64,000 nucleotides of DNA from Methanotrichaceae archaeon (GCA_963748825.1 CAVVKN010000006.1:32001-96000); one strand, 5' to 3'; counted from the stretch's first letter, positions 1 through 64,000 are shown. The notes: a model not told the origin generated them from the sequence alone. Numbers and translations are program-made.

Positions 1-257
1 AGGTTCGTCACGGACTTTCCGTTCTCCGTTTCCGAACCATATCTCGCTCCGACAACCAGAACAAAAATGTCAGCCTGTTCTTTGACGCACGCTAGGCAGT
101 TTCCAATCGCACCAAGATTTGGGTTAACGGGAAATGATGAAGATTCGGACAAGATCGGTAGCATGCCAATTGATTCGATGAACAATTTAAGATCCTTACG
201 TACCTGTGCAAGATCGAAACATGTAGAACTCACAAAGACCGAAGGGGCAATTGACAT
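1..257 (-). CDS. DUF4062 (TIR/NDT-like fold) domain protein, N-terminal part; runs off the window edge
   Basis: Not in the ORF track. Manual translation from ATG at 257: MSIAPSVFVSSTCFDLAQVRKDL...CVKEQADIFVLVVGARYGS...GKSVTNL, matching the DUF4062 VFVSSTxxDL and DIFVLxxGxRYGS motifs. Confidence 0.85.
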   Translation of the reverse strand, partial: MSIAPSVFVSSTCFDLAQVRKDLKLFIESIGMLPILSESSSFPVNPNLGAIGNCLACVKEQADIFVLVVGARYGSETENGKSVTN

Positions 258-392
258 TATCCGTTGAATCCGCTCAAAGCAGAAGAATCTTGCGGAAAGT
301 GACGGTCTTGAGTACGGGGATCTCACCAACAACACGTTATCTCATATTAAGAATCCACATCTATTGGCTATTTAGTGCTTCGGAGAATAAAT

Positions 393-760
393 CAACAGGG
401 ATCGAGCAACTTATCGAACCCAGCCATCTCATACACCTCCTTCGATGGTTCGGCCTGGCCCGCAGATAAATTGTCGCATGATCCTCATTCGCGGTCCCAC
501 TTTACCAGGCCTCGTTTCCTGGAGTCAAGCCATCTCGGCAGCCTCTTGATCTGCCTGGGCGGGATATGGCCCTGATCTCTGCCATCGAAGACATATCCTG
601 CGTCCCGGCCCTGAAGATGGGCATCCAGAGCCTTTAGGATAGGTTTTGGAAGGATTGAGTTGCGCTATTTCCACCCTTGCCGTTCATAATGTGCAAGTAT
701 ACTCTGGAGCCGCCAAGGTGTTCCACCTTAAATGCATCCACCACCTACTGCCCGTGACAC
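393..760 (-). pseudogene. Degraded small tyrosine recombinase/integrase, relic 1 (middle and C-terminal parts)
   Basis: Frameshifted minus-strand pieces: VEHL...YLHIMNGKGG / RNSILPKPILKALDAHLQGRDAGYVFDGRDQGHIPPRQIKRL / LQETRPGKV / ATIYLRARPNHRR (catalytic Tyr region). The HxLRH segment is deleted. Confidence 0.8.
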
Positions 761-768
761 TTCAGATG

Positions 769-844
769 ATTTCCCTAAAAAGTCTACAAATTCCCTGTTT
801 AACATCTTATAATTATAAGGGGAAATGTGTACTTTTTAGGAATT
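769..844. repeat. Imperfect palindrome/hairpin family, copy 1
   Basis: CCTAAAAAGTCTACAAATTCCC-(AT-rich core containing CTTATAATTATAAG)-GGGAAATGTGTACTTTTTAGG; related copies at 3852, 6085 and 12733. Confidence 0.85.
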
Positions 845-1191
845 GTTTGTAACTCGGCGGAGAGATATATAAATTATATAATAAATTAAACTTATTTTAA
901 GACTAACATAATTGATTTGATGCTATACAATCATTTATTCTCACGAAGATATTATTTTTGGAGTGGATTCGTCAGTAGCAAGGTCAGACACTTGAAAAAA
1001 TGCGCCCCGCCATTTCATGACGGCGCATTTTTCCTTCGTGTCCTCCTTCCCCCATTCTTTCCCTGAAGAAAAGATGATATTGGCTCGTAACACCGCCTTT
1101 AATCACGAATTTAGTCCCAGGACATGGAAATGTACCACTGCCCGGAATTTCCCTGTTTTTGGAGGAATTAAGAGGTCTGTGGCGTGTCTAA

Positions 1192-1247
1192 AGAAGGCAC
1201 AATATCCTTCTCTTCGCAGGCAACTAAACGCGGGGCCGCGGTGGAGT
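1192..1247. repeat. Conserved non-coding motif, copy A (copy B at 6771-6827)
   Basis: AGAAGG...TTCG(C/T)AGG(C/A)AACTAAACGCGGGGC(C/A)GCGG(T/C)GGAGT shared between the two sites. Confidence 0.75.
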
Positions 1248-1330
1248 CCCCCCAGTGCATGGCGAGAACACCAGGTAAATTAGGATGCCAAAAAATGAAT
1301 AGAGGAGTTGCAGATTACCCTTAATGAATA

Positions 1331-1354
1331 GAACTGGGATTTCTATCCCAGTTC
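1331..1354. terminator. Hairpin just downstream of the 1364-2845 gene
   Basis: GAACTGGGAT-TTCT-ATCCCAGTTC, a perfect 10-bp stem 10 nt past the stop codon. Confidence 0.5.
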
Positions 1355-1363
1355 TTTCTTCTC

Positions 1364-2845
1364 CTATTCCTTCGGATCGAACTTTATCGCTCTGTCGTAC
1401 ACGATCTCGGAATATGATGGCCCGGTCTTTGTAGCCTTTTCCAGGTACATCCTCCAGAAAATCATAAGAGGCTGATCCAGAGCTATGCCGTAGGCTCCAG
1501 GACCTGTGGGAATCTCAAAGCAGTGAGGATCGCCTTCGCAATTCCTTGCGAACTTATAGACGTAGAGGTATTTCGCGTTGGGATTATCAGGGAGGTACTC
1601 CTTTGCAGTCCCGTTGAAATCCAAGTCGGTGACCATTCCGACTCCATTAAACACGTCTGCCCCGTTCGGGACAATGTTCTGATACGTCGCTTTTCCTGTT
1701 GCTACATGGTTAATCCCGTAGACGATGATGAATTCATTGGTATCGTTTCCTAAGGTGACTGGCGGATTTCGTAAGAAGTCGTAGTAAAGCGAAAGATTGG
1801 GGAAGCGAGGTGTCAGCGACGAAGCAGTTTGGTTTCCCGTCCATAAATAGAGGCAATCGTTATTAGGACCTATGGCATCGATTCCTCTTTGAATAGCATC
1901 GCTGCCGACAGGTACTGCTATGCTAGTCGGAAGCTCCGTGGCATTTAATCCTTTGTATTTGTTGAGAATAGCCTCCCGCAACTCTTCTACGTCATCCATG
2001 AGGTCGAACTCTGTTGTTCCTGTTCCGCGAACTCTCAACTCTGGCATATCATACGGATCTAGTTCTGCAGATTCATTGGGTGTAAGCCGGAAAACAATCG
2101 CAGGAGTGTCATTGATATAATCATTGCCAATCTGCATATCTTTAAAGAGAGCGGGACGAATATACATGCCAAATGTATCGGAATTGTTCTCCAACCCTAG
2201 ATTCAGTATAGCCGAGGGAAGCACTTGGGTGTTGATTATGCCCTCAGAGTATCCCGCTGATTGGGCAGCAGCGCGAATGCGTTGATCGATTGCTTTATCG
2301 GATGTGGTAATCACCAAGGTGGTCTGATTGAAAGGATTTCCGGGCTGCCCATCAGGTGTCCCTTCGGTTTTGATAACCATGTTATTGACAGTGTCGGCTA
2401 CATTGGCAAAAAGCCATCGTGTCTCATTTCCATATGTCCTATCCATCAAATTAAGATCGTAACTAAAGTATCTGCACGCTGGTGGCGTTCGCCCTACGAA
2501 AACAATAGCTTCATCTGGACGAAGACTATAGTATGTAGTAGCATTGCCACTCTTTCCAAGCATTCTCGCTACCGTTGAAGATCTCTTGTCCAGCTTATGC
2601 CCAGGTGCAGGCGGTATAAAATATGCCAAGTATCTTGTGGCGGGATTGTTTCCATATGTAGATGGCAAAAATCCTTTATTATACAGCTTAATTAGATCAA
2701 AGCATCCAAGCTCACCTTGTTGGACGGTAAATCCATCCTGCTCCAAGGTTTGCTTGAACGCCTCTACGTCACCTATGTCCGCGTTCACAGCGAGTCCTGT
2801 TCCAATAGAAATAGCGAACAAGACTAGCAATATATACATTTTCAT
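1364..2845 (-). CDS. Secreted hypothetical protein (493 aa)
   Basis: Long ORF, N-terminal signal peptide MKMYILLVLFAISIGTGLA, GGAG RBS upstream. Confidence 0.8.
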   Translation of the reverse strand: MKMYILLVLFAISIGTGLAVNADIGDVEAFKQTLEQDGFTVQQGELGCFDLIKLYNKGFLPSTYGNNPATRYLAYFIPPAPGHKLDKRSSTVARMLGKSGNATTYYSLRPDEAIVFVGRTPPACRYFSYDLNLMDRTYGNETRWLFANVADTVNNMVIKTEGTPDGQPGNPFNQTTLVITTSDKAIDQRIRAAAQSAGYSEGIINTQVLPSAILNLGLENNSDTFGMYIRPALFKDMQIGNDYINDTPAIVFRLTPNESAELDPYDMPELRVRGTGTTEFDLMDDVEELREAILNKYKGLNATELPTSIAVPVGSDAIQRGIDAIGPNNDCLYLWTGNQTASSLTPRFPNLSLYYDFLRNPPVTLGNDTNEFIIVYGINHVATGKATYQNIVPNGADVFNGVGMVTDLDFNGTAKEYLPDNPNAKYLYVYKFARNCEGDPHCFEIPTGPGAYGIALDQPLMIFWRMYLEKATKTGPSYSEIVYDRAIKFDPKE

Positions 2846-3151
2846 ATTAAATTCTCCTTACTAACATTATCAATATTATCTTATTAAAACATTGAGGTCT
2901 TATCTGAACCCACATTGCGAGATCACAAGTCTAATGTTTGCTCAGCCTCTCAGCTTTGTGTCGCGCCATCCAACATGGCGAGAACTACGGATCGGCATAC
3001 TAAGGCAATGTTGCGTCGGTTAAGCTATACCTCTAAAGATGAGGGCAGCCAAGGCACAATTCTACCTTACAATGGGCATACTATCGAACCGGTATGGAAA
3101 GCCTCATGAATTAAAACAGTAGTAATAGTCATCATAAAAAAGGCGATAATC

Positions 3152-3514
3152 ATGAAGTTAATCAAAGTAGACCAAGTAGCTAAAGAGCCATGGGCAGATA
3201 AATTATTTACCGGTCCAGTCACCTTGCAGGCGATTATTGGAAATGACCTGAGTGAAAGCTTCCTGATACAACAAGTAAACTTTAGCAAGGGTGTAAGGAA
3301 CAAATTTCACAGCCACTCTACCGAACAAATACTCATTGTCACGGAAGGCGAAGGTATCGTCGCCACGGATAAAGAAGAAGTAACCGTCAGACCTGGGGAT
3401 GTCATATTCATTCCGGCGGGGGAGAAACACTGGCATGGTGCAGCTAAAGATTGCACCTTCTCGCATATTTATGTCATGTCACCAGATCTGAAAATAACTC
3501 AAATTGAGGATTAA
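3152..3514 (+). CDS. Cupin domain protein
   Basis: HSHSTEQILIVTEGEG and PGDVIFIPAGEKHWHGA cupin motifs. Confidence 0.9.
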   Translation: MKLIKVDQVAKEPWADKLFTGPVTLQAIIGNDLSESFLIQQVNFSKGVRNKFHSHSTEQILIVTEGEGIVATDKEEVTVRPGDVIFIPAGEKHWHGAAKDCTFSHIYVMSPDLKITQIED

Positions 3515-3529
3515 GATATTCGCCAACAA

Positions 3530-3744
3530 GTTCTACCTGGAATCCTTGTCTGCTGCAACCATTCAGTAACCTCTGGATCTGCCTGGTGGGCCATCCAGGC
3601 GTTCACTTTCAGCGGCAACCTCTGAGACACGCAGCCCAGCTCCTCCGAGGAGCCATAGAAGTGCGGCCTCCCTGGGGGATTGAACAGCCTTTAACATGCT
3701 ATGCCATTCTTCCAGGCAGAGGAATTATTCTCGGCACTGGGCAT
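3530..3744 (-). pseudogene. Degraded small tyrosine recombinase/integrase, relic 2 (N-terminal part)
   Basis: ATG at 3744, then EEWHSMLKAVQSPREAALLWLLGGAGLRVSEVAA..ERLD (catalytic Arg motif GLRVSE), then a deletion to PTRQIQRLL. DNA is similar to 525-565. Confidence 0.8.
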
Positions 3745-3851
3745 GTCGCGACTTTAGATTATGATTTAGATCGCCCTTCTGCCTCTGTTATGTAGGCGAT
3801 TTTATACCACGACTATTGATCATTCTTAGACCGCCACTGACACTTCATTGG

Positions 3852-3927
3852 ATTTCCTCAAAAAGTCTACAAATCCCCTGTATATATCTTATAATTATAA
3901 GGGGGAATGTGTACTTTTTTAGGATTT
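3852..3927. repeat. Hairpin family, copy 2
   Basis: TTTCCTCAAAAAGTCTACAAATCCCC...CTTATAATTATAAG...GGGGAATGTGTACTTTTTTAGGA; preceded by TGACACTTCA, as is copy 1. Confidence 0.85.
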
Positions 3928-4022
3928 CTCGGTATGTGAATCCCGGCATCCGATCACCATGATGATCCGGCACTATGCCTGAGGAGGTGCACTGAATTCA
4001 CAGACAAGAGGCATATATGCAG

Positions 4023-4334
4023 TCAAGTCGGACGATTTTCTTGAACAAAATCTTTGACAATTGTATATTTTCCAGAGAATCCTCTCGCTTGGATTTCGCT
4101 ATAGATTCGAGTGGCTGTCAACGAACCACTTTTAAGACGCTGGATGATGTATTCCTTGTGGGCATCCAGCTTGCTTGGCTTCGCGGAACGCTTTTTTGAT
4201 ACGGGCGGATCTTTAGCTTCTACATACTTGCTTACGGTCTTACGACAGTAGCCTAATTGCCGGGCGATTTCACTTTTGCTCAATCCTTGCTTATGCAACT
4301 CCTTCAAAGTATGGAAATCGTCTAAGTTCAGCAT
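4023..4334 (-). pseudogene. IS21-family IstA transposase, N-terminal HTH fragment
   Basis: GLSKSEIARQLGYCRKTVSKY...SKLDAHKEYI...GFSGKYTIVKDFV is the IstA N-terminus; truncated at 103 aa. Confidence 0.8.
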
Positions 4335-4489
4335 TGGTTCGACCTTCTATATTCAATATTAATTATGATCTCATGATGTCCGATTATAGCAGGATAAAAG
4401 TACTCAAGCTATATAGATATAACGTTGAAAAATAGAGCCTAAAATATTTCAGGACTATGCATCCAGTAAGCGTAGTGCCAGATATGTAA

Positions 4490-6027
4490 CCTTAACTCCG
4501 CGATTTAGGGCTTAAATTTGATATTATTTTAAATTTTTAACCTCTTGTAAATTATTTCAATGGAAATCTATAAATATATGTATTCCCTAATATACCATAC
4601 ATGGACGAATGGGCAAAATTATGGCTGATTGAACAAAGAAAAATGGGAAAGAAAGGACTAGAAATTAAATATATAAGTAACCATCATTATGTCTATCATT
4701 CAACGACACACTGGGATAAGCAACTCAAAAAACGAATAAAAGATTCCGATTATATCGGCAAGCTGGATCGCACTAAAGGGCTTATTGAGGGAGTTAAGCG
4801 ATCGGTAACCGCGAAAAATCTTCGAGGCATAAAAGAGTATGGTAACGCAATGCTATTTGACCGTATTCTTACCGATATGAGGTCATGCCTTGAGGATGCT
4901 TTCAAAGATGAGTGGGAAGAAATCTATGCTCTAGCGATAACGCGAGCATCTGGCTATATGCCATTGAAACGAGTTCATTCTGCCTGGGATAAAATATATA
5001 ATGTTCAAAAGATAAATCCAAATTTGGATGCAAAGAACTTAAGCCATGTGTTGAAAGCTGTTGGAATAGACAGTCAAGCACAGGATTCCGTTTTTAGAGC
5101 CCTATCTGAAAAGGACAAAGATCTCGTGTATGATTTGAGCACTGTGTTGACCAAGTCATCAATAAATTTTGCAGAGTTTGGCTATAACAAGAACAAGATC
5201 CACATTCCTCAAATAAATATCGCGCTGTTTTGCTCTCTGGAGACAGGCTTGCCCACTTTGATTAGAACGATACCAGGAAGCGTTCGCGACATAAAGAGTC
5301 TCTATAACAGCATCGTTGAAGCCAATAAAGAAGGATCGACGATCATATTGGATAGAGGTTTCTTTTCGAAGGATGCCATTAAATTCCTGCTAGAAAAGAA
5401 AATGAGCTTCATTTTGCCTGCCAGAAGAAACAGTCTACTTTATGGGACAGATATAAGTCTGAATAATCACCTATTTTATCAGGATAGATTGATAAAATGC
5501 GGAAAAGGAAAAATTGAGGACATTTTTCTTTATTTATACGAAGACCAACAATTAATGCTTGAAGAAAACATCACGCTCTATCAAAAACTAGACGAGGGAA
5601 AAATCGACGCCAATAAACTTAGTGAGGCGCAGAAGCGTGCTGGAAAGATCCTGATAGTGTCTAATCTCGATTTAGACGAGAATACTATATTTATGCAATA
5701 TAAAAGTAGAGACCGAATCGAGAAGCTTTTCGATACCTACAAAAATGCTCTTCAAGCAGACATTCTCTATTTGCAGGATAATGAAAGTGTCTTCGGGCAT
5801 ATTTTTATCTCGTTTTTATCATTATATGCATACACAAAGATTGAGGTGGCTCTGAAAAAAGCTGACCTTTTAAGAAAGCAATCTCCAAAAGACATCCTGC
5901 TTGATCTGAGCAAGGTGTACTTAGTAGAATTAAATGACTGCAATATAATTTCAGAGATACCTAGAAAATTAGAGACGCTTGACGCAAAATTAGGATTTAA
6001 TTTATTCCCTAAAAACCGGAGTTAAGG
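4490..6027 (+). mobile_element. IS1634-family insertion sequence, complete
   Basis: IRs CCTTAACTCCG...TTTAGGG at both ends; 6-bp TSD ATGTAA (4484-4489 and 6028-6033). Confidence 0.9.
4601..6025 (+). CDS. IS1634-family DDE transposase
   Basis: YDLST, FGYNK, ILDRGFFS and YKSRDRIEKLF motifs. Confidence 0.9.
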   Translation: MDEWAKLWLIEQRKMGKKGLEIKYISNHHYVYHSTTHWDKQLKKRIKDSDYIGKLDRTKGLIEGVKRSVTAKNLRGIKEYGNAMLFDRILTDMRSCLEDAFKDEWEEIYALAITRASGYMPLKRVHSAWDKIYNVQKINPNLDAKNLSHVLKAVGIDSQAQDSVFRALSEKDKDLVYDLSTVLTKSSINFAEFGYNKNKIHIPQINIALFCSLETGLPTLIRTIPGSVRDIKSLYNSIVEANKEGSTIILDRGFFSKDAIKFLLEKKMSFILPARRNSLLYGTDISLNNHLFYQDRLIKCGKGKIEDIFLYLYEDQQLMLEENITLYQKLDEGKIDANKLSEAQKRAGKILIVSNLDLDENTIFMQYKSRDRIEKLFDTYKNALQADILYLQDNESVFGHIFISFLSLYAYTKIEVALKKADLLRKQSPKDILLDLSKVYLVELNDCNIISEIPRKLETLDAKLGFNLFPKNRS

Positions 6028-6084
6028 ATGTAAAACTCTCTTAAAACAGTTGGTTGTGGTTTTTAGATCAGGTGATCATCGGAG

Positions 6085-6134
6085 CGTTCTACGCAAAAAG
6101 TCCACCTAAAGGTGGAGACTTTTTACTCCGAACG
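6085..6134. repeat. Hairpin family, short-loop variant
   Basis: CGTTC TACGC AAAAAGTC CACC TAAA GGTG GA GACTTTTT ACTCC GAACG; same AAAAAGTC.AC / ACTTTTT arms as the longer copies. Confidence 0.65.
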
Positions 6135-6770
6135 TCCTCGATCTCTCCCTCTCTGTCTGTCCAAAGATGATATTACTTGAAGTCCCTTCTTCAGTTGCCC
6201 CACAAGCCCAATTTCAGACCCGAAATTAAGCCTGCCCCCAAACCCAATTAAGACCTCTGAGGAGTGCCTAAAAGGGGTGTTTAAAGCCGGATCTCCATCC
6301 TGACGGGTAAATATCTGTAGCCAACAAAATACCCCGGATTTTTGCAGTACATGCATTCTACCTATGCGCATAACAATTGTTATTAAAGGTTATTTAAAGC
6401 TCCTCCGCCATCAGAACAAAAGAAATCCAGCCAATCAAATACTTTATCGACTCGGTACCAGCCATTAATTTTTGGACTTCAAGACCAACTTCAGGTAACT
6501 TATCGTTCACTCAATAAGGGGGAAAGGACAAGAGCAGGAGGAGATCGCCGCTCACCTTAGTGTGCGACGCATCGGGGGATGCTCTGTCCCATGACCCAAA
6601 ATTTTGCCCATTGCCTTGATAATATTGTACCTCTTCCAGATCTCACGCCCCTGTACATAATCCAAATTAAAGCCTAGTGAAATATTATTTAAATTATAAT
6701 AAATACTCTAATTAAAGTGTGGTGACTGCTCACATGTACTTATGTGTATATATGTTTGCAGTGGATCTAC

Positions 6771-6827
6771 AGAAGGTGCTACATCATTTTCTTTCGTAGG
6801 AAACTAAACGCGGGGCAGCGGCGGAGT
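6771..6827. repeat. Conserved non-coding motif, copy B
   Basis: Aligns with 1192-1247; lies just beyond the iteron-like array. Confidence 0.75.
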
Positions 6828-6881
6828 TTTTGCATCCGCTTGCCGGTGTGCAAAACGTAGCCGCGTCACAACTTTTTAAAT

Positions 6882-7017
6882 TGTCAGCAAAGTATCCAAA
6901 GTATCCTTCGTCGCCAAAGTCCCCATTGTCACTTCGCCCGATATAATATATTGAGAAGGAATTTATTCGACATTGGGGACATTGGATACGTTGGCTACGT
7001 TGGATACGTTGGTGACA
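6882..7017. repeat. Inverted arrays of 9-bp repeats around an AT-rich spacer; putative replication origin
   Basis: Left 6882-6930: TGTCAGCAA AGTATCCAA AGTATCCTT CGTCGCCAA AGTCCCCAT. Right 6969-7017, reverse complement: TGTCACCAA CGTATCCAA CGTAGCCAA CGTATCCAA TGTCCCCAA. 38-bp spacer containing ATATAATATATT. Confidence 0.75.
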
Positions 7018-8317
7018 CCTCCTGGGCAAGGAGGAATACGTATAATGTGTCTCTCCCTTTGCCTTCTCTGTTAAGGATCTTGGTTTCGACAGTACCGCTT
7101 TCCACCATTGTGCTTAGGAATTCGCTGAAATCGCCGCTCTTTATTTTTATATTGCGCATAATTTCCCGTTTAGTAGCCTTGCCATTATGATTCTTCAGGT
7201 ACATTATTATCCTGTCAATAACATTCTTTTCTGCATTGGAACCAACCAAATCATAGATCGCCCTTGCCGTGAACATAAGGTAATCATCAACTATCCTGCA
7301 TGCCTCTTGAACGAACTCCAGCCTAATCGGACTGGACACATCAAAGTCAGGAGATCCCAGCTCGAATAGCATTCCAAGCTTTGTCACAGTTGGCGCAAGC
7401 CTGCTATAGATCTGCATACAGAAGCCGTCATTGCTGGCAGTCCACTGCTCTTCCCTTGCACGTTGCCAATCAGTGTAGTATTCTGCGGCTTCTGTGCTGA
7501 AATGCATGGCAGTACACTCTTTGAGATCTTGCATTTTACGGGTAATACCGGAGAGCTGACCATACACCCCTTCCTCAAGAATACTAATTTGTGCCGTGCC
7601 TTCTTCAAGAGGTAACCATTTCGGCTTTTTACCTTGTGGGAAGAAGAACAGGAATCTTGCAAGGAATCCCGATAAAGTATCATTCTGTTCTGTATTTGCT
7701 CCGAGACTCGCATCAGTTGTCGCAAAAAACAAATTCAGATACGGATCATCAACCCTAAATTCTGTCTTTGCATTCTTCCTCTGACTGGTTCTCAATTTCC
7801 TGAAAAATGGCTTGGAGTCATAAAGCTGCATCAGGCTATCCTTAAAGCCGCGCATATAGTCCTTTTTCATGAGGCTTAAAACACCAGATGCTTCATCCCT
7901 TATCCAGGGTGCATGGTTGTAGTCACTCATATGCTCCGTAAATGCCTCTGGACTGAATTCAGTTGGAACAAGAGCAGGCAAGAGATGTGGCAATACCTGA
8001 CACAACATAGATTCCGCCTTATCAACTGCGGTGCTCTTCCGGGACAGGCTTGATTTACCACACAAAAATATATAAAAATTAGGATAAATCGTGCCTTGTC
8101 TCAGGACCACCTTGATTTTCTTATCAGCCGCCACCGCAAGAGCAAAAAGCCCTCCTGCGAACCAGTAATCAGGGAATGCATCACTGAGATCCGAACCACA
8201 TGCCATAAACCGTTGAATAAAATGGTCCGAAGGCAGTTTACATTCAAATTTCGGTCCCTCTGACAGCGAATAGGCTTCAAGTTCTTCCTCCGAGATCTCA
8301 TCAGATTGCACCTCCAT
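6995..8317 (-). CDS. DUF3987/YfjI-like AAA+ replication (helicase-type) protein of an integrated element
   Basis: YPNFYIFLCGKSSLSRKST (Walker A-like), FSPEAF, RDEASG (Walker B), SGFLARF, C-terminal wHTH. Confidence 0.8.
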   Translation of the reverse strand: MEVQSDEISEEELEAYSLSEGPKFECKLPSDHFIQRFMACGSDLSDAFPDYWFAGGLFALAVAADKKIKVVLRQGTIYPNFYIFLCGKSSLSRKSTAVDKAESMLCQVLPHLLPALVPTEFSPEAFTEHMSDYNHAPWIRDEASGVLSLMKKDYMRGFKDSLMQLYDSKPFFRKLRTSQRKNAKTEFRVDDPYLNLFFATTDASLGANTEQNDTLSGFLARFLFFFPQGKKPKWLPLEEGTAQISILEEGVYGQLSGITRKMQDLKECTAMHFSTEAAEYYTDWQRAREEQWTASNDGFCMQIYSRLAPTVTKLGMLFELGSPDFDVSSPIRLEFVQEACRIVDDYLMFTARAIYDLVGSNAEKNVIDRIIMYLKNHNGKATKREIMRNIKIKSGDFSEFLSTMVESGTVETKILNREGKGRDTLYVFLLAQEVSPTYPT

Positions 8318-8459
8318 CTCAAACCGCCCCTGTTGTCAAGAAATGTTCACAATTAAACACAATATTATACATATTAATAGTTCCAACTAAATACCTATTT
8401 TTATTTATTTTTACGTTTTTTATATTTTGACTAAAATTCATTTTTAATACCTCATAAAT

Positions 8460-8765
8460 CTAGTTCGTTAGATCCGAACTAGTATTTTTATTCTTTTTTG
8501 ATAAATATTTCATTGCTAATGATTGGCAACCTTGATGCATCAACCCATTTTCAGTTTCAACAACAGGATCACACTTACAAAATCCATCCCCGCAACATGC
8601 ACAAATCTTGGTTCGAGAGCATGGATCGCATTTATCGCAAAAGATACTCTCTTGTTTATGCATGCAACTACTGCAAGGGTTACAATCGGCACAATTTAAA
8701 AACATATAGTATATATTTTTAGTAGAACTCAATTTTGAGTTTTCTGTGTATTGATTATTATTCAT
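8460..8765 (-). CDS. Small Cys-rich protein
   Basis: GAGGT RBS; 13 Cys in CxxC/CxC clusters. Confidence 0.6.
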   Translation of the reverse strand: MNNNQYTENSKLSSTKNIYYMFLNCADCNPCSSCMHKQESIFCDKCDPCSRTKICACCGDGFCKCDPVVETENGLMHQGCQSLAMKYLSKKNKNTSSDLTN

Positions 8766-8850
8766 TTAATACCTCATTTAAAACTTTTCTTGCTTGACTA
8801 AAGTACTATTATATACAAATATAATACGATGCTAATATATAATATCCTCA

Positions 8851-9051
8851 TCATCGCTGATCATCTCCGAGAATTGGCTTTATTCCTATCGGTGAGATTA
8901 CCAGAATGTTGCTCTGCTCATCAAATTTCATCTCTACAGTCTCAACAGATGCCCAGGCATCCAAAACGGGTTTTGGCACAGACAGTGAGCCATATGTCCC
9001 ATTCTGTGTCCCTTTCCTTACCAACAACTTTCTTGAAAACCTCATATTCAT
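8851..9051 (-). CDS. AbrB/MazE-like swapped-hairpin DNA-binding protein
   Basis: MNMRFSRKLLVRKG...YGSLSVPKPVLDAW...VEMKFDEQSNILVISP; start taken at the ATG after the AAGGA RBS. Confidence 0.65.
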   Translation of the reverse strand: MNMRFSRKLLVRKGTQNGTYGSLSVPKPVLDAWASVETVEMKFDEQSNILVISPIGIKPILGDDQR

Positions 9052-9736
9052 TCCTTCTTTTTGAGAGAACACTCCCTCATAGTAGTGCTTGACGTAAAAT
9101 TGAGTTAATATTTCAGGAATAAAAAAAGGCAAATGTTCAATTATCCCCTCATCTTGATGGTGTTATAGTTGGACTGCCAAGAGCCAAGCATCAGCGGGAG
9201 TTTGATTATTGGTCATATGGGTTATTATCGCCATTATTTGGTATATTATATATTTTACTTCAGTGAGGTTAAAGATAAAAATAAGCCATATAGCCGATAT
9301 CATCATGGTCTGGCGATCTACTATCAGAGGCGAATACAACGATCTAACGATGACAACGATCTTTTTGCAGATTTCCTATCGCCGCATTTTCGCCCAACTT
9401 TCCACTTGGACCAATGATGATCAACTTCGAGAAGTTGCCTACTAAAAGTGCGCCATATAATTAAACCATAGTTTTTTGTTGTATAATGCTTATAGCTATT
9501 TATTTTGCTAAGTTTGATAGTAGTTGGACCTAACTGACCTCGCCTTTATCCAGTCTTTTTGAAGGCATTCCGTTAAATTGTGATTTATAATCAATATTAT
9601 ATATAAAAATCTCTTAAATTAAAAGAGTTTAAATTCAAAAAAGTCCTATTTAGAATAAAAATCTCAAAGGAGGATTTAAACAGATGAAAAGGATATTAGC
9701 TTTTGTGCTTATTGCCACTATAGGGGGTTTACAGAA

Positions 9737-9907
9737 ATGGCAGGCTTGATCGGTTTGGCTATAGCATTCTTCGTCCTCGCTCTCATAGCAGGAGCATTGG
9801 GGATGAGCGGAGTCGCGGGCATATCAATGAATATTGCCAAATGGCTGGTTATAATATTCATAATATTGGCGTTAGTAACGCTGGCGTTGATATCGTTTAT
9901 ACTGTAG
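9737..9907 (+). CDS. DUF1328 (UPF0391/YtjA-like) small membrane protein, 56 aa
   Basis: Below the ORF cutoff; [45 protein letters not shown]. Confidence 0.85.
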
Positions 9908-10148
9908 CAACCAGCAAAATTTTTTCGAGGAATAGAAAAATGTTTTGTTTCTGCTCAAATGTAATGGAGAAAATTGGCTAAATTCGCATCGCAAGCGCAA
10001 ATTCACATTGGAGGAATGCCGGAACCATCTCTTAGAATAAATTTATATATTGAGGATAACATTATACATGAATGCTCGGCACTTCTTCCATAGATGAAGG
10101 CTATTATGAGGCGATTGACTGTGTTGTAGGAAGCGAAGAGCTTACCTA

Positions 10149-10544
10149 ATGGTGGTGACGGAATCAATGATAAAATATGCTATAATGCTTGGAGTCTTTT
10201 TAGCTGTGCTCATATGTAATTGTGAAGCATCGGACGAAGCCGTGTTCTCGGACAACTTTGCAATGCCACCTATTAATCCCGCAGGGATCGTGCCTTGTGC
10301 AAATGCAGTAGCACCGATTCCATATGGGGTCGCAACTTTATATTGGGCGGAATTGATATCCCCTGGTGGTAAGAATTTATGGTTATATGTCAATGGTTGT
10401 TGGCGATCTTTATCTCAGCCAACTGATGCGATCCTAGCTTCTGTACAGGATGCGTTTAGTGATCCAGAACATTTTCAAGTGATTGCCTGGTATGAAAATA
10501 CCAAAATTATTGGCCTAGTAGTGAGATCTCCCATGACATGTTGA
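10149..10544 (+). CDS. Secreted hypothetical protein
   Basis: Signal-peptide-like N-terminus; TATA-like TTTATATA upstream. Confidence 0.6.
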   Translation: MVVTESMIKYAIMLGVFLAVLICNCEASDEAVFSDNFAMPPINPAGIVPCANAVAPIPYGVATLYWAELISPGGKNLWLYVNGCWRSLSQPTDAILASVQDAFSDPEHFQVIAWYENTKIIGLVVRSPMTC

Positions 10545-10934
10545 TAATTATGAGGTAGCCTACAAAGCGATGTGCTGTTGCATTTCAGCATATTTCAGCA
10601 GAATTCGGCAGATATCTGGATTGCCGATAAACATATCATAATATTGGTCAGATTCCTTCAAAAACGCATATTATTGGATATTCAGTGATTTAAGCAATGA
10701 GTGTGGAGAAACAGGGCGTTATAACCAATAGGAAATTGATTGAAATTCTATATCCCTGTAGGCTCTCTCCGAGATTCCATGCCGAAATAAATAACGAAGC
10801 CGATGCATATTGATTATTCGGCGAACAAGGATTATGCTTGAATCTGCGGGTATCGGATTCAAGGAATATGGGCGATATGGGTTATCCCTGCTATTATTCC
10901 TTCTATAATTTTAATTTCCTTAGATACGGTTAAT

Positions 10935-12662
10935 CCCACATTTCGCATTAACACTCCAATCCATAATATTTTTTGCAGTCCTGCCCGAGTAGCTTTAGGA
11001 CCAAGTCCTGAGTCTCGCTCAGCTTTATCAGCCGGCGAATCACATGTTGGCCCTCGGTTACTATTATTAATGTTACTCTCATAAAAAGCTGGAATATCCA
11101 TCTCATGGTCGGTTTTTGAGTCGGTTTTTTGAGTTGATTTGGGACACTCTGCCCAGCCTCCTTTAGTTTTCTTCGAAGCTTCCACTCTGCATACGAATAA
11201 ATCAATAGGCAAAGGACCATAATCATTGCCAAGGCCTCGATACGTTCTTCTTTCTTAAGAAAAAATTCTGATGCGTGGAAACTTTTGTCTTTCAAGAAGC
11301 GGAAGCCTCTCTCTACCGCTTGCTGCCCTTTGTAATAGTTCAGCATGGTTTCAGAATCTAGATCCAAGTCATTGCTCGCGAGTACGAACCTGCCCAATTT
11401 TTGGCGTTCTCGGATTACAGATTCTTGATCAATTTCGAGATCAGCTTCAATCGCATACTGATAAATTCGCGCTTCATCCTTCTTCGGCCTACCCCTCTTT
11501 TTTTCTGCACGCTCTAAAATAGAAGAGGCCACCAGGTCTTTAAGCTTGAAAAGAGGATGATCCGAAACCCATTTCTTTGCCGCGGCTATGGCATCTGGTT
11601 CACAAGCGTACCGTTGACGTTTCAGAGAATTGAGATCTTTCTGGGCATCACCCATCTTTTTTTGAAGGTTTTTATCAAAGGTCTTCTCCTTTTGCGCCTG
11701 CATCTCCTGGGACCAGAAAACCGCAGCTTTCTGAGGAATGCCTCCATAATTCAGATATGTAGTATGGAACGCATAGCGTGGATCCGTTGCAGGTGTCATT
11801 TCCAGTTCTGCTGAGATCAAAGCCTTTGCTGCCCCTACAGTTTCAGGAATACGAGTGATCCAATGTAGATCTTTTCCCAGTAGCTTGAGATTTTCTTCAG
11901 AATAAATAGCGCTATCTGCGACCCAATAATTTGAATCATCGAAGGAAATGGACTCTCTCAGTCTCTGGATCATCTCTGGCAAACTTTTTTTATCAGATTT
12001 GTTTCCGGAGAACGACTGCATAAAAAGAGGAACTCCATGTTGATTCACGACCATTCCCAGAACGAAACGCTTAAGGTCCATTCGGTTATCTTTGGCATGG
12101 CCAAAAGTAATTTTAATTGAATCTGTTCCATCTGGAGCATCACCTTCATACTTTCCAAACATCGAGAAGTTTGTCGTATCCACATGTAGTAGATGCGTTT
12201 CCTCGGTCATTTTGTTCATGACTTGCAGAGCAAGCTCGTTAAACAGCTCCGTTGGACCATAGTCAAAAATTGCATCTAATGTTCGCGATAATGTGTCATC
12301 ATTCAGGTTAGATGGCGAAATGCCTTCTCCCAATAAACTCTCGGTAGGAAGACCTATGAAAAAATTGGAGTAAAAATAGAGACGAGATTCATTAAAACCC
12401 AGGCCATTCAGGGCCATTGCCTTTATAATTGCGGAATGACTGGCTTTATGATGTCTGGTTTTTGGGAGTGCGCGATCTATGACCTTACCTATACCAAGTT
12501 CATCAAAGATCCCTGCTACTATCCCAAAATGCTCGATGATATTTGTCGAGATATCCATGCCACTTCCCTTCATGGAAGCATATGGTTGAGCTATTAAAAA
12601 AGATTATCCATAAAAGTCAAGGGAAATTATGAAGTGTTCAAACCGTTAATGCGAAATGTGGG
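10935..12662 (-). mobile_element. IS1634-family insertion sequence, complete
   Basis: 18-bp IRs CCCACATTTCGCATTAAC; 6-bp TSD GTTAAT (10929-10934 and 12663-12668). Confidence 0.9.
10948..12573 (-). CDS. IS1634-family transposase
   Basis: HVDTT, FGHAKDNRMDLK, VADSAIYS and YKGQQAVERGFRFLK motifs. Confidence 0.92.
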   Translation of the reverse strand: MKGSGMDISTNIIEHFGIVAGIFDELGIGKVIDRALPKTRHHKASHSAIIKAMALNGLGFNESRLYFYSNFFIGLPTESLLGEGISPSNLNDDTLSRTLDAIFDYGPTELFNELALQVMNKMTEETHLLHVDTTNFSMFGKYEGDAPDGTDSIKITFGHAKDNRMDLKRFVLGMVVNQHGVPLFMQSFSGNKSDKKSLPEMIQRLRESISFDDSNYWVADSAIYSEENLKLLGKDLHWITRIPETVGAAKALISAELEMTPATDPRYAFHTTYLNYGGIPQKAAVFWSQEMQAQKEKTFDKNLQKKMGDAQKDLNSLKRQRYACEPDAIAAAKKWVSDHPLFKLKDLVASSILERAEKKRGRPKKDEARIYQYAIEADLEIDQESVIRERQKLGRFVLASNDLDLDSETMLNYYKGQQAVERGFRFLKDKSFHASEFFLKKEERIEALAMIMVLCLLIYSYAEWKLRRKLKEAGQSVPNQLKKPTQKPTMRWIFQLFMRVTLIIVTEGQHVIRRLIKLSETQDLVLKLLGQDCKKYYGLEC

Positions 12663-12732
12663 GTTAATGGAAATAATGACCCATATGAGCCAGATTTGCT
12701 GATAAAGCTGCTAAAACCCATGTCTTAGTATA

Positions 12733-12804
12733 ATTCCGCAAAAAGTCTACATTTTCCCTATATTTAACTATATAATAGGGGAATTGTATACTTTTTTAGG
12801 AAAT
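12733..12804. repeat. Hairpin family, copy 3
   Basis: ATTCCGCAAAAAGTCTACATTTTCCC...GGGGAATTGTATACTTTTTTAGGAAAT. Confidence 0.8.
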
Positions 12805-12888
12805 CGTCCAGAGTAGGTTATATCACTTCTCTTTCAAGCTCTTGCGTCCCATTTCTGTCAGAAAAACCTTTGAGATGGCATTGGGAAG

Positions 12889-14536
12889 GGCACAATCTAG
12901 AAATCCAGTGATATAGTGAAGGCAGGATACATCCACCCGAAAATATTTTAATCTTCAAGCGAAATGTACCCTGTGTGACCCTTCAATGACACAAATACAG
13001 CTTACCATGAAAAACTTTCCCTTCGTCGAACAGTTGAAAGCGATTTTCGAGGGATATTCGGACGATTACGAGTACACTTCGAATGGAATCTTCCGCAAAA
13101 TTAAACCACAATTATGTACTGATTGCGGGACTCCCATGAACCATAATGGCTTCAATAATCATACCAAGAGGCTACTCGGCGATGTTAAGATAGGCAAATA
13201 TCTGTGTCCCAATTGCAGCAAAAATATTGAGGAAGAACATGGGTTTTGGGAGAACGCTACGAGCGCATTTTTCGGATTATTTGGCGGTCTTTGTCAGCTC
13301 CTGAGGGTTAATCATGTCTCCCTGGAGGTAATCGAGAAAGTATCAAACTACATCTATCCGCGCAGCAAGGACACCATTTGCACGATGATCAAATCTGCGA
13401 CAGACAATATGGTGGTTCCCAATATCGAAGATGTTCAATTTGTTCACTATGATGAGCAACATCCCAAGACAGGTAGAAGTCAGAAATACCGACTAACTCT
13501 CCTCGATTATAGGACGAAACAAGTGATTGCAGATGAGTTATTCGACTCAAAAGATGGGGCAACCATCGAGGATTTCCTTCGAAGAAACCTCGACGTACAT
13601 AAACCTATATTTATAGTGACGGATCTTTATAGAGGCTATGATGAAATATTCAGGAAAATTTTTGGAAATCGAGTGGCCCATCAATTCTGTTTGTTTCATC
13701 AGGACAAGCTCATAGTCAATGATTTTCCGAAAAAGACAACAATCGAAGAAGAACTATTGAAATATAGAATATTAAATATATTTTATAATAGGACCGCAGA
13801 AATGCAATGGCTTTCATGTCTGATTGAAGAAGAGCAAGAGATGAAAAAACGAGGCGAAAAGACATACAAGGAATGGCTAGAAGAAGCACAGAAATGGTTT
13901 AAAAAGTTTGTTTATGGTTTGGAGAAGGAACGAAGAAGAAATCATAGGAATATGGAGACAAGAAGTTTATATGATGCTAAGAAAAATTTGGATGAATTAA
14001 TGAATGAAATAGGTGTATTTAAGATTATAATTCAAAAAAGATTAAAGCAAATCGAGAAGGATTGGCAACATCTTATGATCTTCCAATTATTCGATGGCGC
14101 TCCTGCAACCAATAATCCACTAGAAAATTATTATTCTTGTAGCTTGAAGACTCATAGAAAACAACAGCTAGAAGTCCCTGGAATCGAAGAACAAATGAAG
14201 CTTTCTCGTCTAAAAAGATGGGGAATGTTTGGAATACCACAAAAGACCTTGATCGAAGCATTCTTTGTCTTCATTCCTTTCATGGACTGGAAATGAAGGT
14301 TAGTTTATTTATATTATATTTTGTAAAAAAAACTTCTAGCTAAGGCTGCCGTCGGAAGTTAAAATTTTTAAAAATTATTTTTTAAAGTTAAGCTATTATT
14401 TAGAGAATACTATGATGTAGACACAACAATTTTAGTATGTGAGACAAAATTATACCAAACTTTGGTGGCAATAGGAAGATGTGTGCGATCATGGTATTGG
14501 AAAAGTTGAAAAATCACTCGATTTCTAGAAAGTGCC
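12889..14536 (+). mobile_element. ISNCY/ISM1-like insertion sequence
   Basis: IRs GGCAC..TCTAGAAATC.AGTGAT; 8-bp TSD TTGGGAAG (12881-12888 and 14537-14544). Family assignment is tentative. Confidence 0.8.
12986..14296 (+). CDS. DDE transposase (ISM1/ISNCY-like)
   Basis: Zn ribbon CxxC...CxxC, HYDEQ, VTDL, HQFCLFH, TNNPLENYY. Confidence 0.85.
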   Translation: MTQIQLTMKNFPFVEQLKAIFEGYSDDYEYTSNGIFRKIKPQLCTDCGTPMNHNGFNNHTKRLLGDVKIGKYLCPNCSKNIEEEHGFWENATSAFFGLFGGLCQLLRVNHVSLEVIEKVSNYIYPRSKDTICTMIKSATDNMVVPNIEDVQFVHYDEQHPKTGRSQKYRLTLLDYRTKQVIADELFDSKDGATIEDFLRRNLDVHKPIFIVTDLYRGYDEIFRKIFGNRVAHQFCLFHQDKLIVNDFPKKTTIEEELLKYRILNIFYNRTAEMQWLSCLIEEEQEMKKRGEKTYKEWLEEAQKWFKKFVYGLEKERRRNHRNMETRSLYDAKKNLDELMNEIGVFKIIIQKRLKQIEKDWQHLMIFQLFDGAPATNNPLENYYSCSLKTHRKQQLEVPGIEEQMKLSRLKRWGMFGIPQKTLIEAFFVFIPFMDWK

Positions 14537-15046
14537 TTGGGAAGTGATAAACTCGATGGATAATCGCTGATCATAATGTCTACGTGCCCCGACTTCTTTA
14601 AGAGCTTCAGACGAGTTCCAAGTTCGGTTGCATCAAGCTTAAGGATCTCATTAACCTTGACAGGACTGATAGAGATCTTCGGGGACAGCTCATTGATCGC
14701 GTTAAGAATCGTTATATCCGTATCGTCCATAAATCTTACCAGATAATATATGCATCTAATAAGATTTATAGTGTTGCCCTGGTATAATGCGAGAGCTTCC
14801 TCCTAAATCGCGATGAGAAACTTCGTGAATAGGTTACTCAGTTTTAAGATTAGCACAAGATAACAAGAAAATTGGATGCATAAAGAAAAAGGCGACTCAC
14901 TGTTTCACAATTTCTTTATTCAGAACGAATCACATTAAATCCTAAACTATTGACCTAACGAAAAATATTTAATTGAGTACACGATATGTATAAGTAGACC
15001 TCGCACAGTTCCGTATACATCTTACGGAACAATTGAGGGGTACTTA

Positions 15047-15328
15047 ATGGATGCAGAATTCATTCTGACTCTAGCGTCACAGTCATGGTTGAAATGGTTC
15101 AGTTGCCCGCATTGTGGCAGTGATTGTCCTACATCTAAAAATGGTCGCTGTACTGAATGCGATGAGCAATTGGTACTTGTAAAAAATCAAGCGGCTGGAA
15201 ACTATGATCTTAATGGTTTTTCAGGAAAATTGAATTCTCTAATTCCTCTGCAAACGGGATCGTCTTATTATTACCATAACCAGTGGAATCGATTAGTTAA
15301 CCCGATCATAGAAATAGATAATTCGTGA
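15047..15328 (+). CDS. Small Zn-ribbon protein (paralog at 54110-54391)
   Basis: CPHC...CTEC; GAGGGG RBS; conserved paralog within the window. Confidence 0.75.
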   Translation: MDAEFILTLASQSWLKWFSCPHCGSDCPTSKNGRCTECDEQLVLVKNQAAGNYDLNGFSGKLNSLIPLQTGSSYYYHNQWNRLVNPIIEIDNS

Positions 15329-15411
15329 ATTAGATGAGGAAATCATCCGTATCCGGCTATTACATCCTCACAATTCAGAGAGTTGGGAATTGATCCGCTT
15401 GAAATCACCTA

Positions 15412-16730
15412 GTACAGCTGGGCTTAAATAAGCCTAATTTTAGGCAGCAAGTGCTCTCCCTCGATATGTCCATTTGAACGGCTTTGCCATTGTTTGGTTG
15501 AAGTACTCGACAAACGCCAAAACCTTTGCTTTCAAATCATTGATGGAAGCAAAGGAGGCTCGCCTGAGCAGCTTCCGGACTAAGATGCTAAACCATATTT
15601 CAACTTGGTTCATCCAAGAAGCGTGTATCGGCGTGTAGTGAAAGACGATAGAGTGGGATGGATCGGTCAAGAATGATTCACGAGTCTCGATCGACTGCAA
15701 AACACCGCTTTTGCCTTTGATTCCTAAGTCTATGTCCAACTCGGATATATCGGCCACATACCTCACGAGGGATTCTGATTTATGGATATTGAGGTTGTCA
15801 GCGACAAAGTGCCAGCGGGATGCGGATAAAGAGCTTTCAACCACCTCCTTGATATGCGATACGAAGTCATCTTCATTGCGCGTATCGCCGCAAGAAATGG
15901 TGTCAATCCGTCCGCTGGCTACCGCAAAGCTCACGATGAATGATTGAGTTCCATGCCTGACGTACTCAAACTCTCTTCGTTCCACTTTTCCTGGTGCCAT
16001 TGGCAATCCAGGGTGTTTGCGTTCGAGAGCTTGAACCCCCGTCATTTCATCGATGCTCATTACAACTTCACCTTTTTGAGCTAAATTCTGGGCTTGTTGG
16101 TACAATGAATTGATGTCGTCTACCTTTTCGTCAAACCGTTCGTCCGGCGCAGGTGTTAGCCAGTAGCGAATCAAGTGTGGTTGGAGACCCTTTTTTTTAA
16201 AATCCTGGCAGAATGACGAGCTGAAATCGTATCTACAATGCCCCGCTTCATTATTTCAGCTGCAATCTCACGGCTTGTCCATTGGCTAATTGGACGTCCA
16301 GATTCAGCAGGTTTCTCACAAGCCAGCTGTTGGATCTGACAAATCTGGTTTGCAGTTAAACGAGGTGGTGCTCCGGGTCTTGGCAGGTCATCCAAGCGTT
16401 CTTCAACACTCAGATCGTCCAAAGAAATCGGCTGCAAGTCCAGCCATCGTTGCCGCCATAATCGAGCAGTGTCCAAGGACACATCTAATTCATTAGCGAT
16501 TTCGCGATTATTTTTGCCAATCGCAGCCAGCAAAACAATCCGTGCTCGGATAACTTTTTGCTGCCCTGTAGTATACCGACGAACAAGCAATTCCAACTCT
16601 TGGCGCTCGACGTCGGTTAAGTTGATTGCTGATGGTTTCGGACCCGGCATTGATACTCCCCTGTTGCAGAGTATCTATCAATGATTATATATAAAACATT
16701 ATTGTTTGGTTTATATCAGCCCAGCTGTAC
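15412..16730 (-). mobile_element. IS630-family insertion sequence, complete
   Basis: IRs GTACAGCTGGGCT; TA duplication within CTAG; orfA and orfB joined at an A8 run. Confidence 0.9.
15440..16650 (-). CDS. IS630 transposase (orfA 16171-16650 plus orfB 15440-16174, frameshifted)
   Basis: HTH orfA (RPGAP) and DDE orfB ([15 protein letters not shown]); slippery TTTTAAAAAAAAG junction. Confidence 0.9.
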
Positions 16731-17370
16731 TAGCAGCCTTATGCCTCGATCTGTTGTTTCGTATTCTATGTTCTTTCCCTGCCTAACCTCTATGAGGTTG
16801 TTTTTTATCAGCAGATCGATATAAGGATCTACTGTTCTGAAGTTGAGGTTTGCCTGATATACTATCCTTGTCTTATTTGCACCGTCTTTGCATATATCTA
16901 ATATCTCTGAGATAATCACATGTTTGCTTCTCTTCATAATCTTCTTTCCCCTCTTGATGTTAGGTGCCGAGCTAAGTTCGATAGATACTTTCATTATCTC
17001 AGCAATATTGCTACGGTTGAGCAACGATTAAATACCTAGCGAATGTATCATCAGTAATCTTGTTATTATTATCGTAACTCATATTTATTTTAAAAAATAT
17101 TTTAAAAAGACATATACAATTTTTTTCAAACATTATCAACTACAAATGCTCAATGAGGTCGAAAAATTACAGCACTTTAATTAACACACACACACAAATT
17201 AATTAGAAATGATTATAAATGCTATTAACTTTGATGAACATATATAATAGATTATAATTTAAATTTGATGTTGATTGTCGCGACGAGACATCTGGTCTAG
17301 GATGCTATACCGCAGAATCCTTAATTGTTTTCATTGCACAAAGGTCGCATGTAGCGGTAATTTCTTCTAA

Positions 17371-18677
17371 GGGGTTGACGCAAAATAATTTACCTAAAAA
17401 TTCTTGATTCCGGCAAGGTTACACGCGGCTCAATTGAATAATTCCAATTAGGATGTAATTCATGAAATATAATTTTTAGTTCTGCCATATCTTCATCCGA
17501 TATCCTTTTTCCTTTTTCATAGTCTCTTTCATCCAAGCGAGCCTCTACTTTAAGTCCTTTCTTTGTCTTGGTTGCACCGATTAGCTTGATAATCGTTTCA
17601 TAGCTGGCCAACGGCTTTCCACGCCAATTCATGCTTATGAATGAGAACATGCAATGCTCAATCTTATTCCATTTGCTTGTCCCCGGCGGAAAATGACAGA
17701 CTGTTATTGTCACTCCAATTTTGTCCGCCAAATCCTGCAAAAAGAATTTCCAGCTTCTGTTTCGGCTTCCATTGCTTCCTCCTCCATCCGCACAGATAAG
17801 CAAATTTTTACATTCTACATAATTGTATTTTCCAATCATATTCCACCATTGTCGGATGCTTTCAACGGCGAACTCCGCAGTGTTATAGCTCTTGCCCACA
17901 TTAACCAAGCCATCATTTCGTTTGAGATCATAAATACCATAAGGTATCGCAGAGCCTATTGCTAACGATGGAAAATCATACACATTTACCTCTTCGGGAT
18001 CGCCTATTTGCCTCCAAGTTCTACCTGAGTTCTTAAAATCGCCAATGTTCTCTTTTTTCTTTGCGTCTACAGAAATTACAGGATCGCCATTATCTATGAA
18101 TTTGGCTGCCTGTGTATTAATATAACGAAACTGACTATCTCTCTCAGGAACTGATTTGCCTTCTAATGTTTTTTTATTGGCTTGAAGCGAATAGCCACTT
18201 TCTTTCAAGAGACGTCCTACCGTATCGTGGCTCACATCATGCCCTTTTAACTGTAGCTCTTCGGCTATGGCATAGGTCGATTTATATGTCCATTTAAGAA
18301 GGCTCATTGGATCGCCTGCCGTGCTTTCTTTCATGAGATCTTCCAGGTCACTCATAAGAGATGGGTCCGTGTTTTTAGCCTTCTTCCGTCCGCCACCTGG
18401 CTTGCGGAGCCTCTCCGGCGGCTTCAATTCATCTTCGTTCTCAAGCTCTTGAACGCCCTTATCGATGGTCTTTCTGGATAATCCAGTTATGGCAGAGACT
18501 TTTGAGACACCACCCCGACCGATCTCAAGGGCTTTGGCCGCTGCAAATCGCCTTGCTTGGACGGAATCAGCACCTGACATAGCTTTTAAAAAGGGTCCAT
18601 ATTTAGCATCGTCATCCATAATTATAAAGACAACGTTCTACAATATAAGTTTGTGCATTTTATTCTGCGTCAACTCC
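17371..18677 (-). mobile_element. ISAzo13-family insertion sequence
   Basis: IRs GG(G/A)GTTGACGCA(A/G)AATAA; 3-bp TSD TAA. Confidence 0.88.
17390..18619 (-). CDS. ISAzo13-family transposase
   Basis: ISVDAKKKE, ADGGGSNG and PPGTSKWNKIEH motifs. Confidence 0.92.
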   Translation of the reverse strand: MDDDAKYGPFLKAMSGADSVQARRFAAAKALEIGRGGVSKVSAITGLSRKTIDKGVQELENEDELKPPERLRKPGGGRKKAKNTDPSLMSDLEDLMKESTAGDPMSLLKWTYKSTYAIAEELQLKGHDVSHDTVGRLLKESGYSLQANKKTLEGKSVPERDSQFRYINTQAAKFIDNGDPVISVDAKKKENIGDFKNSGRTWRQIGDPEEVNVYDFPSLAIGSAIPYGIYDLKRNDGLVNVGKSYNTAEFAVESIRQWWNMIGKYNYVECKNLLICADGGGSNGSRNRSWKFFLQDLADKIGVTITVCHFPPGTSKWNKIEHCMFSFISMNWRGKPLASYETIIKLIGATKTKKGLKVEARLDERDYEKGKRISDEDMAELKIIFHELHPNWNYSIEPRVTLPESRIFR

Positions 18678-19058
18678 TAAGTTACTTGATATAGAAGATG
18701 GGATCGGCATGTGATATTCGATTGCCTTTCTTAAAGTTTCCATTCCAAGTGGCTTAGTTAGAAAATCATCTGCACCAGCCGCAAGGCAGATCTCCCGATA
18801 ATTGTTTAAGGACGTTACAACTATGATTCTTGGATCTTGAAATCCTCTTCGCCGGATGCGTTTTGTCGCCTCTAATCCATCCATCTCTGGCATTTGAATA
18901 TCCATGAACACGATATTGTAGGAGTGACGTTCTAGGGCTTCAATTGCTTCGATTCCGTTTGTAACAAGATCTGCTTGATAACCAAGCTTATTGAGCATGG
19001 ACGAAGCAACCTTCTGGTCAATATCACTATCGTCCACTAGCAGAATGCTTAAGGACAT
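18660..19058 (-). CDS. Single-domain response regulator (REC); native C-terminal tail displaced by ISAzo13
   Basis: ILLVDD, FMDIQMPEMDG, FLTKP; the native tail LEEITATCDLCAMKTIKDSAV* lies at 17305-17370. Confidence 0.85.
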   Translation of the reverse strand: MSLSILLVDDSDIDQKVASSMLNKLGYQADLVTNGIEAIEALERHSYNIVFMDIQMPEMDGLEATKRIRRRGFQDPRIIVVTSLNNYREICLAAGADDFLTKPLGMETLRKAIEYHMPIPSSISSNLGVDAE

Positions 19059-19251
19059 TTCCCTCCCACCCAATTCTATATGATCAGTACTTTATATAAG
19101 AATCTTTTGTCTGTAATAATTTAATACTAATTCAACAATTAAATTTATCAAAATATATGCAGTTTATCGTTATCGTTTTAACTTTAAGAATATAAAAAAT
19201 CAATTCTATCTATTAATTATAATAGTAAATCTTTTGATATGTTATGACTAA

Positions 19252-20913
19252 CTTGACTTATCCAGATTAGAAGTTCCAGCTTATCTGAATGACCCTCCAA
19301 TGATCTCAACTAGATTATTTTTGGATTTTTAATAGTTTACAACACAATAAATATTTCATTAAGACTATGGAGAATATTATATTATTACGAAAGCAGCATT
19401 ATCCTTTAGGGCACCATGCAATCTCATGTCAATTATTTAACTAACGAGATTTAGCCCGATGGTGCGATATTTTTGCAGCCTCTCTTGCATTATGCCTCTT
19501 TTTGAGAAGATGAAGCACATCATTATTGCTGAATTGTTTCCTAGCAAAAGATTTTTCGTAGATTAGTTTTATATCCTGAACCGTCAACAGATCGGCAAAT
19601 TGACCGAACTCGATGCAGATGAACATCATCACCATCATAGAAAACATCGCCATCGTGATGTGATGATGCCATCCTAACCAGTTTCTGCCTTGGAAGTCGG
19701 CGAAGCCCGCAAGTCCCTTCTCATCTTCAAAAGCCCTTTCGATCCAATACCTGCTGCAGGACATCTGTGCAAATCTGTCAATAGTTGTGTCAAGTGGTGC
19801 ATTGGACAACTGATATTTTGTAGCCCCGTCACTATCATCTACCCTGATGATCAGCCATTGTTCTTTGCCAGGCAACTTGTCTTCAACCACATAGATACGC
19901 AAGCTGGCGATCCTAGACCACAATTCTCGTCGTTCAGTGTCTCGGACAAAAGTATGAACCCATTGAGAGGGATCAAGTTCGTCTTTGAGCGTCCTCACTT
20001 CAGTCGGAGATGGTTCATCATCCAGAACTCTCGATTCAGTAGGCATGCGACCACGGTTGCTTTTTCTTTCAGGTATTCCAACTCTTGGATGATTTAGCCA
20101 AACGCGAGTATCCGACGGAATATCTGCCATGTATACGATTCCATCCAAGTCAATGGCGTTAAGCAAAGATGATTGCCTTCCATAGAAGGTATCCATGCCA
20201 ACCCAGCCAAATTGAACTCCGTTGGATCGCGCTCCGCGAATCAGCTCAAGAGCAATTTCAGCCTTTGTCTTGAACTTCAGATCTTCGGGGATACCACATT
20301 CTTCTCTACGATATTGATCATTTGCCCAGTCTTCCGGAATATATAGCTCCGTATCAATAAGAGTACGCAGTGAGCCTTTTGTATAACCCAAACATACGGC
20401 TACCTGGCAGTTGTCCACTTTGCCAAGACGACCACAGTATTGGCGTTTAACTCCTACGGAATCTTCACCTTGCTTTGGGAAGCCGGTTTCATCTATGTGT
20501 ATCGCTCCATCTCGCGCATCGCCGATACGACCCATGACATCATGTTGAATTTGGGCAATCACAGGTCTGTATTCCCATGGTGATTGAGAGATAAAATACT
20601 GAAAACGACGAGCGCTGGCATCTGGAACATTATTTGCGTACTTGGTCATGTTGCCACGTCCTTGCTGAAGCAGCAATCCTTGTGCATATTTGGATGCTGT
20701 TGTTTCAACACTACGTGTCTTTGTTTCAAAGTAAGATTTATAACTTTCGTAAATTATAGAAAAATATATAAGAATTCTGGCCAGATTCTCTTCACTTAGC
20801 GCAAACTTCATTCATAGCCTCCTGAAATTAATGAATGAAGATTTATGTTTTGATAGCATAATTAAGTGCTTCTATTGAGGACTAACCGTAAGATGTAATC
20901 TGGATAAGTCAAG
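19252..20913 (-). mobile_element. IS701-family insertion sequence
   Basis: IRs CTTGACTTATCCAGATTA; 4-bp TSD CTAA. Confidence 0.9.
19441..20811 (-). CDS. IS701-family transposase
   Basis: IDETGFPKQG, GVKRQYCGRLGKVDNCQ, RYWIERAF, GWHHH. Confidence 0.92.
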   Translation of the reverse strand: MKFALSEENLARILIYFSIIYESYKSYFETKTRSVETTASKYAQGLLLQQGRGNMTKYANNVPDASARRFQYFISQSPWEYRPVIAQIQHDVMGRIGDARDGAIHIDETGFPKQGEDSVGVKRQYCGRLGKVDNCQVAVCLGYTKGSLRTLIDTELYIPEDWANDQYRREECGIPEDLKFKTKAEIALELIRGARSNGVQFGWVGMDTFYGRQSSLLNAIDLDGIVYMADIPSDTRVWLNHPRVGIPERKSNRGRMPTESRVLDDEPSPTEVRTLKDELDPSQWVHTFVRDTERRELWSRIASLRIYVVEDKLPGKEQWLIIRVDDSDGATKYQLSNAPLDTTIDRFAQMSCSRYWIERAFEDEKGLAGFADFQGRNWLGWHHHITMAMFSMMVMMFICIEFGQFADLLTVQDIKLIYEKSFARKQFSNNDVLHLLKKRHNAREAAKISHHRAKSR

Positions 20914-21416
20914 CTAATTACTTCGGATATTTGATGCCAGCAAAGGCTTGATAAATAAGCAGTAGCATAGCATGCTTGAAATCCAAGCGGTTTGATAGGC
21001 GGGGTTGAGGAATTTGAATCTTATCATTATAGAATGATTAACCTTATTAAGGGAAAGAGAGATCAGATCCTAACTAAAATCAAAGCTGTCCTCGCGCGAC
21101 GTTAGACCTATGATTAATGCCTTTCCCAAGAATCCTCGTACTTCCGATCAAAGCCGTACCTGCTAATCATATGCATCTCCCAACGCCAAATCGATGCCTT
21201 TAGGAGGATTATTCTTATTTCATAATTAGATTTAAATAATATATTTTAATTTTAATAGTAAAAATACCATTATTAATAAGAGCTTACAGACATCTACGCC
21301 CAATTCCCCTGAAGGCTCTATCCCTTTCTATTTCCAAGTTAAAGAATAAAGGCCATCTAAATGTAGGATAAAATTATTTTATATTTAAAAAAAAAATAAA
21401 GGAATGCTAAGTTTCC

Positions 21417-21539
21417 CTAGCAGTCTATGCCTTCACAAGGTGCACGGATTCTTTCAGGCACTGGATTTTCATGGACCTTTATGGTCTTCTCCGCCTCGAA
21501 TGTTCCTGTGAACATCTCGTGGGCTTTGATATCCTTGTA
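21417..21539 (-). pseudogene. 3' fragment of a secreted-protein-type gene
   Basis: YKDIKAHEMFTGTFEAEKTIKVHENPVPERIRAPCEGIDC*; no upstream ORF. Family recognised only loosely. Confidence 0.45.
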
Positions 21540-21756
21540 GAATATCTATTATTTAAGTAATAATCTTGATGGTCTTAGAATTATGATAAGAGAAATAGTT
21601 CAGAGCGACAGAGTTTTGGATACAGGATTTATACTGGCAATAATTAAAAAATGTGTACGTGTTTAGCTCCCGGTCAATCATTCCTAAATTTACCACAAAA
21701 TGTTTTTAGACCAGAAAAATTAAATAATATTAGGATAATATCTCTTTATTAAGAGT

Positions 21757-21862
21757 ATGCACGAAGGAGAAACAATCAAGCAACCTCAAGATCGAATTGA
21801 AGAATTAGAGCGCGAAAATGAGTTGCTTAAGGCAAAAATCAGTGAGCTTGAAGCCCGACTAG
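21757..21862 (+). pseudogene. IS66-type transposase N-terminal coiled-coil fragment
   Basis: MHEGETIKQPQDRIEELERENELLKAKISELEARL, cut at the IR GAACATGCTCAATA. Confidence 0.55.
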
Positions 21863-22590
21863 AACATGCTCAATATCATGTGGATATAGATTTAAACCAA
21901 GCCAATATACTAAAATTATAAATAGTAATAGTATCTAACATAAATATGTGAATGGAAGTATAGAGCAGGACGTATCGCACTTGAATGCCGACCATCTTGA
22001 TCTAAAGCATCTAGCACATCTGGGCTGAGATGGACCTAATGATAAGGTTTTATATATAATCGGTGACAGATACTCTGCGAAAGGGGAGTATCATGCCGGG
22101 ACCGAAACCTTTAGCAATCAACTTGAACGATATCGAACGCCAAGGTTTAGAATTGCTTGTTCGTCGGTACACCACAGGACAGCAAAAAGTTATCCGAGCA
22201 CGGATTGTTCTGCTGACTGCAATGGGTAAGAACAATCGTGAAATCGCTAATGAATTAGAGGTTTCCTGGGACACTGCTCGATTATGGCGGCAACGATGGC
22301 TGGACTTGCAGCCGATTTCTTTGGACGATCTGAGTATTGAAGAACGCTTGGATGACCTGCCAAGACCAGGAGTACCACCTCGTTTAACTGCAAACCAGAT
22401 TTGTCAGATCCAACAGCTGGCTTGTGAGAAACCTGAAGAATCGGGACGTCCAATTAGCCAATGGACAAGCCGTGAGATTGCAGCAGAAATAATGAAGCGG
22501 GGCATTGTAGATACGATTTCAGCTCGTCATTCTGCCAGGATTCTAAAAAAAATGACCTCCAACCGCACTTGATTCGTTACTGGCTAACAC

Positions 22591-24239
22591 CCTGACCTCC
22601 CCATGATTTAGGCATATTTAAACAATTTTCGTTATCTATAGCCGAAATCTATAAATAATATTATGTGCCTAAATATGCACATGAAATCGTTTAATCGAAT
22701 AAAAAATATAAGTGGAATTGAATACATATACAAAATCACTCCTTACTACGACAAAGAAAAGAAGAAAATTCGCCAGAAGAGCAAGTACCTCGGCAAGAAT
22801 GTTAATGGAGTTCCTGTCAAGGTCCGATCTCAGGGAAAAATACCAAAGAAAGTTCTATCACATGGCGAATTCGTTCCACTGAAAAAGATAACAGAAGACC
22901 TTAAACTAGACGAAATTCTCTCTGGAGTCTTGCCCAGCAAAGAAGTCTGGCCTGTTTTAACTCTGGCTATGAATTTTGCTTTGCGTCCCCGAGCATTAAC
23001 CCATATCCAAAGCTGGTATGAAGGCACAATTCTATCGGAAGACCATCCTGATCTTCCCCTATCCTCTCAGAGCCTTTCTCGAATGCTAAGCCGTATCGGT
23101 GAGAGCACCGCGAATCTGGAATTCGCTCATCGACTAATCCAAAGAATCTCAACATGCAGCACTCTGGTTTATGATATCACTTCTTTGTCCTCTTACTCTC
23201 AAAACATAGGCCTACTGGAATACGGTTATAATCGAGATGGTCTCGATCTGCCTCAGATCAACCTGTCTCTGATTGTGGACAAGGATCTAGGCATACCGGT
23301 AATGTATGATCTATATCCAGGAAGCATCTCGGATGTAACTACCCTCACGAATACAGTCAAAAAAATAAAGGCCCTGGGTGTTCAGAATTATACTATGATC
23401 ATGGATCGTGGTTTCTTCTCGACTGCCAATATCCATGAGATGGTCTCAGCGGATTTGTCGTTCATCATCCCCCCAACAAGTACTCTCAAAAATGTCAAAG
23501 AGGCGATATCCGCCATCCATAGCAGCATCGATGATCCTGAGAATTTGGAACTCTACGAGAAAGAACCGCTTTTTGTCATGCCTGTGGACATCGAGGTAGG
23601 CAAAAACAAGCTGAAAGGATACGCATATTACGATCAGAAGCGAGAGCAGTTGGAACGAAGTACTCTCTATAAGCGGCTATACGATTTAATGGAACGGCTC
23701 AAGGCTGTGACCTTAAAGAGCTGGATGATTCCGAGTGTGGTTTTCAGGGAAACGGCAAAAAAGGATGCCAAGTTCATCGAATGGAAAGCAATTGACGGAA
23801 AATTTGAGGTCTCCCTCAGAAAAAATGCCGTCTCTCAGGCCATCAATAAGATGGGTAAGTTTATTCTGCTGTATCGGGGCGAGTTTTCTTGGAATGATTG
23901 TCTTTCACTTTACAGAAGCAAGGATGTCGTCGAGAAAGGATTCGATGTATTGAAGAACGACATTGAACTGATGCCAACAAACCTAAGAACCAATAACAGT
24001 TTGAGTGGCTATCTGTTCGTCGCTTTTCTTGCTCTGATCTTAAGAATGAAGCTGACCAGGCTCATGGTCAATGCCGAGCTGAATAAACGATATTCAGTGG
24101 AAGGACTGCTCACTGAACTAGAAAAGATCAAGCTAATGATCTTGCCGGATGGCGAGAAAATCACAACTGAGATTACCAAGAAACAGCGAGAAATCCTGGA
24201 TGCACTTCATATGTGTGCCTAAACTTTGGGGAGGTCAGG
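22591..24239 (+). mobile_element. IS1634-family insertion sequence, complete
   Basis: IRs CCTGACCTCCCCA...TTTAGGCA; 6-bp TSD TAACAC (22585-22590 and 24240-24245). Confidence 0.9.
22663..24222 (+). CDS. IS1634-family transposase
   Basis: [30 protein letters not shown]. Confidence 0.92.
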
Positions 24240-24793
24240 TAACACCTGCTCCGGACGATCAATTCGACGAAAAGGTAGACGACATCAATTCACTGTATCA
24301 ACAAGCCCAGAATTTGGCTCAAAAAGGTGAAGTCGTAATGAGCATCGATGAAATGACAGGGGTACAAGCTCTCGAACGCAAACACCCTGGATTGCCAATG
24401 GCACCAGGAAAAGTGGAACGGAGGGAGTTTGAATACATCAGGCATGGAACTCAATCATTCATCGTGAGCTTTGCGGTAGCCAACGGAAAGGTTGACACCA
24501 TTTCTTGCGGCGATACGCGCAATGAAGATGACTTTGTATCCCATATCAAGGAGGTGGTAGAAAGCTCCTTATCCACATCCCGCTGGCACTTTGTCGCCGA
24601 CAACCTCAATATCCATAAATCAGAGTCTCTTGTGAGGTATGTGGCCGACGTATCCTACTTGGACATCGACTTAGGAATCAAAGGCAGAGATGGTATTCTG
24701 CAGTCAATCGAAACTCGCGAATCATTCTTGGCCGATCCATCTCACTCGATTGTCTTTCACTACACGCCGATACACGCTTCTTGGATGAACCAG

Positions 24794-25908
24794 GTCGAAA
24801 CATTCTTCCAGATGATGCGATTCCAAAGGGTTTTCGCAGCGTAGTTATTCAAGACATTACATTTAAAACATGCAACATGGAGTGCCTTCTTGAGCGATTC
24901 TATTCGCCTTCCTTAAAAAAGACCTTCGAAGCGAAACTTCCAAAGGATCTGCAAGGGACCAGTTTTGGAAGCCGCCTGAAAGCATTCGCGATCACCCTCC
25001 ATAACCTGGGAAGAGTAACCGAGAACAAAATCCAGAAGATCTTGGAGAGCATCGGCACCATCATCTCTGAAGGCACGATCTCAAACATCATGATCGAAGA
25101 GAAGCGCGAAGAATTTACCGCCGAAAAAAATGCGATATTCAAAACCGGTATGGAGAACGCAGATTACTTTCAGATAGATGACACTGGTGCCAGGCACGCA
25201 GGGAAAAATCATTATCTGGACGTGGTGTGCAATGATCAGTTCGGCTCGTTCTTCATTCTAGGCGGAAAAAGCAAAGATGATTTGAGACCCATTTTCGGAT
25301 TGAAAGAAGGCGAGCAAATAGACAAGCCAATGGTTTCGGATGCTGCCCAGCAATTCCATTCCATATCTTCAAAGCAGGGGTTATGCTGGATACATGAGAT
25401 ACGGCATTATAGGAAACTAACACCCGTTCTTGAACAACATAGAACTCTGCTGAGTGGTTTTATCGATCGGCTATGGCACTATTATGAACTGCTGGCGGAT
25501 TTTAAAGAGAATCCTGATTGTGGTTTTGGGGTATATCTTGAGTGGCTCTTTGATTTCATCTTCTCGCCCACAGCCAAAACAGGTTATGTGATGCTGGATG
25601 AAACAATAGCATCGACGAGAAAGCGAAAGGATAGGTTACTGAAGGTACTGATCTATCCTGAGCTGCCGTTACATAACAACGGTTCCGAGATAGCTGTGCG
25701 GGAAGGCGTGATCAAGAGGAAGATCAGCTACGGAACTCGAAGCGAATCCGGCAAGGCCGCTTGGGAGAATCAATTGACTATCCTTGACACATGCAGAAAG
25801 CAAGGAGTTAGCTATTTCGAGTATATTCTGGATATTATATCTGGGAGCTACTCGATGCCAAGGTTGTCCCAACTCCTTATGCGGAGCAAGTCCTCCACAG
25901 CCTATTGA
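24794..25908 (+). pseudogene. IS66-family transposase lacking its N-terminus
   Basis: QIDDTG, VSD, QGLCWIHEIRH, HNNGSE, KRKISYGTRS. Confidence 0.85.
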
Positions 25909-25977
25909 GCATGTTCCACAAGATCACCAAAAAAATAAAATGTACTTAATGCTATTTAAAACTTACCAGTAAAGAAA

Positions 25978-26090
25978 CGCTGAGGGTGAGATTTGAACTC
26001 ACGAGGTGCGGTGCACCACTGGTTACCTTGTTCTGGGCAAAATACCCAAAACCTCAAGACCAGCGCCGTAGGCCGCTTGGCTACCTCAGC
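25978..26090 (-). tRNA. tRNA-Ser(UGA) with a 28-nt intron (26025-26052)
   Basis: Acceptor GCTGAGG/CCTCAGC-G73, anticodon arm CTGGT-CT TGA G^A-ACCAG, BHB motif (CTTG/CAAG helix), long variable arm, GTTCAAATC T-loop. Confidence 0.93.
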
Positions 26091-26217
26091 CCGCCTCCTA
26101 TCTTTGGATCAGTAGATCTTAAGCCTGACGATCCTATTCGACTTGAAACCCTAGCTTAAAACCTTAGATCGATTTCACCTCGAAAATCTTTTTATCTTTT
26201 GCGGCGATTTCTCTGCG

Positions 26218-27456
26218 ATGCTAATTAAAAACGTCTCCATTATCCAATCCGGACACCTTTTGCACGACAGGGACATTCTAATCGAAGAGGGCAAGATCGC
26301 GAGGATCGACTGCGACCTCCCAAAGGAAAACGATGACGAACTAATCGACGGGCGGGGAAAGCTTGCCATCCCCGGGCTCATCAACGGCCACACCCACCTG
26401 GCCATGACACTCCTGCGCGGCTATGCGGATGACATGGAGCTGATGCCCTGGCTACAGGAGAAGATCTGGCCGCTGGAGGCCAGGATCACAGAAGAGGATG
26501 TTCGCTGGGGCGTGAAGCTGGGTTGCCTGGAGCTGATTCGCTTCGGCATCACCTGCTACAATGACATGTACTACTTCCCGGATACCACCGCCCAGGCCAC
26601 CAAGGAGATGGGCCTACGCGCCTTCATTTCCGGCGTGGTCTTCGACATGAAACCCGAGCTTCTCGGCCAGGTGGAGCCCTTCATCCGCCGCTGGAAGGAC
26701 GACGAGCTGATAACCCCTGCTGTGGGCCCCCATGCCGCCTACACCTGTTCGGAGGAGACGCTGCTTCAGGCCAAGGAGATCGCCGACCGGCATGATGCCA
26801 TGGTTCACATCCACCTCTCCGAGACCCGCGAGGAGGTGGACGGCTTTCTGCTCTCCAAGGGCAAGAGCCCCGTGGAGTACCTGGACAGCCTGGGGCTGGT
26901 AAACGAGCGCCTGGCAGCGGTGCATTGCGTCTGGCTCTCCCCGGAGGACTGCTACCTCTTGGCGGAAAGAAAGGCCAATGTGGTGAGCTGCACAGTAAGC
27001 AATCTTAAGCTGACCTCAGGCATTGCGCCGCTCAACACGATGATGATGGCGGATGTAAACGTCTGCCTGGGCACGGATGGCGCATCCAGCAACAATAACC
27101 TCAGCCTCTTCGAGGAGATGAAGACCACCGCCATTGTGCAAAAGAACGCCTACCACACTCCCGCCGCCTTCTCGGCAGAGCAGGTCTGGCGCCTGACCAC
27201 GGAAAACGCCTGGCGGGCCTTCCGCCTCAATCTGGGCCTACGCCCCGGCGCTTTGGCCGACCTGGCCCTCATCGACCTGAAAAAACCCTGGTTCTGCCCA
27301 GAGACAAACATCATCTCCCATCTGGTCTACAGCATGGCCGGAGGCGTAGACACGACCATCGTTAACGGAAAGGTGCTCATGCGCGAGGGAGTCATACCGG
27401 GCGAGGCGGAAATTTTAGAGAAGGCTCAGGAGCGCTTCCTGCGCCTGACCTCTTAG
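26218..27456 (+). CDS. mtaD: 5'-methylthioadenosine/SAH (5'-deoxyadenosine) deaminase, amidohydrolase family
   Basis: PGLINGHTH, PHAAYTCS, HIHLSET, LGTDGASSNN. Confidence 0.85.
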   Translation: MLIKNVSIIQSGHLLHDRDILIEEGKIARIDCDLPKENDDELIDGRGKLAIPGLINGHTHLAMTLLRGYADDMELMPWLQEKIWPLEARITEEDVRWGVKLGCLELIRFGITCYNDMYYFPDTTAQATKEMGLRAFISGVVFDMKPELLGQVEPFIRRWKDDELITPAVGPHAAYTCSEETLLQAKEIADRHDAMVHIHLSETREEVDGFLLSKGKSPVEYLDSLGLVNERLAAVHCVWLSPEDCYLLAERKANVVSCTVSNLKLTSGIAPLNTMMMADVNVCLGTDGASSNNNLSLFEEMKTTAIVQKNAYHTPAAFSAEQVWRLTTENAWRAFRLNLGLRPGALADLALIDLKKPWFCPETNIISHLVYSMAGGVDTTIVNGKVLMREGVIPGEAEILEKAQERFLRLTS

Positions 27457-27507
27457 CCTCCTTTTTCGCCAACAATCGATAATTCGAACCCCTGGTTTAC
27501 GAGATAA

Positions 27508-27594
27508 AACCACAGAGTCACAGAGCGCACAGAGGACGAACGGACGGAGAACTACGATTATTCTGAAAGCAATGAACTCTGTGCCTTTGTGGTG
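27508..27594. repeat. CACAGAG-rich REP-like palindrome, copy 1
   Basis: AACCACAGAGTCACAGAGCGCACAGAG...CTCTGTGCCTTTGTGGT. Confidence 0.8.
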
Positions 27595-27666
27595 AACGTT
27601 GTCGAGTTGCTAAATCCTCACCTTCCCATTCGATTGGCCTTTTTTGCTTTTTTGTCCCATAATCAC

Positions 27667-28695
27667 TCAGCTCTTGATTATGCGTAGCCTCTTCTGTCCT
27701 CTCATGATCCTTCTCAGGCCCCAAAAGCCGCCCGCGAGGAAGAGGAGAATCAGCCCTGCCGCCCCCAGATAAAACCAGGAAGAGGGAGAGTCTTCTCCCA
27801 CGAAAACCAGGACGGCGAGATCCTGGTTCCTTCTCTCTCCGTCCTGCCCGTCCCGGTAGGAGATCATGCAGGGCAGGGCATAATAATCTGATGTGGCATT
27901 TTCATCTGTGAATACCGAGAGGCTTTGCAGAGTGCTTTCACCCGGGGCGAGGCTCGCTTGATCCTGGCCATTTTCGACCATGAGAAAAGGAGCGCTGGGG
28001 CGGGCCTGCATCTGAAGATCCTGGGCTGGCTCGTCGCCCCGGTTGACTAAAACAAGCTTCAAGCTCGACTCAATCCCGGGAAGCGTCTCGCCCTCCAGTT
28101 CGTCCAGCTCTATCTTCGGTCCGAGCACAACTTTCGCCTGCAAGGGCAGCTCTAGTGAGGCTTTCTCATAAGTAAAAACAAAATTGGGAGCGCTCTCTCT
28201 TCCCGAGGCCGTCACCTGGGATAAGCGGGAATAGTTGAGACGAAGCTGCAGGGGATAAATGCCCAGCGCCGCGCCATCCGCCAGGGCCATGAACTGAACT
28301 GTCGCATTCTCCCCAGCGGCCAGAAGGCCTGCATTCTGCTGCCCGGAGAAGATTTTAATCCTGTCATCGGAGCTCGATAGTTCGGCCATGATGCTGCGAG
28401 CATCTTCTTTACTGAAACCAGGCTCATCCGGCTCTTGCGGGGGCGAGGCATTGTTTTTCAGCACAATGAAAATGCTGGAGGGCCGGCTTTCCTCCAGATT
28501 GCCATAGATCGATGAAATCTGCAGACGAGGGCCCTCTGCCAGGCTATCGGCTGCCCCTGCAGAAAAACCGGCAGGCAGCAGAAGGAGGAGAAAGAGAAGC
28601 AAAAGGAGAAGGAGAAATCGGCACAGGACCCTTGATGCTTTCATCAATCCCAATAGAGAGCTGTACCTTTTTATCTTTGCTGCCTGAAGTCTCAA
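27667..28695 (-). CDS. COG1361-like S-layer/Ig-fold membrane-anchored protein
   Basis: Signal peptide, repeated LxNxG...LxxGE...GxYPLxLxxxY Ig-like modules, C-terminal TM helix and basic tail. Confidence 0.75.
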   Translation of the reverse strand: MRLQAAKIKRYSSLLGLMKASRVLCRFLLLLLLLFLLLLLPAGFSAGAADSLAEGPRLQISSIYGNLEESRPSSIFIVLKNNASPPQEPDEPGFSKEDARSIMAELSSSDDRIKIFSGQQNAGLLAAGENATVQFMALADGAALGIYPLQLRLNYSRLSQVTASGRESAPNFVFTYEKASLELPLQAKVVLGPKIELDELEGETLPGIESSLKLVLVNRGDEPAQDLQMQARPSAPFLMVENGQDQASLAPGESTLQSLSVFTDENATSDYYALPCMISYRDGQDGERRNQDLAVLVFVGEDSPSSWFYLGAAGLILLFLAGGFWGLRRIMRGQKRLRIIKS

Positions 28696-28737
28696 TGCCG
28701 GGAGTTTTTATGGTTCCTCGCGGTACTGAGTGGGTAA

Positions 28738-28794
28738 CAGAATAATTGAGTTCTCCGTCCGTTCGTCCTCTGTGCGCTCTGTGCCTCTGTGGTT
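28738..28794. repeat. CACAGAG-rich repeat, copy 2 (inverted relative to 27508-27565)
   Basis: Reverse complement AACCACAGAGGCACAGAGCGCACAGAGGACGAACGGACGGAGAACT...ATTATTCTG. Confidence 0.85.
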
Positions 28795-28836
28795 ATATTC
28801 CGTAACTCTAGGTTTAATTATCGGAGAGAGCCGTTT

Positions 28837-29634
28837 TTATTCTGCAGAGGCTATTTCCAGAGCCTCCTTAGCATGAAGGCCCTTGTGCACCACACCGCAG
28901 ATGCGGCGGGTTATAAGCGCGGGGTTTTCGTGCTGGAAGACGTTCCTGCCGATAGCCACGCCTCGCGCCCCTGCCGATATCGCTCCCTCGACCATTGTAA
29001 GCAGGTCCAGCTCCGACTCCACTCTCGGCCCGCCAGCAATGACCACGGGAATAGGGCAGCACTCCACCACACGGGCGAAGCTGTCCGGGTCTCCGGTGTA
29101 GTTGGTCTTGACAATATCTGCGCCAAGCTCCGCTCCCACCCGGGCGGCGTGGGCGATGTACTCCACCGAGTATTCGTCATTGATTTTTTTTCCCCGCGGA
29201 TACATCATGGCCAGGAGCGGCATGCCCCATTCTTGACAGTGGCGAGAGATCTCGCCCAGAGTGGAGAGCATGTGGCTCTCGTCTTCTGCGCCGACATTGA
29301 CATGAATGCTCACCGCATCGGCGCCGATCTTGAGAGCCTCCTCAACCGTTGCCACCAGCACCTTGTTGTTGGGGTCAGGCCCCAGAGCGGTGGAAGCGGA
29401 GAGATGGATGATCAGGCCCAGGTCCCGGCCGTAGCCGCGATGGCCGAATACGGCTGCACCCTTGTGCACTATGGCAGCGTCCGCCCCTCCCGAGGCCACA
29501 GCATCGGCGATGGCCTTGACGCTCTTTATGCCCTTGATGGGACCGACGGTCACCCCGTGGTCCATGGGAATTATGACTGCGTTTCCAGTACTACGATTGA
29601 ATATTCTCTCCATGCGAATCGATGTTCCTCTCAA
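28837..29634 (-). CDS. aroA': 2-amino-3,7-dideoxy-D-threo-hept-6-ulosonate synthase (DhnA-type aldolase)
   Basis: [31 protein letters not shown]. Confidence 0.85.
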
Positions 29635-29816
29635 ATTTGCCCTCTCCTTTTTATGTATTATCAGTTCTTGATATCCGTTCTGGAATCAATGTATTAATTA
29701 GTACATCAAAGTACTTTTTACTACTACAATGAACAAATTATGTGTATTTAAAGTTTCCCTTCCTCAGCAAGCCTGAAATAGTGGCAAGGTGCTCTATCCT
29801 GGGAGTGAATTCAATT

Positions 29817-30854
29817 ATGGGTGGCGGTTTATCTCGATTTATTCGGCTGAGAGAGGCGAGCGCAGCAGCATTGATAATCTGCCTGCTGGCTGTCTTTTTC
29901 CTGAGCTTTCTGACAATCTCGGCAATGGCCGGCACAGAAACCGGCGAGTTCTGTCCTACTTGTCCGGACTGGACCAACCTGGACGGCTGGCTGGCTAAAA
30001 AAGATGCCTATGAGCAGGCCCAACAGAGTGGCCAGCAGAGCGGCGGCCAGACATCTGGCCAGCAAAACGGACAGGCAAGCAATACTCCAATCACCGCAAA
30101 GGTCGATCTTCCGCAAAAGAGCTATGCTCTGCCCGAGCTTATCACCAGCCCCTCATCCATCAAGAGCGATCAGGTAATTCTGGATGTGAGGTCCCAGCCG
30201 GATTACCTTTCCGGGCATATTCCCAAAGCGAGAAGCCTGTACTGGAAGGACCTGCAAAGGAACGGCATTCTTGATCCGGCTCTGGCCAAAGAGGCGCTGG
30301 GCCGTGCCGGGGTGAACGAGAGCGATCGCCTCCTCGTCTACGGAGATTCCGGCGAGGGTGCTGCGTTTGCCTTCTGGGCTCTGAGCTATCTGGGGCATAA
30401 GAATGTCAGCTTGCTTGACGGCGGCGCGGATGCGGCCAGAGGAGCAGGAGCCTCCCTCACCACAAATGCACCGTCTCCATTGCCTTCCAACTACACCGCC
30501 CACATCGCACCCTGGCTCCTGGTGACGCCCGACAACCTGGCAAGCATGCTTGAACTATCAGATGCCCGGGTCCTGGATGCACGAGACTTTTTCGAATATG
30601 GCCAGAGCAGACTGGGCAATGAGTCGATCTGTCTAAGCCAGGATAAGCTCTACGATAATTCCCAAATCAAAGATGCTGGCAAGCTGAAAGATCTTTTTGG
30701 AAGGCGCCTGGAGGATTCGGGAACTGCCATCGTCTACGGCACACCGCAAGCCTACTCGCTCTTCTACAGCCTCAAGCTCATGGGCTACAATGCCACCCTG
30801 CTGGAAGGTGACTGGTGGAAGGAAACGAAGTGGGCTGTGAGAAACGTGAGATAA
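29817..30854 (+). CDS. Secreted tandem rhodanese-like protein
   Basis: Signal peptide, CPTCPDW motif, ILDVRS..Y..GHIP, LLDGG, VLDAR; start position uncertain. Confidence 0.8.
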   Translation: MGGGLSRFIRLREASAAALIICLLAVFFLSFLTISAMAGTETGEFCPTCPDWTNLDGWLAKKDAYEQAQQSGQQSGGQTSGQQNGQASNTPITAKVDLPQKSYALPELITSPSSIKSDQVILDVRSQPDYLSGHIPKARSLYWKDLQRNGILDPALAKEALGRAGVNESDRLLVYGDSGEGAAFAFWALSYLGHKNVSLLDGGADAARGAGASLTTNAPSPLPSNYTAHIAPWLLVTPDNLASMLELSDARVLDARDFFEYGQSRLGNESICLSQDKLYDNSQIKDAGKLKDLFGRRLEDSGTAIVYGTPQAYSLFYSLKLMGYNATLLEGDWWKETKWAVRNVR

Positions 30855-30942
30855 GCTCATTTCACACTTTTTTGGTTTTAAGCGAGAAAAAATTCAAGAC
30901 AATAGGGCTTGACAATTTCTGAAGCTTCAGAGTAAGTCTTCC

Positions 30943-31914
30943 TTAACTACCGCTCAGCAGCGCCTTCACCGCTGTCTCAATCGCCTGGGCCGAGCCGCCC
31001 TCGGGCGTCCAGCCGAGCCTCTTGATCTTTTCGATGGAGAGCTGCATGACCTTGACATCGCCCTTCCAGCCCCGGCCATCCACGCCGCCCGTGTAGCAGT
31101 ATTGGACATCATTGAGGCCCATCTGCAAGGCCACGATATCTGCGATCTTTATCACATCCACAGAGTCCTCGGAGCCTATGTTGAAGACGTTGATCTGCCC
31201 ATCCGAGTTTTTCACACAATGCAGCATAGCCTTCACGCAGTCTCTGACCTCCAGGTAGGACTTCTTCTGCTTGCCTGATCCCAGTATCTCCAGCTCTTTG
31301 GGATTTTCTCGCAGCTTTCTGATGAAGTCCACCAGCACGCCGTGCGTGCCCCGCTCTCCCACGATATTGGCGAAGCGATAGATCCAGGACTGCATCTCGA
31401 AGGTGTGGCAGTATGAGGAGATGAGCGCCTCGCAGGCCAGCTTTGACGCACCGTAGAGGGATATGGGCAGAAGCGGTCCGTAGTCCTCGGGGGTGGGCAC
31501 CTTTGTAGCTTCGCCGTAAATGGTGGACGTGGAGGTGAATGCGATGCGATTAACTCTCGTTTTGCGCATGGCCTCTAAAAGATTGTAGGTGGCCATCACA
31601 TTCTGCTCCAGGTGCACGCGGGTGTTTTCTGCGCCCAGTTTCACATCCGGATTGGCGGCCAGGTGAAAGACCATATCCACCCCAATCAAGGCCTTTTCCA
31701 GAGCACCGGGAAGAAGCAGGTCAGCTTCTATGAGATGGAAATTTGGATTATTCTGGTGCGGGGCGAGAAACTCTCTCTTTCCCGAGCTGAAGTTGTCGAG
31801 GACGGTGACCTCATTTTCCGCCAGCAGAGCCTCTACAAGATGGCTGCCGATGAAGCCGGCGCCGCCGGTAACAAGGATAGATTTGCCTTTCAGCGTTGGC
31901 ATATTTCTTGGCAT
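30943..31914 (-). CDS. NAD-dependent epimerase/dehydratase (GalE-like)
   Basis: VTGGAGFIGSH, YGASK. Confidence 0.9.
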   Translation of the reverse strand: MPRNMPTLKGKSILVTGGAGFIGSHLVEALLAENEVTVLDNFSSGKREFLAPHQNNPNFHLIEADLLLPGALEKALIGVDMVFHLAANPDVKLGAENTRVHLEQNVMATYNLLEAMRKTRVNRIAFTSTSTIYGEATKVPTPEDYGPLLPISLYGASKLACEALISSYCHTFEMQSWIYRFANIVGERGTHGVLVDFIRKLRENPKELEILGSGKQKKSYLEVRDCVKAMLHCVKNSDGQINVFNIGSEDSVDVIKIADIVALQMGLNDVQYCYTGGVDGRGWKGDVKVMQLSIEKIKRLGWTPEGGSAQAIETAVKALLSGS

Positions 31915-32099
31915 CAGTTTTTAGTTTTTTGAAGCCAGGGAAGATATAACTTATCGTTGGGTATGAATGCGGCCTTGTCGGCAGGAAAAGTTGCGCGGAT
32001 TTTCCTGGGCCTTGTAGCAGTCCCGGATCGGATCCGCGAATCAATTAGCTAACATAACCTTTTTATGGTAAGCGATTATGCTTTAGAACAGGGATCTAA

Positions 32100-33020
32100 A
32101 TGGCAAGGAATTTTCTGAAAATGGCTCTTCTGCTGATGGCGCTATTCGTTTTGTGCAGCGCCGTCGGGGCAGCTGAGGGTGAGAGGCTGAGGCTGGCTAC
32201 TACTACCAGTCTGCAAGATACCGGTCTTTTGGACCTGATCAAAGACAAATTCGATGAGAAATACAACGTTGCATTAGACGTGGTCTCGGGCGGAACCGGC
32301 ATCGCTATTCAGTATGCAGAGCGCGGCGACGTGGATGTCCTCATCGTCCATGACAAGGTGAGGGAGCTGAAATTCGTTCAGGACGGGCATGGTCTGGAGA
32401 GAAGATGTATTGCCTACAACTACTTCTACCTGGTCGGACCAAAGGACGATCCGGCAGGTGTCAAGGGCATGAATGCCTCCCAGGCAATGGCAACAATCAT
32501 GGAAAAAGGCAAAGCCGATCCGGCTAAGGTGATGTTCATCTCTCGGGGCGACAACTCCGGCACACATGCCCGCGAGAAGCTGCTCTGGAAGGGGGCGAAC
32601 TATGACTACTCTGCCGTTAATTCTTCCGGTCCCTGGTATATCGAGGCCGGACAGGGCATGGGCGCAACCTTAAACATTGCCAATGAAAAGCAAGCCTACA
32701 CCCTCTCCGATATGTCCACCTTCATGGCCTACCAGGGCAATCTGACCCTCGTTCCTCTCATTGAAGGCGGAGACGAACTGCTCAATGTTTATGTGGCCAT
32801 GGCCGTGAATCCGAAGACGCATCCCGGCGTAAATTGCGAGCTGGCCAACGAGTTCATAAACTATCTGGTATCCGATGAGGGACAGGATCTGATTGCAGGC
32901 TTCGGCAAAGAGAAATTCGGCACACCGCTCTTCTCGGCGGCCCGAGGAAACTGCGATCTGATCGGCTGCTCGGCTGCAGAGTGCGCCGTGCCCACCAGTG
33001 CCTCCTGCGCTGCGGCCTGA
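32100..33020 (+). CDS. tupA: Tungstate ABC transporter substrate-binding protein
   Basis: LATTTSLQDTGLL, DVLIVH, SRGDNSGTH, GQGMG, YTLSD. Confidence 0.9.
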   Translation: MARNFLKMALLLMALFVLCSAVGAAEGERLRLATTTSLQDTGLLDLIKDKFDEKYNVALDVVSGGTGIAIQYAERGDVDVLIVHDKVRELKFVQDGHGLERRCIAYNYFYLVGPKDDPAGVKGMNASQAMATIMEKGKADPAKVMFISRGDNSGTHAREKLLWKGANYDYSAVNSSGPWYIEAGQGMGATLNIANEKQAYTLSDMSTFMAYQGNLTLVPLIEGGDELLNVYVAMAVNPKTHPGVNCELANEFINYLVSDEGQDLIAGFGKEKFGTPLFSAARGNCDLIGCSAAECAVPTSASCAAA

Positions 33021-33099
33021 GTGAGACAATAGCAAAATGGCAAGATACAAAAAGGTCAAAGGGAAATAGATAAAAGATACCCTTTTTAGGTGAAATCGG

Positions 33100-33786
33100 T
33101 TGGAGGAGATCTATAGCGGCCTTCTGCGGGCCCTGGAGCTGATTGCAGCTAGAGACCCCCAGGTGGTCGAGATCACCTTGAGGTCCATCTTTATCTCGCT
33201 CTCTTCCGCCGCTTTAGCAGGAATCATCTGCATTCCCCTGGGAGGGATCATAGAGTTTCGTCAATTTCGAGGCAAGAGAGCGCTGATAAATTTAATTCAG
33301 ACCTTCTACAGCCTGCCTACGGTTACCGTGGGCCTGCTGGTCTTTTTGCTCATCTCCCGCTCCGGGCCTCTGGGAGGCCTCAACTTGCTCTTCAGCCCGA
33401 CCGGCATGATCTTCGGCCAGGCCATTCTCGTCAGCCCTGTTATGATTGGGCTGACCATTACTGCACTGGCGAGCGTCAGCCCCCAGATCAGGGACACGGC
33501 CCGGTCGCTGGGCGCGACGGAGGTGCAGATAATAATAACTGTAATAAAAGAGGCCCGCGTGGCGGTCATTGCTGCAGTGCTCCTGGGATTTGGCCGGGCA
33601 CTCTCCGAGGTGGGCGTGGCCATGATGATCGGTGGGAACATCCGGGGCTACACACGCGTTCTCACAACGGCCATCGCTTTGGAGACCTCTATGGGCAATT
33701 TAGAGCTGTCCATGGCTCTCGGAATAATTCTCATATCTATTTCGCTGGCCATCAACCTCTTGCTCAATAGATTTCAGGGGAAGTGA
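33100..33786 (+). CDS. tupB: Tungstate ABC transporter permease
   Basis: SRSGPLG, FGRALSEVG, GGNIRGYTRVLTTAI. Confidence 0.9.
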   Translation: MEEIYSGLLRALELIAARDPQVVEITLRSIFISLSSAALAGIICIPLGGIIEFRQFRGKRALINLIQTFYSLPTVTVGLLVFLLISRSGPLGGLNLLFSPTGMIFGQAILVSPVMIGLTITALASVSPQIRDTARSLGATEVQIIITVIKEARVAVIAAVLLGFGRALSEVGVAMMIGGNIRGYTRVLTTAIALETSMGNLELSMALGIILISISLAINLLLNRFQGK

Positions 33787-34478
33787 GAATGCCGCTCCTG
33801 GAGATACGCTCTTTAAGCAAAAGCATTGGCCCAGCTGAGATTCTAAGGGACATCAACCTATCCTTCGAGCGGGGCGAGATCCTGGGGCTGATCGGGCCCA
33901 CCGGCTCGGGAAAGACGACATTGCTGCGGTTGGTCAATTTGCTTGATGAGCCGTCTTCGGGGAGTATCCTCTTCGATGGCTCACTGATTTCAGGAAGGCC
34001 GGAGAGGGAGAAGCTTGCCGTGCGGCGGAAAATGGCCATGGTCTTTCAAAAGCCGGTCATGTTCAAGGCCAGCGTGGCGGAGAATGTCTCCTTTGGCCTG
34101 AAGATGCGGGGGAGAGATGATGCAGAGGGGATGAGAGAGCGGGTAAAAGAGGCTCTGGCGGCGGTGGGGCTGTCTGGCTATGAGAGCCGCGATGCCAATA
34201 CCCTATCTGGTGGGGAAACTCAGAGAATTGCCCTGGCCAGAGCCATTATCCTGCAGCCGGAGCTTCTCCTTTTAGACGAGCCGACTGCGAATCTCGATCC
34301 CAGGAGCGCCGCCTCCATCGACAGCCTCCTGCAGAGCCTTGCAGGGAGCAGGACGGCGGTGATTTTAGCCACGCATAACATGCAGCAGTGCCGCAAGCTG
34401 GCCGACAGAGTAGCGGTGCTACAGGCGGGCAGGCTGGTGGCAGTGGGCAAAAGCAATGAGATAACTTTGCCCTGGTGA
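33783..34478 (+). CDS. tupC: Tungstate ABC transporter ATPase
   Basis: GPTGSGKT, LSGGE, LLLDEP; overlaps tupB. Confidence 0.88.
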   Translation: MRMPLLEIRSLSKSIGPAEILRDINLSFERGEILGLIGPTGSGKTTLLRLVNLLDEPSSGSILFDGSLISGRPEREKLAVRRKMAMVFQKPVMFKASVAENVSFGLKMRGRDDAEGMRERVKEALAAVGLSGYESRDANTLSGGETQRIALARAIILQPELLLLDEPTANLDPRSAASIDSLLQSLAGSRTAVILATHNMQQCRKLADRVAVLQAGRLVAVGKSNEITLPW

Positions 34479-34534
34479 CTGCGGTGGAAGGATGCTTTTA
34501 TCTTCTTGTAAGACCATTTTGACCCTGCGACTAA

Positions 34535-35005
34535 ATGATGCCAGAAACAGCAGACGAAGAGAGCAAATCAGGAGATGAAGAATCCCTGGATTCATTTCTC
34601 ACGGAAAGGCAGCTCAAGGTGCTGAAGATGCGCCTTTCTGGCCGGTCCCAGCAGGATGTGGCAGACAGCTTCGGCACCACTCGATCCAACATCAGCATCC
34701 TTGAGAAGCGAGCCCATCAGAACATCGCCCGAGCAGAGCGAACGCTGCAGCAGTGGATGATGCTGCGCGCTCCCATATCCTTGGAGGCCAAAGAAGGAAC
34801 GGATGTCTTCGAGCTGCCCAAGATGATCTTTGCCGCGGCGGACGAAAAAGGGATGCGATTGCCCATCACCTCCCTGGATATTGTGGTGCAGCTTCGGCGA
34901 AAAGCTCCCCGGCTCTTCAAGAAAAGGGCGCTTGAGAGAGACGCCCGGATCTTTGTGACTGAAGAGGGAGAGATGCTTGTGGAAGGGCTGGAGAGTGATG
35001 ATTGA
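34535..35005 (+). CDS. tfx: Tfx-family DNA-binding protein
   Basis: FLTERQLKVL...GTTRSNISILEKRAHQNI. Confidence 0.85.
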   Translation: MMPETADEESKSGDEESLDSFLTERQLKVLKMRLSGRSQQDVADSFGTTRSNISILEKRAHQNIARAERTLQQWMMLRAPISLEAKEGTDVFELPKMIFAAADEKGMRLPITSLDIVVQLRRKAPRLFKKRALERDARIFVTEEGEMLVEGLESDD

Positions 35006-35469
35006 GCGGCTGCATCGAAGGATCAATTGGAAAAGATGCAAGGCCATGAGAGCAGAACGCGAGATCAGCTTTTTGCAGGGATGAGCAAAGCGGTATGCCC
35101 CCGAAGAGCCTCTATACTTGGGATGATGCCCTGGAAGCGCTCTAAAAGACAAATGAAGTCCTGATCGAGTGCCAAAAGCTTATTGAAACGCAAAATGGAT
35201 GTAATTGATCCCCGTGGACAAGAAAATGACCTGCCGTCATCTACTCCATCGTCGTCTCCTCGCCGCGTGGGCTCGCTGCCCCCGCTACCCGAAATCCCCC
35301 GCTGCTTCTCGTGATCCTGGAGGGCCGGGTCCCGGTGGCCTGTCTGCCGATTCGCGCCTGGGCTCCCGTTGTGGTGGCCAGCCGCAGTTGGGAGAGGCAG
35401 GTATGATAGTTGTGGATGTGACCCTCTCCGTTTCTGAAGATAGGCATAAGTAGAATTATTTGAGATGAT

Positions 35470-35733
35470 GTGACTGATGGTCATAAGGGAGGAAGCAAAA
35501 GAGTGCTGATCGAGGACATCAAGAAGCACATGCTGCTAGATAATTATATAATAACATTCCATGCTCATAGGAGGATGGATGAGAGAGGTATTTCCGTGCT
35601 CATAACTGGCATTGCTAGCTATCGGTGTTGTCATGCTGTGGTTGCGCTGTGCGAAAACCACTTACGTATTGTCACAGTCTACTGGCCGGAGGATGGAGAA
35701 TGGATAGATCATATGACGAGAAGAAAGAGTTGA
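35470..35733 (+). pseudogene. DUF4258 toxin-like gene with an apparent internal in-frame deletion
   Basis: HAHRRMDERGIS joined directly to VLITG...HAVVA...IVTVYWPE..EW; the central segment expected for this family is missing. Confidence 0.6.
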
Positions 35734-35987
35734 TCCCTGACACCTGCAACTGCGATCGAGGCAGATTGCATCGTGGCGTCACAGAATACGTCACTAAAGT
35801 CAATGGGGGCGTAGTGGTGATTAAGAACGTCCCGGCTCTGATTTGTGACCTTTGTGATGAGGCTTATCTCACACCGGAAGCGTCCAGAGAGATTGATAAG
35901 ATTGTAAAGGATTTTCGTGAAGGAAGGCTTCTGGCAAAGCCCATTGCGGCCGGCGAGGTCGAGCTTAAGATGAAGGAGACGGCTTGA
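35730..35987 (+). CDS. YgiT-type zinc finger / MqsA-like antitoxin
   Basis: VVIKNVPALICDLCDEAY; TTG start overlaps the upstream TGA. Confidence 0.8.
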   Translation: MIPDTCNCDRGRLHRGVTEYVTKVNGGVVVIKNVPALICDLCDEAYLTPEASREIDKIVKDFREGRLLAKPIAAGEVELKMKETA

Positions 35988-36172
35988 TAGGATTGATGTA
36001 CGCAATTGAGATATTTTACAGTGAGGAAGATGAGGGATTCATCGCCATTGTTCCGGAGCTTCCTGGCTGCTCAGCCTTTGGCGAGACGGAAGAACGAAGT
36101 CTTGTTGCAGGTCTTGCATAAAATAGAATTCTGTTATCTTAATAATGATTCGCTTTCAATGCTATTGATTCA

Positions 36173-36886
36173 TCAAAGAACATCCGAGAGAATCTGCCGG
36201 CGCGGCCCTTCCGAATCCCGCAAGAAGAATCTTGGTTTCAGCTTTCCTCTTACCCGAACTCTTGCATAGACGAGGGTTTTATCTTTCTTCTCGGACTTTT
36301 CCGCCAGCAGTGCCTCAAGAGTCTCCTTTTCGCTTTCGGACAGCTCGATCTCGCCCTCTCTGCCCGTTGACCAGTCAAAGATCCTGACCCGGTACTGGGT
36401 TTTGATATGCAAAAGAGTGCCCTTTTCTCGATCCTCAATCGATCGTATGCCGCAAGCATACTCCACAGGACTCTCGAAATTTTGGCATGCCTCATCCGGC
36501 CGGCACAGCCCCAGGTCGGCAATGCCAAGGTCCGGGTAGCCTCTGCTCTGCCGCTGCATAACCTTGCATTTGGGGCAGTGCATCTTCAAAAACCACTCCT
36601 CAAAGATCCGCTCTTCTGCAGATGCTACACCCGACCAGAGCTGCATTGCCTCCTGCCGGCGGTATCCTGCCTGTCCCAGGAATGCGGCCAGAATGGCGGC
36701 GATCCTGTGCTTGCCGCTCTCGCCAGCTGTCCTGGCCATTATGCCCTTGATACAGGGCGGAAAGGCCTGCTTCTCCGCAGGCTCATGGGCAGTCCAGAGC
36801 ATCTCCTCTCGTCGATCAATGGCCTGAACTGATATTGGTATCTCATTTCCCTCCGCGGGCAGAGGACCGTATCTTTTAGAGGGCAT
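36173..36886 (-). CDS. Hypothetical protein resembling the primase large-subunit (PriL) C-terminal Fe-S domain
   Basis: FPPCI...HR....LAAFL...CPKC...LC.PD..C...SP..Y. Confidence 0.55.
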   Translation of the reverse strand: MPSKRYGPLPAEGNEIPISVQAIDRREEMLWTAHEPAEKQAFPPCIKGIMARTAGESGKHRIAAILAAFLGQAGYRRQEAMQLWSGVASAEERIFEEWFLKMHCPKCKVMQRQSRGYPDLGIADLGLCRPDEACQNFESPVEYACGIRSIEDREKGTLLHIKTQYRVRIFDWSTGREGEIELSESEKETLEALLAEKSEKKDKTLVYARVRVRGKLKPRFFLRDSEGPRRQILSDVL

Positions 36887-36888
36887 CT

Positions 36889-38409
36889 TTATGCTCTCTT
36901 GTGGCCTCCACCGAAATAAGCCTGTGTGTCCTTGTCCCCTCGCGCCTGCTGGGGCACAGGAGCTGCGCCCTTAGAAGACTCATAGTCCATTCTCTCTTTG
37001 AGTATGCACCTGCTGCCTCGCAGACCTCCTAACGGGTTCTTAGGTGTGCCCATGGAGTTCATGCAGCGGGCCATGACAGCCGCACCCCGGGCCAGGCCAT
37101 CGTCCACAAAGACCACATTCTTCTCCACTTGCTCGTACAGCCCCAGCTTCTCTATCTCTTCCAAAATAAGGGCGGGCTTGCCGCCGCTGATTCCCGCCCT
37201 TCCGGTTACTCCCAGTGCCGTATTCTTGGTGACGACACCCTCCTCGACACCCACCTGCACCAGCCGACGGGCCACGCGGGCCATGGCAATGTCCAGGGTG
37301 CCGAAAAGGATCTTCAGGTTCTTGGATTTGTAAAGATCGCCGCCAATTTTTGAGAGCTTGGAGAGGTCGCTGCCGTTCATTCCCACATCGCAGCCGATGA
37401 GAACGACGTTATTCAGGGCCGCAGCCTGCGGGCATACGGGCACGAGACCGTATTTGGTGCGGCTTGCCGGAACCTTCTCTATTACTACCAACTCGTCGAT
37501 CTGATCCGCGTACTGCCGAGCTTCTTTGCCGTAGTCCGGCTTGATATTGCTGTTAAAAATATCCAGTGTGGCTCCGGTCATCTTGTCCACCAGTCCCGTT
37601 CCCTGGACAACGGCATCGGGAATGGCCCCGGCCAGGCCGAGAAGATTGCCGATGGTATAGGCATAAGGAAGATCTCCACTGGTCACCCTGCCGTCCAGTG
37701 TGGTGCCGAAGTCCATGGAGAGGCAGGGATTTCTAAAGTCCACGTCCGTCCAGCGGCTGCCTTCCTTTATGCCGGCGGTGGCAAGTTCTCCCTCCATCTC
37801 GTTGGCCACTACCTCCACGCCGGTAGAGCCTTGCGGCGGAAAGCAAGAGGCCACGGCTCCCATGAATATCACCTTCTCAATCATGGTGTAGCGCTTGAAC
37901 TTTTCCAGTATGTTGTGGATGCTCATGGCGGGGGTCATGAGCCGGGGCGGAACGCCGGCATCGAGGCAGCCCTTGGCCAGGGCCTGAATGAAGGCGCCCA
38001 CCTGGTCGGGCGAGTCCAGCTCGGCCACCACGCCTGTGGAGCGTACCACGAAGTGCAGATCGGTCTTGATGTCCAGACGTGCTCTCTCGTGACTCTCAAT
38101 GAGGGTGTCTTTCACCAGTTCAGCAATAGACTCTCTGGTAAGCGGAGTGGCGTTGATGGTATGAGCGAAGATATCTTCTCCCGCTTTGGGCCTTCGCACA
38201 TCTCTTGTCATCTTTACGGTCTTATTGACGATGTAGGTCTTGCCGGTGTTCATGTCCGTGGCGGTGAGTATGCATTTGGTGGTGGTGTTGCCAACTTCTA
38301 CCGAGGCCACGATGTAAAATGGCTTGGTGTGAAGGTCAAGGTAGTTGAAGGACGGGCTACTGGCAATGCGAGGTGTGGGTTTGGACTTGAAGAGCCGACC
38401 GAAGTTCAT
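36889..38409 (-). CDS. Methanogenesis marker protein 14
   Basis: VASVEVGNTTTKCIL, DFGTTLDG, DDGLARGAAVMARCMNS. Confidence 0.9.
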   Translation of the reverse strand: MNFGRLFKSKPTPRIASSPSFNYLDLHTKPFYIVASVEVGNTTTKCILTATDMNTGKTYIVNKTVKMTRDVRRPKAGEDIFAHTINATPLTRESIAELVKDTLIESHERARLDIKTDLHFVVRSTGVVAELDSPDQVGAFIQALAKGCLDAGVPPRLMTPAMSIHNILEKFKRYTMIEKVIFMGAVASCFPPQGSTGVEVVANEMEGELATAGIKEGSRWTDVDFRNPCLSMDFGTTLDGRVTSGDLPYAYTIGNLLGLAGAIPDAVVQGTGLVDKMTGATLDIFNSNIKPDYGKEARQYADQIDELVVIEKVPASRTKYGLVPVCPQAAALNNVVLIGCDVGMNGSDLSKLSKIGGDLYKSKNLKILFGTLDIAMARVARRLVQVGVEEGVVTKNTALGVTGRAGISGGKPALILEEIEKLGLYEQVEKNVVFVDDGLARGAAVMARCMNSMGTPKNPLGGLRGSRCILKERMDYESSKGAAPVPQQARGDKDTQAYFGGGHKRA

Positions 38410-38620
38410 GGTGAATGGAAAAGGAGGAGGTAAGATTAAAGCTTTGGGTGGGGCGATTCCATAAAATGGTCACCGAAGTAAACCGAGAGATAATTCATTT
38501 AACCCAACAATAGCCTTTAAATAGAATCATCTCCATTTAAAGTTTGAATATTTTCTGTTCGCGCATCTCCTCTCAACAGAAATTCATCCACTATTCAGGG
38601 AGAAATGTAAATCAGGTGAA

Positions 38621-38782
38621 ATGAGCATGGATCAACCAGGTATAGATCAAACAGAGAAGAAAAAGAATGAATCGGTAAATAAGTCAGGGCGCATGGCCAT
38701 ATTGGAAGAGGACAAAGCAAGAGAGGCCCGCCGGTGGCAGCGCAAAAGGGAGACTATCAAACGGTTCGCTGGGACTAAATAA
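38621..38782 (+). CDS. Small basic hypothetical protein (53 aa)
   Basis: AGGTGA RBS then MSMDQPGIDQTEKKK...RRWQRKRETIKRFAGTK*; below the ORF cutoff. Confidence 0.5.
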   Translation: MSMDQPGIDQTEKKKNESVNKSGRMAILEEDKAREARRWQRKRETIKRFAGTK

Positions 38783-39116
38783 GATACAGACAGCTTTTGC
38801 ATTAGCTCCTAATGATTGGATTGCCGAAATAGATTATCGCAATCATCTATATATATTGTGAATAGAACGGGAAGGCGGCGATCCGTGGCAAGATACTGTT
38901 TTATTCTCCCTCCTTTGCCAGGATCCCTCCTCTACTCATGCATGCATATTCCTATGCCCGTCTTCCATGCCTGCCATTGGGCCGTTTTGTGCTGCGATTA
39001 TCTACATAACAAAAGAAATATATATCTGATGTAACTATATGGTAATTGGTGAGGGGGCCTCAGTATCGAACAAGACCATAGTCCCTTCTAAGATGCCCTC
39101 ATCACCCATTCATCCT

Positions 39117-40093
39117 TTAATCTTTCAGCCCTTCCATGGTCACGGAGAAGACCGCTTCGCCGTCCGGCAGGTTGGGCGAGTCCACCAGGCGAGCAATCCG
39201 TTTTTCGCCCTTGGACTTTCGCAGGTACAGTCTGAAAGTAGACGTATGCCCCAGTACGTGCCCGCCCACTGGCTTGGTCGGATCGCCGAAGAATGTGTCC
39301 GGCTTGCTCATGACCTGATTGGTTACTAATATCAGGGCATTGTTCAGATCGCCAAAGCGCATCAGGTCGTGCAGGTGCTTGTTCAGCTTCTGCTGCCTGT
39401 TGGCGAGAGTGCCGCGTCCTACGTACTCCGCCCGGAAGTGGGCTGTCACCGAGTCGACTATGATCAGGCGCACGGGATATTCCGAGTCCCTGGCCTTTTC
39501 AGCCAGGTCCATGGCGCTCTCCGCCAGGAGGATCTGGTGATTGGAGTTGAAGGCTCTGGCCACGCTGATGTTTTTTAAGAAATCAGCCGGGTCCCAGTCC
39601 CGGCCATCCGGCGCAGGGGGCAGGCCCTTCACCATCTGAGCGATGCGCTCCGGCCGGAAGGTGTTCTCTGTGTCGATAATGATAGCAGAACCGTTCAGGC
39701 CGCCCATTTCCTTGGGCAGTTGCACGTTTATGGCCAGCTGGTGGGCCACCTGCGTCTTGCCCGAGCCAAACTCTCCGTATAGCTCCACTATGGACTGAGT
39801 CTCCATCCCCCCGCCCAATAGTTCATTGAAGCTCTTGCTGCTGGTAGTGATCTTGCCCACCAGCTTTCTGCGCTCTAAGATTCGGTCTCCCGTCTCAAAG
39901 CCGCCCACATCGGCCGCTTCCCTGGCCCCGGCAATGATCTTGGCCGCCGTGGCTTCCCCACCTCTGCCGCGGCCACGAGCTCGCCTGGAGAGGCAACAGC
40001 TATAGCTTCCACGGAGCTAAAGCCAGCCTCGCGCAGCTTTTCCGCAGTGGCCGGACCCACACCCGGCAGATCTTCCAGTAATTTTGTCGGCAT
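39117..40093 (-). CDS. radA: DNA recombinase RadA with a 1-nt frameshift near 39957 (probably a sequencing error)
   Basis: The N-terminal [18 protein letters not shown] and the core [11 protein letters not shown] are joined by adding one G to GTGGGGAA (VGEATAAK). Confidence 0.9.
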
Positions 40094-40151
40094 CTTCCTA
40101 GTTCCTTAGAATATTCCTCAGATGAATGTTCGCAGATCTGCTTTAACAACG

Positions 40152-41267
40152 TTATCCAGGCGGGGCGAAAGTAATCCTGGTGCGCCATCCACAAGAAAGC
40201 TCCAGTTCCTCGTTCCAGCCGCTCTTGGCCAGGGCATCGATCAGTTCTGCTTTATATCCCAGATCCAGGCCCTGCAAGAGATCTACATGCTCTGCCCAAA
40301 GAGCCACTTTGATGCGGCCCGTCTCATCGGAGATGTAGATATTGGCCACCCTTCCGGCTTTTCCGTCATCTCTTTGAAACTCTCGCACCTCTCCCAGACC
40401 CGTTACAAAGCCGGAAACGCTGCAGATCATGCCGGGCTTTAGCTCGGCTATGGGAGTCATCTTCTCGGAGAACGAAACCGTTTCATTGCTCTTTTTAACT
40501 GTGCTGTAGTTTCCCGTCTGAATCTCCAGCGATCCGTACCTCTCCCGGCATGAGCCGTTAATGACCTCTATTGTCTCGCCCTTCTCCAGAGCCATTGCAG
40601 CCTGCTCATTCCAGAGGGTAAGCCTGATCTTGCCCGTCTCGTCTCCCAAAAGCACTGTGCGAACCTGTCCTTTGCCTCCGTCTTTACGCAGGAACTCTCT
40701 GATCTCGCCTGGATCCACGACGGCGCCTAGAAGGCTGACCTCGCCCATGTCGCTCTTGATCTCCGCAATTTTATATGGCTCGGTCCTGGGCAATATGTCT
40801 AAATCCACTTCCTCGATGCCGCCGCTTCTGCCTAAGGTAACCTCAGTTCCCGCGTAGCCCTCTTTGGCCAGACCTCTCACCTTGAGGCACTGGCCCTCCT
40901 TCAGATCTCCGGAGCGGACCAGCTCTACCGTCTCATCCCAGAGAGCCACGCGCACAGATCCCGTCTCGTCGGCCAGCGTCAGGTTTGCGACCCGTCCCAT
41001 GGACCCATCAGAGCGGGGAAACTCGCGTATCTCGGAGACTGCGAGCACACGGCCCGTGAAGGTGACATTTCCCGTCTCCGGCCGGATGCTGCCAATCTTG
41101 GTCAGCACCTCGGATGCACCCAGGTCCCGGGCCACAAGCATGGCCGCAGTCCTGCCATCGCATAGCCCCGCCATGAGGGCTACCTTTTCCTCTACCCTCG
41201 CCTGGAAATCCTCCGGCGTGATCTGATCTGCCACCTGCCGGTAAATTTCCTCAACTTGCTCGTCCAT
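40152..41267 (-). CDS. rpa: Replication protein A (three OB folds)
   Basis: Repeated REF.R.DG..G.V....DETG....LW; upstream of radA. Confidence 0.9.
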   Translation of the reverse strand: MDEQVEEIYRQVADQITPEDFQARVEEKVALMAGLCDGRTAAMLVARDLGASEVLTKIGSIRPETGNVTFTGRVLAVSEIREFPRSDGSMGRVANLTLADETGSVRVALWDETVELVRSGDLKEGQCLKVRGLAKEGYAGTEVTLGRSGGIEEVDLDILPRTEPYKIAEIKSDMGEVSLLGAVVDPGEIREFLRKDGGKGQVRTVLLGDETGKIRLTLWNEQAAMALEKGETIEVINGSCRERYGSLEIQTGNYSTVKKSNETVSFSEKMTPIAELKPGMICSVSGFVTGLGEVREFQRDDGKAGRVANIYISDETGRIKVALWAEHVDLLQGLDLGYKAELIDALAKSGWNEELELSCGWRTRITFAPPG

Positions 41268-41273
41268 TCCCGA

Positions 41274-43007
41274 TCATCCATGAACTTTATAGCGCTCTTC
41301 CAGGTACTTCAGATAGGGAGCATGGCAGGAGGCCAGGAAGGCGTTACAGACCGTTGCCGGATCCCCATCTGCTGCAATGGCTCCGTTCTCAATGAGCATG
41401 GCCCGATGGGAGATCTCCTTGACGAAATCAACATGGTGGCTGACAAGGATTATGGTGGTGCCAAGCTCTGCATTTATCTTCTTAATGGCGTTAGAGACCT
41501 CACGCATGGTGATCGGGTCGATATCACCGAAGGGCTCGTCCAGAATCAGGATCTTGGGCCTGGACGCCAGAATAATGGCTAAAGATGCTCTCACCAGCTC
41601 TCCGCCGCTCAGTTGCTCGGGCAGCTTCCACATGGCTTCTTGATCAAGGGAAATAAGATCAAAGATCGGCTCAGCATACTTGCGGGCCTCAGTCGTCGGA
41701 AAACGGGGAAACAGATCTTTGAATATGTCTCTGGTCAGTCCCAGTGACTCAAGGGCGGCTTTGGCGTCCTCTTCCGACATATCAGTCATTGCATAAATGA
41801 CATCAAGCACCTTGTCGCTTATGCCCAGCTCCTCTGCCACAGCCCGGGCATGGTCAATCACATCATTGCCCTTGATGCCCATTTTATAGGCAATCTGATC
41901 GAGAATGGTCTCTCCGGCATAAAGGGCGAACTCCTGATACATGATGCCTAAAGTGCGGCGCACATTCATTCTATCTGGCGAGTAGTTCATCATGTCTACC
42001 CATTTATCGCCGTACCGATAATACACGACCCCCTCGTCCGGCATCCTAACGCCCTGCATGATCTTGAGAAGAGTGGTCTTTCCCCCACCGCTGTTGCCGA
42101 TGATTGATGTGATCTCTCCTTCTAATATGTCGAAGTTGAGGTTCTTCATATTCAGGACATTCAGGACCTCTCCGGTGCAAATCTGGCAGCCCCTCTTGGA
42201 TATACCTCTCACTTTAATAAGAGGCTGGGCATTGGGCCAGGATGCAAGAGGCTCCATCTTTCCAATCCCTGCCATGAACTGGTCCAAGACCTGCCTCGGC
42301 TTCCCATCGGCTACTATCTTTCCCTTCTCCAGCCAAATCAGTCTATGTGCCAGATACTCATGAATCTCGGGCAGATGTGATACTACGATTATGGTCAGAT
42401 CCAGCTCCTTGTTCACGTTCTTGATGGCATCCAGCACTTCTTGCTTGGTGGCCGGACAGGCCATGGTGGCCGGCTCATCCAGCAGCAATATTTTGGGCTT
42501 CTTGGACAGTTGTCTGGCTATGAGCAGCCTTTGCTTCTCGCCGCCGCTGAGGATAGTGGCCAGATGCTGTGCTTTGTCCCCCAGGCCCACAAGTTGCAGG
42601 TAGTACATGGCCTCCTGGTACATCTCGTCATAGTCCCCGTCCGAGGGAATGGGCAGAACCTCATAGCCGGTTTTTCTGGCATGAATCCTTCGCACCACGT
42701 TTTTAAGGGCAGTCTCTGTCCAGAGTGCGAAGTCTCTTTGCAGATGTATGGCTGTAACGGCCATCTGCGCCCTTTTCACATCGTCGCTGGAATCGGGTGT
42801 GATGGTCAAGCCATCCAGGAGGATCTTGCCGGAATCAAAGCTCTCCATACCTCTCAGAATCTTCATGAGAGTGCTCTTGCCTCCCCCGCTCTTTCCCACC
42901 AATCCTAAAATCTCACCCGGCCTGGTTGTGAAGCTAACATTTTCAAGAGCCACAACATCTCTGTCCTTCACCCTGTATGTCTTGGACAGATTCTCAATCT
43001 GGAGCAA
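41274..43007 (-). CDS. atwA: Methyl-coenzyme M reductase system component A2
   Basis: Two ABC ATPase domains, IHLQR, LLLDEPATMACP. Confidence 0.88.
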   Translation of the reverse strand: MLQIENLSKTYRVKDRDVVALENVSFTTRPGEILGLVGKSGGGKSTLMKILRGMESFDSGKILLDGLTITPDSSDDVKRAQMAVTAIHLQRDFALWTETALKNVVRRIHARKTGYEVLPIPSDGDYDEMYQEAMYYLQLVGLGDKAQHLATILSGGEKQRLLIARQLSKKPKILLLDEPATMACPATKQEVLDAIKNVNKELDLTIIVVSHLPEIHEYLAHRLIWLEKGKIVADGKPRQVLDQFMAGIGKMEPLASWPNAQPLIKVRGISKRGCQICTGEVLNVLNMKNLNFDILEGEITSIIGNSGGGKTTLLKIMQGVRMPDEGVVYYRYGDKWVDMMNYSPDRMNVRRTLGIMYQEFALYAGETILDQIAYKMGIKGNDVIDHARAVAEELGISDKVLDVIYAMTDMSEEDAKAALESLGLTRDIFKDLFPRFPTTEARKYAEPIFDLISLDQEAMWKLPEQLSGGELVRASLAIILASRPKILILDEPFGDIDPITMREVSNAIKKINAELGTTIILVSHHVDFVKEISHRAMLIENGAIAADGDPATVCNAFLASCHAPYLKYLEERYKVHG

Positions 43008-43019
43008 AATAAAAACCTC

Positions 43020-45038
43020 CTACCTTACCTTAGTTCCCGTTTCCACTGATTCACGAGGCCGGAGCAGTACGGCCTTGCCGGCTGCATCTGCGGCCAGAAG
43101 CATGGCTTGTGACTCGACGCCAAAGAGCTTGGTCGGCTTGAGATTGGCTAAAACGACCACCTGCGTGCCTACCAGCTCCTCTGCTGAGTAGCCCTCTGCA
43201 ATGCCTGCCACCACCTGACGAGTCTCGCTTCCGATATCGACCAGGAGCTTGAGCAGCTTCTTTGAGCCCTTAATGGGGCCGGCCTCCTTAATTTCGCCTA
43301 TACGTAGATCTAATGATCCAAAATCCTCAAAAGAGATCTCACCCTTCTTCTCGGCCGCTTTTTCCGCTGCCTTCCCCTTGACTTCGGCTTTTTCTACCCT
43401 CTCTTTAAAAATCCCGTCCAGTTCTTTGACGAATGCCTCTTCCATGCGTAAGAAGAGGATCTCGGGAGTGCCGAGCCGGCTCCCCTCGGCGAGAGGAATC
43501 AAAGCCTCCTGGAAGGATTTTTCCGCCACGGCTCCCTCCTGGCCCAGTTGCTTCCAGGCAGCCTCCATCTTTGTGGGCATGACCGGTTCCATGAAAAGGA
43601 CCAGCGCCTTGGCGATCTGCAGACAACTTCTCAGCACGACGCCGGCCGAGGCTTTATCGCTCTTGACCAGCTTCCAGGGTTCGTGGCTCTGGAAGTAGAT
43701 ATTGCCGTAGTCCGCTAGAGTCATCACGCTATCTGCAGCCTTCTTGAACTCGTACTCCTCCAGGCTGGATACGACTTCATTTAAGGTCTGCTTTATCCTG
43801 GCCATGACCTCCTGGTCAATCTCGCCCTGGGGGACTCTGCCCTCGAAGTTCTTCACTGTGAATGTCAAGGCGCGGTTAAGGAAGTTTCCAAACGCTCCCA
43901 CAAGCTCGGTGTTTACCTTATCGGCAAAGATCTTCCAGGCGAAGTTGACCTCCTTGTTGTGAGCGGTGTAGCTGGCCAGATAATAGCGCAGCAGATCGGG
44001 ATGAAGGCCCTTCTCCAGGTAATCGTCTTTGACCCAGATGACATTGCCCCGCGATTTGGAGAACTTCTTGTCATCGATCTTGAGCATGCCGCTGGCCACT
44101 ACTGCGGAAGGCAGGTTATACCCGGCTCCTTTGAGCATGGCCGGCCAGAAGATGCAGTGGTGGTAGACGATGTCCCCTCCGATGAAGTGTATGATCTTCG
44201 CCCCATCCTTCCAATAGCTCTGCCAGTCCCGGTCGTTCTTGGCACACCACTCCTCGGTGAAGGCGATGTAGCCGATGGGCGCATCCACCCAAACATAGAC
44301 CACCAGATCGTCGTGTCCGGGAAACTTCACGCCCCAGGACATATTGCGGGTTATGCACCAGTCCTTCAGCTCCTGGCGGACCCATTCCATAGCGTAATTG
44401 CGAGCCGATGTCGTTCCTCCTAAAGTCTCAAGATAATTAAGGAGAAAATCCTTGAATTCTGAGAGCTTAAAGAAATAATGGATCTGCTTGCGATACTCGG
44501 CCTTTCCGCCGCAGACCTTGCAGACTGCGTTTTTGATCTCCCCCGGCTCCAGATGGCGACCGCAGCCCATGTCGCACTCGTCGCCGCGTGCAGGCTTTCC
44601 GCAGTAGGGACATTCTCCCTCTACATACCTATCCGGCAAGAAACGTTCGCATTTGGGACAGTAGGCAAGTTCGATCTCTTTGGAATAAACGTGGCCTGCG
44701 TCCATGAGGGCACGGACCATCTCTTGCGTGCGATTGTGACAGGCGGGATCGTCGGTGTCGCCGAAGAAGTCGAAGTCGACGCCCATCCCTTTGAAGACAT
44801 CGTCAAAGTGCTGGTGATATCTGGCCACGAGAGCTTTCGGCGTCATCCCCAGGCCTTCGGCATTGACCACGATGGGAGTTCCGTGGGCGTCCGAACCACA
44901 GACGAAGAGCACATCTTTGCCCATCTTTTTCAATCCTCGAACGAAGATGTCCGCCGGTACGTAGGTTCTTAAATGGCCTAAATGACAGGGCCCATTGGCA
45001 TAGGGCAGGCCGCAGGTTACAAGGATAGGCGATGACAA
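43020..45038 (-). CDS. metG: Methionine--tRNA ligase with C-terminal tRNA-binding domain
   Basis: [25 protein letters not shown]. Confidence 0.95.
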
Positions 45039-45237
45039 TCTAGAACACCGCTTCTGCTTATGATGAAACAGGCAGATATAGGTTTCCCAGCCTGGCGGTC
45101 TCGCCGGTTCCTATGAAAAAAGTTCTTGGATAAAATGTATATAATTGAATGGCAAATGCAGGCAATAGTATTAAATTCGCCATCACATGAGAGGAAAAAA
45201 GAAATTAGAGACAATAGATTTAACGGGGGTATTCAGA

Positions 45238-46226
45238 TGAAAATTATTGTTCTAGCCCTTCTGCTGGCTTTGGCCTTCGGGACTGCCCAGGCCGTGCCGC
45301 TGCAGGGCAGCGATGGAAACGCGACTGTGGTGCTCTTCGGAGCGACCAGGACGCCTCTGGCTGATGAAAATTCAACTCAGGAAATCCTAAAGGTTGATGT
45401 CGGTCTCATAGGGGCTGAGAATGCCACATATCAACTGGTGGATGCTGATAATAATATTTACCTGCCCGGCCTTTACAAGCCTCTATCTTCCGGAAAACAG
45501 ACTGTCTACTTCCTCACGACCAAAGACAGCCTCTTCAAGCTCCTCAATGTTACGCCTGAGGGAGGAAAGCCCATTTATATCAACTGGTGGGCGACACCCA
45601 AAGGCAGCAATGACAATCTGATAGTAAGGTACTACGGAATCACTGATTGGCTGATAAATCCCGATGAGCAGGGGATAGTAATTCAGGTACGCGTACAGAA
45701 TAACGGCACTCAAAAAATCATTGTCAGCCCGGAGAACTTCACTCTGATGGACCAGTGGGGCTGGCCCTACCGTCCTACCCTGGGCTTTGATCCGGAGATT
45801 GTCGAGCCTCAAAAAGCTACTACATCCCGTGTCTTGCTAGGCTTTACCGGTATCTCGCTTCTCAGCCGTCCTGCAGCCCTGGCATATGACAATGGGGCAC
45901 CCAACCAGATCATAATAATGTTTGAGAGAGACTATGTGCCGCTCTCAGATGAGCTGGTCTACGGCGCCAATGCCACAAAGAGCGCGGCCAGCGTAGAGCC
46001 GGCACCTGCTGCGGTCCAGCCGACCTCGAATCCGACAGAACAGAACGTGGCCGTGCAGGCTCCAGCTAGCGAGACGAAAGAGACCAAGAAACTCTCGATC
46101 AAGGATAAGTTAGAAGCCAGCAAGGCGAGGCTCGCAGCCACGAAAGCAAGTCTGGATGAAAAGACACCGGATACAAATAGCACATCAAGCAGCGCCTCGA
46201 ATAGCTCATCGAGCATTTCCGCCTAA
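45238..46226 (+). CDS. Secreted Ig-like (DUF4352-like) protein
   Basis: Signal peptide MKIIVLALLLALAFGTAQA; NNG...NFTLMDQWGW; low-complexity tail. Confidence 0.7.
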
Positions 46227-46479
46227 CTTGACGGGTGGCTTTCCGGAGATATTGCATGCTGCCTGGGAATCTCCCAGGCATATCTTTTGAGAGGGGCTTT
46301 GACACCGGTGCTAGGGATTTGCATGGGTTTTATCATATATATAAATAAATTATATTATTATGTTATGCGCGGAGCGATTGTCTCAATAGCCAAGATTTAT
46401 GAATAACATCTATCTATTCTAGGCAAGGAACCAAAAAGGACCCAAAAGAATATATCATAACATCGGAGGTATGTTATAG

Positions 46480-47412
46480 ATGAGATGGCTGGCTCTGGCA
46501 TTGTTCATGATCCTATTACCAGGAATCGCCCAAGATTATCCTCTGCAAATGAACAACGGTGTCGTCAACTGCACCATATTCGGCTCCTTCAAGGATCCCG
46601 GATTTTCTGGGTCCTCTTATTCCGACTCATATTCAGTCCTGGTTGTAGACACTCGCCTGACCAGAATGAACGAGAGCGATAAAGCACCAATTCGTGCTGC
46701 CTATATCCTCACCGATGGAAACGACCGGGTTTTTCAGACCAGTGCTCAGAATATCAAAGAACTGCAGACAGGTCGCCGGCTGATTGGCTTTATCGTTCCC
46801 AAGGAGACTATTGCCAGAAGCTTGACTATAGATTTGTCCCAGGATAAAGCGGGAGGGGAGCAGTTCTCGGTTCGCTTTCCCGAGCTTGTCAACTCCAGCA
46901 ACGAAAATGTGACCTTGCTCTATTATGGAGTGCTTCGGTCCAGCATAAGCTCCTACAAGAAGACGATAGAATTGGATGTGGCGATAACCAATAACGGCAC
47001 GAAGAAGCTTTCCCTTGATGCCAATAACTTCACATTGAAGGACCAGTGGGGCTGGAAGTACGACAGCAAAGAGTATGATAACTACGGAAAGAAGGGAATG
47101 TCTGCGATGATGTTGGAGAAAAATGAGACCATTAGATCCGGCCTGATCTTCAACTCCGTCTCGCCACTCAGCAGACCGGTGGAACTTGTCTACAGGTATT
47201 CCAATAACAGCTCCCTGACAATGAATATAGATCCAGAGGCGGGCCTGGGCTACTCCATTCCAGATAAGAAGGAATGCGTTGATTGTGAGAGCCCAAAGGA
47301 AGACGCCTCCAGCCTGGCCGGCTCCATCAAGGCCACCAAAGCCCGGCTGGCCAAAGTCAAGAAGATAAACAGCACAGCAGAGAGCGCTCCCAAAGGGCGA
47401 GATGAGCTTTGA
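46480..47412 (+). CDS. Secreted Ig-like protein, paralog of the upstream gene
   Basis: GGAGGT RBS; signal peptide; NNG...NFTLKDQWGW. Confidence 0.7.
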   Translation: MRWLALALFMILLPGIAQDYPLQMNNGVVNCTIFGSFKDPGFSGSSYSDSYSVLVVDTRLTRMNESDKAPIRAAYILTDGNDRVFQTSAQNIKELQTGRRLIGFIVPKETIARSLTIDLSQDKAGGEQFSVRFPELVNSSNENVTLLYYGVLRSSISSYKKTIELDVAITNNGTKKLSLDANNFTLKDQWGWKYDSKEYDNYGKKGMSAMMLEKNETIRSGLIFNSVSPLSRPVELVYRYSNNSSLTMNIDPEAGLGYSIPDKKECVDCESPKEDASSLAGSIKATKARLAKVKKINSTAESAPKGRDEL

Positions 47413-48442
47413 GGGAAGGTACAGGATGGTTTTTTCCCTCTGGCACCTTCTTCCTTCTGCACTCTCTGCCCTCCTGATAATTGCACTGGCCTTCCTGGGA
47501 AGGCGGGGCGGGCAGGGCAATTCTCACAAGAGATTGAGCTTTGTAATGGTCCTGTTTGCAGCTCTTGGGCTGGCGGGCTATCTCAATCAGGGAAATTTTA
47601 TCTTCTTTCCTTTGGATCAACATGTCCTGCACTCCGCTCTGGGCTTGATCGCTTTTATGCTCTCGGTTTCTCTTTTTGTGGATGCAATGATATCTCACAG
47701 ACTGGCAAGAAAAGCGCATTGCAGGATAGGCTACGCCGCGGCTGCTTTCGCCTTGCTGGCCCTTTTGAGCGGCCTTCTCCTGCTTTCGGGAGGGCTCTTG
47801 AGTCAGGATGAACCCACAAACCCATCTTTGCCCGCAACGCCCAATTCTAATCTTCAAGAGAATACCTCCAGCATCCTGCCGGAGAAAGAAGCCAGCGAAT
47901 ACCGGGGCAAGAGGCTGGTGCCTATATCCGAGCAGGGAAACAATGCCCTCTCCGGCACGCAGCATCTCGACCGGGAGGCATTGCGTCTGAATGTCACGGG
48001 ACTGGTTAGGAAAGATTTGAGCCTCAGCTACGAGGAAATGCTCGCGCTTCCGGCTTACACCGAGCTTGCCTATATGCCCTGCGTGGAAGGATGGGGATTT
48101 GATGCCAAATGGACCGGCTTTCGGGTGTCGGATCTGCTCAATATGTCCGGCCTTTTGCCGCAAGCAAGCTACGTGGTATTTCACAGCGCAGATGGCTACT
48201 CCACCGGCCTGCCCCTAGACTATTTGCAGGAAAATCAGATCCTGCTGGCATATGGCATCAATGATGTTACGCTGCCGGCTGAGCGGGGCTTTCCCCTGCA
48301 ACTGGTTGCCAAGAGTCGATACGGCTACAAATGGGGCAAATGGATAACCAGTATCGAGGTAGTGGATAGAGAGGTGAGAGGCTACTGGGAATCAAGGGGC
48401 TACAGCAACAGCGCCAAAGTGGGCGAGCTTGCTTTTGGGTGA
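47402..48442 (+). CDS. Sulfite-oxidase/MsrP-like molybdopterin oxidoreductase with an N-terminal membrane domain
   Basis: CVEGW, WTG, DGYSTGLPL, RGFPLQLV, YGYKWGKW, GYWESRGY; about 4 N-terminal TM helices. Confidence 0.85.
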   Translation: MSFEGRYRMVFSLWHLLPSALSALLIIALAFLGRRGGQGNSHKRLSFVMVLFAALGLAGYLNQGNFIFFPLDQHVLHSALGLIAFMLSVSLFVDAMISHRLARKAHCRIGYAAAAFALLALLSGLLLLSGGLLSQDEPTNPSLPATPNSNLQENTSSILPEKEASEYRGKRLVPISEQGNNALSGTQHLDREALRLNVTGLVRKDLSLSYEEMLALPAYTELAYMPCVEGWGFDAKWTGFRVSDLLNMSGLLPQASYVVFHSADGYSTGLPLDYLQENQILLAYGINDVTLPAERGFPLQLVAKSRYGYKWGKWITSIEVVDREVRGYWESRGYSNSAKVGELAFG

Positions 48443-48462
48443 CTAAAATCAAATTATCAAAT

Positions 48463-48573
48463 GTGAACTACCGCGTACTGAAGACCACCCTGAAGGATTG
48501 GGGACTTACCGATGTTTCGACTTCTCGCCGAAACTCTCGCTGACCCGCGGTCAGCGATATTCGTCCTTCACAA
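48463..48573 (-). mobile_element. IS200/IS605-family end remnant (PATE/omega-RNA-like)
   Basis: GTGAACTACC...CACCCTGAAGGATTGGGACTT resembles the right-end hairpin ending TCAC on the minus strand; second hairpin TCGCTGACC-CGC-GGTCAGCGA. Confidence 0.5.
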
Positions 48574-48594
48574 TCCTACAAGTTATTTTTTTAT

Positions 48595-49260
48595 TTACTC
48601 CACGCCGCGAGCAGTTAGGCGGAAATCCGCCGCAATCCCCTCCGGGGAAGAGCGGTGCTTCATGAGCCGGGCGCTACGCACCCCCTCTCCTTTCTTCTCC
48701 AAAAAGAGAATGGCTTTGCATATGTGCTCCAGGCCTGTGCCCCCCATTGGCCGCAGAGAATTGTTCTCAATGTCCATGTAGACCTGATTGGTTATTACAA
48801 CGGGAATCCTGTGCCTTCGAGCAATTTCCTGCAGCTCGGAGAGCTGGACGGTTAAAGTTCGGCGAATAGAACGGTTATCCTCCGCCTCCAGAAGCACGCG
48901 ATAAAGGGATGTGGCCGAATCGAGAATTATCAGGCCTAAATCCCGGCCGGCGATCTTGGCGGCCTCGCGAATGGCTATTGCCTGCTGCTCCAGGCTCATG
49001 GGCTCAAATATCATGATCTTCGCGGCCATCTCTTCTGCGCCGGGGCCGGCGATCTGCTTGAACCTTTCCGCGGAAAAGCCCTCCGTATCTATGAATATGA
49101 CGCGCAGACCTCGAGCTACGGCCTGCACTGCCAGTTGCATGACAATGTTGCTTTTTCCCGTGCCTGCCTCCCCGTAAAGCTGGGTTATTATGCCCGATTC
49201 AAATCCCCCGCTTAAGAGAAGATCCAGGCTCTGGCAACCGGAAGGCAAACGGTCAAGCAT
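48595..49260 (-). CDS. radB: DNA repair protein RadB
   Basis: GEAGTGKS, IDTEGFSAERF, C-terminal KHR motif. Confidence 0.92.
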   Translation of the reverse strand: MLDRLPSGCQSLDLLLSGGFESGIITQLYGEAGTGKSNIVMQLAVQAVARGLRVIFIDTEGFSAERFKQIAGPGAEEMAAKIMIFEPMSLEQQAIAIREAAKIAGRDLGLIILDSATSLYRVLLEAEDNRSIRRTLTVQLSELQEIARRHRIPVVITNQVYMDIENNSLRPMGGTGLEHICKAILFLEKKGEGVRSARLMKHRSSPEGIAADFRLTARGVE

Positions 49261-49278
49261 GAGCGATCACATGAATCA

Positions 49279-49872
49279 CTATCGTATATGAGTAAAGCTA
49301 TCGATCCTTTCCATAAGCCGGTCCATGGCCTCCCGTTCCCTGGGACCGCCACAGCGGTCGATGATCCTTTGCATCTTCATCAGCTCCATGAAATAGGAAT
49401 CGGTGCGAAGAGCCAGATACCTGGTGGCAGCAACAGCCGCTTCAATTACAAGATTTGCCCCCCGGTTGCAGGCGCGAAAGTCCTTTCTTAAGACCTCGCC
49501 CTTGACCAGCTCTACCTTGGCGATGATGATATCCGTGGCAAAGGCCTCACATTTGAAGAGCCCCCAGGCTTCTGCCTCTTTTAGCACAGGCAGATCTTCC
49601 CGGCGCGTGAAATATTCCGGGTCAAGGTCCTCTAGGGCTGTCTCCGCGAAGAGCCAGGCGTCATGGCTGATGTTGGCCACAAACCACCCTTTGGTCAGTA
49701 TGTTTTCATAGGTATGAGTTCCTAAGAAGAGTCGCACAAAGAGGCTATCTCCATCTCTGACGATGCCCAGAGGCGCGGCATTGATCCTCCCGGAACTCTC
49801 GGTAGTTGCGATTACCTCGTTTATGCCGTCTTGTATTCCCAGCTCATCTAAAGCGTCATTTCCATAAAGCAT
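49279..49872 (-). CDS. DUF447 family protein
   Basis: EVIATT...NAAPLG, NRG...VIEAAV.ATR. Confidence 0.85.
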   Translation of the reverse strand: MLYGNDALDELGIQDGINEVIATTESSGRINAAPLGIVRDGDSLFVRLFLGTHTYENILTKGWFVANISHDAWLFAETALEDLDPEYFTRREDLPVLKEAEAWGLFKCEAFATDIIIAKVELVKGEVLRKDFRACNRGANLVIEAAVAATRYLALRTDSYFMELMKMQRIIDRCGGPREREAMDRLMERIDSFTHIR

Positions 49873-49874
49873 TA

Positions 49875-50729
49875 TTAAAACCTCAAACCCCTCAGAATGG
49901 AGATAAATAAAGATGCTGCAATCAGGTCTGCCGTGGACCCGGGATTGATGTCCTGCGCCAGAAGATCGTGGTCCAGTTCATGAGCCTTGCCAAGGGTGGC
50001 ATCAAGAAGCGCCTCGCCTGCCCGCTCTGAGACCTGATTGGCCAACTCTCCCCCAAATTTGGCGCAAATCAGGCTGTCGGGCACCTCTGACAGCGCCTCC
50101 AGGAAGGTTCTGACCACACCGTCGTTCAGGCCCCATCTGCCGATTTGCTCGGCCAATCTTTCCGCGAGCAGAAATGAGCGCTCATAATTGGTGGACCATT
50201 CGCGAGCAACAATGTCGTGCTTAGTGGAGAGCCTCATCAGCTCCAACAGAGTCTGGCCGCTGCCCCGAACGGCTTTTTGCCAGTTCTTGTCATTCAAGCT
50301 GAAACTGTCCACCTCGGCAACTCTGGCTTTGGCTTTCTCGAAGGCTCTGTAAAAGTCGATGGCGTCGATTACGGTGGTCTTTTCCAGGACCTCTCTTAGC
50401 TCCGCCTGCAATTCACCAGGCCTTCCCGCGGCGATAGCTATGGGGATCATGAGGACCAGAGAGCCGAAATGAGTGTTGCTGTTCAAATTCCAGGTCTGCC
50501 AGGCTAGGACCCCCTCTAAAATGAGCGAGCCCACACTTCCTTTGCCCTGGGCGGCTTTGCGAAAAACGGGATAAGCTGAAACGGCACTGGTCAGGAAATG
50601 ATGAAAGCCGATATCAGAAAAATCATGACAGCGATCGACATTGCCTGGCTTGGGACTGGAAGAGAGCTCAAAGAGCATAGCCAGCATTGCGCTTTGGGCC
50701 ACGCGATCGGAACTTAGGTCAGGGCTCAT
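49875..50729 (-). CDS. citG: Triphosphoribosyl-dephospho-CoA synthase (CitG family)
   Basis: PKPGNV, NTHFG, NPGSTADL. Confidence 0.85.
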   Translation of the reverse strand: MSPDLSSDRVAQSAMLAMLFELSSSPKPGNVDRCHDFSDIGFHHFLTSAVSAYPVFRKAAQGKGSVGSLILEGVLAWQTWNLNSNTHFGSLVLMIPIAIAAGRPGELQAELREVLEKTTVIDAIDFYRAFEKAKARVAEVDSFSLNDKNWQKAVRGSGQTLLELMRLSTKHDIVAREWSTNYERSFLLAERLAEQIGRWGLNDGVVRTFLEALSEVPDSLICAKFGGELANQVSERAGEALLDATLGKAHELDHDLLAQDINPGSTADLIAASLFISILRGLRF

Positions 50730-50735
50730 GACTTA

Positions 50736-51716
50736 TCAGGAGGTTTTGGAAAGAAGCTCTTCTGCCAGCTTCTTTTTCAGCCCCATATACTCCTTTGCCG
50801 AAAGCCCGATTTTGGCCATTGCTGCATCTCGCAAATAGCACATCTTGCTCTTCTTGCAGCACCACACAAGGCTTCCAAAGCAAGTTCCATCGCCCTTCTC
50901 CAGTGGGGTGCCCTTGGCAAAGGATAGCTTCTTATGTACAAACTCCTCCGGCGTCATGCCTGCTTTTTTAAGGGCGCCGAGGACCGGACAGTTCTTGACG
51001 GGAGGGCAGCAGAAGGCCAGGCCGCGCAGGTCGCCGCCCGCACAGATGTGCTTGGGTGCATTGCACCAGCCGCTCAAAGAGTCGTACTCCTGCATGGCCC
51101 CTGAGAGCCACTGGGCAAACTCGGGGTCCGCCCCCCGCAAAGACACAACGTCCGCACCCATGGCCAGCAGATTCTTGGCATCTTCAAATTCACCAATATC
51201 TGCCAGGGCCATGATAACTGGGCCTCTGCTATCTTTTGCCTTCTTGACCATTTTTGGTCCGGCTCCGTTCAGGCCGCGCAGGTCAAGGTGAATTATGTCC
51301 AGCTCGCTCTCATTGAGCTTTTCTAAGAGGGCATTGGATAGGTCTTCCGGTCTTATCCTCAGGGAGAGGGTGACGCCGCAACGCTTTAAGCGAGGAATTA
51401 GTTCCAGAAGGCGGATCGGGTCGCGAATCTTGGAAAGTTTCAGATCGAGAAGGCAGAGATTTCGGCTCGCGAGCCGGGCTGCCTCCAGGAGGGGCTCATC
51501 CCTGGAACAGGTGGCGGACAGTCCGAAGGCTCCTGTTCCTTCCCTGGCATTCTGGCTGATTGTTTCTAAACTGGCCTGCATCTCTTCGAGAGGAACCTCA
51601 TCCAGATCGAAGTCATCCAGCAAGAGCAAGCCCGCCGCATCGTTAAAGTCGGGCTTGTTATGTGAAGAAATAACGGCAATGGGATTATCGATATGCAGAT
51701 ATCCTACTTCAAGCAT
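50736..51716 (-). CDS. Methanogenesis marker protein 9
   Basis: APKHICAGGDLRGLAFCCPPVKNC, TCFGSLVWCCK. Confidence 0.9.
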   Translation of the reverse strand: MLEVGYLHIDNPIAVISSHNKPDFNDAAGLLLLDDFDLDEVPLEEMQASLETISQNAREGTGAFGLSATCSRDEPLLEAARLASRNLCLLDLKLSKIRDPIRLLELIPRLKRCGVTLSLRIRPEDLSNALLEKLNESELDIIHLDLRGLNGAGPKMVKKAKDSRGPVIMALADIGEFEDAKNLLAMGADVVSLRGADPEFAQWLSGAMQEYDSLSGWCNAPKHICAGGDLRGLAFCCPPVKNCPVLGALKKAGMTPEEFVHKKLSFAKGTPLEKGDGTCFGSLVWCCKKSKMCYLRDAAMAKIGLSAKEYMGLKKKLAEELLSKTS

Positions 51717-51864
51717 CGGAACGTAATGTCGTCCATGAAGATATCAGCCTTTCGCTGCTAATATTTTGAATTATATTTTATTTATCAGGTTAACCTTTGC
51801 AGGGTAGCTCGATCCTCTGCCATTCTTTATATCCAAGAAAATCCTAAGGCTTTACGATGATATC

Positions 51865-52311
51865 ATGGTGACCTTTAAAGTAGATGCAGACGCGCGGGCA
51901 ACAATCCAGGGATCGGAGGACCAAGAGAAGCACCCAATAGTGGCCAAGGTTAAGGGAACGGGAAAGGATGGGGCTTTGAGCGTGCAGGTCTCCGGGGAAG
52001 ATAGCAGTCCCATATCGGCACGGATATCGGGCGATTCCAAGAGTCCCATCGCCGTGGGGCCCATAGAGGTTGCACCCATCACCATAATTCCTGATTTAGA
52101 ATCGGTAGCAAAGACCATTGATTTCGGCGCTCTTATCGGCGCTTTCACAAAATTGTCCCAAGGGATTAAGGTGGAGGTGGAGGTCGCCAATTCTGGCGCG
52201 CCCCTGTCCATAGCTCTCGGGAAAATCCCCGTGGATTTGACTATCTCCGTTTCTTCTCCTTCCCAGGAGGCCGTCTTCAAGGTGGAGATCAAAGGGACTG
52301 TAGGTGAGTAA
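51865..52311 (+). CDS. Hypothetical beta-rich protein
   Basis: ORF with host-like codon usage; TTTATA upstream. Confidence 0.6.
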   Translation: MVTFKVDADARATIQGSEDQEKHPIVAKVKGTGKDGALSVQVSGEDSSPISARISGDSKSPIAVGPIEVAPITIIPDLESVAKTIDFGALIGAFTKLSQGIKVEVEVANSGAPLSIALGKIPVDLTISVSSPSQEAVFKVEIKGTVGE

Positions 52312-52362
52312 AAATTATTTTTAGTCGTAATCACATAGTAGCGGCCATGAGGTGGTCGTGAG

Positions 52363-52833
52363 GTGGCCCTTGTTCTTCCGGCGTGGCTGATAACTCTGAT
52401 GGCGGCGGCTCTTCCCGTCTCCGAGGTTCGAGGCGCTATACCGCTGGCCATAGGTGTTTACGGATACACGCCCTGGCAGGCCTATCTCCTATCCGTCTTT
52501 GGAAACCTCCTGCCTATAATCCCCCTGCTCCTCTTTCTGGGGCCCGTCTCAGATTACCTGAGGCGTTTTAGCTGGGGTGACAGATTTTTTTCCTGGCTTT
52601 TTGCCCGCACCCGCAAAAAGTACATTCAAGAGCATGAGAACTTCGGGCTGACGGCCCTGGTCCTCTTCGTGGCCATACCGTTGCCCATGACCGGGGCCTG
52701 GACAGGCTGTGCCATTGCCTTCTTGCTTGGATTTCGCTTCTGGCCGGCGTTCGCGGCCATCGTGGCAGGCGTTCTCCTCGCTGGAGTCATAGTCACGGCC
52801 ACAGTGGTAGGCGTGCAGTGGCTGGCATTATGA
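52363..52833 (+). CDS. COG2426 small multidrug export family membrane protein
   Basis: LPVSEVRGAIP, FVAIPLPMTGAWTG. Confidence 0.88.
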   Translation: MALVLPAWLITLMAAALPVSEVRGAIPLAIGVYGYTPWQAYLLSVFGNLLPIIPLLLFLGPVSDYLRRFSWGDRFFSWLFARTRKKYIQEHENFGLTALVLFVAIPLPMTGAWTGCAIAFLLGFRFWPAFAAIVAGVLLAGVIVTATVVGVQWLAL

Positions 52834-53293
52834 GGAGGCTCTCGGTCACCTGTACCGGGGGGGCAGCTCAAAGTACTTTTTGCAGGAGTACTGCCCAAAG
52901 GCATGTGTTTCGAGTTGCTTTGAGAATCAGAGATGGACAAGCGAACAACTATCCATATCTGTATCGCTCCTGTAATCACTCATCATCTCCAAGACGATCC
53001 GCCTAATTTCGTTTGATGGATGAGAATATTTTTGGCGATCGATACCGCAAATCAGAAATTGCTTGGAATTGAATGCGTTTAGCTTAAGTGAAAACTAATC
53101 GGAATTTGCCCGGGTTCTTTGAATAGTCTAAAAAATATAATATTTTATTATAAAATATATTCTGAAAACGTATCCTGCATTAAGCATAACTTAGCTTGTA
53201 TCTACTACCAAAAAATATAAATAATATCAAAGGTTACATTAGTTTAAATTAAAGAATGTATGGGGTGAGATTATCAAAAAAAATGGCGCTATA

Positions 53294-53710
53294 TTGGTGT
53301 TGGCCATAGCTATGCTATATGTTCCTGCGATGTCTCAGGATTATGGATTAGCAGGCAATGGTGGAGTAGATATACTTGGAACTGGTATTTTTGAGACAGA
53401 TGGAGCTGCCTTCAGGTTCCCATCAATGCAGGATACCAACATCGACAGTCTGGATGTAGGCAATGATAAGGCACTGGCCTTTGGGAATATTTGGCAAAAA
53501 ACTCCCATCGCCACCGCTACCAACAACCTAGAGATCAAGAAGAATCAGGATTCCGGGGAGTGCAACAGAATAATCGATAATGTTTCTCCCTGCCAAGACT
53601 GCTGTATCAAGGTCAATTTGGAGCAGATCAATGTAGGCAATAGGGAGGCCATAGCTTTCGGACCAGCTTCTGCCGCCAACTACATTAAGATAGTAACCAA
53701 TCAGCAGTAG
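53294..53710 (+). CDS. Secreted hypothetical protein
   Basis: Signal-like N-terminus, ATNNLEIKKNQ and IKIVTNQQ; downstream hairpin CCACTAACA-GAG-TGTTAGTGG; start uncertain. Confidence 0.7.
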   Translation: MVLAIAMLYVPAMSQDYGLAGNGGVDILGTGIFETDGAAFRFPSMQDTNIDSLDVGNDKALAFGNIWQKTPIATATNNLEIKKNQDSGECNRIIDNVSPCQDCCIKVNLEQINVGNREAIAFGPASAANYIKIVTNQQ

Positions 53711-54109
53711 CATTATGGATATTGATCTGATGTGGTTTAAAATTAATAGATACTGACGAAACCCACTAACAGAGTGTTAGTGGTGTCTCTATTAATTTTA
53801 TGATCTATAAAACGGCGGGTAGTGGTCAAATAAGAGGTTGGAGTTTTTTAAACTCGTTTGCGGAGCGTGATTCCATGAACGTCCCCCCTTGATCCTGCAG
53901 TAGATCAAATACCAACCCGTAGATTATTGACGACCAAGCGGTGATTCAATGCAAGTTTTAATAGTCTTCCTGAGATGGAGTCCCGGATAATAATTCAAGA
54001 ATTGATATTATTAAACCTTGCTCCTTATCCACTCAGAACAACGAGGGATCGATGTCATTTTGGACTCGATCCAGGAAATATATATAAAAGAATGATTTCC
54101 TCATCTAAC

Positions 54110-54391
54110 TCATGAATTAATTACCTCTGTAATCGGGCTAACCAATGGATTCCATTGATTGTGGTAATAAAAGGAAGATCCAGTTTGCAAAGATATTAGA
54201 AATTTCAATTCGCCGGAAAGGCCATTAAGAATATCACATCCAACCGCTTGATTTCTTACAAGCACCAATTGCTCATTGCACTCGGTACAGCGACCATCTC
54301 TCGAAGTAGAGTGATCACTGCCACAATGCGGGCAACAGAACCATTTCAGCCATGACTGTGACGCTAGAGTTAGAACGAATTCCGCATCCAT
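54110..54391 (-). CDS. Small Zn-ribbon protein (paralog of 15047-15328)
   Basis: Closely similar sequence; GGAGGT RBS. Confidence 0.75.
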   Translation of the reverse strand: MDAEFVLTLASQSWLKWFCCPHCGSDHSTSRDGRCTECNEQLVLVRNQAVGCDILNGLSGELKFLISLQTGSSFYYHNQWNPLVSPITEVINS

Positions 54392-54707
54392 TTAGTACCT
54401 CCAAATGTTCCGTGAGATAGATCCGTAACTGTGAGGACCTACTTTTTACTACTTATACTTTCTAGTGCACTATATTAAGATTGTTTTCTCATGTAATTAA
54501 TTACTAATCTCAAGTATGCTTGCTGGTTGAGGGATTTATGCCAGGATGATTTCGCTATTTTCTTTCTGCATCTAATTTTCTTGTTATCTGTGCTAATCCG
54601 GCAGATCCTCAATAATATTCAAAGAAGGGCGTTCTCTTCTCCTAAATGCCAGAGCAACAATACGGATCTTATCAAATTTGAAAGTTAGAACAAAGATCAG
54701 GATCATG

Positions 54708-54779
54708 TGCGGCTGCCGGGATTCGAACCCGGGTTACAGGCTTGGGAAGCCTATGTCATAACCACTGGACCACAGCCGC
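54708..54779 (-). tRNA. tRNA-Gly(CCC)
   Basis: GCGGCTG...TAGGC TT CCC AA GCCTG...GGTTCGAATCC CGGCAGCCGC-A; TTTAAATA box upstream. Confidence 0.95.
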
Positions 54780-55127
54780 TCTATGTACTTGATTTCCACT
54801 TCGAATATTTAAAGGTTATAGGATCGATCGCCGTCCCTGGCGGGAAGAATCTCAAGATCAAAATCGAGCCAATTCCCCTTTTTGCCGCTCCCTCCGCCCA
54901 TGCGCGCGAGCCCGCCGGAGAGCAGCGTCTGCGGGAGGGGCGCCGGGCTTTTGGTAACCCCCCAGACTCTATTCTGCTCTTCGCTGTATGTGGGGCAATG
55001 GCAGACTTTAGGGGCTATTTCAGGAGATTTCAAAGCCTTCTAGTATCCAATTTTAAACCATGTGCTTGCCAGTTTTCACCCCAAAGATCGCAATGAGCAC
55101 AAAGGACCGACAAAGAATGGCGAGCTT

Positions 55128-55481
55128 TCATCTTCTCTTCAGCACTATCCGATCTCCTGCGGCCACGCTCTTAAATATCTCCAGCCCCTCTGTGACCTTC
55201 CCGATATGGTTCACAGACGAATAAGGCTGGGTCTTGCCAAAGAAGATGCAGAAGGCCGGGCCTGGCGACCAATAACAAATGTCGCCCGCGGCTGCAGAGG
55301 GCGATGGATTCTCATTGTCCATCTGCAAAGGCACATCGAAGTAGACCTCTTCGCCCCAGAGGTTGGCTATGCCCTCCAAGGGCAGCGCCTTAAAGAATGC
55401 CTCTCTTATCTTGGGATTCCTTTCGTCCAGCTTTGCCAGTGCCTTTCCCTTTCCCGTAATCTCGATCTCTATGGTTCTCAT
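55128..55481 (-). CDS. Cyclophilin-like fold protein (DUF369)
   Basis: ALPL...WGEEVYF, GDICYWSPG.AFCIFFG.T; start after the GGAGG RBS. Confidence 0.85.
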   Translation of the reverse strand: MRTIEIEITGKGKALAKLDERNPKIREAFFKALPLEGIANLWGEEVYFDVPLQMDNENPSPSAAAGDICYWSPGPAFCIFFGKTQPYSSVNHIGKVTEGLEIFKSVAAGDRIVLKRR

Positions 55482-55825
55482 GAATTTCAGCCTCCTTGAT
55501 CGACATTTGCTCTTTATCCGGGGAATGGCGGGCATGAGGGATAATTTTTTGGGTTCTGCACAAAACCGCCAGAGGTCAATTATTCCTGGCAAGCCTCTCT
55601 CAGAAGCTGGCCGGTTACTTTCGCCCCGCGCGGCAAATCTACTCATAGCCGCTGGTACTACTATGATTTAGACCGCCCAGCCTAACTCTTTTGACTACTC
55701 CCGGTGGGCGGATCCATCCCCTCAAGGATCGAAGATCTATCTATATGCGACTATTTTATAAAGGTGCGGTGCTCTATTAGAATATAATGGGGCAATTTTT
55801 CAGCTCCGGTAGGTGAGGCTAGAGA

Positions 55826-56497
55826 ATGGCGAAGCTGGAGGAAAAGGGAATTCTGGGAATCAAGGGAATTATATTCGACCTTTATAACACCTTGATTGAC
55901 ATCCATACCGATGAGGAGAGCATCAATACCTATGAGGCTGTCAGCAAGTGGCTGATCTATCAGGGTGTTAAGATCCCGGCAGAGGATCTGAAGAATGATT
56001 ACAGGCGGATGGCTAAAGAGGGGATGGAAGCCAAGTGGGAGAAGCATCCTGAGATCCGGGTGGAGGATATCTTCGGCAGGATCTGCAAGAGCCATGCCCT
56101 CAGGGATATAGACGAGGTGCGGCTGGGAGTAGAGACGGCTCGCGCTTTTCGGGCCGGATCACTACGCCGGTTGAAGCTCTTTCCTCAAAGCCTCCAATTA
56201 TTGCAGAGGCTGAAAAGCTACCCAAAGGTCATTGTCTCCAACGGCCAGAGATCGTTCTCGGAGCAGGAGATGAGATATTTCGGCCTTTACGAGCAGTTCA
56301 CTCATGTGATTTTCTCCTCAGACTTCGGCCATAAAAAGCCCGACCCCAGGATCTTCCTGGAGGCGGCCAAGCTGATGGGCAATGAGCCGGAGGAGGTCAT
56401 GTGCATCGGCGACAGCTTCGAGAATGACATAGCTGCGTCCTCTCGGTTGGGCATGAGGGCTATGCATATCGAAGAGGCCTGGAGACTGTTAGGCTGA
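55826..56497 (+). CDS. HAD-family hydrolase
   Basis: FDLYNTL, VSNGQ, KPD, IGDS..ND. Confidence 0.9.
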   Translation: MAKLEEKGILGIKGIIFDLYNTLIDIHTDEESINTYEAVSKWLIYQGVKIPAEDLKNDYRRMAKEGMEAKWEKHPEIRVEDIFGRICKSHALRDIDEVRLGVETARAFRAGSLRRLKLFPQSLQLLQRLKSYPKVIVSNGQRSFSEQEMRYFGLYEQFTHVIFSSDFGHKKPDPRIFLEAAKLMGNEPEEVMCIGDSFENDIAASSRLGMRAMHIEEAWRLLG

Positions 56498-56514
56498 AAT
56501 GAGATTGGAGACAA

Positions 56515-57465
56515 ATGGCAAGAGAAAAGTATGTAGACACATTGGGTCCTGGAAACGCCTTTCGGGAATGGCTGGTGCAGGTGCTGGGCGAAAGGATAGA
56601 CGACCGGAGCGGCAAAGTCAATGTCTACAGGGTCATGCCCGCTTCGCATACCGTCTGTCGCTATGAATTTAAGGCTTCAGGATTAAGTGTTGTGGCCAAG
56701 TTCTACAGTGAGCATTTGAGCGGTACAAGGAAGTACGATCCAGTCCAGGCCATGGAAAATGAGTTTTATACTCTCAAGAAAATCGAGCCGCTGGTAGATA
56801 TTCCCAGGCCCCTGGCCATGCATAGGGATTTCCACTGTGCCTTGCTTACGGAATATATTCAGGGCCGATCCTTCTACAAATACTTGAAGAGGGATGACGG
56901 ACTGTACGATCGGCTCACGGCTATCGCATCACTTCAAAGAAGGCTGCATGATCAAACAGGATGCGAATACAGGAAAGAAAAGGCATTCGCAAGGTTTCAT
57001 AAAAACTTAGATCAGCTTCGTCTGGACAATACAACCAGAACCAAATATAACTGTCTTCTGGGGGAATGGTGGCATAGCCCGTTTCTGGACAGGTCCCATG
57101 GCTGCCGGGTGCATGGTGACGCAAATCCCATGAATTACCTGTTCAGCCAGAACAAGGTCTATATGCTGGACTTGGAAAGCTCAAGGGAGTACGCCAATCC
57201 CGTGCATGACCTGGGCATTGTTGCCGCCGAGCTCAAGTTTTATTTTGCCGTTCACCGGGGAGATGGGAGGATGGCGGAGCCTTACATCGGCCATTATCTC
57301 TGGCGATACAGCCGCAATGAACCGGAGTTCTATGCCATCACCCGCGCCCTCCCCTTCTTCATGAGCCAGGGGCTGCTGAGGATGGCAAGGCTAAGGCTGG
57401 GATCAGATGAAAGGGCCTTTGTATTTCGTGAGGCAGAAGCGTGCTTAGAGAGCATTCGAGGCTAA
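56515..57465 (+). CDS. Aminoglycoside phosphotransferase/choline kinase-like protein
   Basis: VAKF, VHGDANPMN, LDLE, HDLG. Confidence 0.85.
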   Translation: MAREKYVDTLGPGNAFREWLVQVLGERIDDRSGKVNVYRVMPASHTVCRYEFKASGLSVVAKFYSEHLSGTRKYDPVQAMENEFYTLKKIEPLVDIPRPLAMHRDFHCALLTEYIQGRSFYKYLKRDDGLYDRLTAIASLQRRLHDQTGCEYRKEKAFARFHKNLDQLRLDNTTRTKYNCLLGEWWHSPFLDRSHGCRVHGDANPMNYLFSQNKVYMLDLESSREYANPVHDLGIVAAELKFYFAVHRGDGRMAEPYIGHYLWRYSRNEPEFYAITRALPFFMSQGLLRMARLRLGSDERAFVFREAEACLESIRG

Positions 57466-57474
57466 GGACACATT

Positions 57475-58074
57475 CTATCTTCTTCTCAGCCTGATATGCA
57501 ACCGGTCGGAGTAGTTGACGCCGAGATGCATAGACAGATCCCAGGCCTCCCGAGCTCCCTGCATATCCTGGTCTGTGCCGTAGGCCATAATCCAAACCCT
57601 GTCCTTTGCCAGAGCAGGGACAAGATCCTCCAAGAGTCCAGAGGTCCAGCACCAGGGAGCTTTGCCCAATACAAATTTGAGGTGGACGTTCTCTTTGCCG
57701 ACCCAAAAGTCGAGATGGAAATTCGATCCTAGCTTGGGGCTGACTACCGCGTAGTGAATTTTTTCCAGGATCTCTTCAGGAATGGGGTTGGTGCCATTAG
57801 TCTCGATGTGAATCTCCTTTCCACGAGTATGCAGCAGAGATATCAATTCCGATAGCTCCTTCATCTGCAGAGTGGGCTCTCCTCCTGTGATGACCACTCT
57901 TCCACCTTGAATGCTCTCCAGCACATCGGCAATGGATAATTCCCGGCATGGCCTATCGTCTGTGTCGCATCCCTGGCAACGAAGGTTGCAGCCGGCCAGC
58001 CGAACGAAGGTGGCCGGCCTTCCCATGGCCGGGCCCTCGCCTTGCATGGAGTAAAATATCTCTATCAGGCGCAT
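57475..58074 (-). CDS. queE: 7-carboxy-7-deazaguanine synthase (radical SAM)
   Basis: EIFYSMQGEG, FVRLAGCNLRCQGCD, TGGEP, IETNG, VSPK. Confidence 0.88.
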   Translation of the reverse strand: MRLIEIFYSMQGEGPAMGRPATFVRLAGCNLRCQGCDTDDRPCRELSIADVLESIQGGRVVITGGEPTLQMKELSELISLLHTRGKEIHIETNGTNPIPEEILEKIHYAVVSPKLGSNFHLDFWVGKENVHLKFVLGKAPWCWTSGLLEDLVPALAKDRVWIMAYGTDQDMQGAREAWDLSMHLGVNYSDRLHIRLRRR

Positions 58075-58265
58075 TTGGCTTCCTTCTCTTTCCAACTGAG
58101 ATAAATGCTCTCTTATCTGCTTTGTATCTTAGTAAATTTATGGATAATTTTTTAAAAAATTGTTAAAATAATAATTTATTTACTTTTGGTGTCTGGGCCA
58201 AAAAATATATAAATCATAAATAGTAACTATTTAACATTATACTTGAAAAGCCTGCGTAAAGTCGG

Positions 58266-58673
58266 TTGGGTCGGATGAGTATGATACGCATTGGAATTGA
58301 AGTCAGCAGAAGAAATCTGCGCTGTGACCTCCTTGAGCACCCGGAAAGGTACTTTTTCATCCTGCAGGGAGGCAGCCGGGCCTCTCTATGCATTCGAACC
58401 TGTGACTCTCGGGGTGAGAATATTCAGGCTCACATCATCGACGGCTTTTCTTTAAACGAGGATGGAAAACTCAATTCGGTCTTCGAAGACGCCATCAATG
58501 ATGCTATTTTGGAGCGGCACGACAGGATAAGCCATTCAAGTGAGGGAGAAGAATATCTCCTGTCCTATCATCTGGTGCATATGATTTCCAGGATGCCTGA
58601 TCTGGTGGATTGGATCGTCTCATCAATTCTCTCGAATGAAAAAAATCTGGTCATTCATTCTGCGGATTTTTAA
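58266..58673 (+). CDS. Hypothetical protein
   Basis: 135-aa ORF after an AT-rich promoter-like region. Confidence 0.55.
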   Translation: MGRMSMIRIGIEVSRRNLRCDLLEHPERYFFILQGGSRASLCIRTCDSRGENIQAHIIDGFSLNEDGKLNSVFEDAINDAILERHDRISHSSEGEEYLLSYHLVHMISRMPDLVDWIVSSILSNEKNLVIHSADF

Positions 58674-58793
58674 CTTTAAAAAATTAAAAATATATCTATC
58701 GAAGTTTTAGGGTCTATGTAAGTTGCCGGGGCACATCTGATGTAAGTCGAAAGTGCTCGGATAAAAATCTCCTTGTAGTAGTAATGGCAAATA

Positions 58794-59231
58794 GTGTGCG
58801 ATGAGCAAAAGAAGGTGGTCCCGAAAATGTTCATAAAAGATTTGGCAAAATGCAGATACTTTCAGGCGGCGGATAATACATGTATTTGCGAGCTTCTTCA
58901 TCCTGGCCGGGATGGGCTGGACCTTCCTTTCAGCATCGCCCACGCCATATTGCAGCCCGGCGCTGCATCTCTCTCTCATAAGCTGAAAACCTCCTCTGAG
59001 GTGTACTTCATCCTGGAAGGTGAGGGTGAGATGCACATCGATTCCGAGAAGGCAGCGGTTAGAGCTGGCCAGGCTATCTTAATTCCGCCCGGCTCCTGGC
59101 AGCATATCCGAAATACGGGAAGCTTTTCCCTAAAATTTATTTGCATAGTCAACCCCTTTTGGCGTGCAGATGATGAAGAGGTTGAAGAAGATAAAGGGAT
59201 TGATAAGGTTAAAAAGGCTGAAAATATTTGA
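58794..59231 (+). CDS. Cupin domain protein
   Basis: H....EVYFILEGEG, IPPGSWQHIRNTG; start probably at MFIKD. Confidence 0.85.
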   Translation: MCDEQKKVVPKMFIKDLAKCRYFQAADNTCICELLHPGRDGLDLPFSIAHAILQPGAASLSHKLKTSSEVYFILEGEGEMHIDSEKAAVRAGQAILIPPGSWQHIRNTGSFSLKFICIVNPFWRADDEEVEEDKGIDKVKKAENI

Positions 59232-59309
59232 TTGAATTAGAGGACGTCAAAAAAAAATGGGGGGACGAAATGAGCTAAATCATAAGGATATTGGAAACAA
59301 CTTGCATCT

Positions 59310-59560
59310 TCATAATTCGGAAAGCTGGCTATCAATGTGCTTGAAGTCATCCAGCAGATTTATGCCTCTATCGGTTGTTTCGTATAATATGGTCTTACCT
59401 TGCTTGACCTCTATTAGATTGTTCTTTATCAGCAGATCTATATAAGGATCTACAGTTCTGAAGTTGAGGTTTGCCTGGTACACAATTCTCGTCTTGTTGG
59501 CGCCGTTCTGGCATATGTCCAGTATTCTCGAAATGATTACGTGCTTGCTTCTTTTCATCA
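59310..59560 (-). CDS. Archaeal winged-helix regulator (HTH_45/DUF4364-like), intact
   Basis: MMKRSKHVII..IL...GANKTRIVYQANLNF...YETTDRG. Confidence 0.85.
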
Positions 59561-60817
59561 TCTCTTTCTCCATTATGATAGTATCTGCCTGGTCTAAAGA
59601 TATTCTTGATCTAAGCAATGCTAATTAGATCGTCTAAGCATTAAGGTTTAGCGAACCTCCTGTTAGTATCCATGGTAATAATCTACGATATTCTATTTTA
59701 TCAAAAGAAATGCATTATAAATAAACATATCAAATTTATAATGGATCAATTGTAATTATATCCAACCATAGAGGTCGATTATTCCAAGCTTATAACAATC
59801 TTTTTTATTAATTTTGAATCTGTATATTATATTAGTTATCTTGCATAGCTATTAATAAGTTGCAGATGAATTTCTCCGATTAAATCCTGTCACGCGATGA
59901 AAAATTACTATTGCGGATTTGGAAAAGATATTGTTCACCCATTGTGGCGCAAAGAAGAATGAAACTTGGGAATGACATTGAAATGACGGGCAATAATTCC
60001 AGGCCAGTGATTCCTGATCCGGGTCTTGGGGATCCAGACGTTCGAAAGGATATGCAAAATAGCGATGAAAATTTGAGAAGAGAGGCGCCCCGTGTCAGGA
60101 ATGAGCGAGATAGCCTGGGTCTGGTGGGACTTGTGGGCGGCCTTCAGTTTCAGGAGGCTTTTTGGAAGCCGAATCTGCAAAAGCTGCCGCCGGGGAGCTA
60201 ATCAGATATAGCGGCCTTCAGTTCAGGAGGCAGAAGAAAAAAGGGAGGCTTTTTGGATACAACGCATAAAACCTGTGTTCTCAAAGTCCCAGGCTCGGCC
60301 AAGTTTCGCTCGGCAGACTTCCTCATCCGCTCCAGGCTAAAGGGCAGCAATCCCTTTCAGGAAGTCAATGTCGCCCCGTGCTCCCGTGATTTGCCCAAGA
60401 CTCGTCTGGAGGCCTTCGTCTTTGAGACCTCTGATATTGAGTGTTATGTATCCTGCAAAGCCAGGCAAATATAAAATTCCAGAGCGACATACTTGATTTT
60501 GAAAACTACTATTTTATCCAGACAATGCCTTCCAAGTTTACCGGAAACTCGCTGCGATTCATCAATGGAAGGGCGAGAGGGGCGTCTATTCTTCTCTGAA
60601 TTTGAAAAGCCAAAACCTAGACAGGAATATAAAAAAGCCCTTCTCATCCGCCAGCTCTTCTCATCACACGAATATCCGTTGGCTGGACCACGCTGCCACC
60701 CGGGCGGCCATGCGCCCGCCTGCCCGCGCGCGCAGGAGCCAGGCACATCGGAAATACTTGCTATCCAGAAGGTGGAACAATGAAGGCTGAATCTGGCAAT
60801 TTTGACCTTATCTCGAA

Positions 60818-60973
60818 CTAGATTTCGATCTTTACGTTGTGCCTCTCAAAGAACTCTTTTAGGGCTTCTTCTACAACTTCGCTTTGGGCACGCAGGCTGC
60901 TCTTTGTTTTTGCCGTATAGATCTTTAGAGTTTTGGCAATAGGCTCGGATAAGGTCAATGTAGTTTTGGGCAT
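60818..60973 (-). CDS. Ribbon-helix-helix (CopG-like) protein, 51 aa
   Basis: Below the ORF cutoff: MPKTTLTLSEPIAKTLKIY...QSEVVEEALKEFFE; AAGGA RBS. Confidence 0.75.
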   Translation of the reverse strand: MPKTTLTLSEPIAKTLKIYTAKTKSSLRAQSEVVEEALKEFFERHNVKIEI

Positions 60974-61100
60974 TAATCCTTACTGAACAGGATATTATAT
61001 ATATAGATTATGACACATATCTATTTATGTGCCAAAAGCTTTATATTTAAAAATATTGTATTAAGCCAATCTCAGAATAAGTTTAAATGGAGAATTAAAA

Positions 61101-61268
61101 ATGCAAAATAAAAAAGATAAGAGAACAAAGGGTGTTGCAGTGAAAGCAACGTCTGGTGTAGGGAAGACAGTGACGTCTGGAAGCTCAGATACAAAGAAAG
61201 GGGCAGTGGATTCGGGGAAGAAAGTGACACCTGGAAAAGGTGACGCAAGAAAAGGGTGGAAAAAGTAG
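61101..61268 (+). CDS. Small Lys/Gly-rich protein, 55 aa
   Basis: GGAG RBS; MQNKKDKRTKGVAVKATSGVGK...GKGDARKGWKK*; divergent from the RHH gene. Confidence 0.5.
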   Translation: MQNKKDKRTKGVAVKATSGVGKTVTSGSSDTKKGAVDSGKKVTPGKGDARKGWKK

Positions 61269-61499
61269 GGAATAACTGCATTCATGCAATAGCGGTCTGA
61301 TGGGTGAGTTACAAAAGACCGCTAACAATTGACTCGATGAGGCTTCTTGCGGTAGTTTCTTGCCAGCTATCGATTCTTGAGATTTCTTTCAATGGTCATA
61401 ATGTTTATCTAGAATTGAACAGTTAATGTTAATTAAATCGCATGGATGAACGCCGCAGATTTTATATTATCTTCGCAGCTGGCTTCGTTGACCCTGGCT

Positions 61500-61900
61500 A
61501 AGCCTGGGTCGGCCGGCTCGGTCATCTTCTGCAGGTGAGGGTCCAGCGCCGGCGCGTAGAGCGGGATGGTCGCCTGTCTGGAGGTCTGCTTCAGATCCTG
61601 GGCCACGTACGCATCATCTCCTCGGCATCCTCGTGGAACAGGGTCATGCCCCACGACCAGGAAGCTGTGGTGGTTCTCCTCCTAGATAGTCATGAGCTGG
61701 AAGAGGGTGTTGGCGCGGCGCACTTCCAGCTCCGTGAAGTTGCGGTTCAGCTGGCTGAGGATGCAGGAGTAGTTGCCACAGATGAAGAGGATCTTGTAGT
61801 GCTGCAGTTCCAGGTGGCTGCACCGGGCTTTGGCCAGCAGCTCCAAGGGGGGATGAGGAGGCTGTTGGTCTCGGGGAGCAGGGAGATGGTAGGGTAGAAA
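61500..61900 (-). pseudogene. Degraded RecA-fold (ImuA/RadB-like) hypothetical gene
   Basis: KILFICGNYS.ILS.LNRNFTELEVRRA.TLFQLMTI* then HHSFLVVGHDP...YVAQDLKQTSRQATI.LYAPALD; contains an internal stop codon. Confidence 0.55.
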
Positions 61901-62100
61901 AAGCAGGTGGCCCCAAGAAATTATTTGAGTGGTCTGGAAGTGGGGCGTCAAACATTTCCGCCATTGAATTCATGAATTGATCCCCTAACGAACATGTTCG
62001 TCGCCTCAACCTAATAATGGCTAATCAAATATGCTGCCAAAGAGTTCAGCGTCTTGTCCGATGGTAGGAAGGTTATAAGAATGACATTGGAAAAAAGCAA

Positions 62101-63379
62101 AGTGAAGAAAGTCCTGAGCTACCGATGGGCGGTGTTCGGGATCCTGGCCTTCGCTTACTTCTTTGTATACTTCCACAGGGTGTCCTCGGCAGTCGTGTCT
62201 ACCGACCTGCAGATCACCTTCGGAGTGAGCACGGCCGCCTCCATCGCACTTTTGAGCTCTGTGTATTTCTACGCCTACACTATCATGCAGTTGCCGTCTG
62301 GATTATTGACAGACAACTGGGGGCCACGCAAAACGGTCAGCTTCTTCACGCTTGTAGCCGCGGCCGGCGCGATCCTAACCGGGATCGCATCTACGTTCGA
62401 GACGGTCATCGCAGGACGATTGTTGATCGGCATAGGCGTGGCCATGGTTTACATCCCCACCATGAAGATCTTGGCCGCCTGGTATCGCAAGAATGAGTTC
62501 GCTTCTCTTTCTGGTATCCTGCTAGCGGTGGGCAACATCGGAGCCCTGAGCGCCGCTGGCCCTTTGGCCTTGATGTCCGACGCCCTAGGCTGGCAGCAGG
62601 TCTTCATCATACTGGGCGTGATCACGCTCGTCCTGGCGGCTTTAGCCTGGATGATCACTCGGGACCGTCCCTCCGACATGAACCTTCCCAGTATCCAGGA
62701 GATCGAGGCCATGGAGTTGGGCGAGTTGGCCCCTGAGGTCAAGACTATGGAGAAGATCCCCATGGGCAGGGCTCTCAAGATGACTTTCGGGGCAGGAATG
62801 AAGTTCTGGCCCCTAGCCATATGGTTTTTCTTCATGTACGGCAGCATCATGGTCTATCAAGGACTGTGGGCGGGACCGTTTTTCCATGACATCCTGGGAT
62901 GGGACAGGCCCACCTACGGGCTGGTGCTAACCTTCATCGGGATAGGCATGATCTTCGGCTGCCCTACTGCCGGGTACATCTCTGATAAGATCCTAAAGTC
63001 CCGCAAGAAGGTGCTCATAATAGGGACCGTGGTGTATACGATCATCTGGGCGATAATATGGATAACCGCCGGGCATATCACCAGTACTGAGACCTATATG
63101 GCGATAAACTTCGCCTTCGGCTTCTTCGGCGGGTTCTTCGTGGTAAGCTTCGCTCAGATCAAAGAGCTGTTTCCAATAAGCATCGTGGGGACGAGCACCG
63201 CGGCTCTCAACATATTCCCCTTCGCCGGCGGGGCCATTCTGCAGCAGGTCTCCGGCCTGATGCTGGCCACCAGGTCCCTGGAATCCTACCAGGGCTTATG
63301 GCTGTTCATGCTGATATGCATGATTATCGCTACGGTGGCGGCCTTCCTATCCAAAGAGAAGGAACCAGGCAAAAGCTAG
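62101..63379 (+). CDS. MFS transporter
   Basis: YFHR, QLPSGLLTDNWGPRK, GYISDKI; about 12 TM helices. Start is probably the ATG at about 62081, so the 5' boundary is uncertain. Confidence 0.9.
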
Positions 63380-63624
63380 GGATAGATATCCGGGGCCTAG
63401 CTTAAAGTGCGAAGGGTTTTAGGGGACTAATCGCCCTTGCCGCCGATCCCAGGAATGGGACGGACTGGCCGAGCGCAGCTGCCCTCAGGCATATGCTCGA
63501 ACGAGTTAAGCAGAGGCACTTCTTAAAGCTCACAAACGAGGGCCGATGGTCGAGAAACATAATCCACCCCTACCTTCATCTCGACCTGAGCCAGCTACAT
63601 GGTATAGAGCAGCTCTGCGGTTGC

Positions 63625-63807
63625 TCAAGGCTTAATATAAGCATTCAATCCGATGGTGATCGGCTTATCATTAACTTTAGCGGTAGTAACGATATTCCCA
63701 TGTGTACTTGCAACAACAAGGGTTTTACCGGATGACGATGGGGTTGGTTCTTCCAGGTCAATTTCTATGAATAGCTTGTTATCCTTGATTTCTACTTTCA
63801 TAGTCAT
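63625..63807 (-). CDS. Small conserved beta-rich hypothetical protein
   Basis: MTMKVEIKDNKLFIEIDL..P.PSSSGKTLVVASTHGN...IGLNAY; AGGAG RBS. Confidence 0.7.
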   Translation of the reverse strand: MTMKVEIKDNKLFIEIDLEEPTPSSSGKTLVVASTHGNIVTTAKVNDKPITIGLNAYIKP

Positions 63808-64000
63808 ACGAGTTCTCCTATTGGCCATTTTTTCGACATGCTCATCTATTACCCTTTCCCTGAGAGATCCTCAGACATTTTTCGATGATTTTCGCGTTGC
63901 AACCATTTATTACTTTTCCTGTGGGTCTCTTTTTCTTTAGCGGTTGAGAAATCGTTAGCGGCGTGTTCGGGTCGTTGCCTCCAGAAGGATAACCCTCCAC

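Follow-up and report, generated by a model that had tools for sequence, protein, structure and literature searches.

Near the start of the 64,000-nt stretch of Methanotrichaceae DNA analysed here (the window), palindromes lie close to remnants of tyrosine integrase genes, a DUF3987 gene and small accessory genes. A sequence-only reading took this arrangement for a tandem array of integrative elements that had inserted head to tail at hairpin att sites and then decayed. The question that the locus raises is whether these hairpins are sites at which the neighbouring integrases once acted, or belong to something else.

A low-GC island at tRNA-Ser(TGA)

The low-GC region looks like an island of ~30.7 kb at tRNA-Ser(TGA) in a Methanothrix/Methanosaeta genome, and the hairpin-bearing stretch under study is the left third of it (GC ~0.35-0.46; Table 1). 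At 26 kb the GC content steps from 0.34-0.46 to about 0.55, with the tRNA gene right at the step, and a direct copy of the tRNA 3' end, identical at 15/15 (17/18) nt, is found 30.66 kb away at C6:27315 (window -4685), at the other GC step; this repeat is short, with an E value of 0.011 in 49 kb. A distal direct repeat combined with GC steps at both ends is the pattern of a tRNA-integrated island, and no integrase ORF is present at either island end. The island contains two dead mini-recombinase genes, the middle part of a primase-helicase gene, small accessory genes and IS-type genes, at least eight of the latter encoding DDE transposases: a decayed graveyard of mobile-element parts. A paralogous copy in C5 lacks four of the IS insertions. 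The DUF4062 gene runs on to the left of the window and has its continuation in L005, and the 493-aa ORF, which matches no Pfam family, has a DNA homolog in G044 (72% identical) and a hydrophobic N-terminus that, read by eye, is a putative secretion signal.

Table 1. Features of the window, with positions counted from its first nucleotide (R1, covariance model of the palindromic repeat family)
Feature	Position	Strand	Support
DUF4062 gene, 5' part	3..335	-	Pfam PF13271, E 4e-17
Integrase relic 1, Xer-like mini-recombinase, box-I end to natural C-terminus	393..745	-	
Palindromic repeat copy 1 with conserved ~25-nt left flank	747..852	+	R1 87.6 bits (copy 771)
"300-bp region", conserved non-coding block	843..1153		
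Conserved motif copy 1, degenerate 3' half	1187..1290		
493-aa ORF, N-terminal hydrophobic stretch	1364..2845	-	
Cupin gene, 3' end fused to truncated relic 2	3152..3514	+	Pfam Cupin_2, E 2.9e-14
Integrase relic 2, N-terminus and box I retained	3515..3800	-	
Palindromic repeat copy 2 with left flank	3830..3935	+	R1 99.1 bits (copy 3854)
103-aa helix-turn-helix ORF, transposase/resolvase-type HTH fragment	4023..4334	-	Pfam HTH_7, HTH_29
Insertion sequence, DDE_Tnp_1 transposase at 4601-6025, 41-nt inverted ends	4490..6027	+	
Short A5/T5 hairpin, outside the repeat family	6085..6125		No R1 match
Conserved motif copy 2	6766..6870		
Frameshifted continuation of primase-helicase frame, holds 9-mer repeats	6909..7022	-	
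DUF3987 ORF	6995..8317	-	Pfam E 7.7e-20
Small accessory ORFs: 101-aa Cys-rich (-), 93-aa (-), DUF1328 (+), 131-aa (+)	8460..10544		
IS1634-like insertion sequence, DUF4277 and DDE_Tnp_1, 23-nt inverted ends	10930..12667	-	
Palindromic repeat copy 3	12725..12812	+	R1 90.7 bits (copy 12734)
Small gene, ~86 aa in intact C5 paralog, no Pfam family	12805..14730	-	
Intron-bearing tRNA-Ser(TGA), proximal island end	25978..26090	-	GC step

A family of palindromic repeats

The palindromes at 762-852, 3845-3935 and 12725-12812 form one repeat family of ~85-100 bp, whose copies at 771, 3854 and 12734 are mutually alignable and are all found by R1, a covariance model trained on nine genome copies. The sequence-only reading had counted four related palindromes (769, 3852, 6085 and 12733), and three of these do belong together; the hairpin at 6085-6125 exists, but it shares with the family one 14-nt outer-arm word only and is unmatched by R1 even at E<=1 in a whole-genome search. 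The outer-arm pattern has 7 matches in the genome, against 0, 0, 1, 0 and 0 in five shuffles. Scanning genomes with a hairpin model, a check which that reading had proposed, recovered the family at 11 loci in this genome, in 12/59 genus genomes and in 49 metagenome stretches, giving 67 distinct copies in all across genus genomes and metagenome contigs. With 1-11 copies per genome, 75-88% identity and a distribution restricted to the genus, the hairpins are, judged by their sequences, true members of a palindromic repeat family confined to Methanothrix-type archaea.

The repeat has two half-sites of 20 nt (AAAAAGTCTACAAATCCCCT type), inverted relative to each other, on either side of an AT-rich, TATA-like centre, with GAATTCC-type outer arms flanking them, and the most invariant columns of the alignment are its A5...T5 runs. 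What is conserved in the arms is their sequence: 95.6% of the cells pair, which is the same as in shuffles, and the family alignment contains no covariation, which fits a protein site or recent copying and not an RNA. A search of window positions 1-27000 returned no Rfam match beyond the tRNA, again unlike a structured RNA. Ten of the 11 genome loci lie in DNA of below-average GC (mean 0.438 versus 0.507), and only 4% of random windows have a lower GC content. Copies occur in both orientations, at times back to back, and most of them are discrete ~100-bp units with unrelated flanks on either side. Neither isolated half-sites nor a longer element with the same ends was found in this genome, and the copies have no target-site duplication beyond the self-complementary GAATTC-type outer arm; the palindromes therefore lack both marks of a MITE, namely duplicated target sites and a parent element whose terminal repeats match.

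Integrase relics and the proposed array

The two minus-strand tyrosine integrase relics beside hairpins are real, as shown by homology to intact genes: positions 488-664(-) of relic 1 align with an intact homolog of 238 aa at 69% identity across 42 aa (E 2e-21), and positions 3563-3697(-) of relic 2 are 58% identical over 40 aa that include the box I motif GLRVSEV (E 5e-5). Relic 1 carries frameshifts and an internal deletion and is missing its N-terminal ~85 codons, and relic 2 is frameshifted, with its middle deleted and its C-terminus cut at the cupin junction. Both are pseudogenes of an Xer-like recombinase of ~190-240 aa that consists of the catalytic domain only and is restricted to Methanotrichaceae. 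Intact homologs of this mini-recombinase match Phage_integrase (PF00589) at E 3e-32 and 5e-32, the window's two copies being broken, and the best NCBIfam match is to the catalytic half of archaeal XerA, at 132 bits against a cut-off of 220.

The idea of a head-to-tail array is borne out in part. The two relic-plus-hairpin units are in direct orientation, 3083 bp apart, and a module made up, in this order, of the 300-bp region with the motif, cargo and a mini-integrase is present again in two other genomes, next to tRNA-Ser(GCT) in G016 and next to a hairpin in G061; the 300-bp region is also present in both of these genomes and, in pieces, at C6:27362-27798. The conserved motif itself is confirmed, with 89% identity between 1213-1247 and 6793-6827 and 81% over ~62 nt. 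However, the hairpin is no regular companion of the integrase, and the link between the two is weak. A hairpin occurs at 0/5 other mini-integrase loci, integrase similarity in 2/41 metagenome hairpin contexts and at 2/11 hairpin loci in this genome, and a hairpin at 0/4 DUF3987 loci. Nor does local insertion followed by decay in place hold, because the junction between relic 2 and the cupin gene, itself orthologous in genus genome G074 and metagenome contig L123, is common to both of them at ~90% identity and is thus old and inherited. The sole att-like direct repeat found is the tRNA-Ser(TGA) 3' end, which bounds the whole island once. The hairpins probably did not serve as docking sites for the dead integrases whose genes adjoin two of them.

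The supposed DUF3987 replicon proved to be a gene fragment. Its Pfam assignment stands, but the ORF is truncated, corresponding to aa 349-776 of a 915-aa PrimPol-helicase with the primase domain and C-terminus absent, and it falls short of the full-length open frames of homologous DUF3987 primase-helicases, which span 797-954 aa. Similarly, the 9-mers at 6970-7005 that had been taken for an iteron-like array are real, but they are frameshifted coding repeats of the primase-helicase: 6909..7022 (-) corresponds collinearly to aa 777-816 in another frame (a weak tblastn match, E 0.38), and the 9-mers read as NV-type tripeptide repeats, which the full-length homolog encodes at this place. An iteron-type origin, meaning non-coding tandem repeats by a rep gene, was rejected since the 9-mers continue the primase-helicase frame.

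Homology breaks and genes near the hairpins

The comparison of breakpoints that had been suggested as a check gave a divided result. Homology between genomes or paralogs stops at hairpin outer edges in three comparisons, but in genus genome G058 a 1.57-kb hairpin-bearing segment occupies a site that is empty here, and its hairpin is internal to the segment and not terminal. In two further cases, Lhr and the C12 methyltransferase, the hairpin sits on a synteny break that offers no empty site for comparison. An ~8-kb stretch paralogous to C5:21436-23784 has repeat copy 3 at its left edge, and an IS66-like transposase gene (12986-14296, +) interrupts the small gene next to this copy. In nine metagenome contigs, two hairpins spaced 710-875 bp flank one gene or domain. 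Within 150 bp of a hairpin there are 48 gene 3' ends versus 28 5' ends, a modest bias obtained with crude ORF calling; some copies lie between convergent genes, and eight are found ~130 bp upstream of DUF2582 winged-helix genes. Given so modest a 3'-end bias and these eight copies, the palindromes may just as well act as promoters or operators.

Palindromes inside helicase-primase genes

R1 also finds matches within ORFs of 862 and 863 aa, which are complete and contain DEAD and AEP primase domains (Pfam), and within ORFs of 589 and 700 aa on shorter contigs, which contain AEP only. These copies are read in frame and fall in the linker that joins the helicase domain to the primase domain, and the peptide that they encode is alignable across homologs. 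All ten homologs examined (32-38% identical) have a palindrome at the linker position, with differing arm sequences, and in 7/10 no other 90-nt DNA window in the entire ORF is as stable. The palindromes of other helicase-primase subfamilies score weakly with R1 (17.7-34.7 bits), and two of these subfamilies have the in-gene palindrome only, with no further copies in their genomes, so that dispersal is special to one subfamily. The in-gene palindrome is ancestral to the whole family and has diverged with it, and is not a late insertion.

Neighbourhoods of the helicase-primase genes include ParA, ParE and a 262-aa integrase, and the carriers are putative plasmid-like or integrative elements of Methanothrix. 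The name that Pfam gives to the primase domain, AEP-TOTE, suggests a conflict system and not a replicon, and searches of the plasmid and phage collections yielded no close relative. A cognate gene was not found in this genome.

Comparison with known systems

Archaeal integrons have been described in a report whose main text makes no mention of Methanosaeta, Methanothrix or names beginning Methanosarcin (Ghaly et al., 2022; PMC9668308). Like attC sites and integrase-less attC clusters (CALINs), the repeats are imperfect palindromes beside single accessory genes, occur in clusters without a nearby recombinase, and can be associated with an Xer-related tyrosine recombinase. Unlike in integrons, the R'' (RYYYAAC) and R' (GTTRRRY) boxes are each near the proper end in 1/64 copies and both in 0/64, and the copies are in both orientations. 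The mini-recombinases, which lack an N-terminal domain, reach only 85 and 65 bits with the NCBIfam integron-integrase model, whose cut-off is 265.

The bacterial REP/BIME, ERIC and Rickettsia palindromic elements are likewise short, multi-copy, lineage-restricted palindromic units, mostly intergenic and near gene ends, and the Rickettsia elements also insert in frame into genes, as some copies here are translated in frame. The present family differs in its archaeal host, its 1-11 copies per genome and its confinement to low-GC accessory DNA, and differs from Rickettsia-type elements in that the in-gene copy is ancestral to the helicase-primase family and not a late insertion. Another parallel is offered by replication proteins of plasmids and viruses that have a stem-loop origin close by, for example, the pRN1 primase-helicase ORF904, in that a small-element primase plus helicase has a strong AT-centred palindrome in or just after its gene. 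In contrast to such proteins, the order here is helicase then primase, the helicase is of the DEAD and not the D5 type, and the palindrome lies within the coding frame; furthermore, it is known from sequence and not as a mapped origin, and its primase domain is named after a conflict system.

Like the tRNA-targeting archaeal integrative elements with tyrosine integrases outlined in a review whose main text has no match for Methanosaeta, Methanothrix or "hairpin" (PMC8371274), the island adjoins the 3' end of a tRNA gene and has a short direct repeat, and the G016 module lies by tRNA-Ser(GCT). Unlike in these elements, the recombinases here are catalytic-domain-only (~190-240 aa) and none is at the island end.

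Discussion

The reading that we favour, tentatively, is that the hairpins are copies of a palindrome, derived from an element and recognised by a protein, which became dispersed as solo units and marks the boundaries of modules, and that the copies in this island are orphaned. The palindrome would be a cis element of the helicase-primase element lineage, most likely a binding site of the replication protein and possibly a replication origin, to judge from its position and its conservation as a palindrome. One subfamily of it would have spread as solo units into the intergenic DNA of accessory regions, where these may act as module boundaries: the hairpin, having A5/T5 runs on either strand, resembles a stop signal that works in both directions, and a repeated sequence offers a foothold for recombination, which would explain homology breaks at repeat edges. 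The window palindromes are orphans, having no cognate helicase-primase gene and only pseudogenes as adjacent integrases.

It is doubtful that the palindromes are att- or attC-like recombination sites of Methanotrichaceae-specific Xer-like recombinases, with hairpin-bounded genes as cassettes and the window as a decayed head-to-tail array. Both relics have a same-orientation hairpin ~10-100 bp upstream, as do those in G074 and L123, an intact 181-aa recombinase lies 1.1 kb from a hairpin in G061 and a 303-aa integrase 570 bp from one in contig L097, hairpins bracket single genes, homology breaks fall on their edges, and a mini-recombinase is present in 6/10 hairpin-positive genus genomes versus 8/43 others (kinship not corrected). 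However, the relics of the window, G074 and L123 are one inherited locus and hence not independent cases; at none of the five other mini-recombinase loci is there a hairpin in the surrounding 1.5 kb, or anywhere along an entire 10.6-kb contig. In G052, G063, G008, G066 and G074, the intact genes and the hairpins are on separate contigs or hundreds of kb apart. The scarcity of recombinase similarity in metagenome hairpin contexts, the failure of the two attC core boxes to occur together and the copies in either orientation, some back to back, also argue against such sites.

A selfish miniature element, MITE-like or resembling the Rickettsia elements, with its transposase absent from this genome, would account for the discrete units with unrelated flanks in most copies, their multi-copy, genus-restricted occurrence at 75-88% identity, the in-frame copies within a protein-coding gene and the G058 segment at a site empty here. 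This is unlikely, however, given the missing target-site duplications, the lack of lone half-sites or a longer same-ended element in this genome, the ancestral status of the in-gene palindrome in the helicase-primase family and the position of the G058 hairpin inside the inserted segment rather than at its ends. Very unlikely is a role as transcriptional signals only (bidirectional terminators, or operator/promoter sites for island winged-helix proteins) conserved solely by shared island ancestry. The invariance of the A5...T5 runs, the copies between convergent genes, the excess of 3' ends, the eight DUF2582 genes and the TATA-like centre would all suit it, but 90 nt of conserved sequence are needless for termination, copies adjoin unrelated genes without flanking homology, and in-frame copies in a long ORF are hard to square with a terminator.

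Finally, beyond the dispersed, orphaned palindrome that we prefer, there is a small chance that the palindromes are working sites of a Methanotrichaceae cassette-exchange system, run by a trans-acting protein, either the catalytic-domain-only Xer-like recombinase or the palindrome-carrying helicase-primase. If so, a shared palindrome of ~90 bp would flank single genes, and indeed the helicase-primase's own primase domain, and these would be shuffled among islands, plasmid-like elements and chromosomes, and such cassette exchange would be an archaeal analogue of the integron with an independent origin.

Palindrome Family

Three of the four palindromes that the sequence-only reading had grouped together, at window positions ~771, ~3854 and ~12734, are indeed alike, but the fourth, at 6085, must be set apart from them, because it gave no match to the family model even at E<=1 and shares with the family just one 14-nt outer-arm word. 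Using BLAST together with a covariance model built from nine genome copies, 11 loci were found in the studied genome, nine of them strong (64-99 bits) and two weak (37-41 bits), and 10 of the 11 lie in GC-poor DNA. The consensus is GAATTCC-nn-AAAAAGTCTACAAATCCCCT-(AT-rich, 15-25 nt)-AGGGGAAATGTGTACTTTTT-nn-GGAATTC, and two small internal mismatches in most copies give the palindrome unit a polarity. Matches occur in 12 of 59 genomes of the genus, mostly at 1-3 loci apiece, with the studied genome holding the most. One pattern scan of metagenome contigs yielded 49 stretches, and a pattern scan of viral contigs gave 0 matches; the model search gave 179 matches (both strands counted), which reduce to 81 loci and 67 distinct sequences. 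Two hairpins on contig C24 of another genome of the genus (G044) are also present on a public contig of the same genus. Overall, this is a repeat family that is restricted to the genus and located in accessory DNA. Among the matches listed by a literature search on Methanosaeta palindromic repeats, there was no description of such repeats.

It is the sequence of the arms that is conserved: arm pairing is seen in 95.6% of cells, no better than the 95.4% of column shuffles. RNA structure as the basis of the palindrome was ruled out by the absence of covariation on both 9 and 123 distinct rows, and an Rfam scan of window 1-27000 at E<=1 returned tRNA only. Copies can also be clustered: a 2698-bp metagenome contig (L091) holds four in a span of 1.3 kb, with the pair at 315-398 and 399-490 in direct contact, and another stretch (L050:6899-7134) carries two back-to-back copies, separated by ~150 bp and located downstream of a pair of very large ORFs (962 and 683 aa), which we suspect from their sequence to be BREX-type defence genes.

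Genomic Surroundings of the Palindrome

In the studied genome, most copies follow closely on a gene 3' end, and several of them lie between convergent genes. When ORFs were called crudely in 70 contexts, 48 gene 3' ends vs 28 5' ends fell within 150 bp of a hairpin. Certain neighbors recur: the hairpin is upstream of DUF2582 winged-helix genes in 8 cases and downstream of a small gene of ~86 aa without a Pfam family in 6, while a CrtC/lipocalin-like gene and a 139-aa ORF, secreted-looking by eye, are neighbors in 6 cases each. In addition, fragments of family-B DNA polymerase lie ~0.1-1.1 kb from hairpins at C5:13617-14117, C18:116222-116467, L032:102-410 and L090:1930-3876; DNA_pol_B was assigned by Pfam only for the 648-aa ORF of L090, the others being judged by eye.

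When the window was compared with contig C5 of the same genome and with two other genomes of the genus (G074 and G061), homology ended at the palindrome's outer edge in each of the three cases. At the Lhr gene and at the methyltransferase gene of contig C12, synteny with other genomes breaks off precisely at the hairpin, and no clean empty site was found at either locus. Furthermore, G058, another genome of the genus, has a 1.57-kb hairpin-bearing insert (L045:1196-2790) between two convergent genes that are only ~80 bp apart in the studied genome (window 30854-30931); this insert comprises a winged-helix gene remnant, an internal hairpin, and a 232-aa ORF that by eye looks secreted. Nine metagenome contigs have a pair of hairpins, spaced 710-875 bp from each other, that encloses a single gene or domain.

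Helicase-Primase Genes with an In-Frame Palindrome

What the hairpins enclose in five of these nine contigs is the primase (AEP) domain of a helicase-primase, which is complete in two contigs at 862-863 aa and consists, by Pfam, of a DEAD helicase and an AEP domain. The upstream hairpin of the pair lies in frame inside the ORF, in the inter-domain linker. Homologs with 32-38% identity are encoded by 5 of 58 other genomes of the genus, and none was found in the studied genome. All ten ORFs examined have a palindrome with an AT-rich center at the aligned linker position, where the arms vary by subfamily, with both arms changed together; in seven of the ten, no other 90-nt DNA window along the ORF is more stable than the one at this position, as ranked by a scan across each gene that served as an internal control. 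The family model detects other helicase-primase subfamilies weakly, and the genomes of two of them hold no solo copies of the palindrome. On these results, the hairpins of the window are the dispersed form of one subfamily of the linker palindrome, itself an ancient feature, kept by selection, of a helicase-primase gene carried by elements.

The helicase-primase genes adjoin ParA and ParE genes or lie 2 kb from an integrase. Searching a plasmid collection with the protein returned only distant primase-domain matches below 30% identity and no close relative, a phage collection gave no match, and a literature search on the TOTE conflict-system primase found no papers.

Positions of the helicase-primase ORFs with a linker palindrome and of the tRNA gene at the island boundary
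Feature	Location	Strand	Remarks
Helicase-primase ORF with linker palindrome	L081:761-3349	-	One of seven ORFs of about 860-980 aa, each with a strong palindrome
Helicase-primase ORF with linker palindrome	L115:1952-4543	+	
Helicase-primase ORF with linker palindrome	L151:1742-4576	-	
Helicase-primase ORF with linker palindrome	L152:7235-10144	-	
Helicase-primase ORF with linker palindrome	L153:3073-6009	-	
Helicase-primase ORF with linker palindrome	L149:1150-4002	-	
Helicase-primase ORF with linker palindrome	L150:752-3598	-	
tRNA-Ser(TGA), intron-bearing	Window 25978-26090	-	Rfam 43.7 bits; ARAGORN intron mode; at right-hand GC step

Mini-Integrases and the Palindrome

Both integrase relics that had been reported beside hairpins are genuine, as judged by homology to intact genes. 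Relic 1 retains the region from just after box I through the natural stop and is frameshifted; relic 2 keeps the N-terminus and box I, has lost its middle, and is cut on its C-terminal side where the cupin gene abuts. This cupin-relic 2 junction is also present in G074 (90% identity) and in a metagenome contig, L123 (89%), each with different internal deletions, and because the junction is common to them, relic 2 is an old, inherited pseudogene. Intact homologs of 238 aa (G008) and 181 aa (G061) match the tyrosine-recombinase catalytic domain only (Pfam E ~1e-32); their closest match, below the XerA family cut-off, is to the catalytic half of archaeal XerA. A search of a 201-genome sample of the class with L049:9456-10001 (minus strand) as the query found this family in 32 of 99 other Methanotrichaceae genomes vs 0 of 101 genomes from the five other families, with open frames mostly of 190-240 aa. 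A family of mini tyrosine recombinases is therefore real. A small basic protein, which we take to be the chromatin protein MC1, has extra copies at L049:7955-8263 and 10909-11223 that flank the mini-integrase module of G061, and the same protein is encoded near other hairpins at C5:10553-10849 and C18:118146-118487.

The proposal that the hairpin is the site of this integrase fared less well. A hairpin does lie just upstream of both window relics and of their counterparts in G074 and L123, three of these four cases being one inherited locus, and G061 has an intact mini-integrase gene 1.1 kb from a hairpin; in contig L097 a different, full-length integrase is 570 bp from one. However, none of five other mini-integrase loci identified through DNA similarity (two in G023 and one each in G008, G016 and G009) has a hairpin in a search with filters off at E<=1, and only 2 of 41 distinct metagenome hairpin contexts, many of them on short contigs, show similarity to a mini-integrase. 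Moreover, the three PF00589 matches of the studied genome are all far from any hairpin, in the five genus genomes that have both features these lie on different contigs or far apart, and the palindrome copies differ from integron attC sites in that the core boxes are missing. The physical link between hairpin and integrase is weak, and we consider it unlikely that the palindrome is a true recombination site for the mini-recombinase.

Probable Island at tRNA-Ser(TGA)

The window corresponds to C6:32001-96000 of the studied genome. GC content is 0.34-0.48 over window bases 1-26000 and ~0.55 further right, and the low-GC stretch starts ~5 kb to the left of the window. The tRNA-Ser(TGA) gene is absent from the list of a plain ARAGORN run on the window. 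Its last 15 nt (17/18) recur once in direct orientation at C6:27315-27332 (window -4685), where the left GC drops, as a short repeat with E 0.011 in 49 kb. The two are 30.66 kb apart and both lie at GC steps; we read the low-GC region as one island of ~30.7 kb at tRNA-Ser(TGA), with the tRNA gene and its 3'-end copy as the likely att pair of the whole island. No further att copies, which would signal a tandem array, were found inside the island with up to 5 mismatches in 24 nt beyond the single distal copy, and neither island end has an integrase ORF. The 12-mer GTGASACTTCAG, common to the distal att junction (C6:27323) and the flank of the first hairpin (C6:32754), has no other occurrence in the genome. 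It was dropped as evidence and serves only as a lead, because chance alone would yield ~0.7 occurrences and a reversed control yielded 1.

Across window 1-26000, Pfam detects DDE transposases from several families. Window 12733-21195 is a segmental paralog of C5:21436-23784 (L001:17436-19784), with the window copy broken by four extra transposase-bearing insertions (IS66-like, DDE_3, ISAzo13-like and DDE_5). The supposed DUF3987 replicon turned out to be a fragment that corresponds, at 76% identity, to aa 349-776 of a 915-aa G072 protein, whose N-terminal extension is, as judged by eye, a putative primase-polymerase; open frames of DUF3987 homologs span 797-954 aa. Likewise, the 9-mers taken for iterons belong to a collinear, frameshifted continuation of the DUF3987 frame (aa 777-816; weak match, E 0.38) and read as NV-type tripeptide repeats, as in the full-length G072 protein. 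Four DUF3987 loci in other genomes were inspected for a hairpin within 1.5 kb, and none had one. In the window, the integrase genes and the primase-helicase gene have decayed, and what had seemed an ordered array consists mostly of debris.

The ~57-bp motif was confirmed and is also present in G016, G051 and partly G063; Rfam gives no match for it, and four aligned rows show no covariation. Together with a conserved 300-bp region, it forms the far end of a module in the order 300-bp region, motif, cargo and mini-integrase, which lies beside tRNA-Ser(GCT) in G016 and lacks the motif in G061. Pieces of the 300-bp region adjoin the distal tRNA repeat of the island. Several small integrative elements had been envisaged here, and the recurrence of this module is the best support for more than one having contributed to the island; hairpins are not part of it in G016, where the module also has no flanking direct repeats.

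Discussion

The palindrome may be a protein-recognized cis element, that is, a replication-protein-binding or origin-like site, whose solo copies could serve as module boundaries, a bidirectional stop signal and a recombination foothold. A selfish miniature element seems improbable; in the studied genome neither isolated half-sites nor a parent element was found, and the palindrome copies have no target-site duplications. A purely transcriptional signal is very unlikely.

Methanothrix carries out much of the world's conversion of acetate to methane, and to our knowledge its mobile elements are almost undescribed. The ~200-aa Xer-like recombinases are an uncharacterized minimal tyrosine-recombinase family. 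The genus-specific palindrome marks the edges of accessory modules and provides a handle for mapping gene exchange among these genomes. In addition, the palindrome in the helicase-primase gene, of which the structure is kept and the sequence is not, is a testable candidate for an origin or protein-binding site, which would belong to an unstudied family of archaeal elements.
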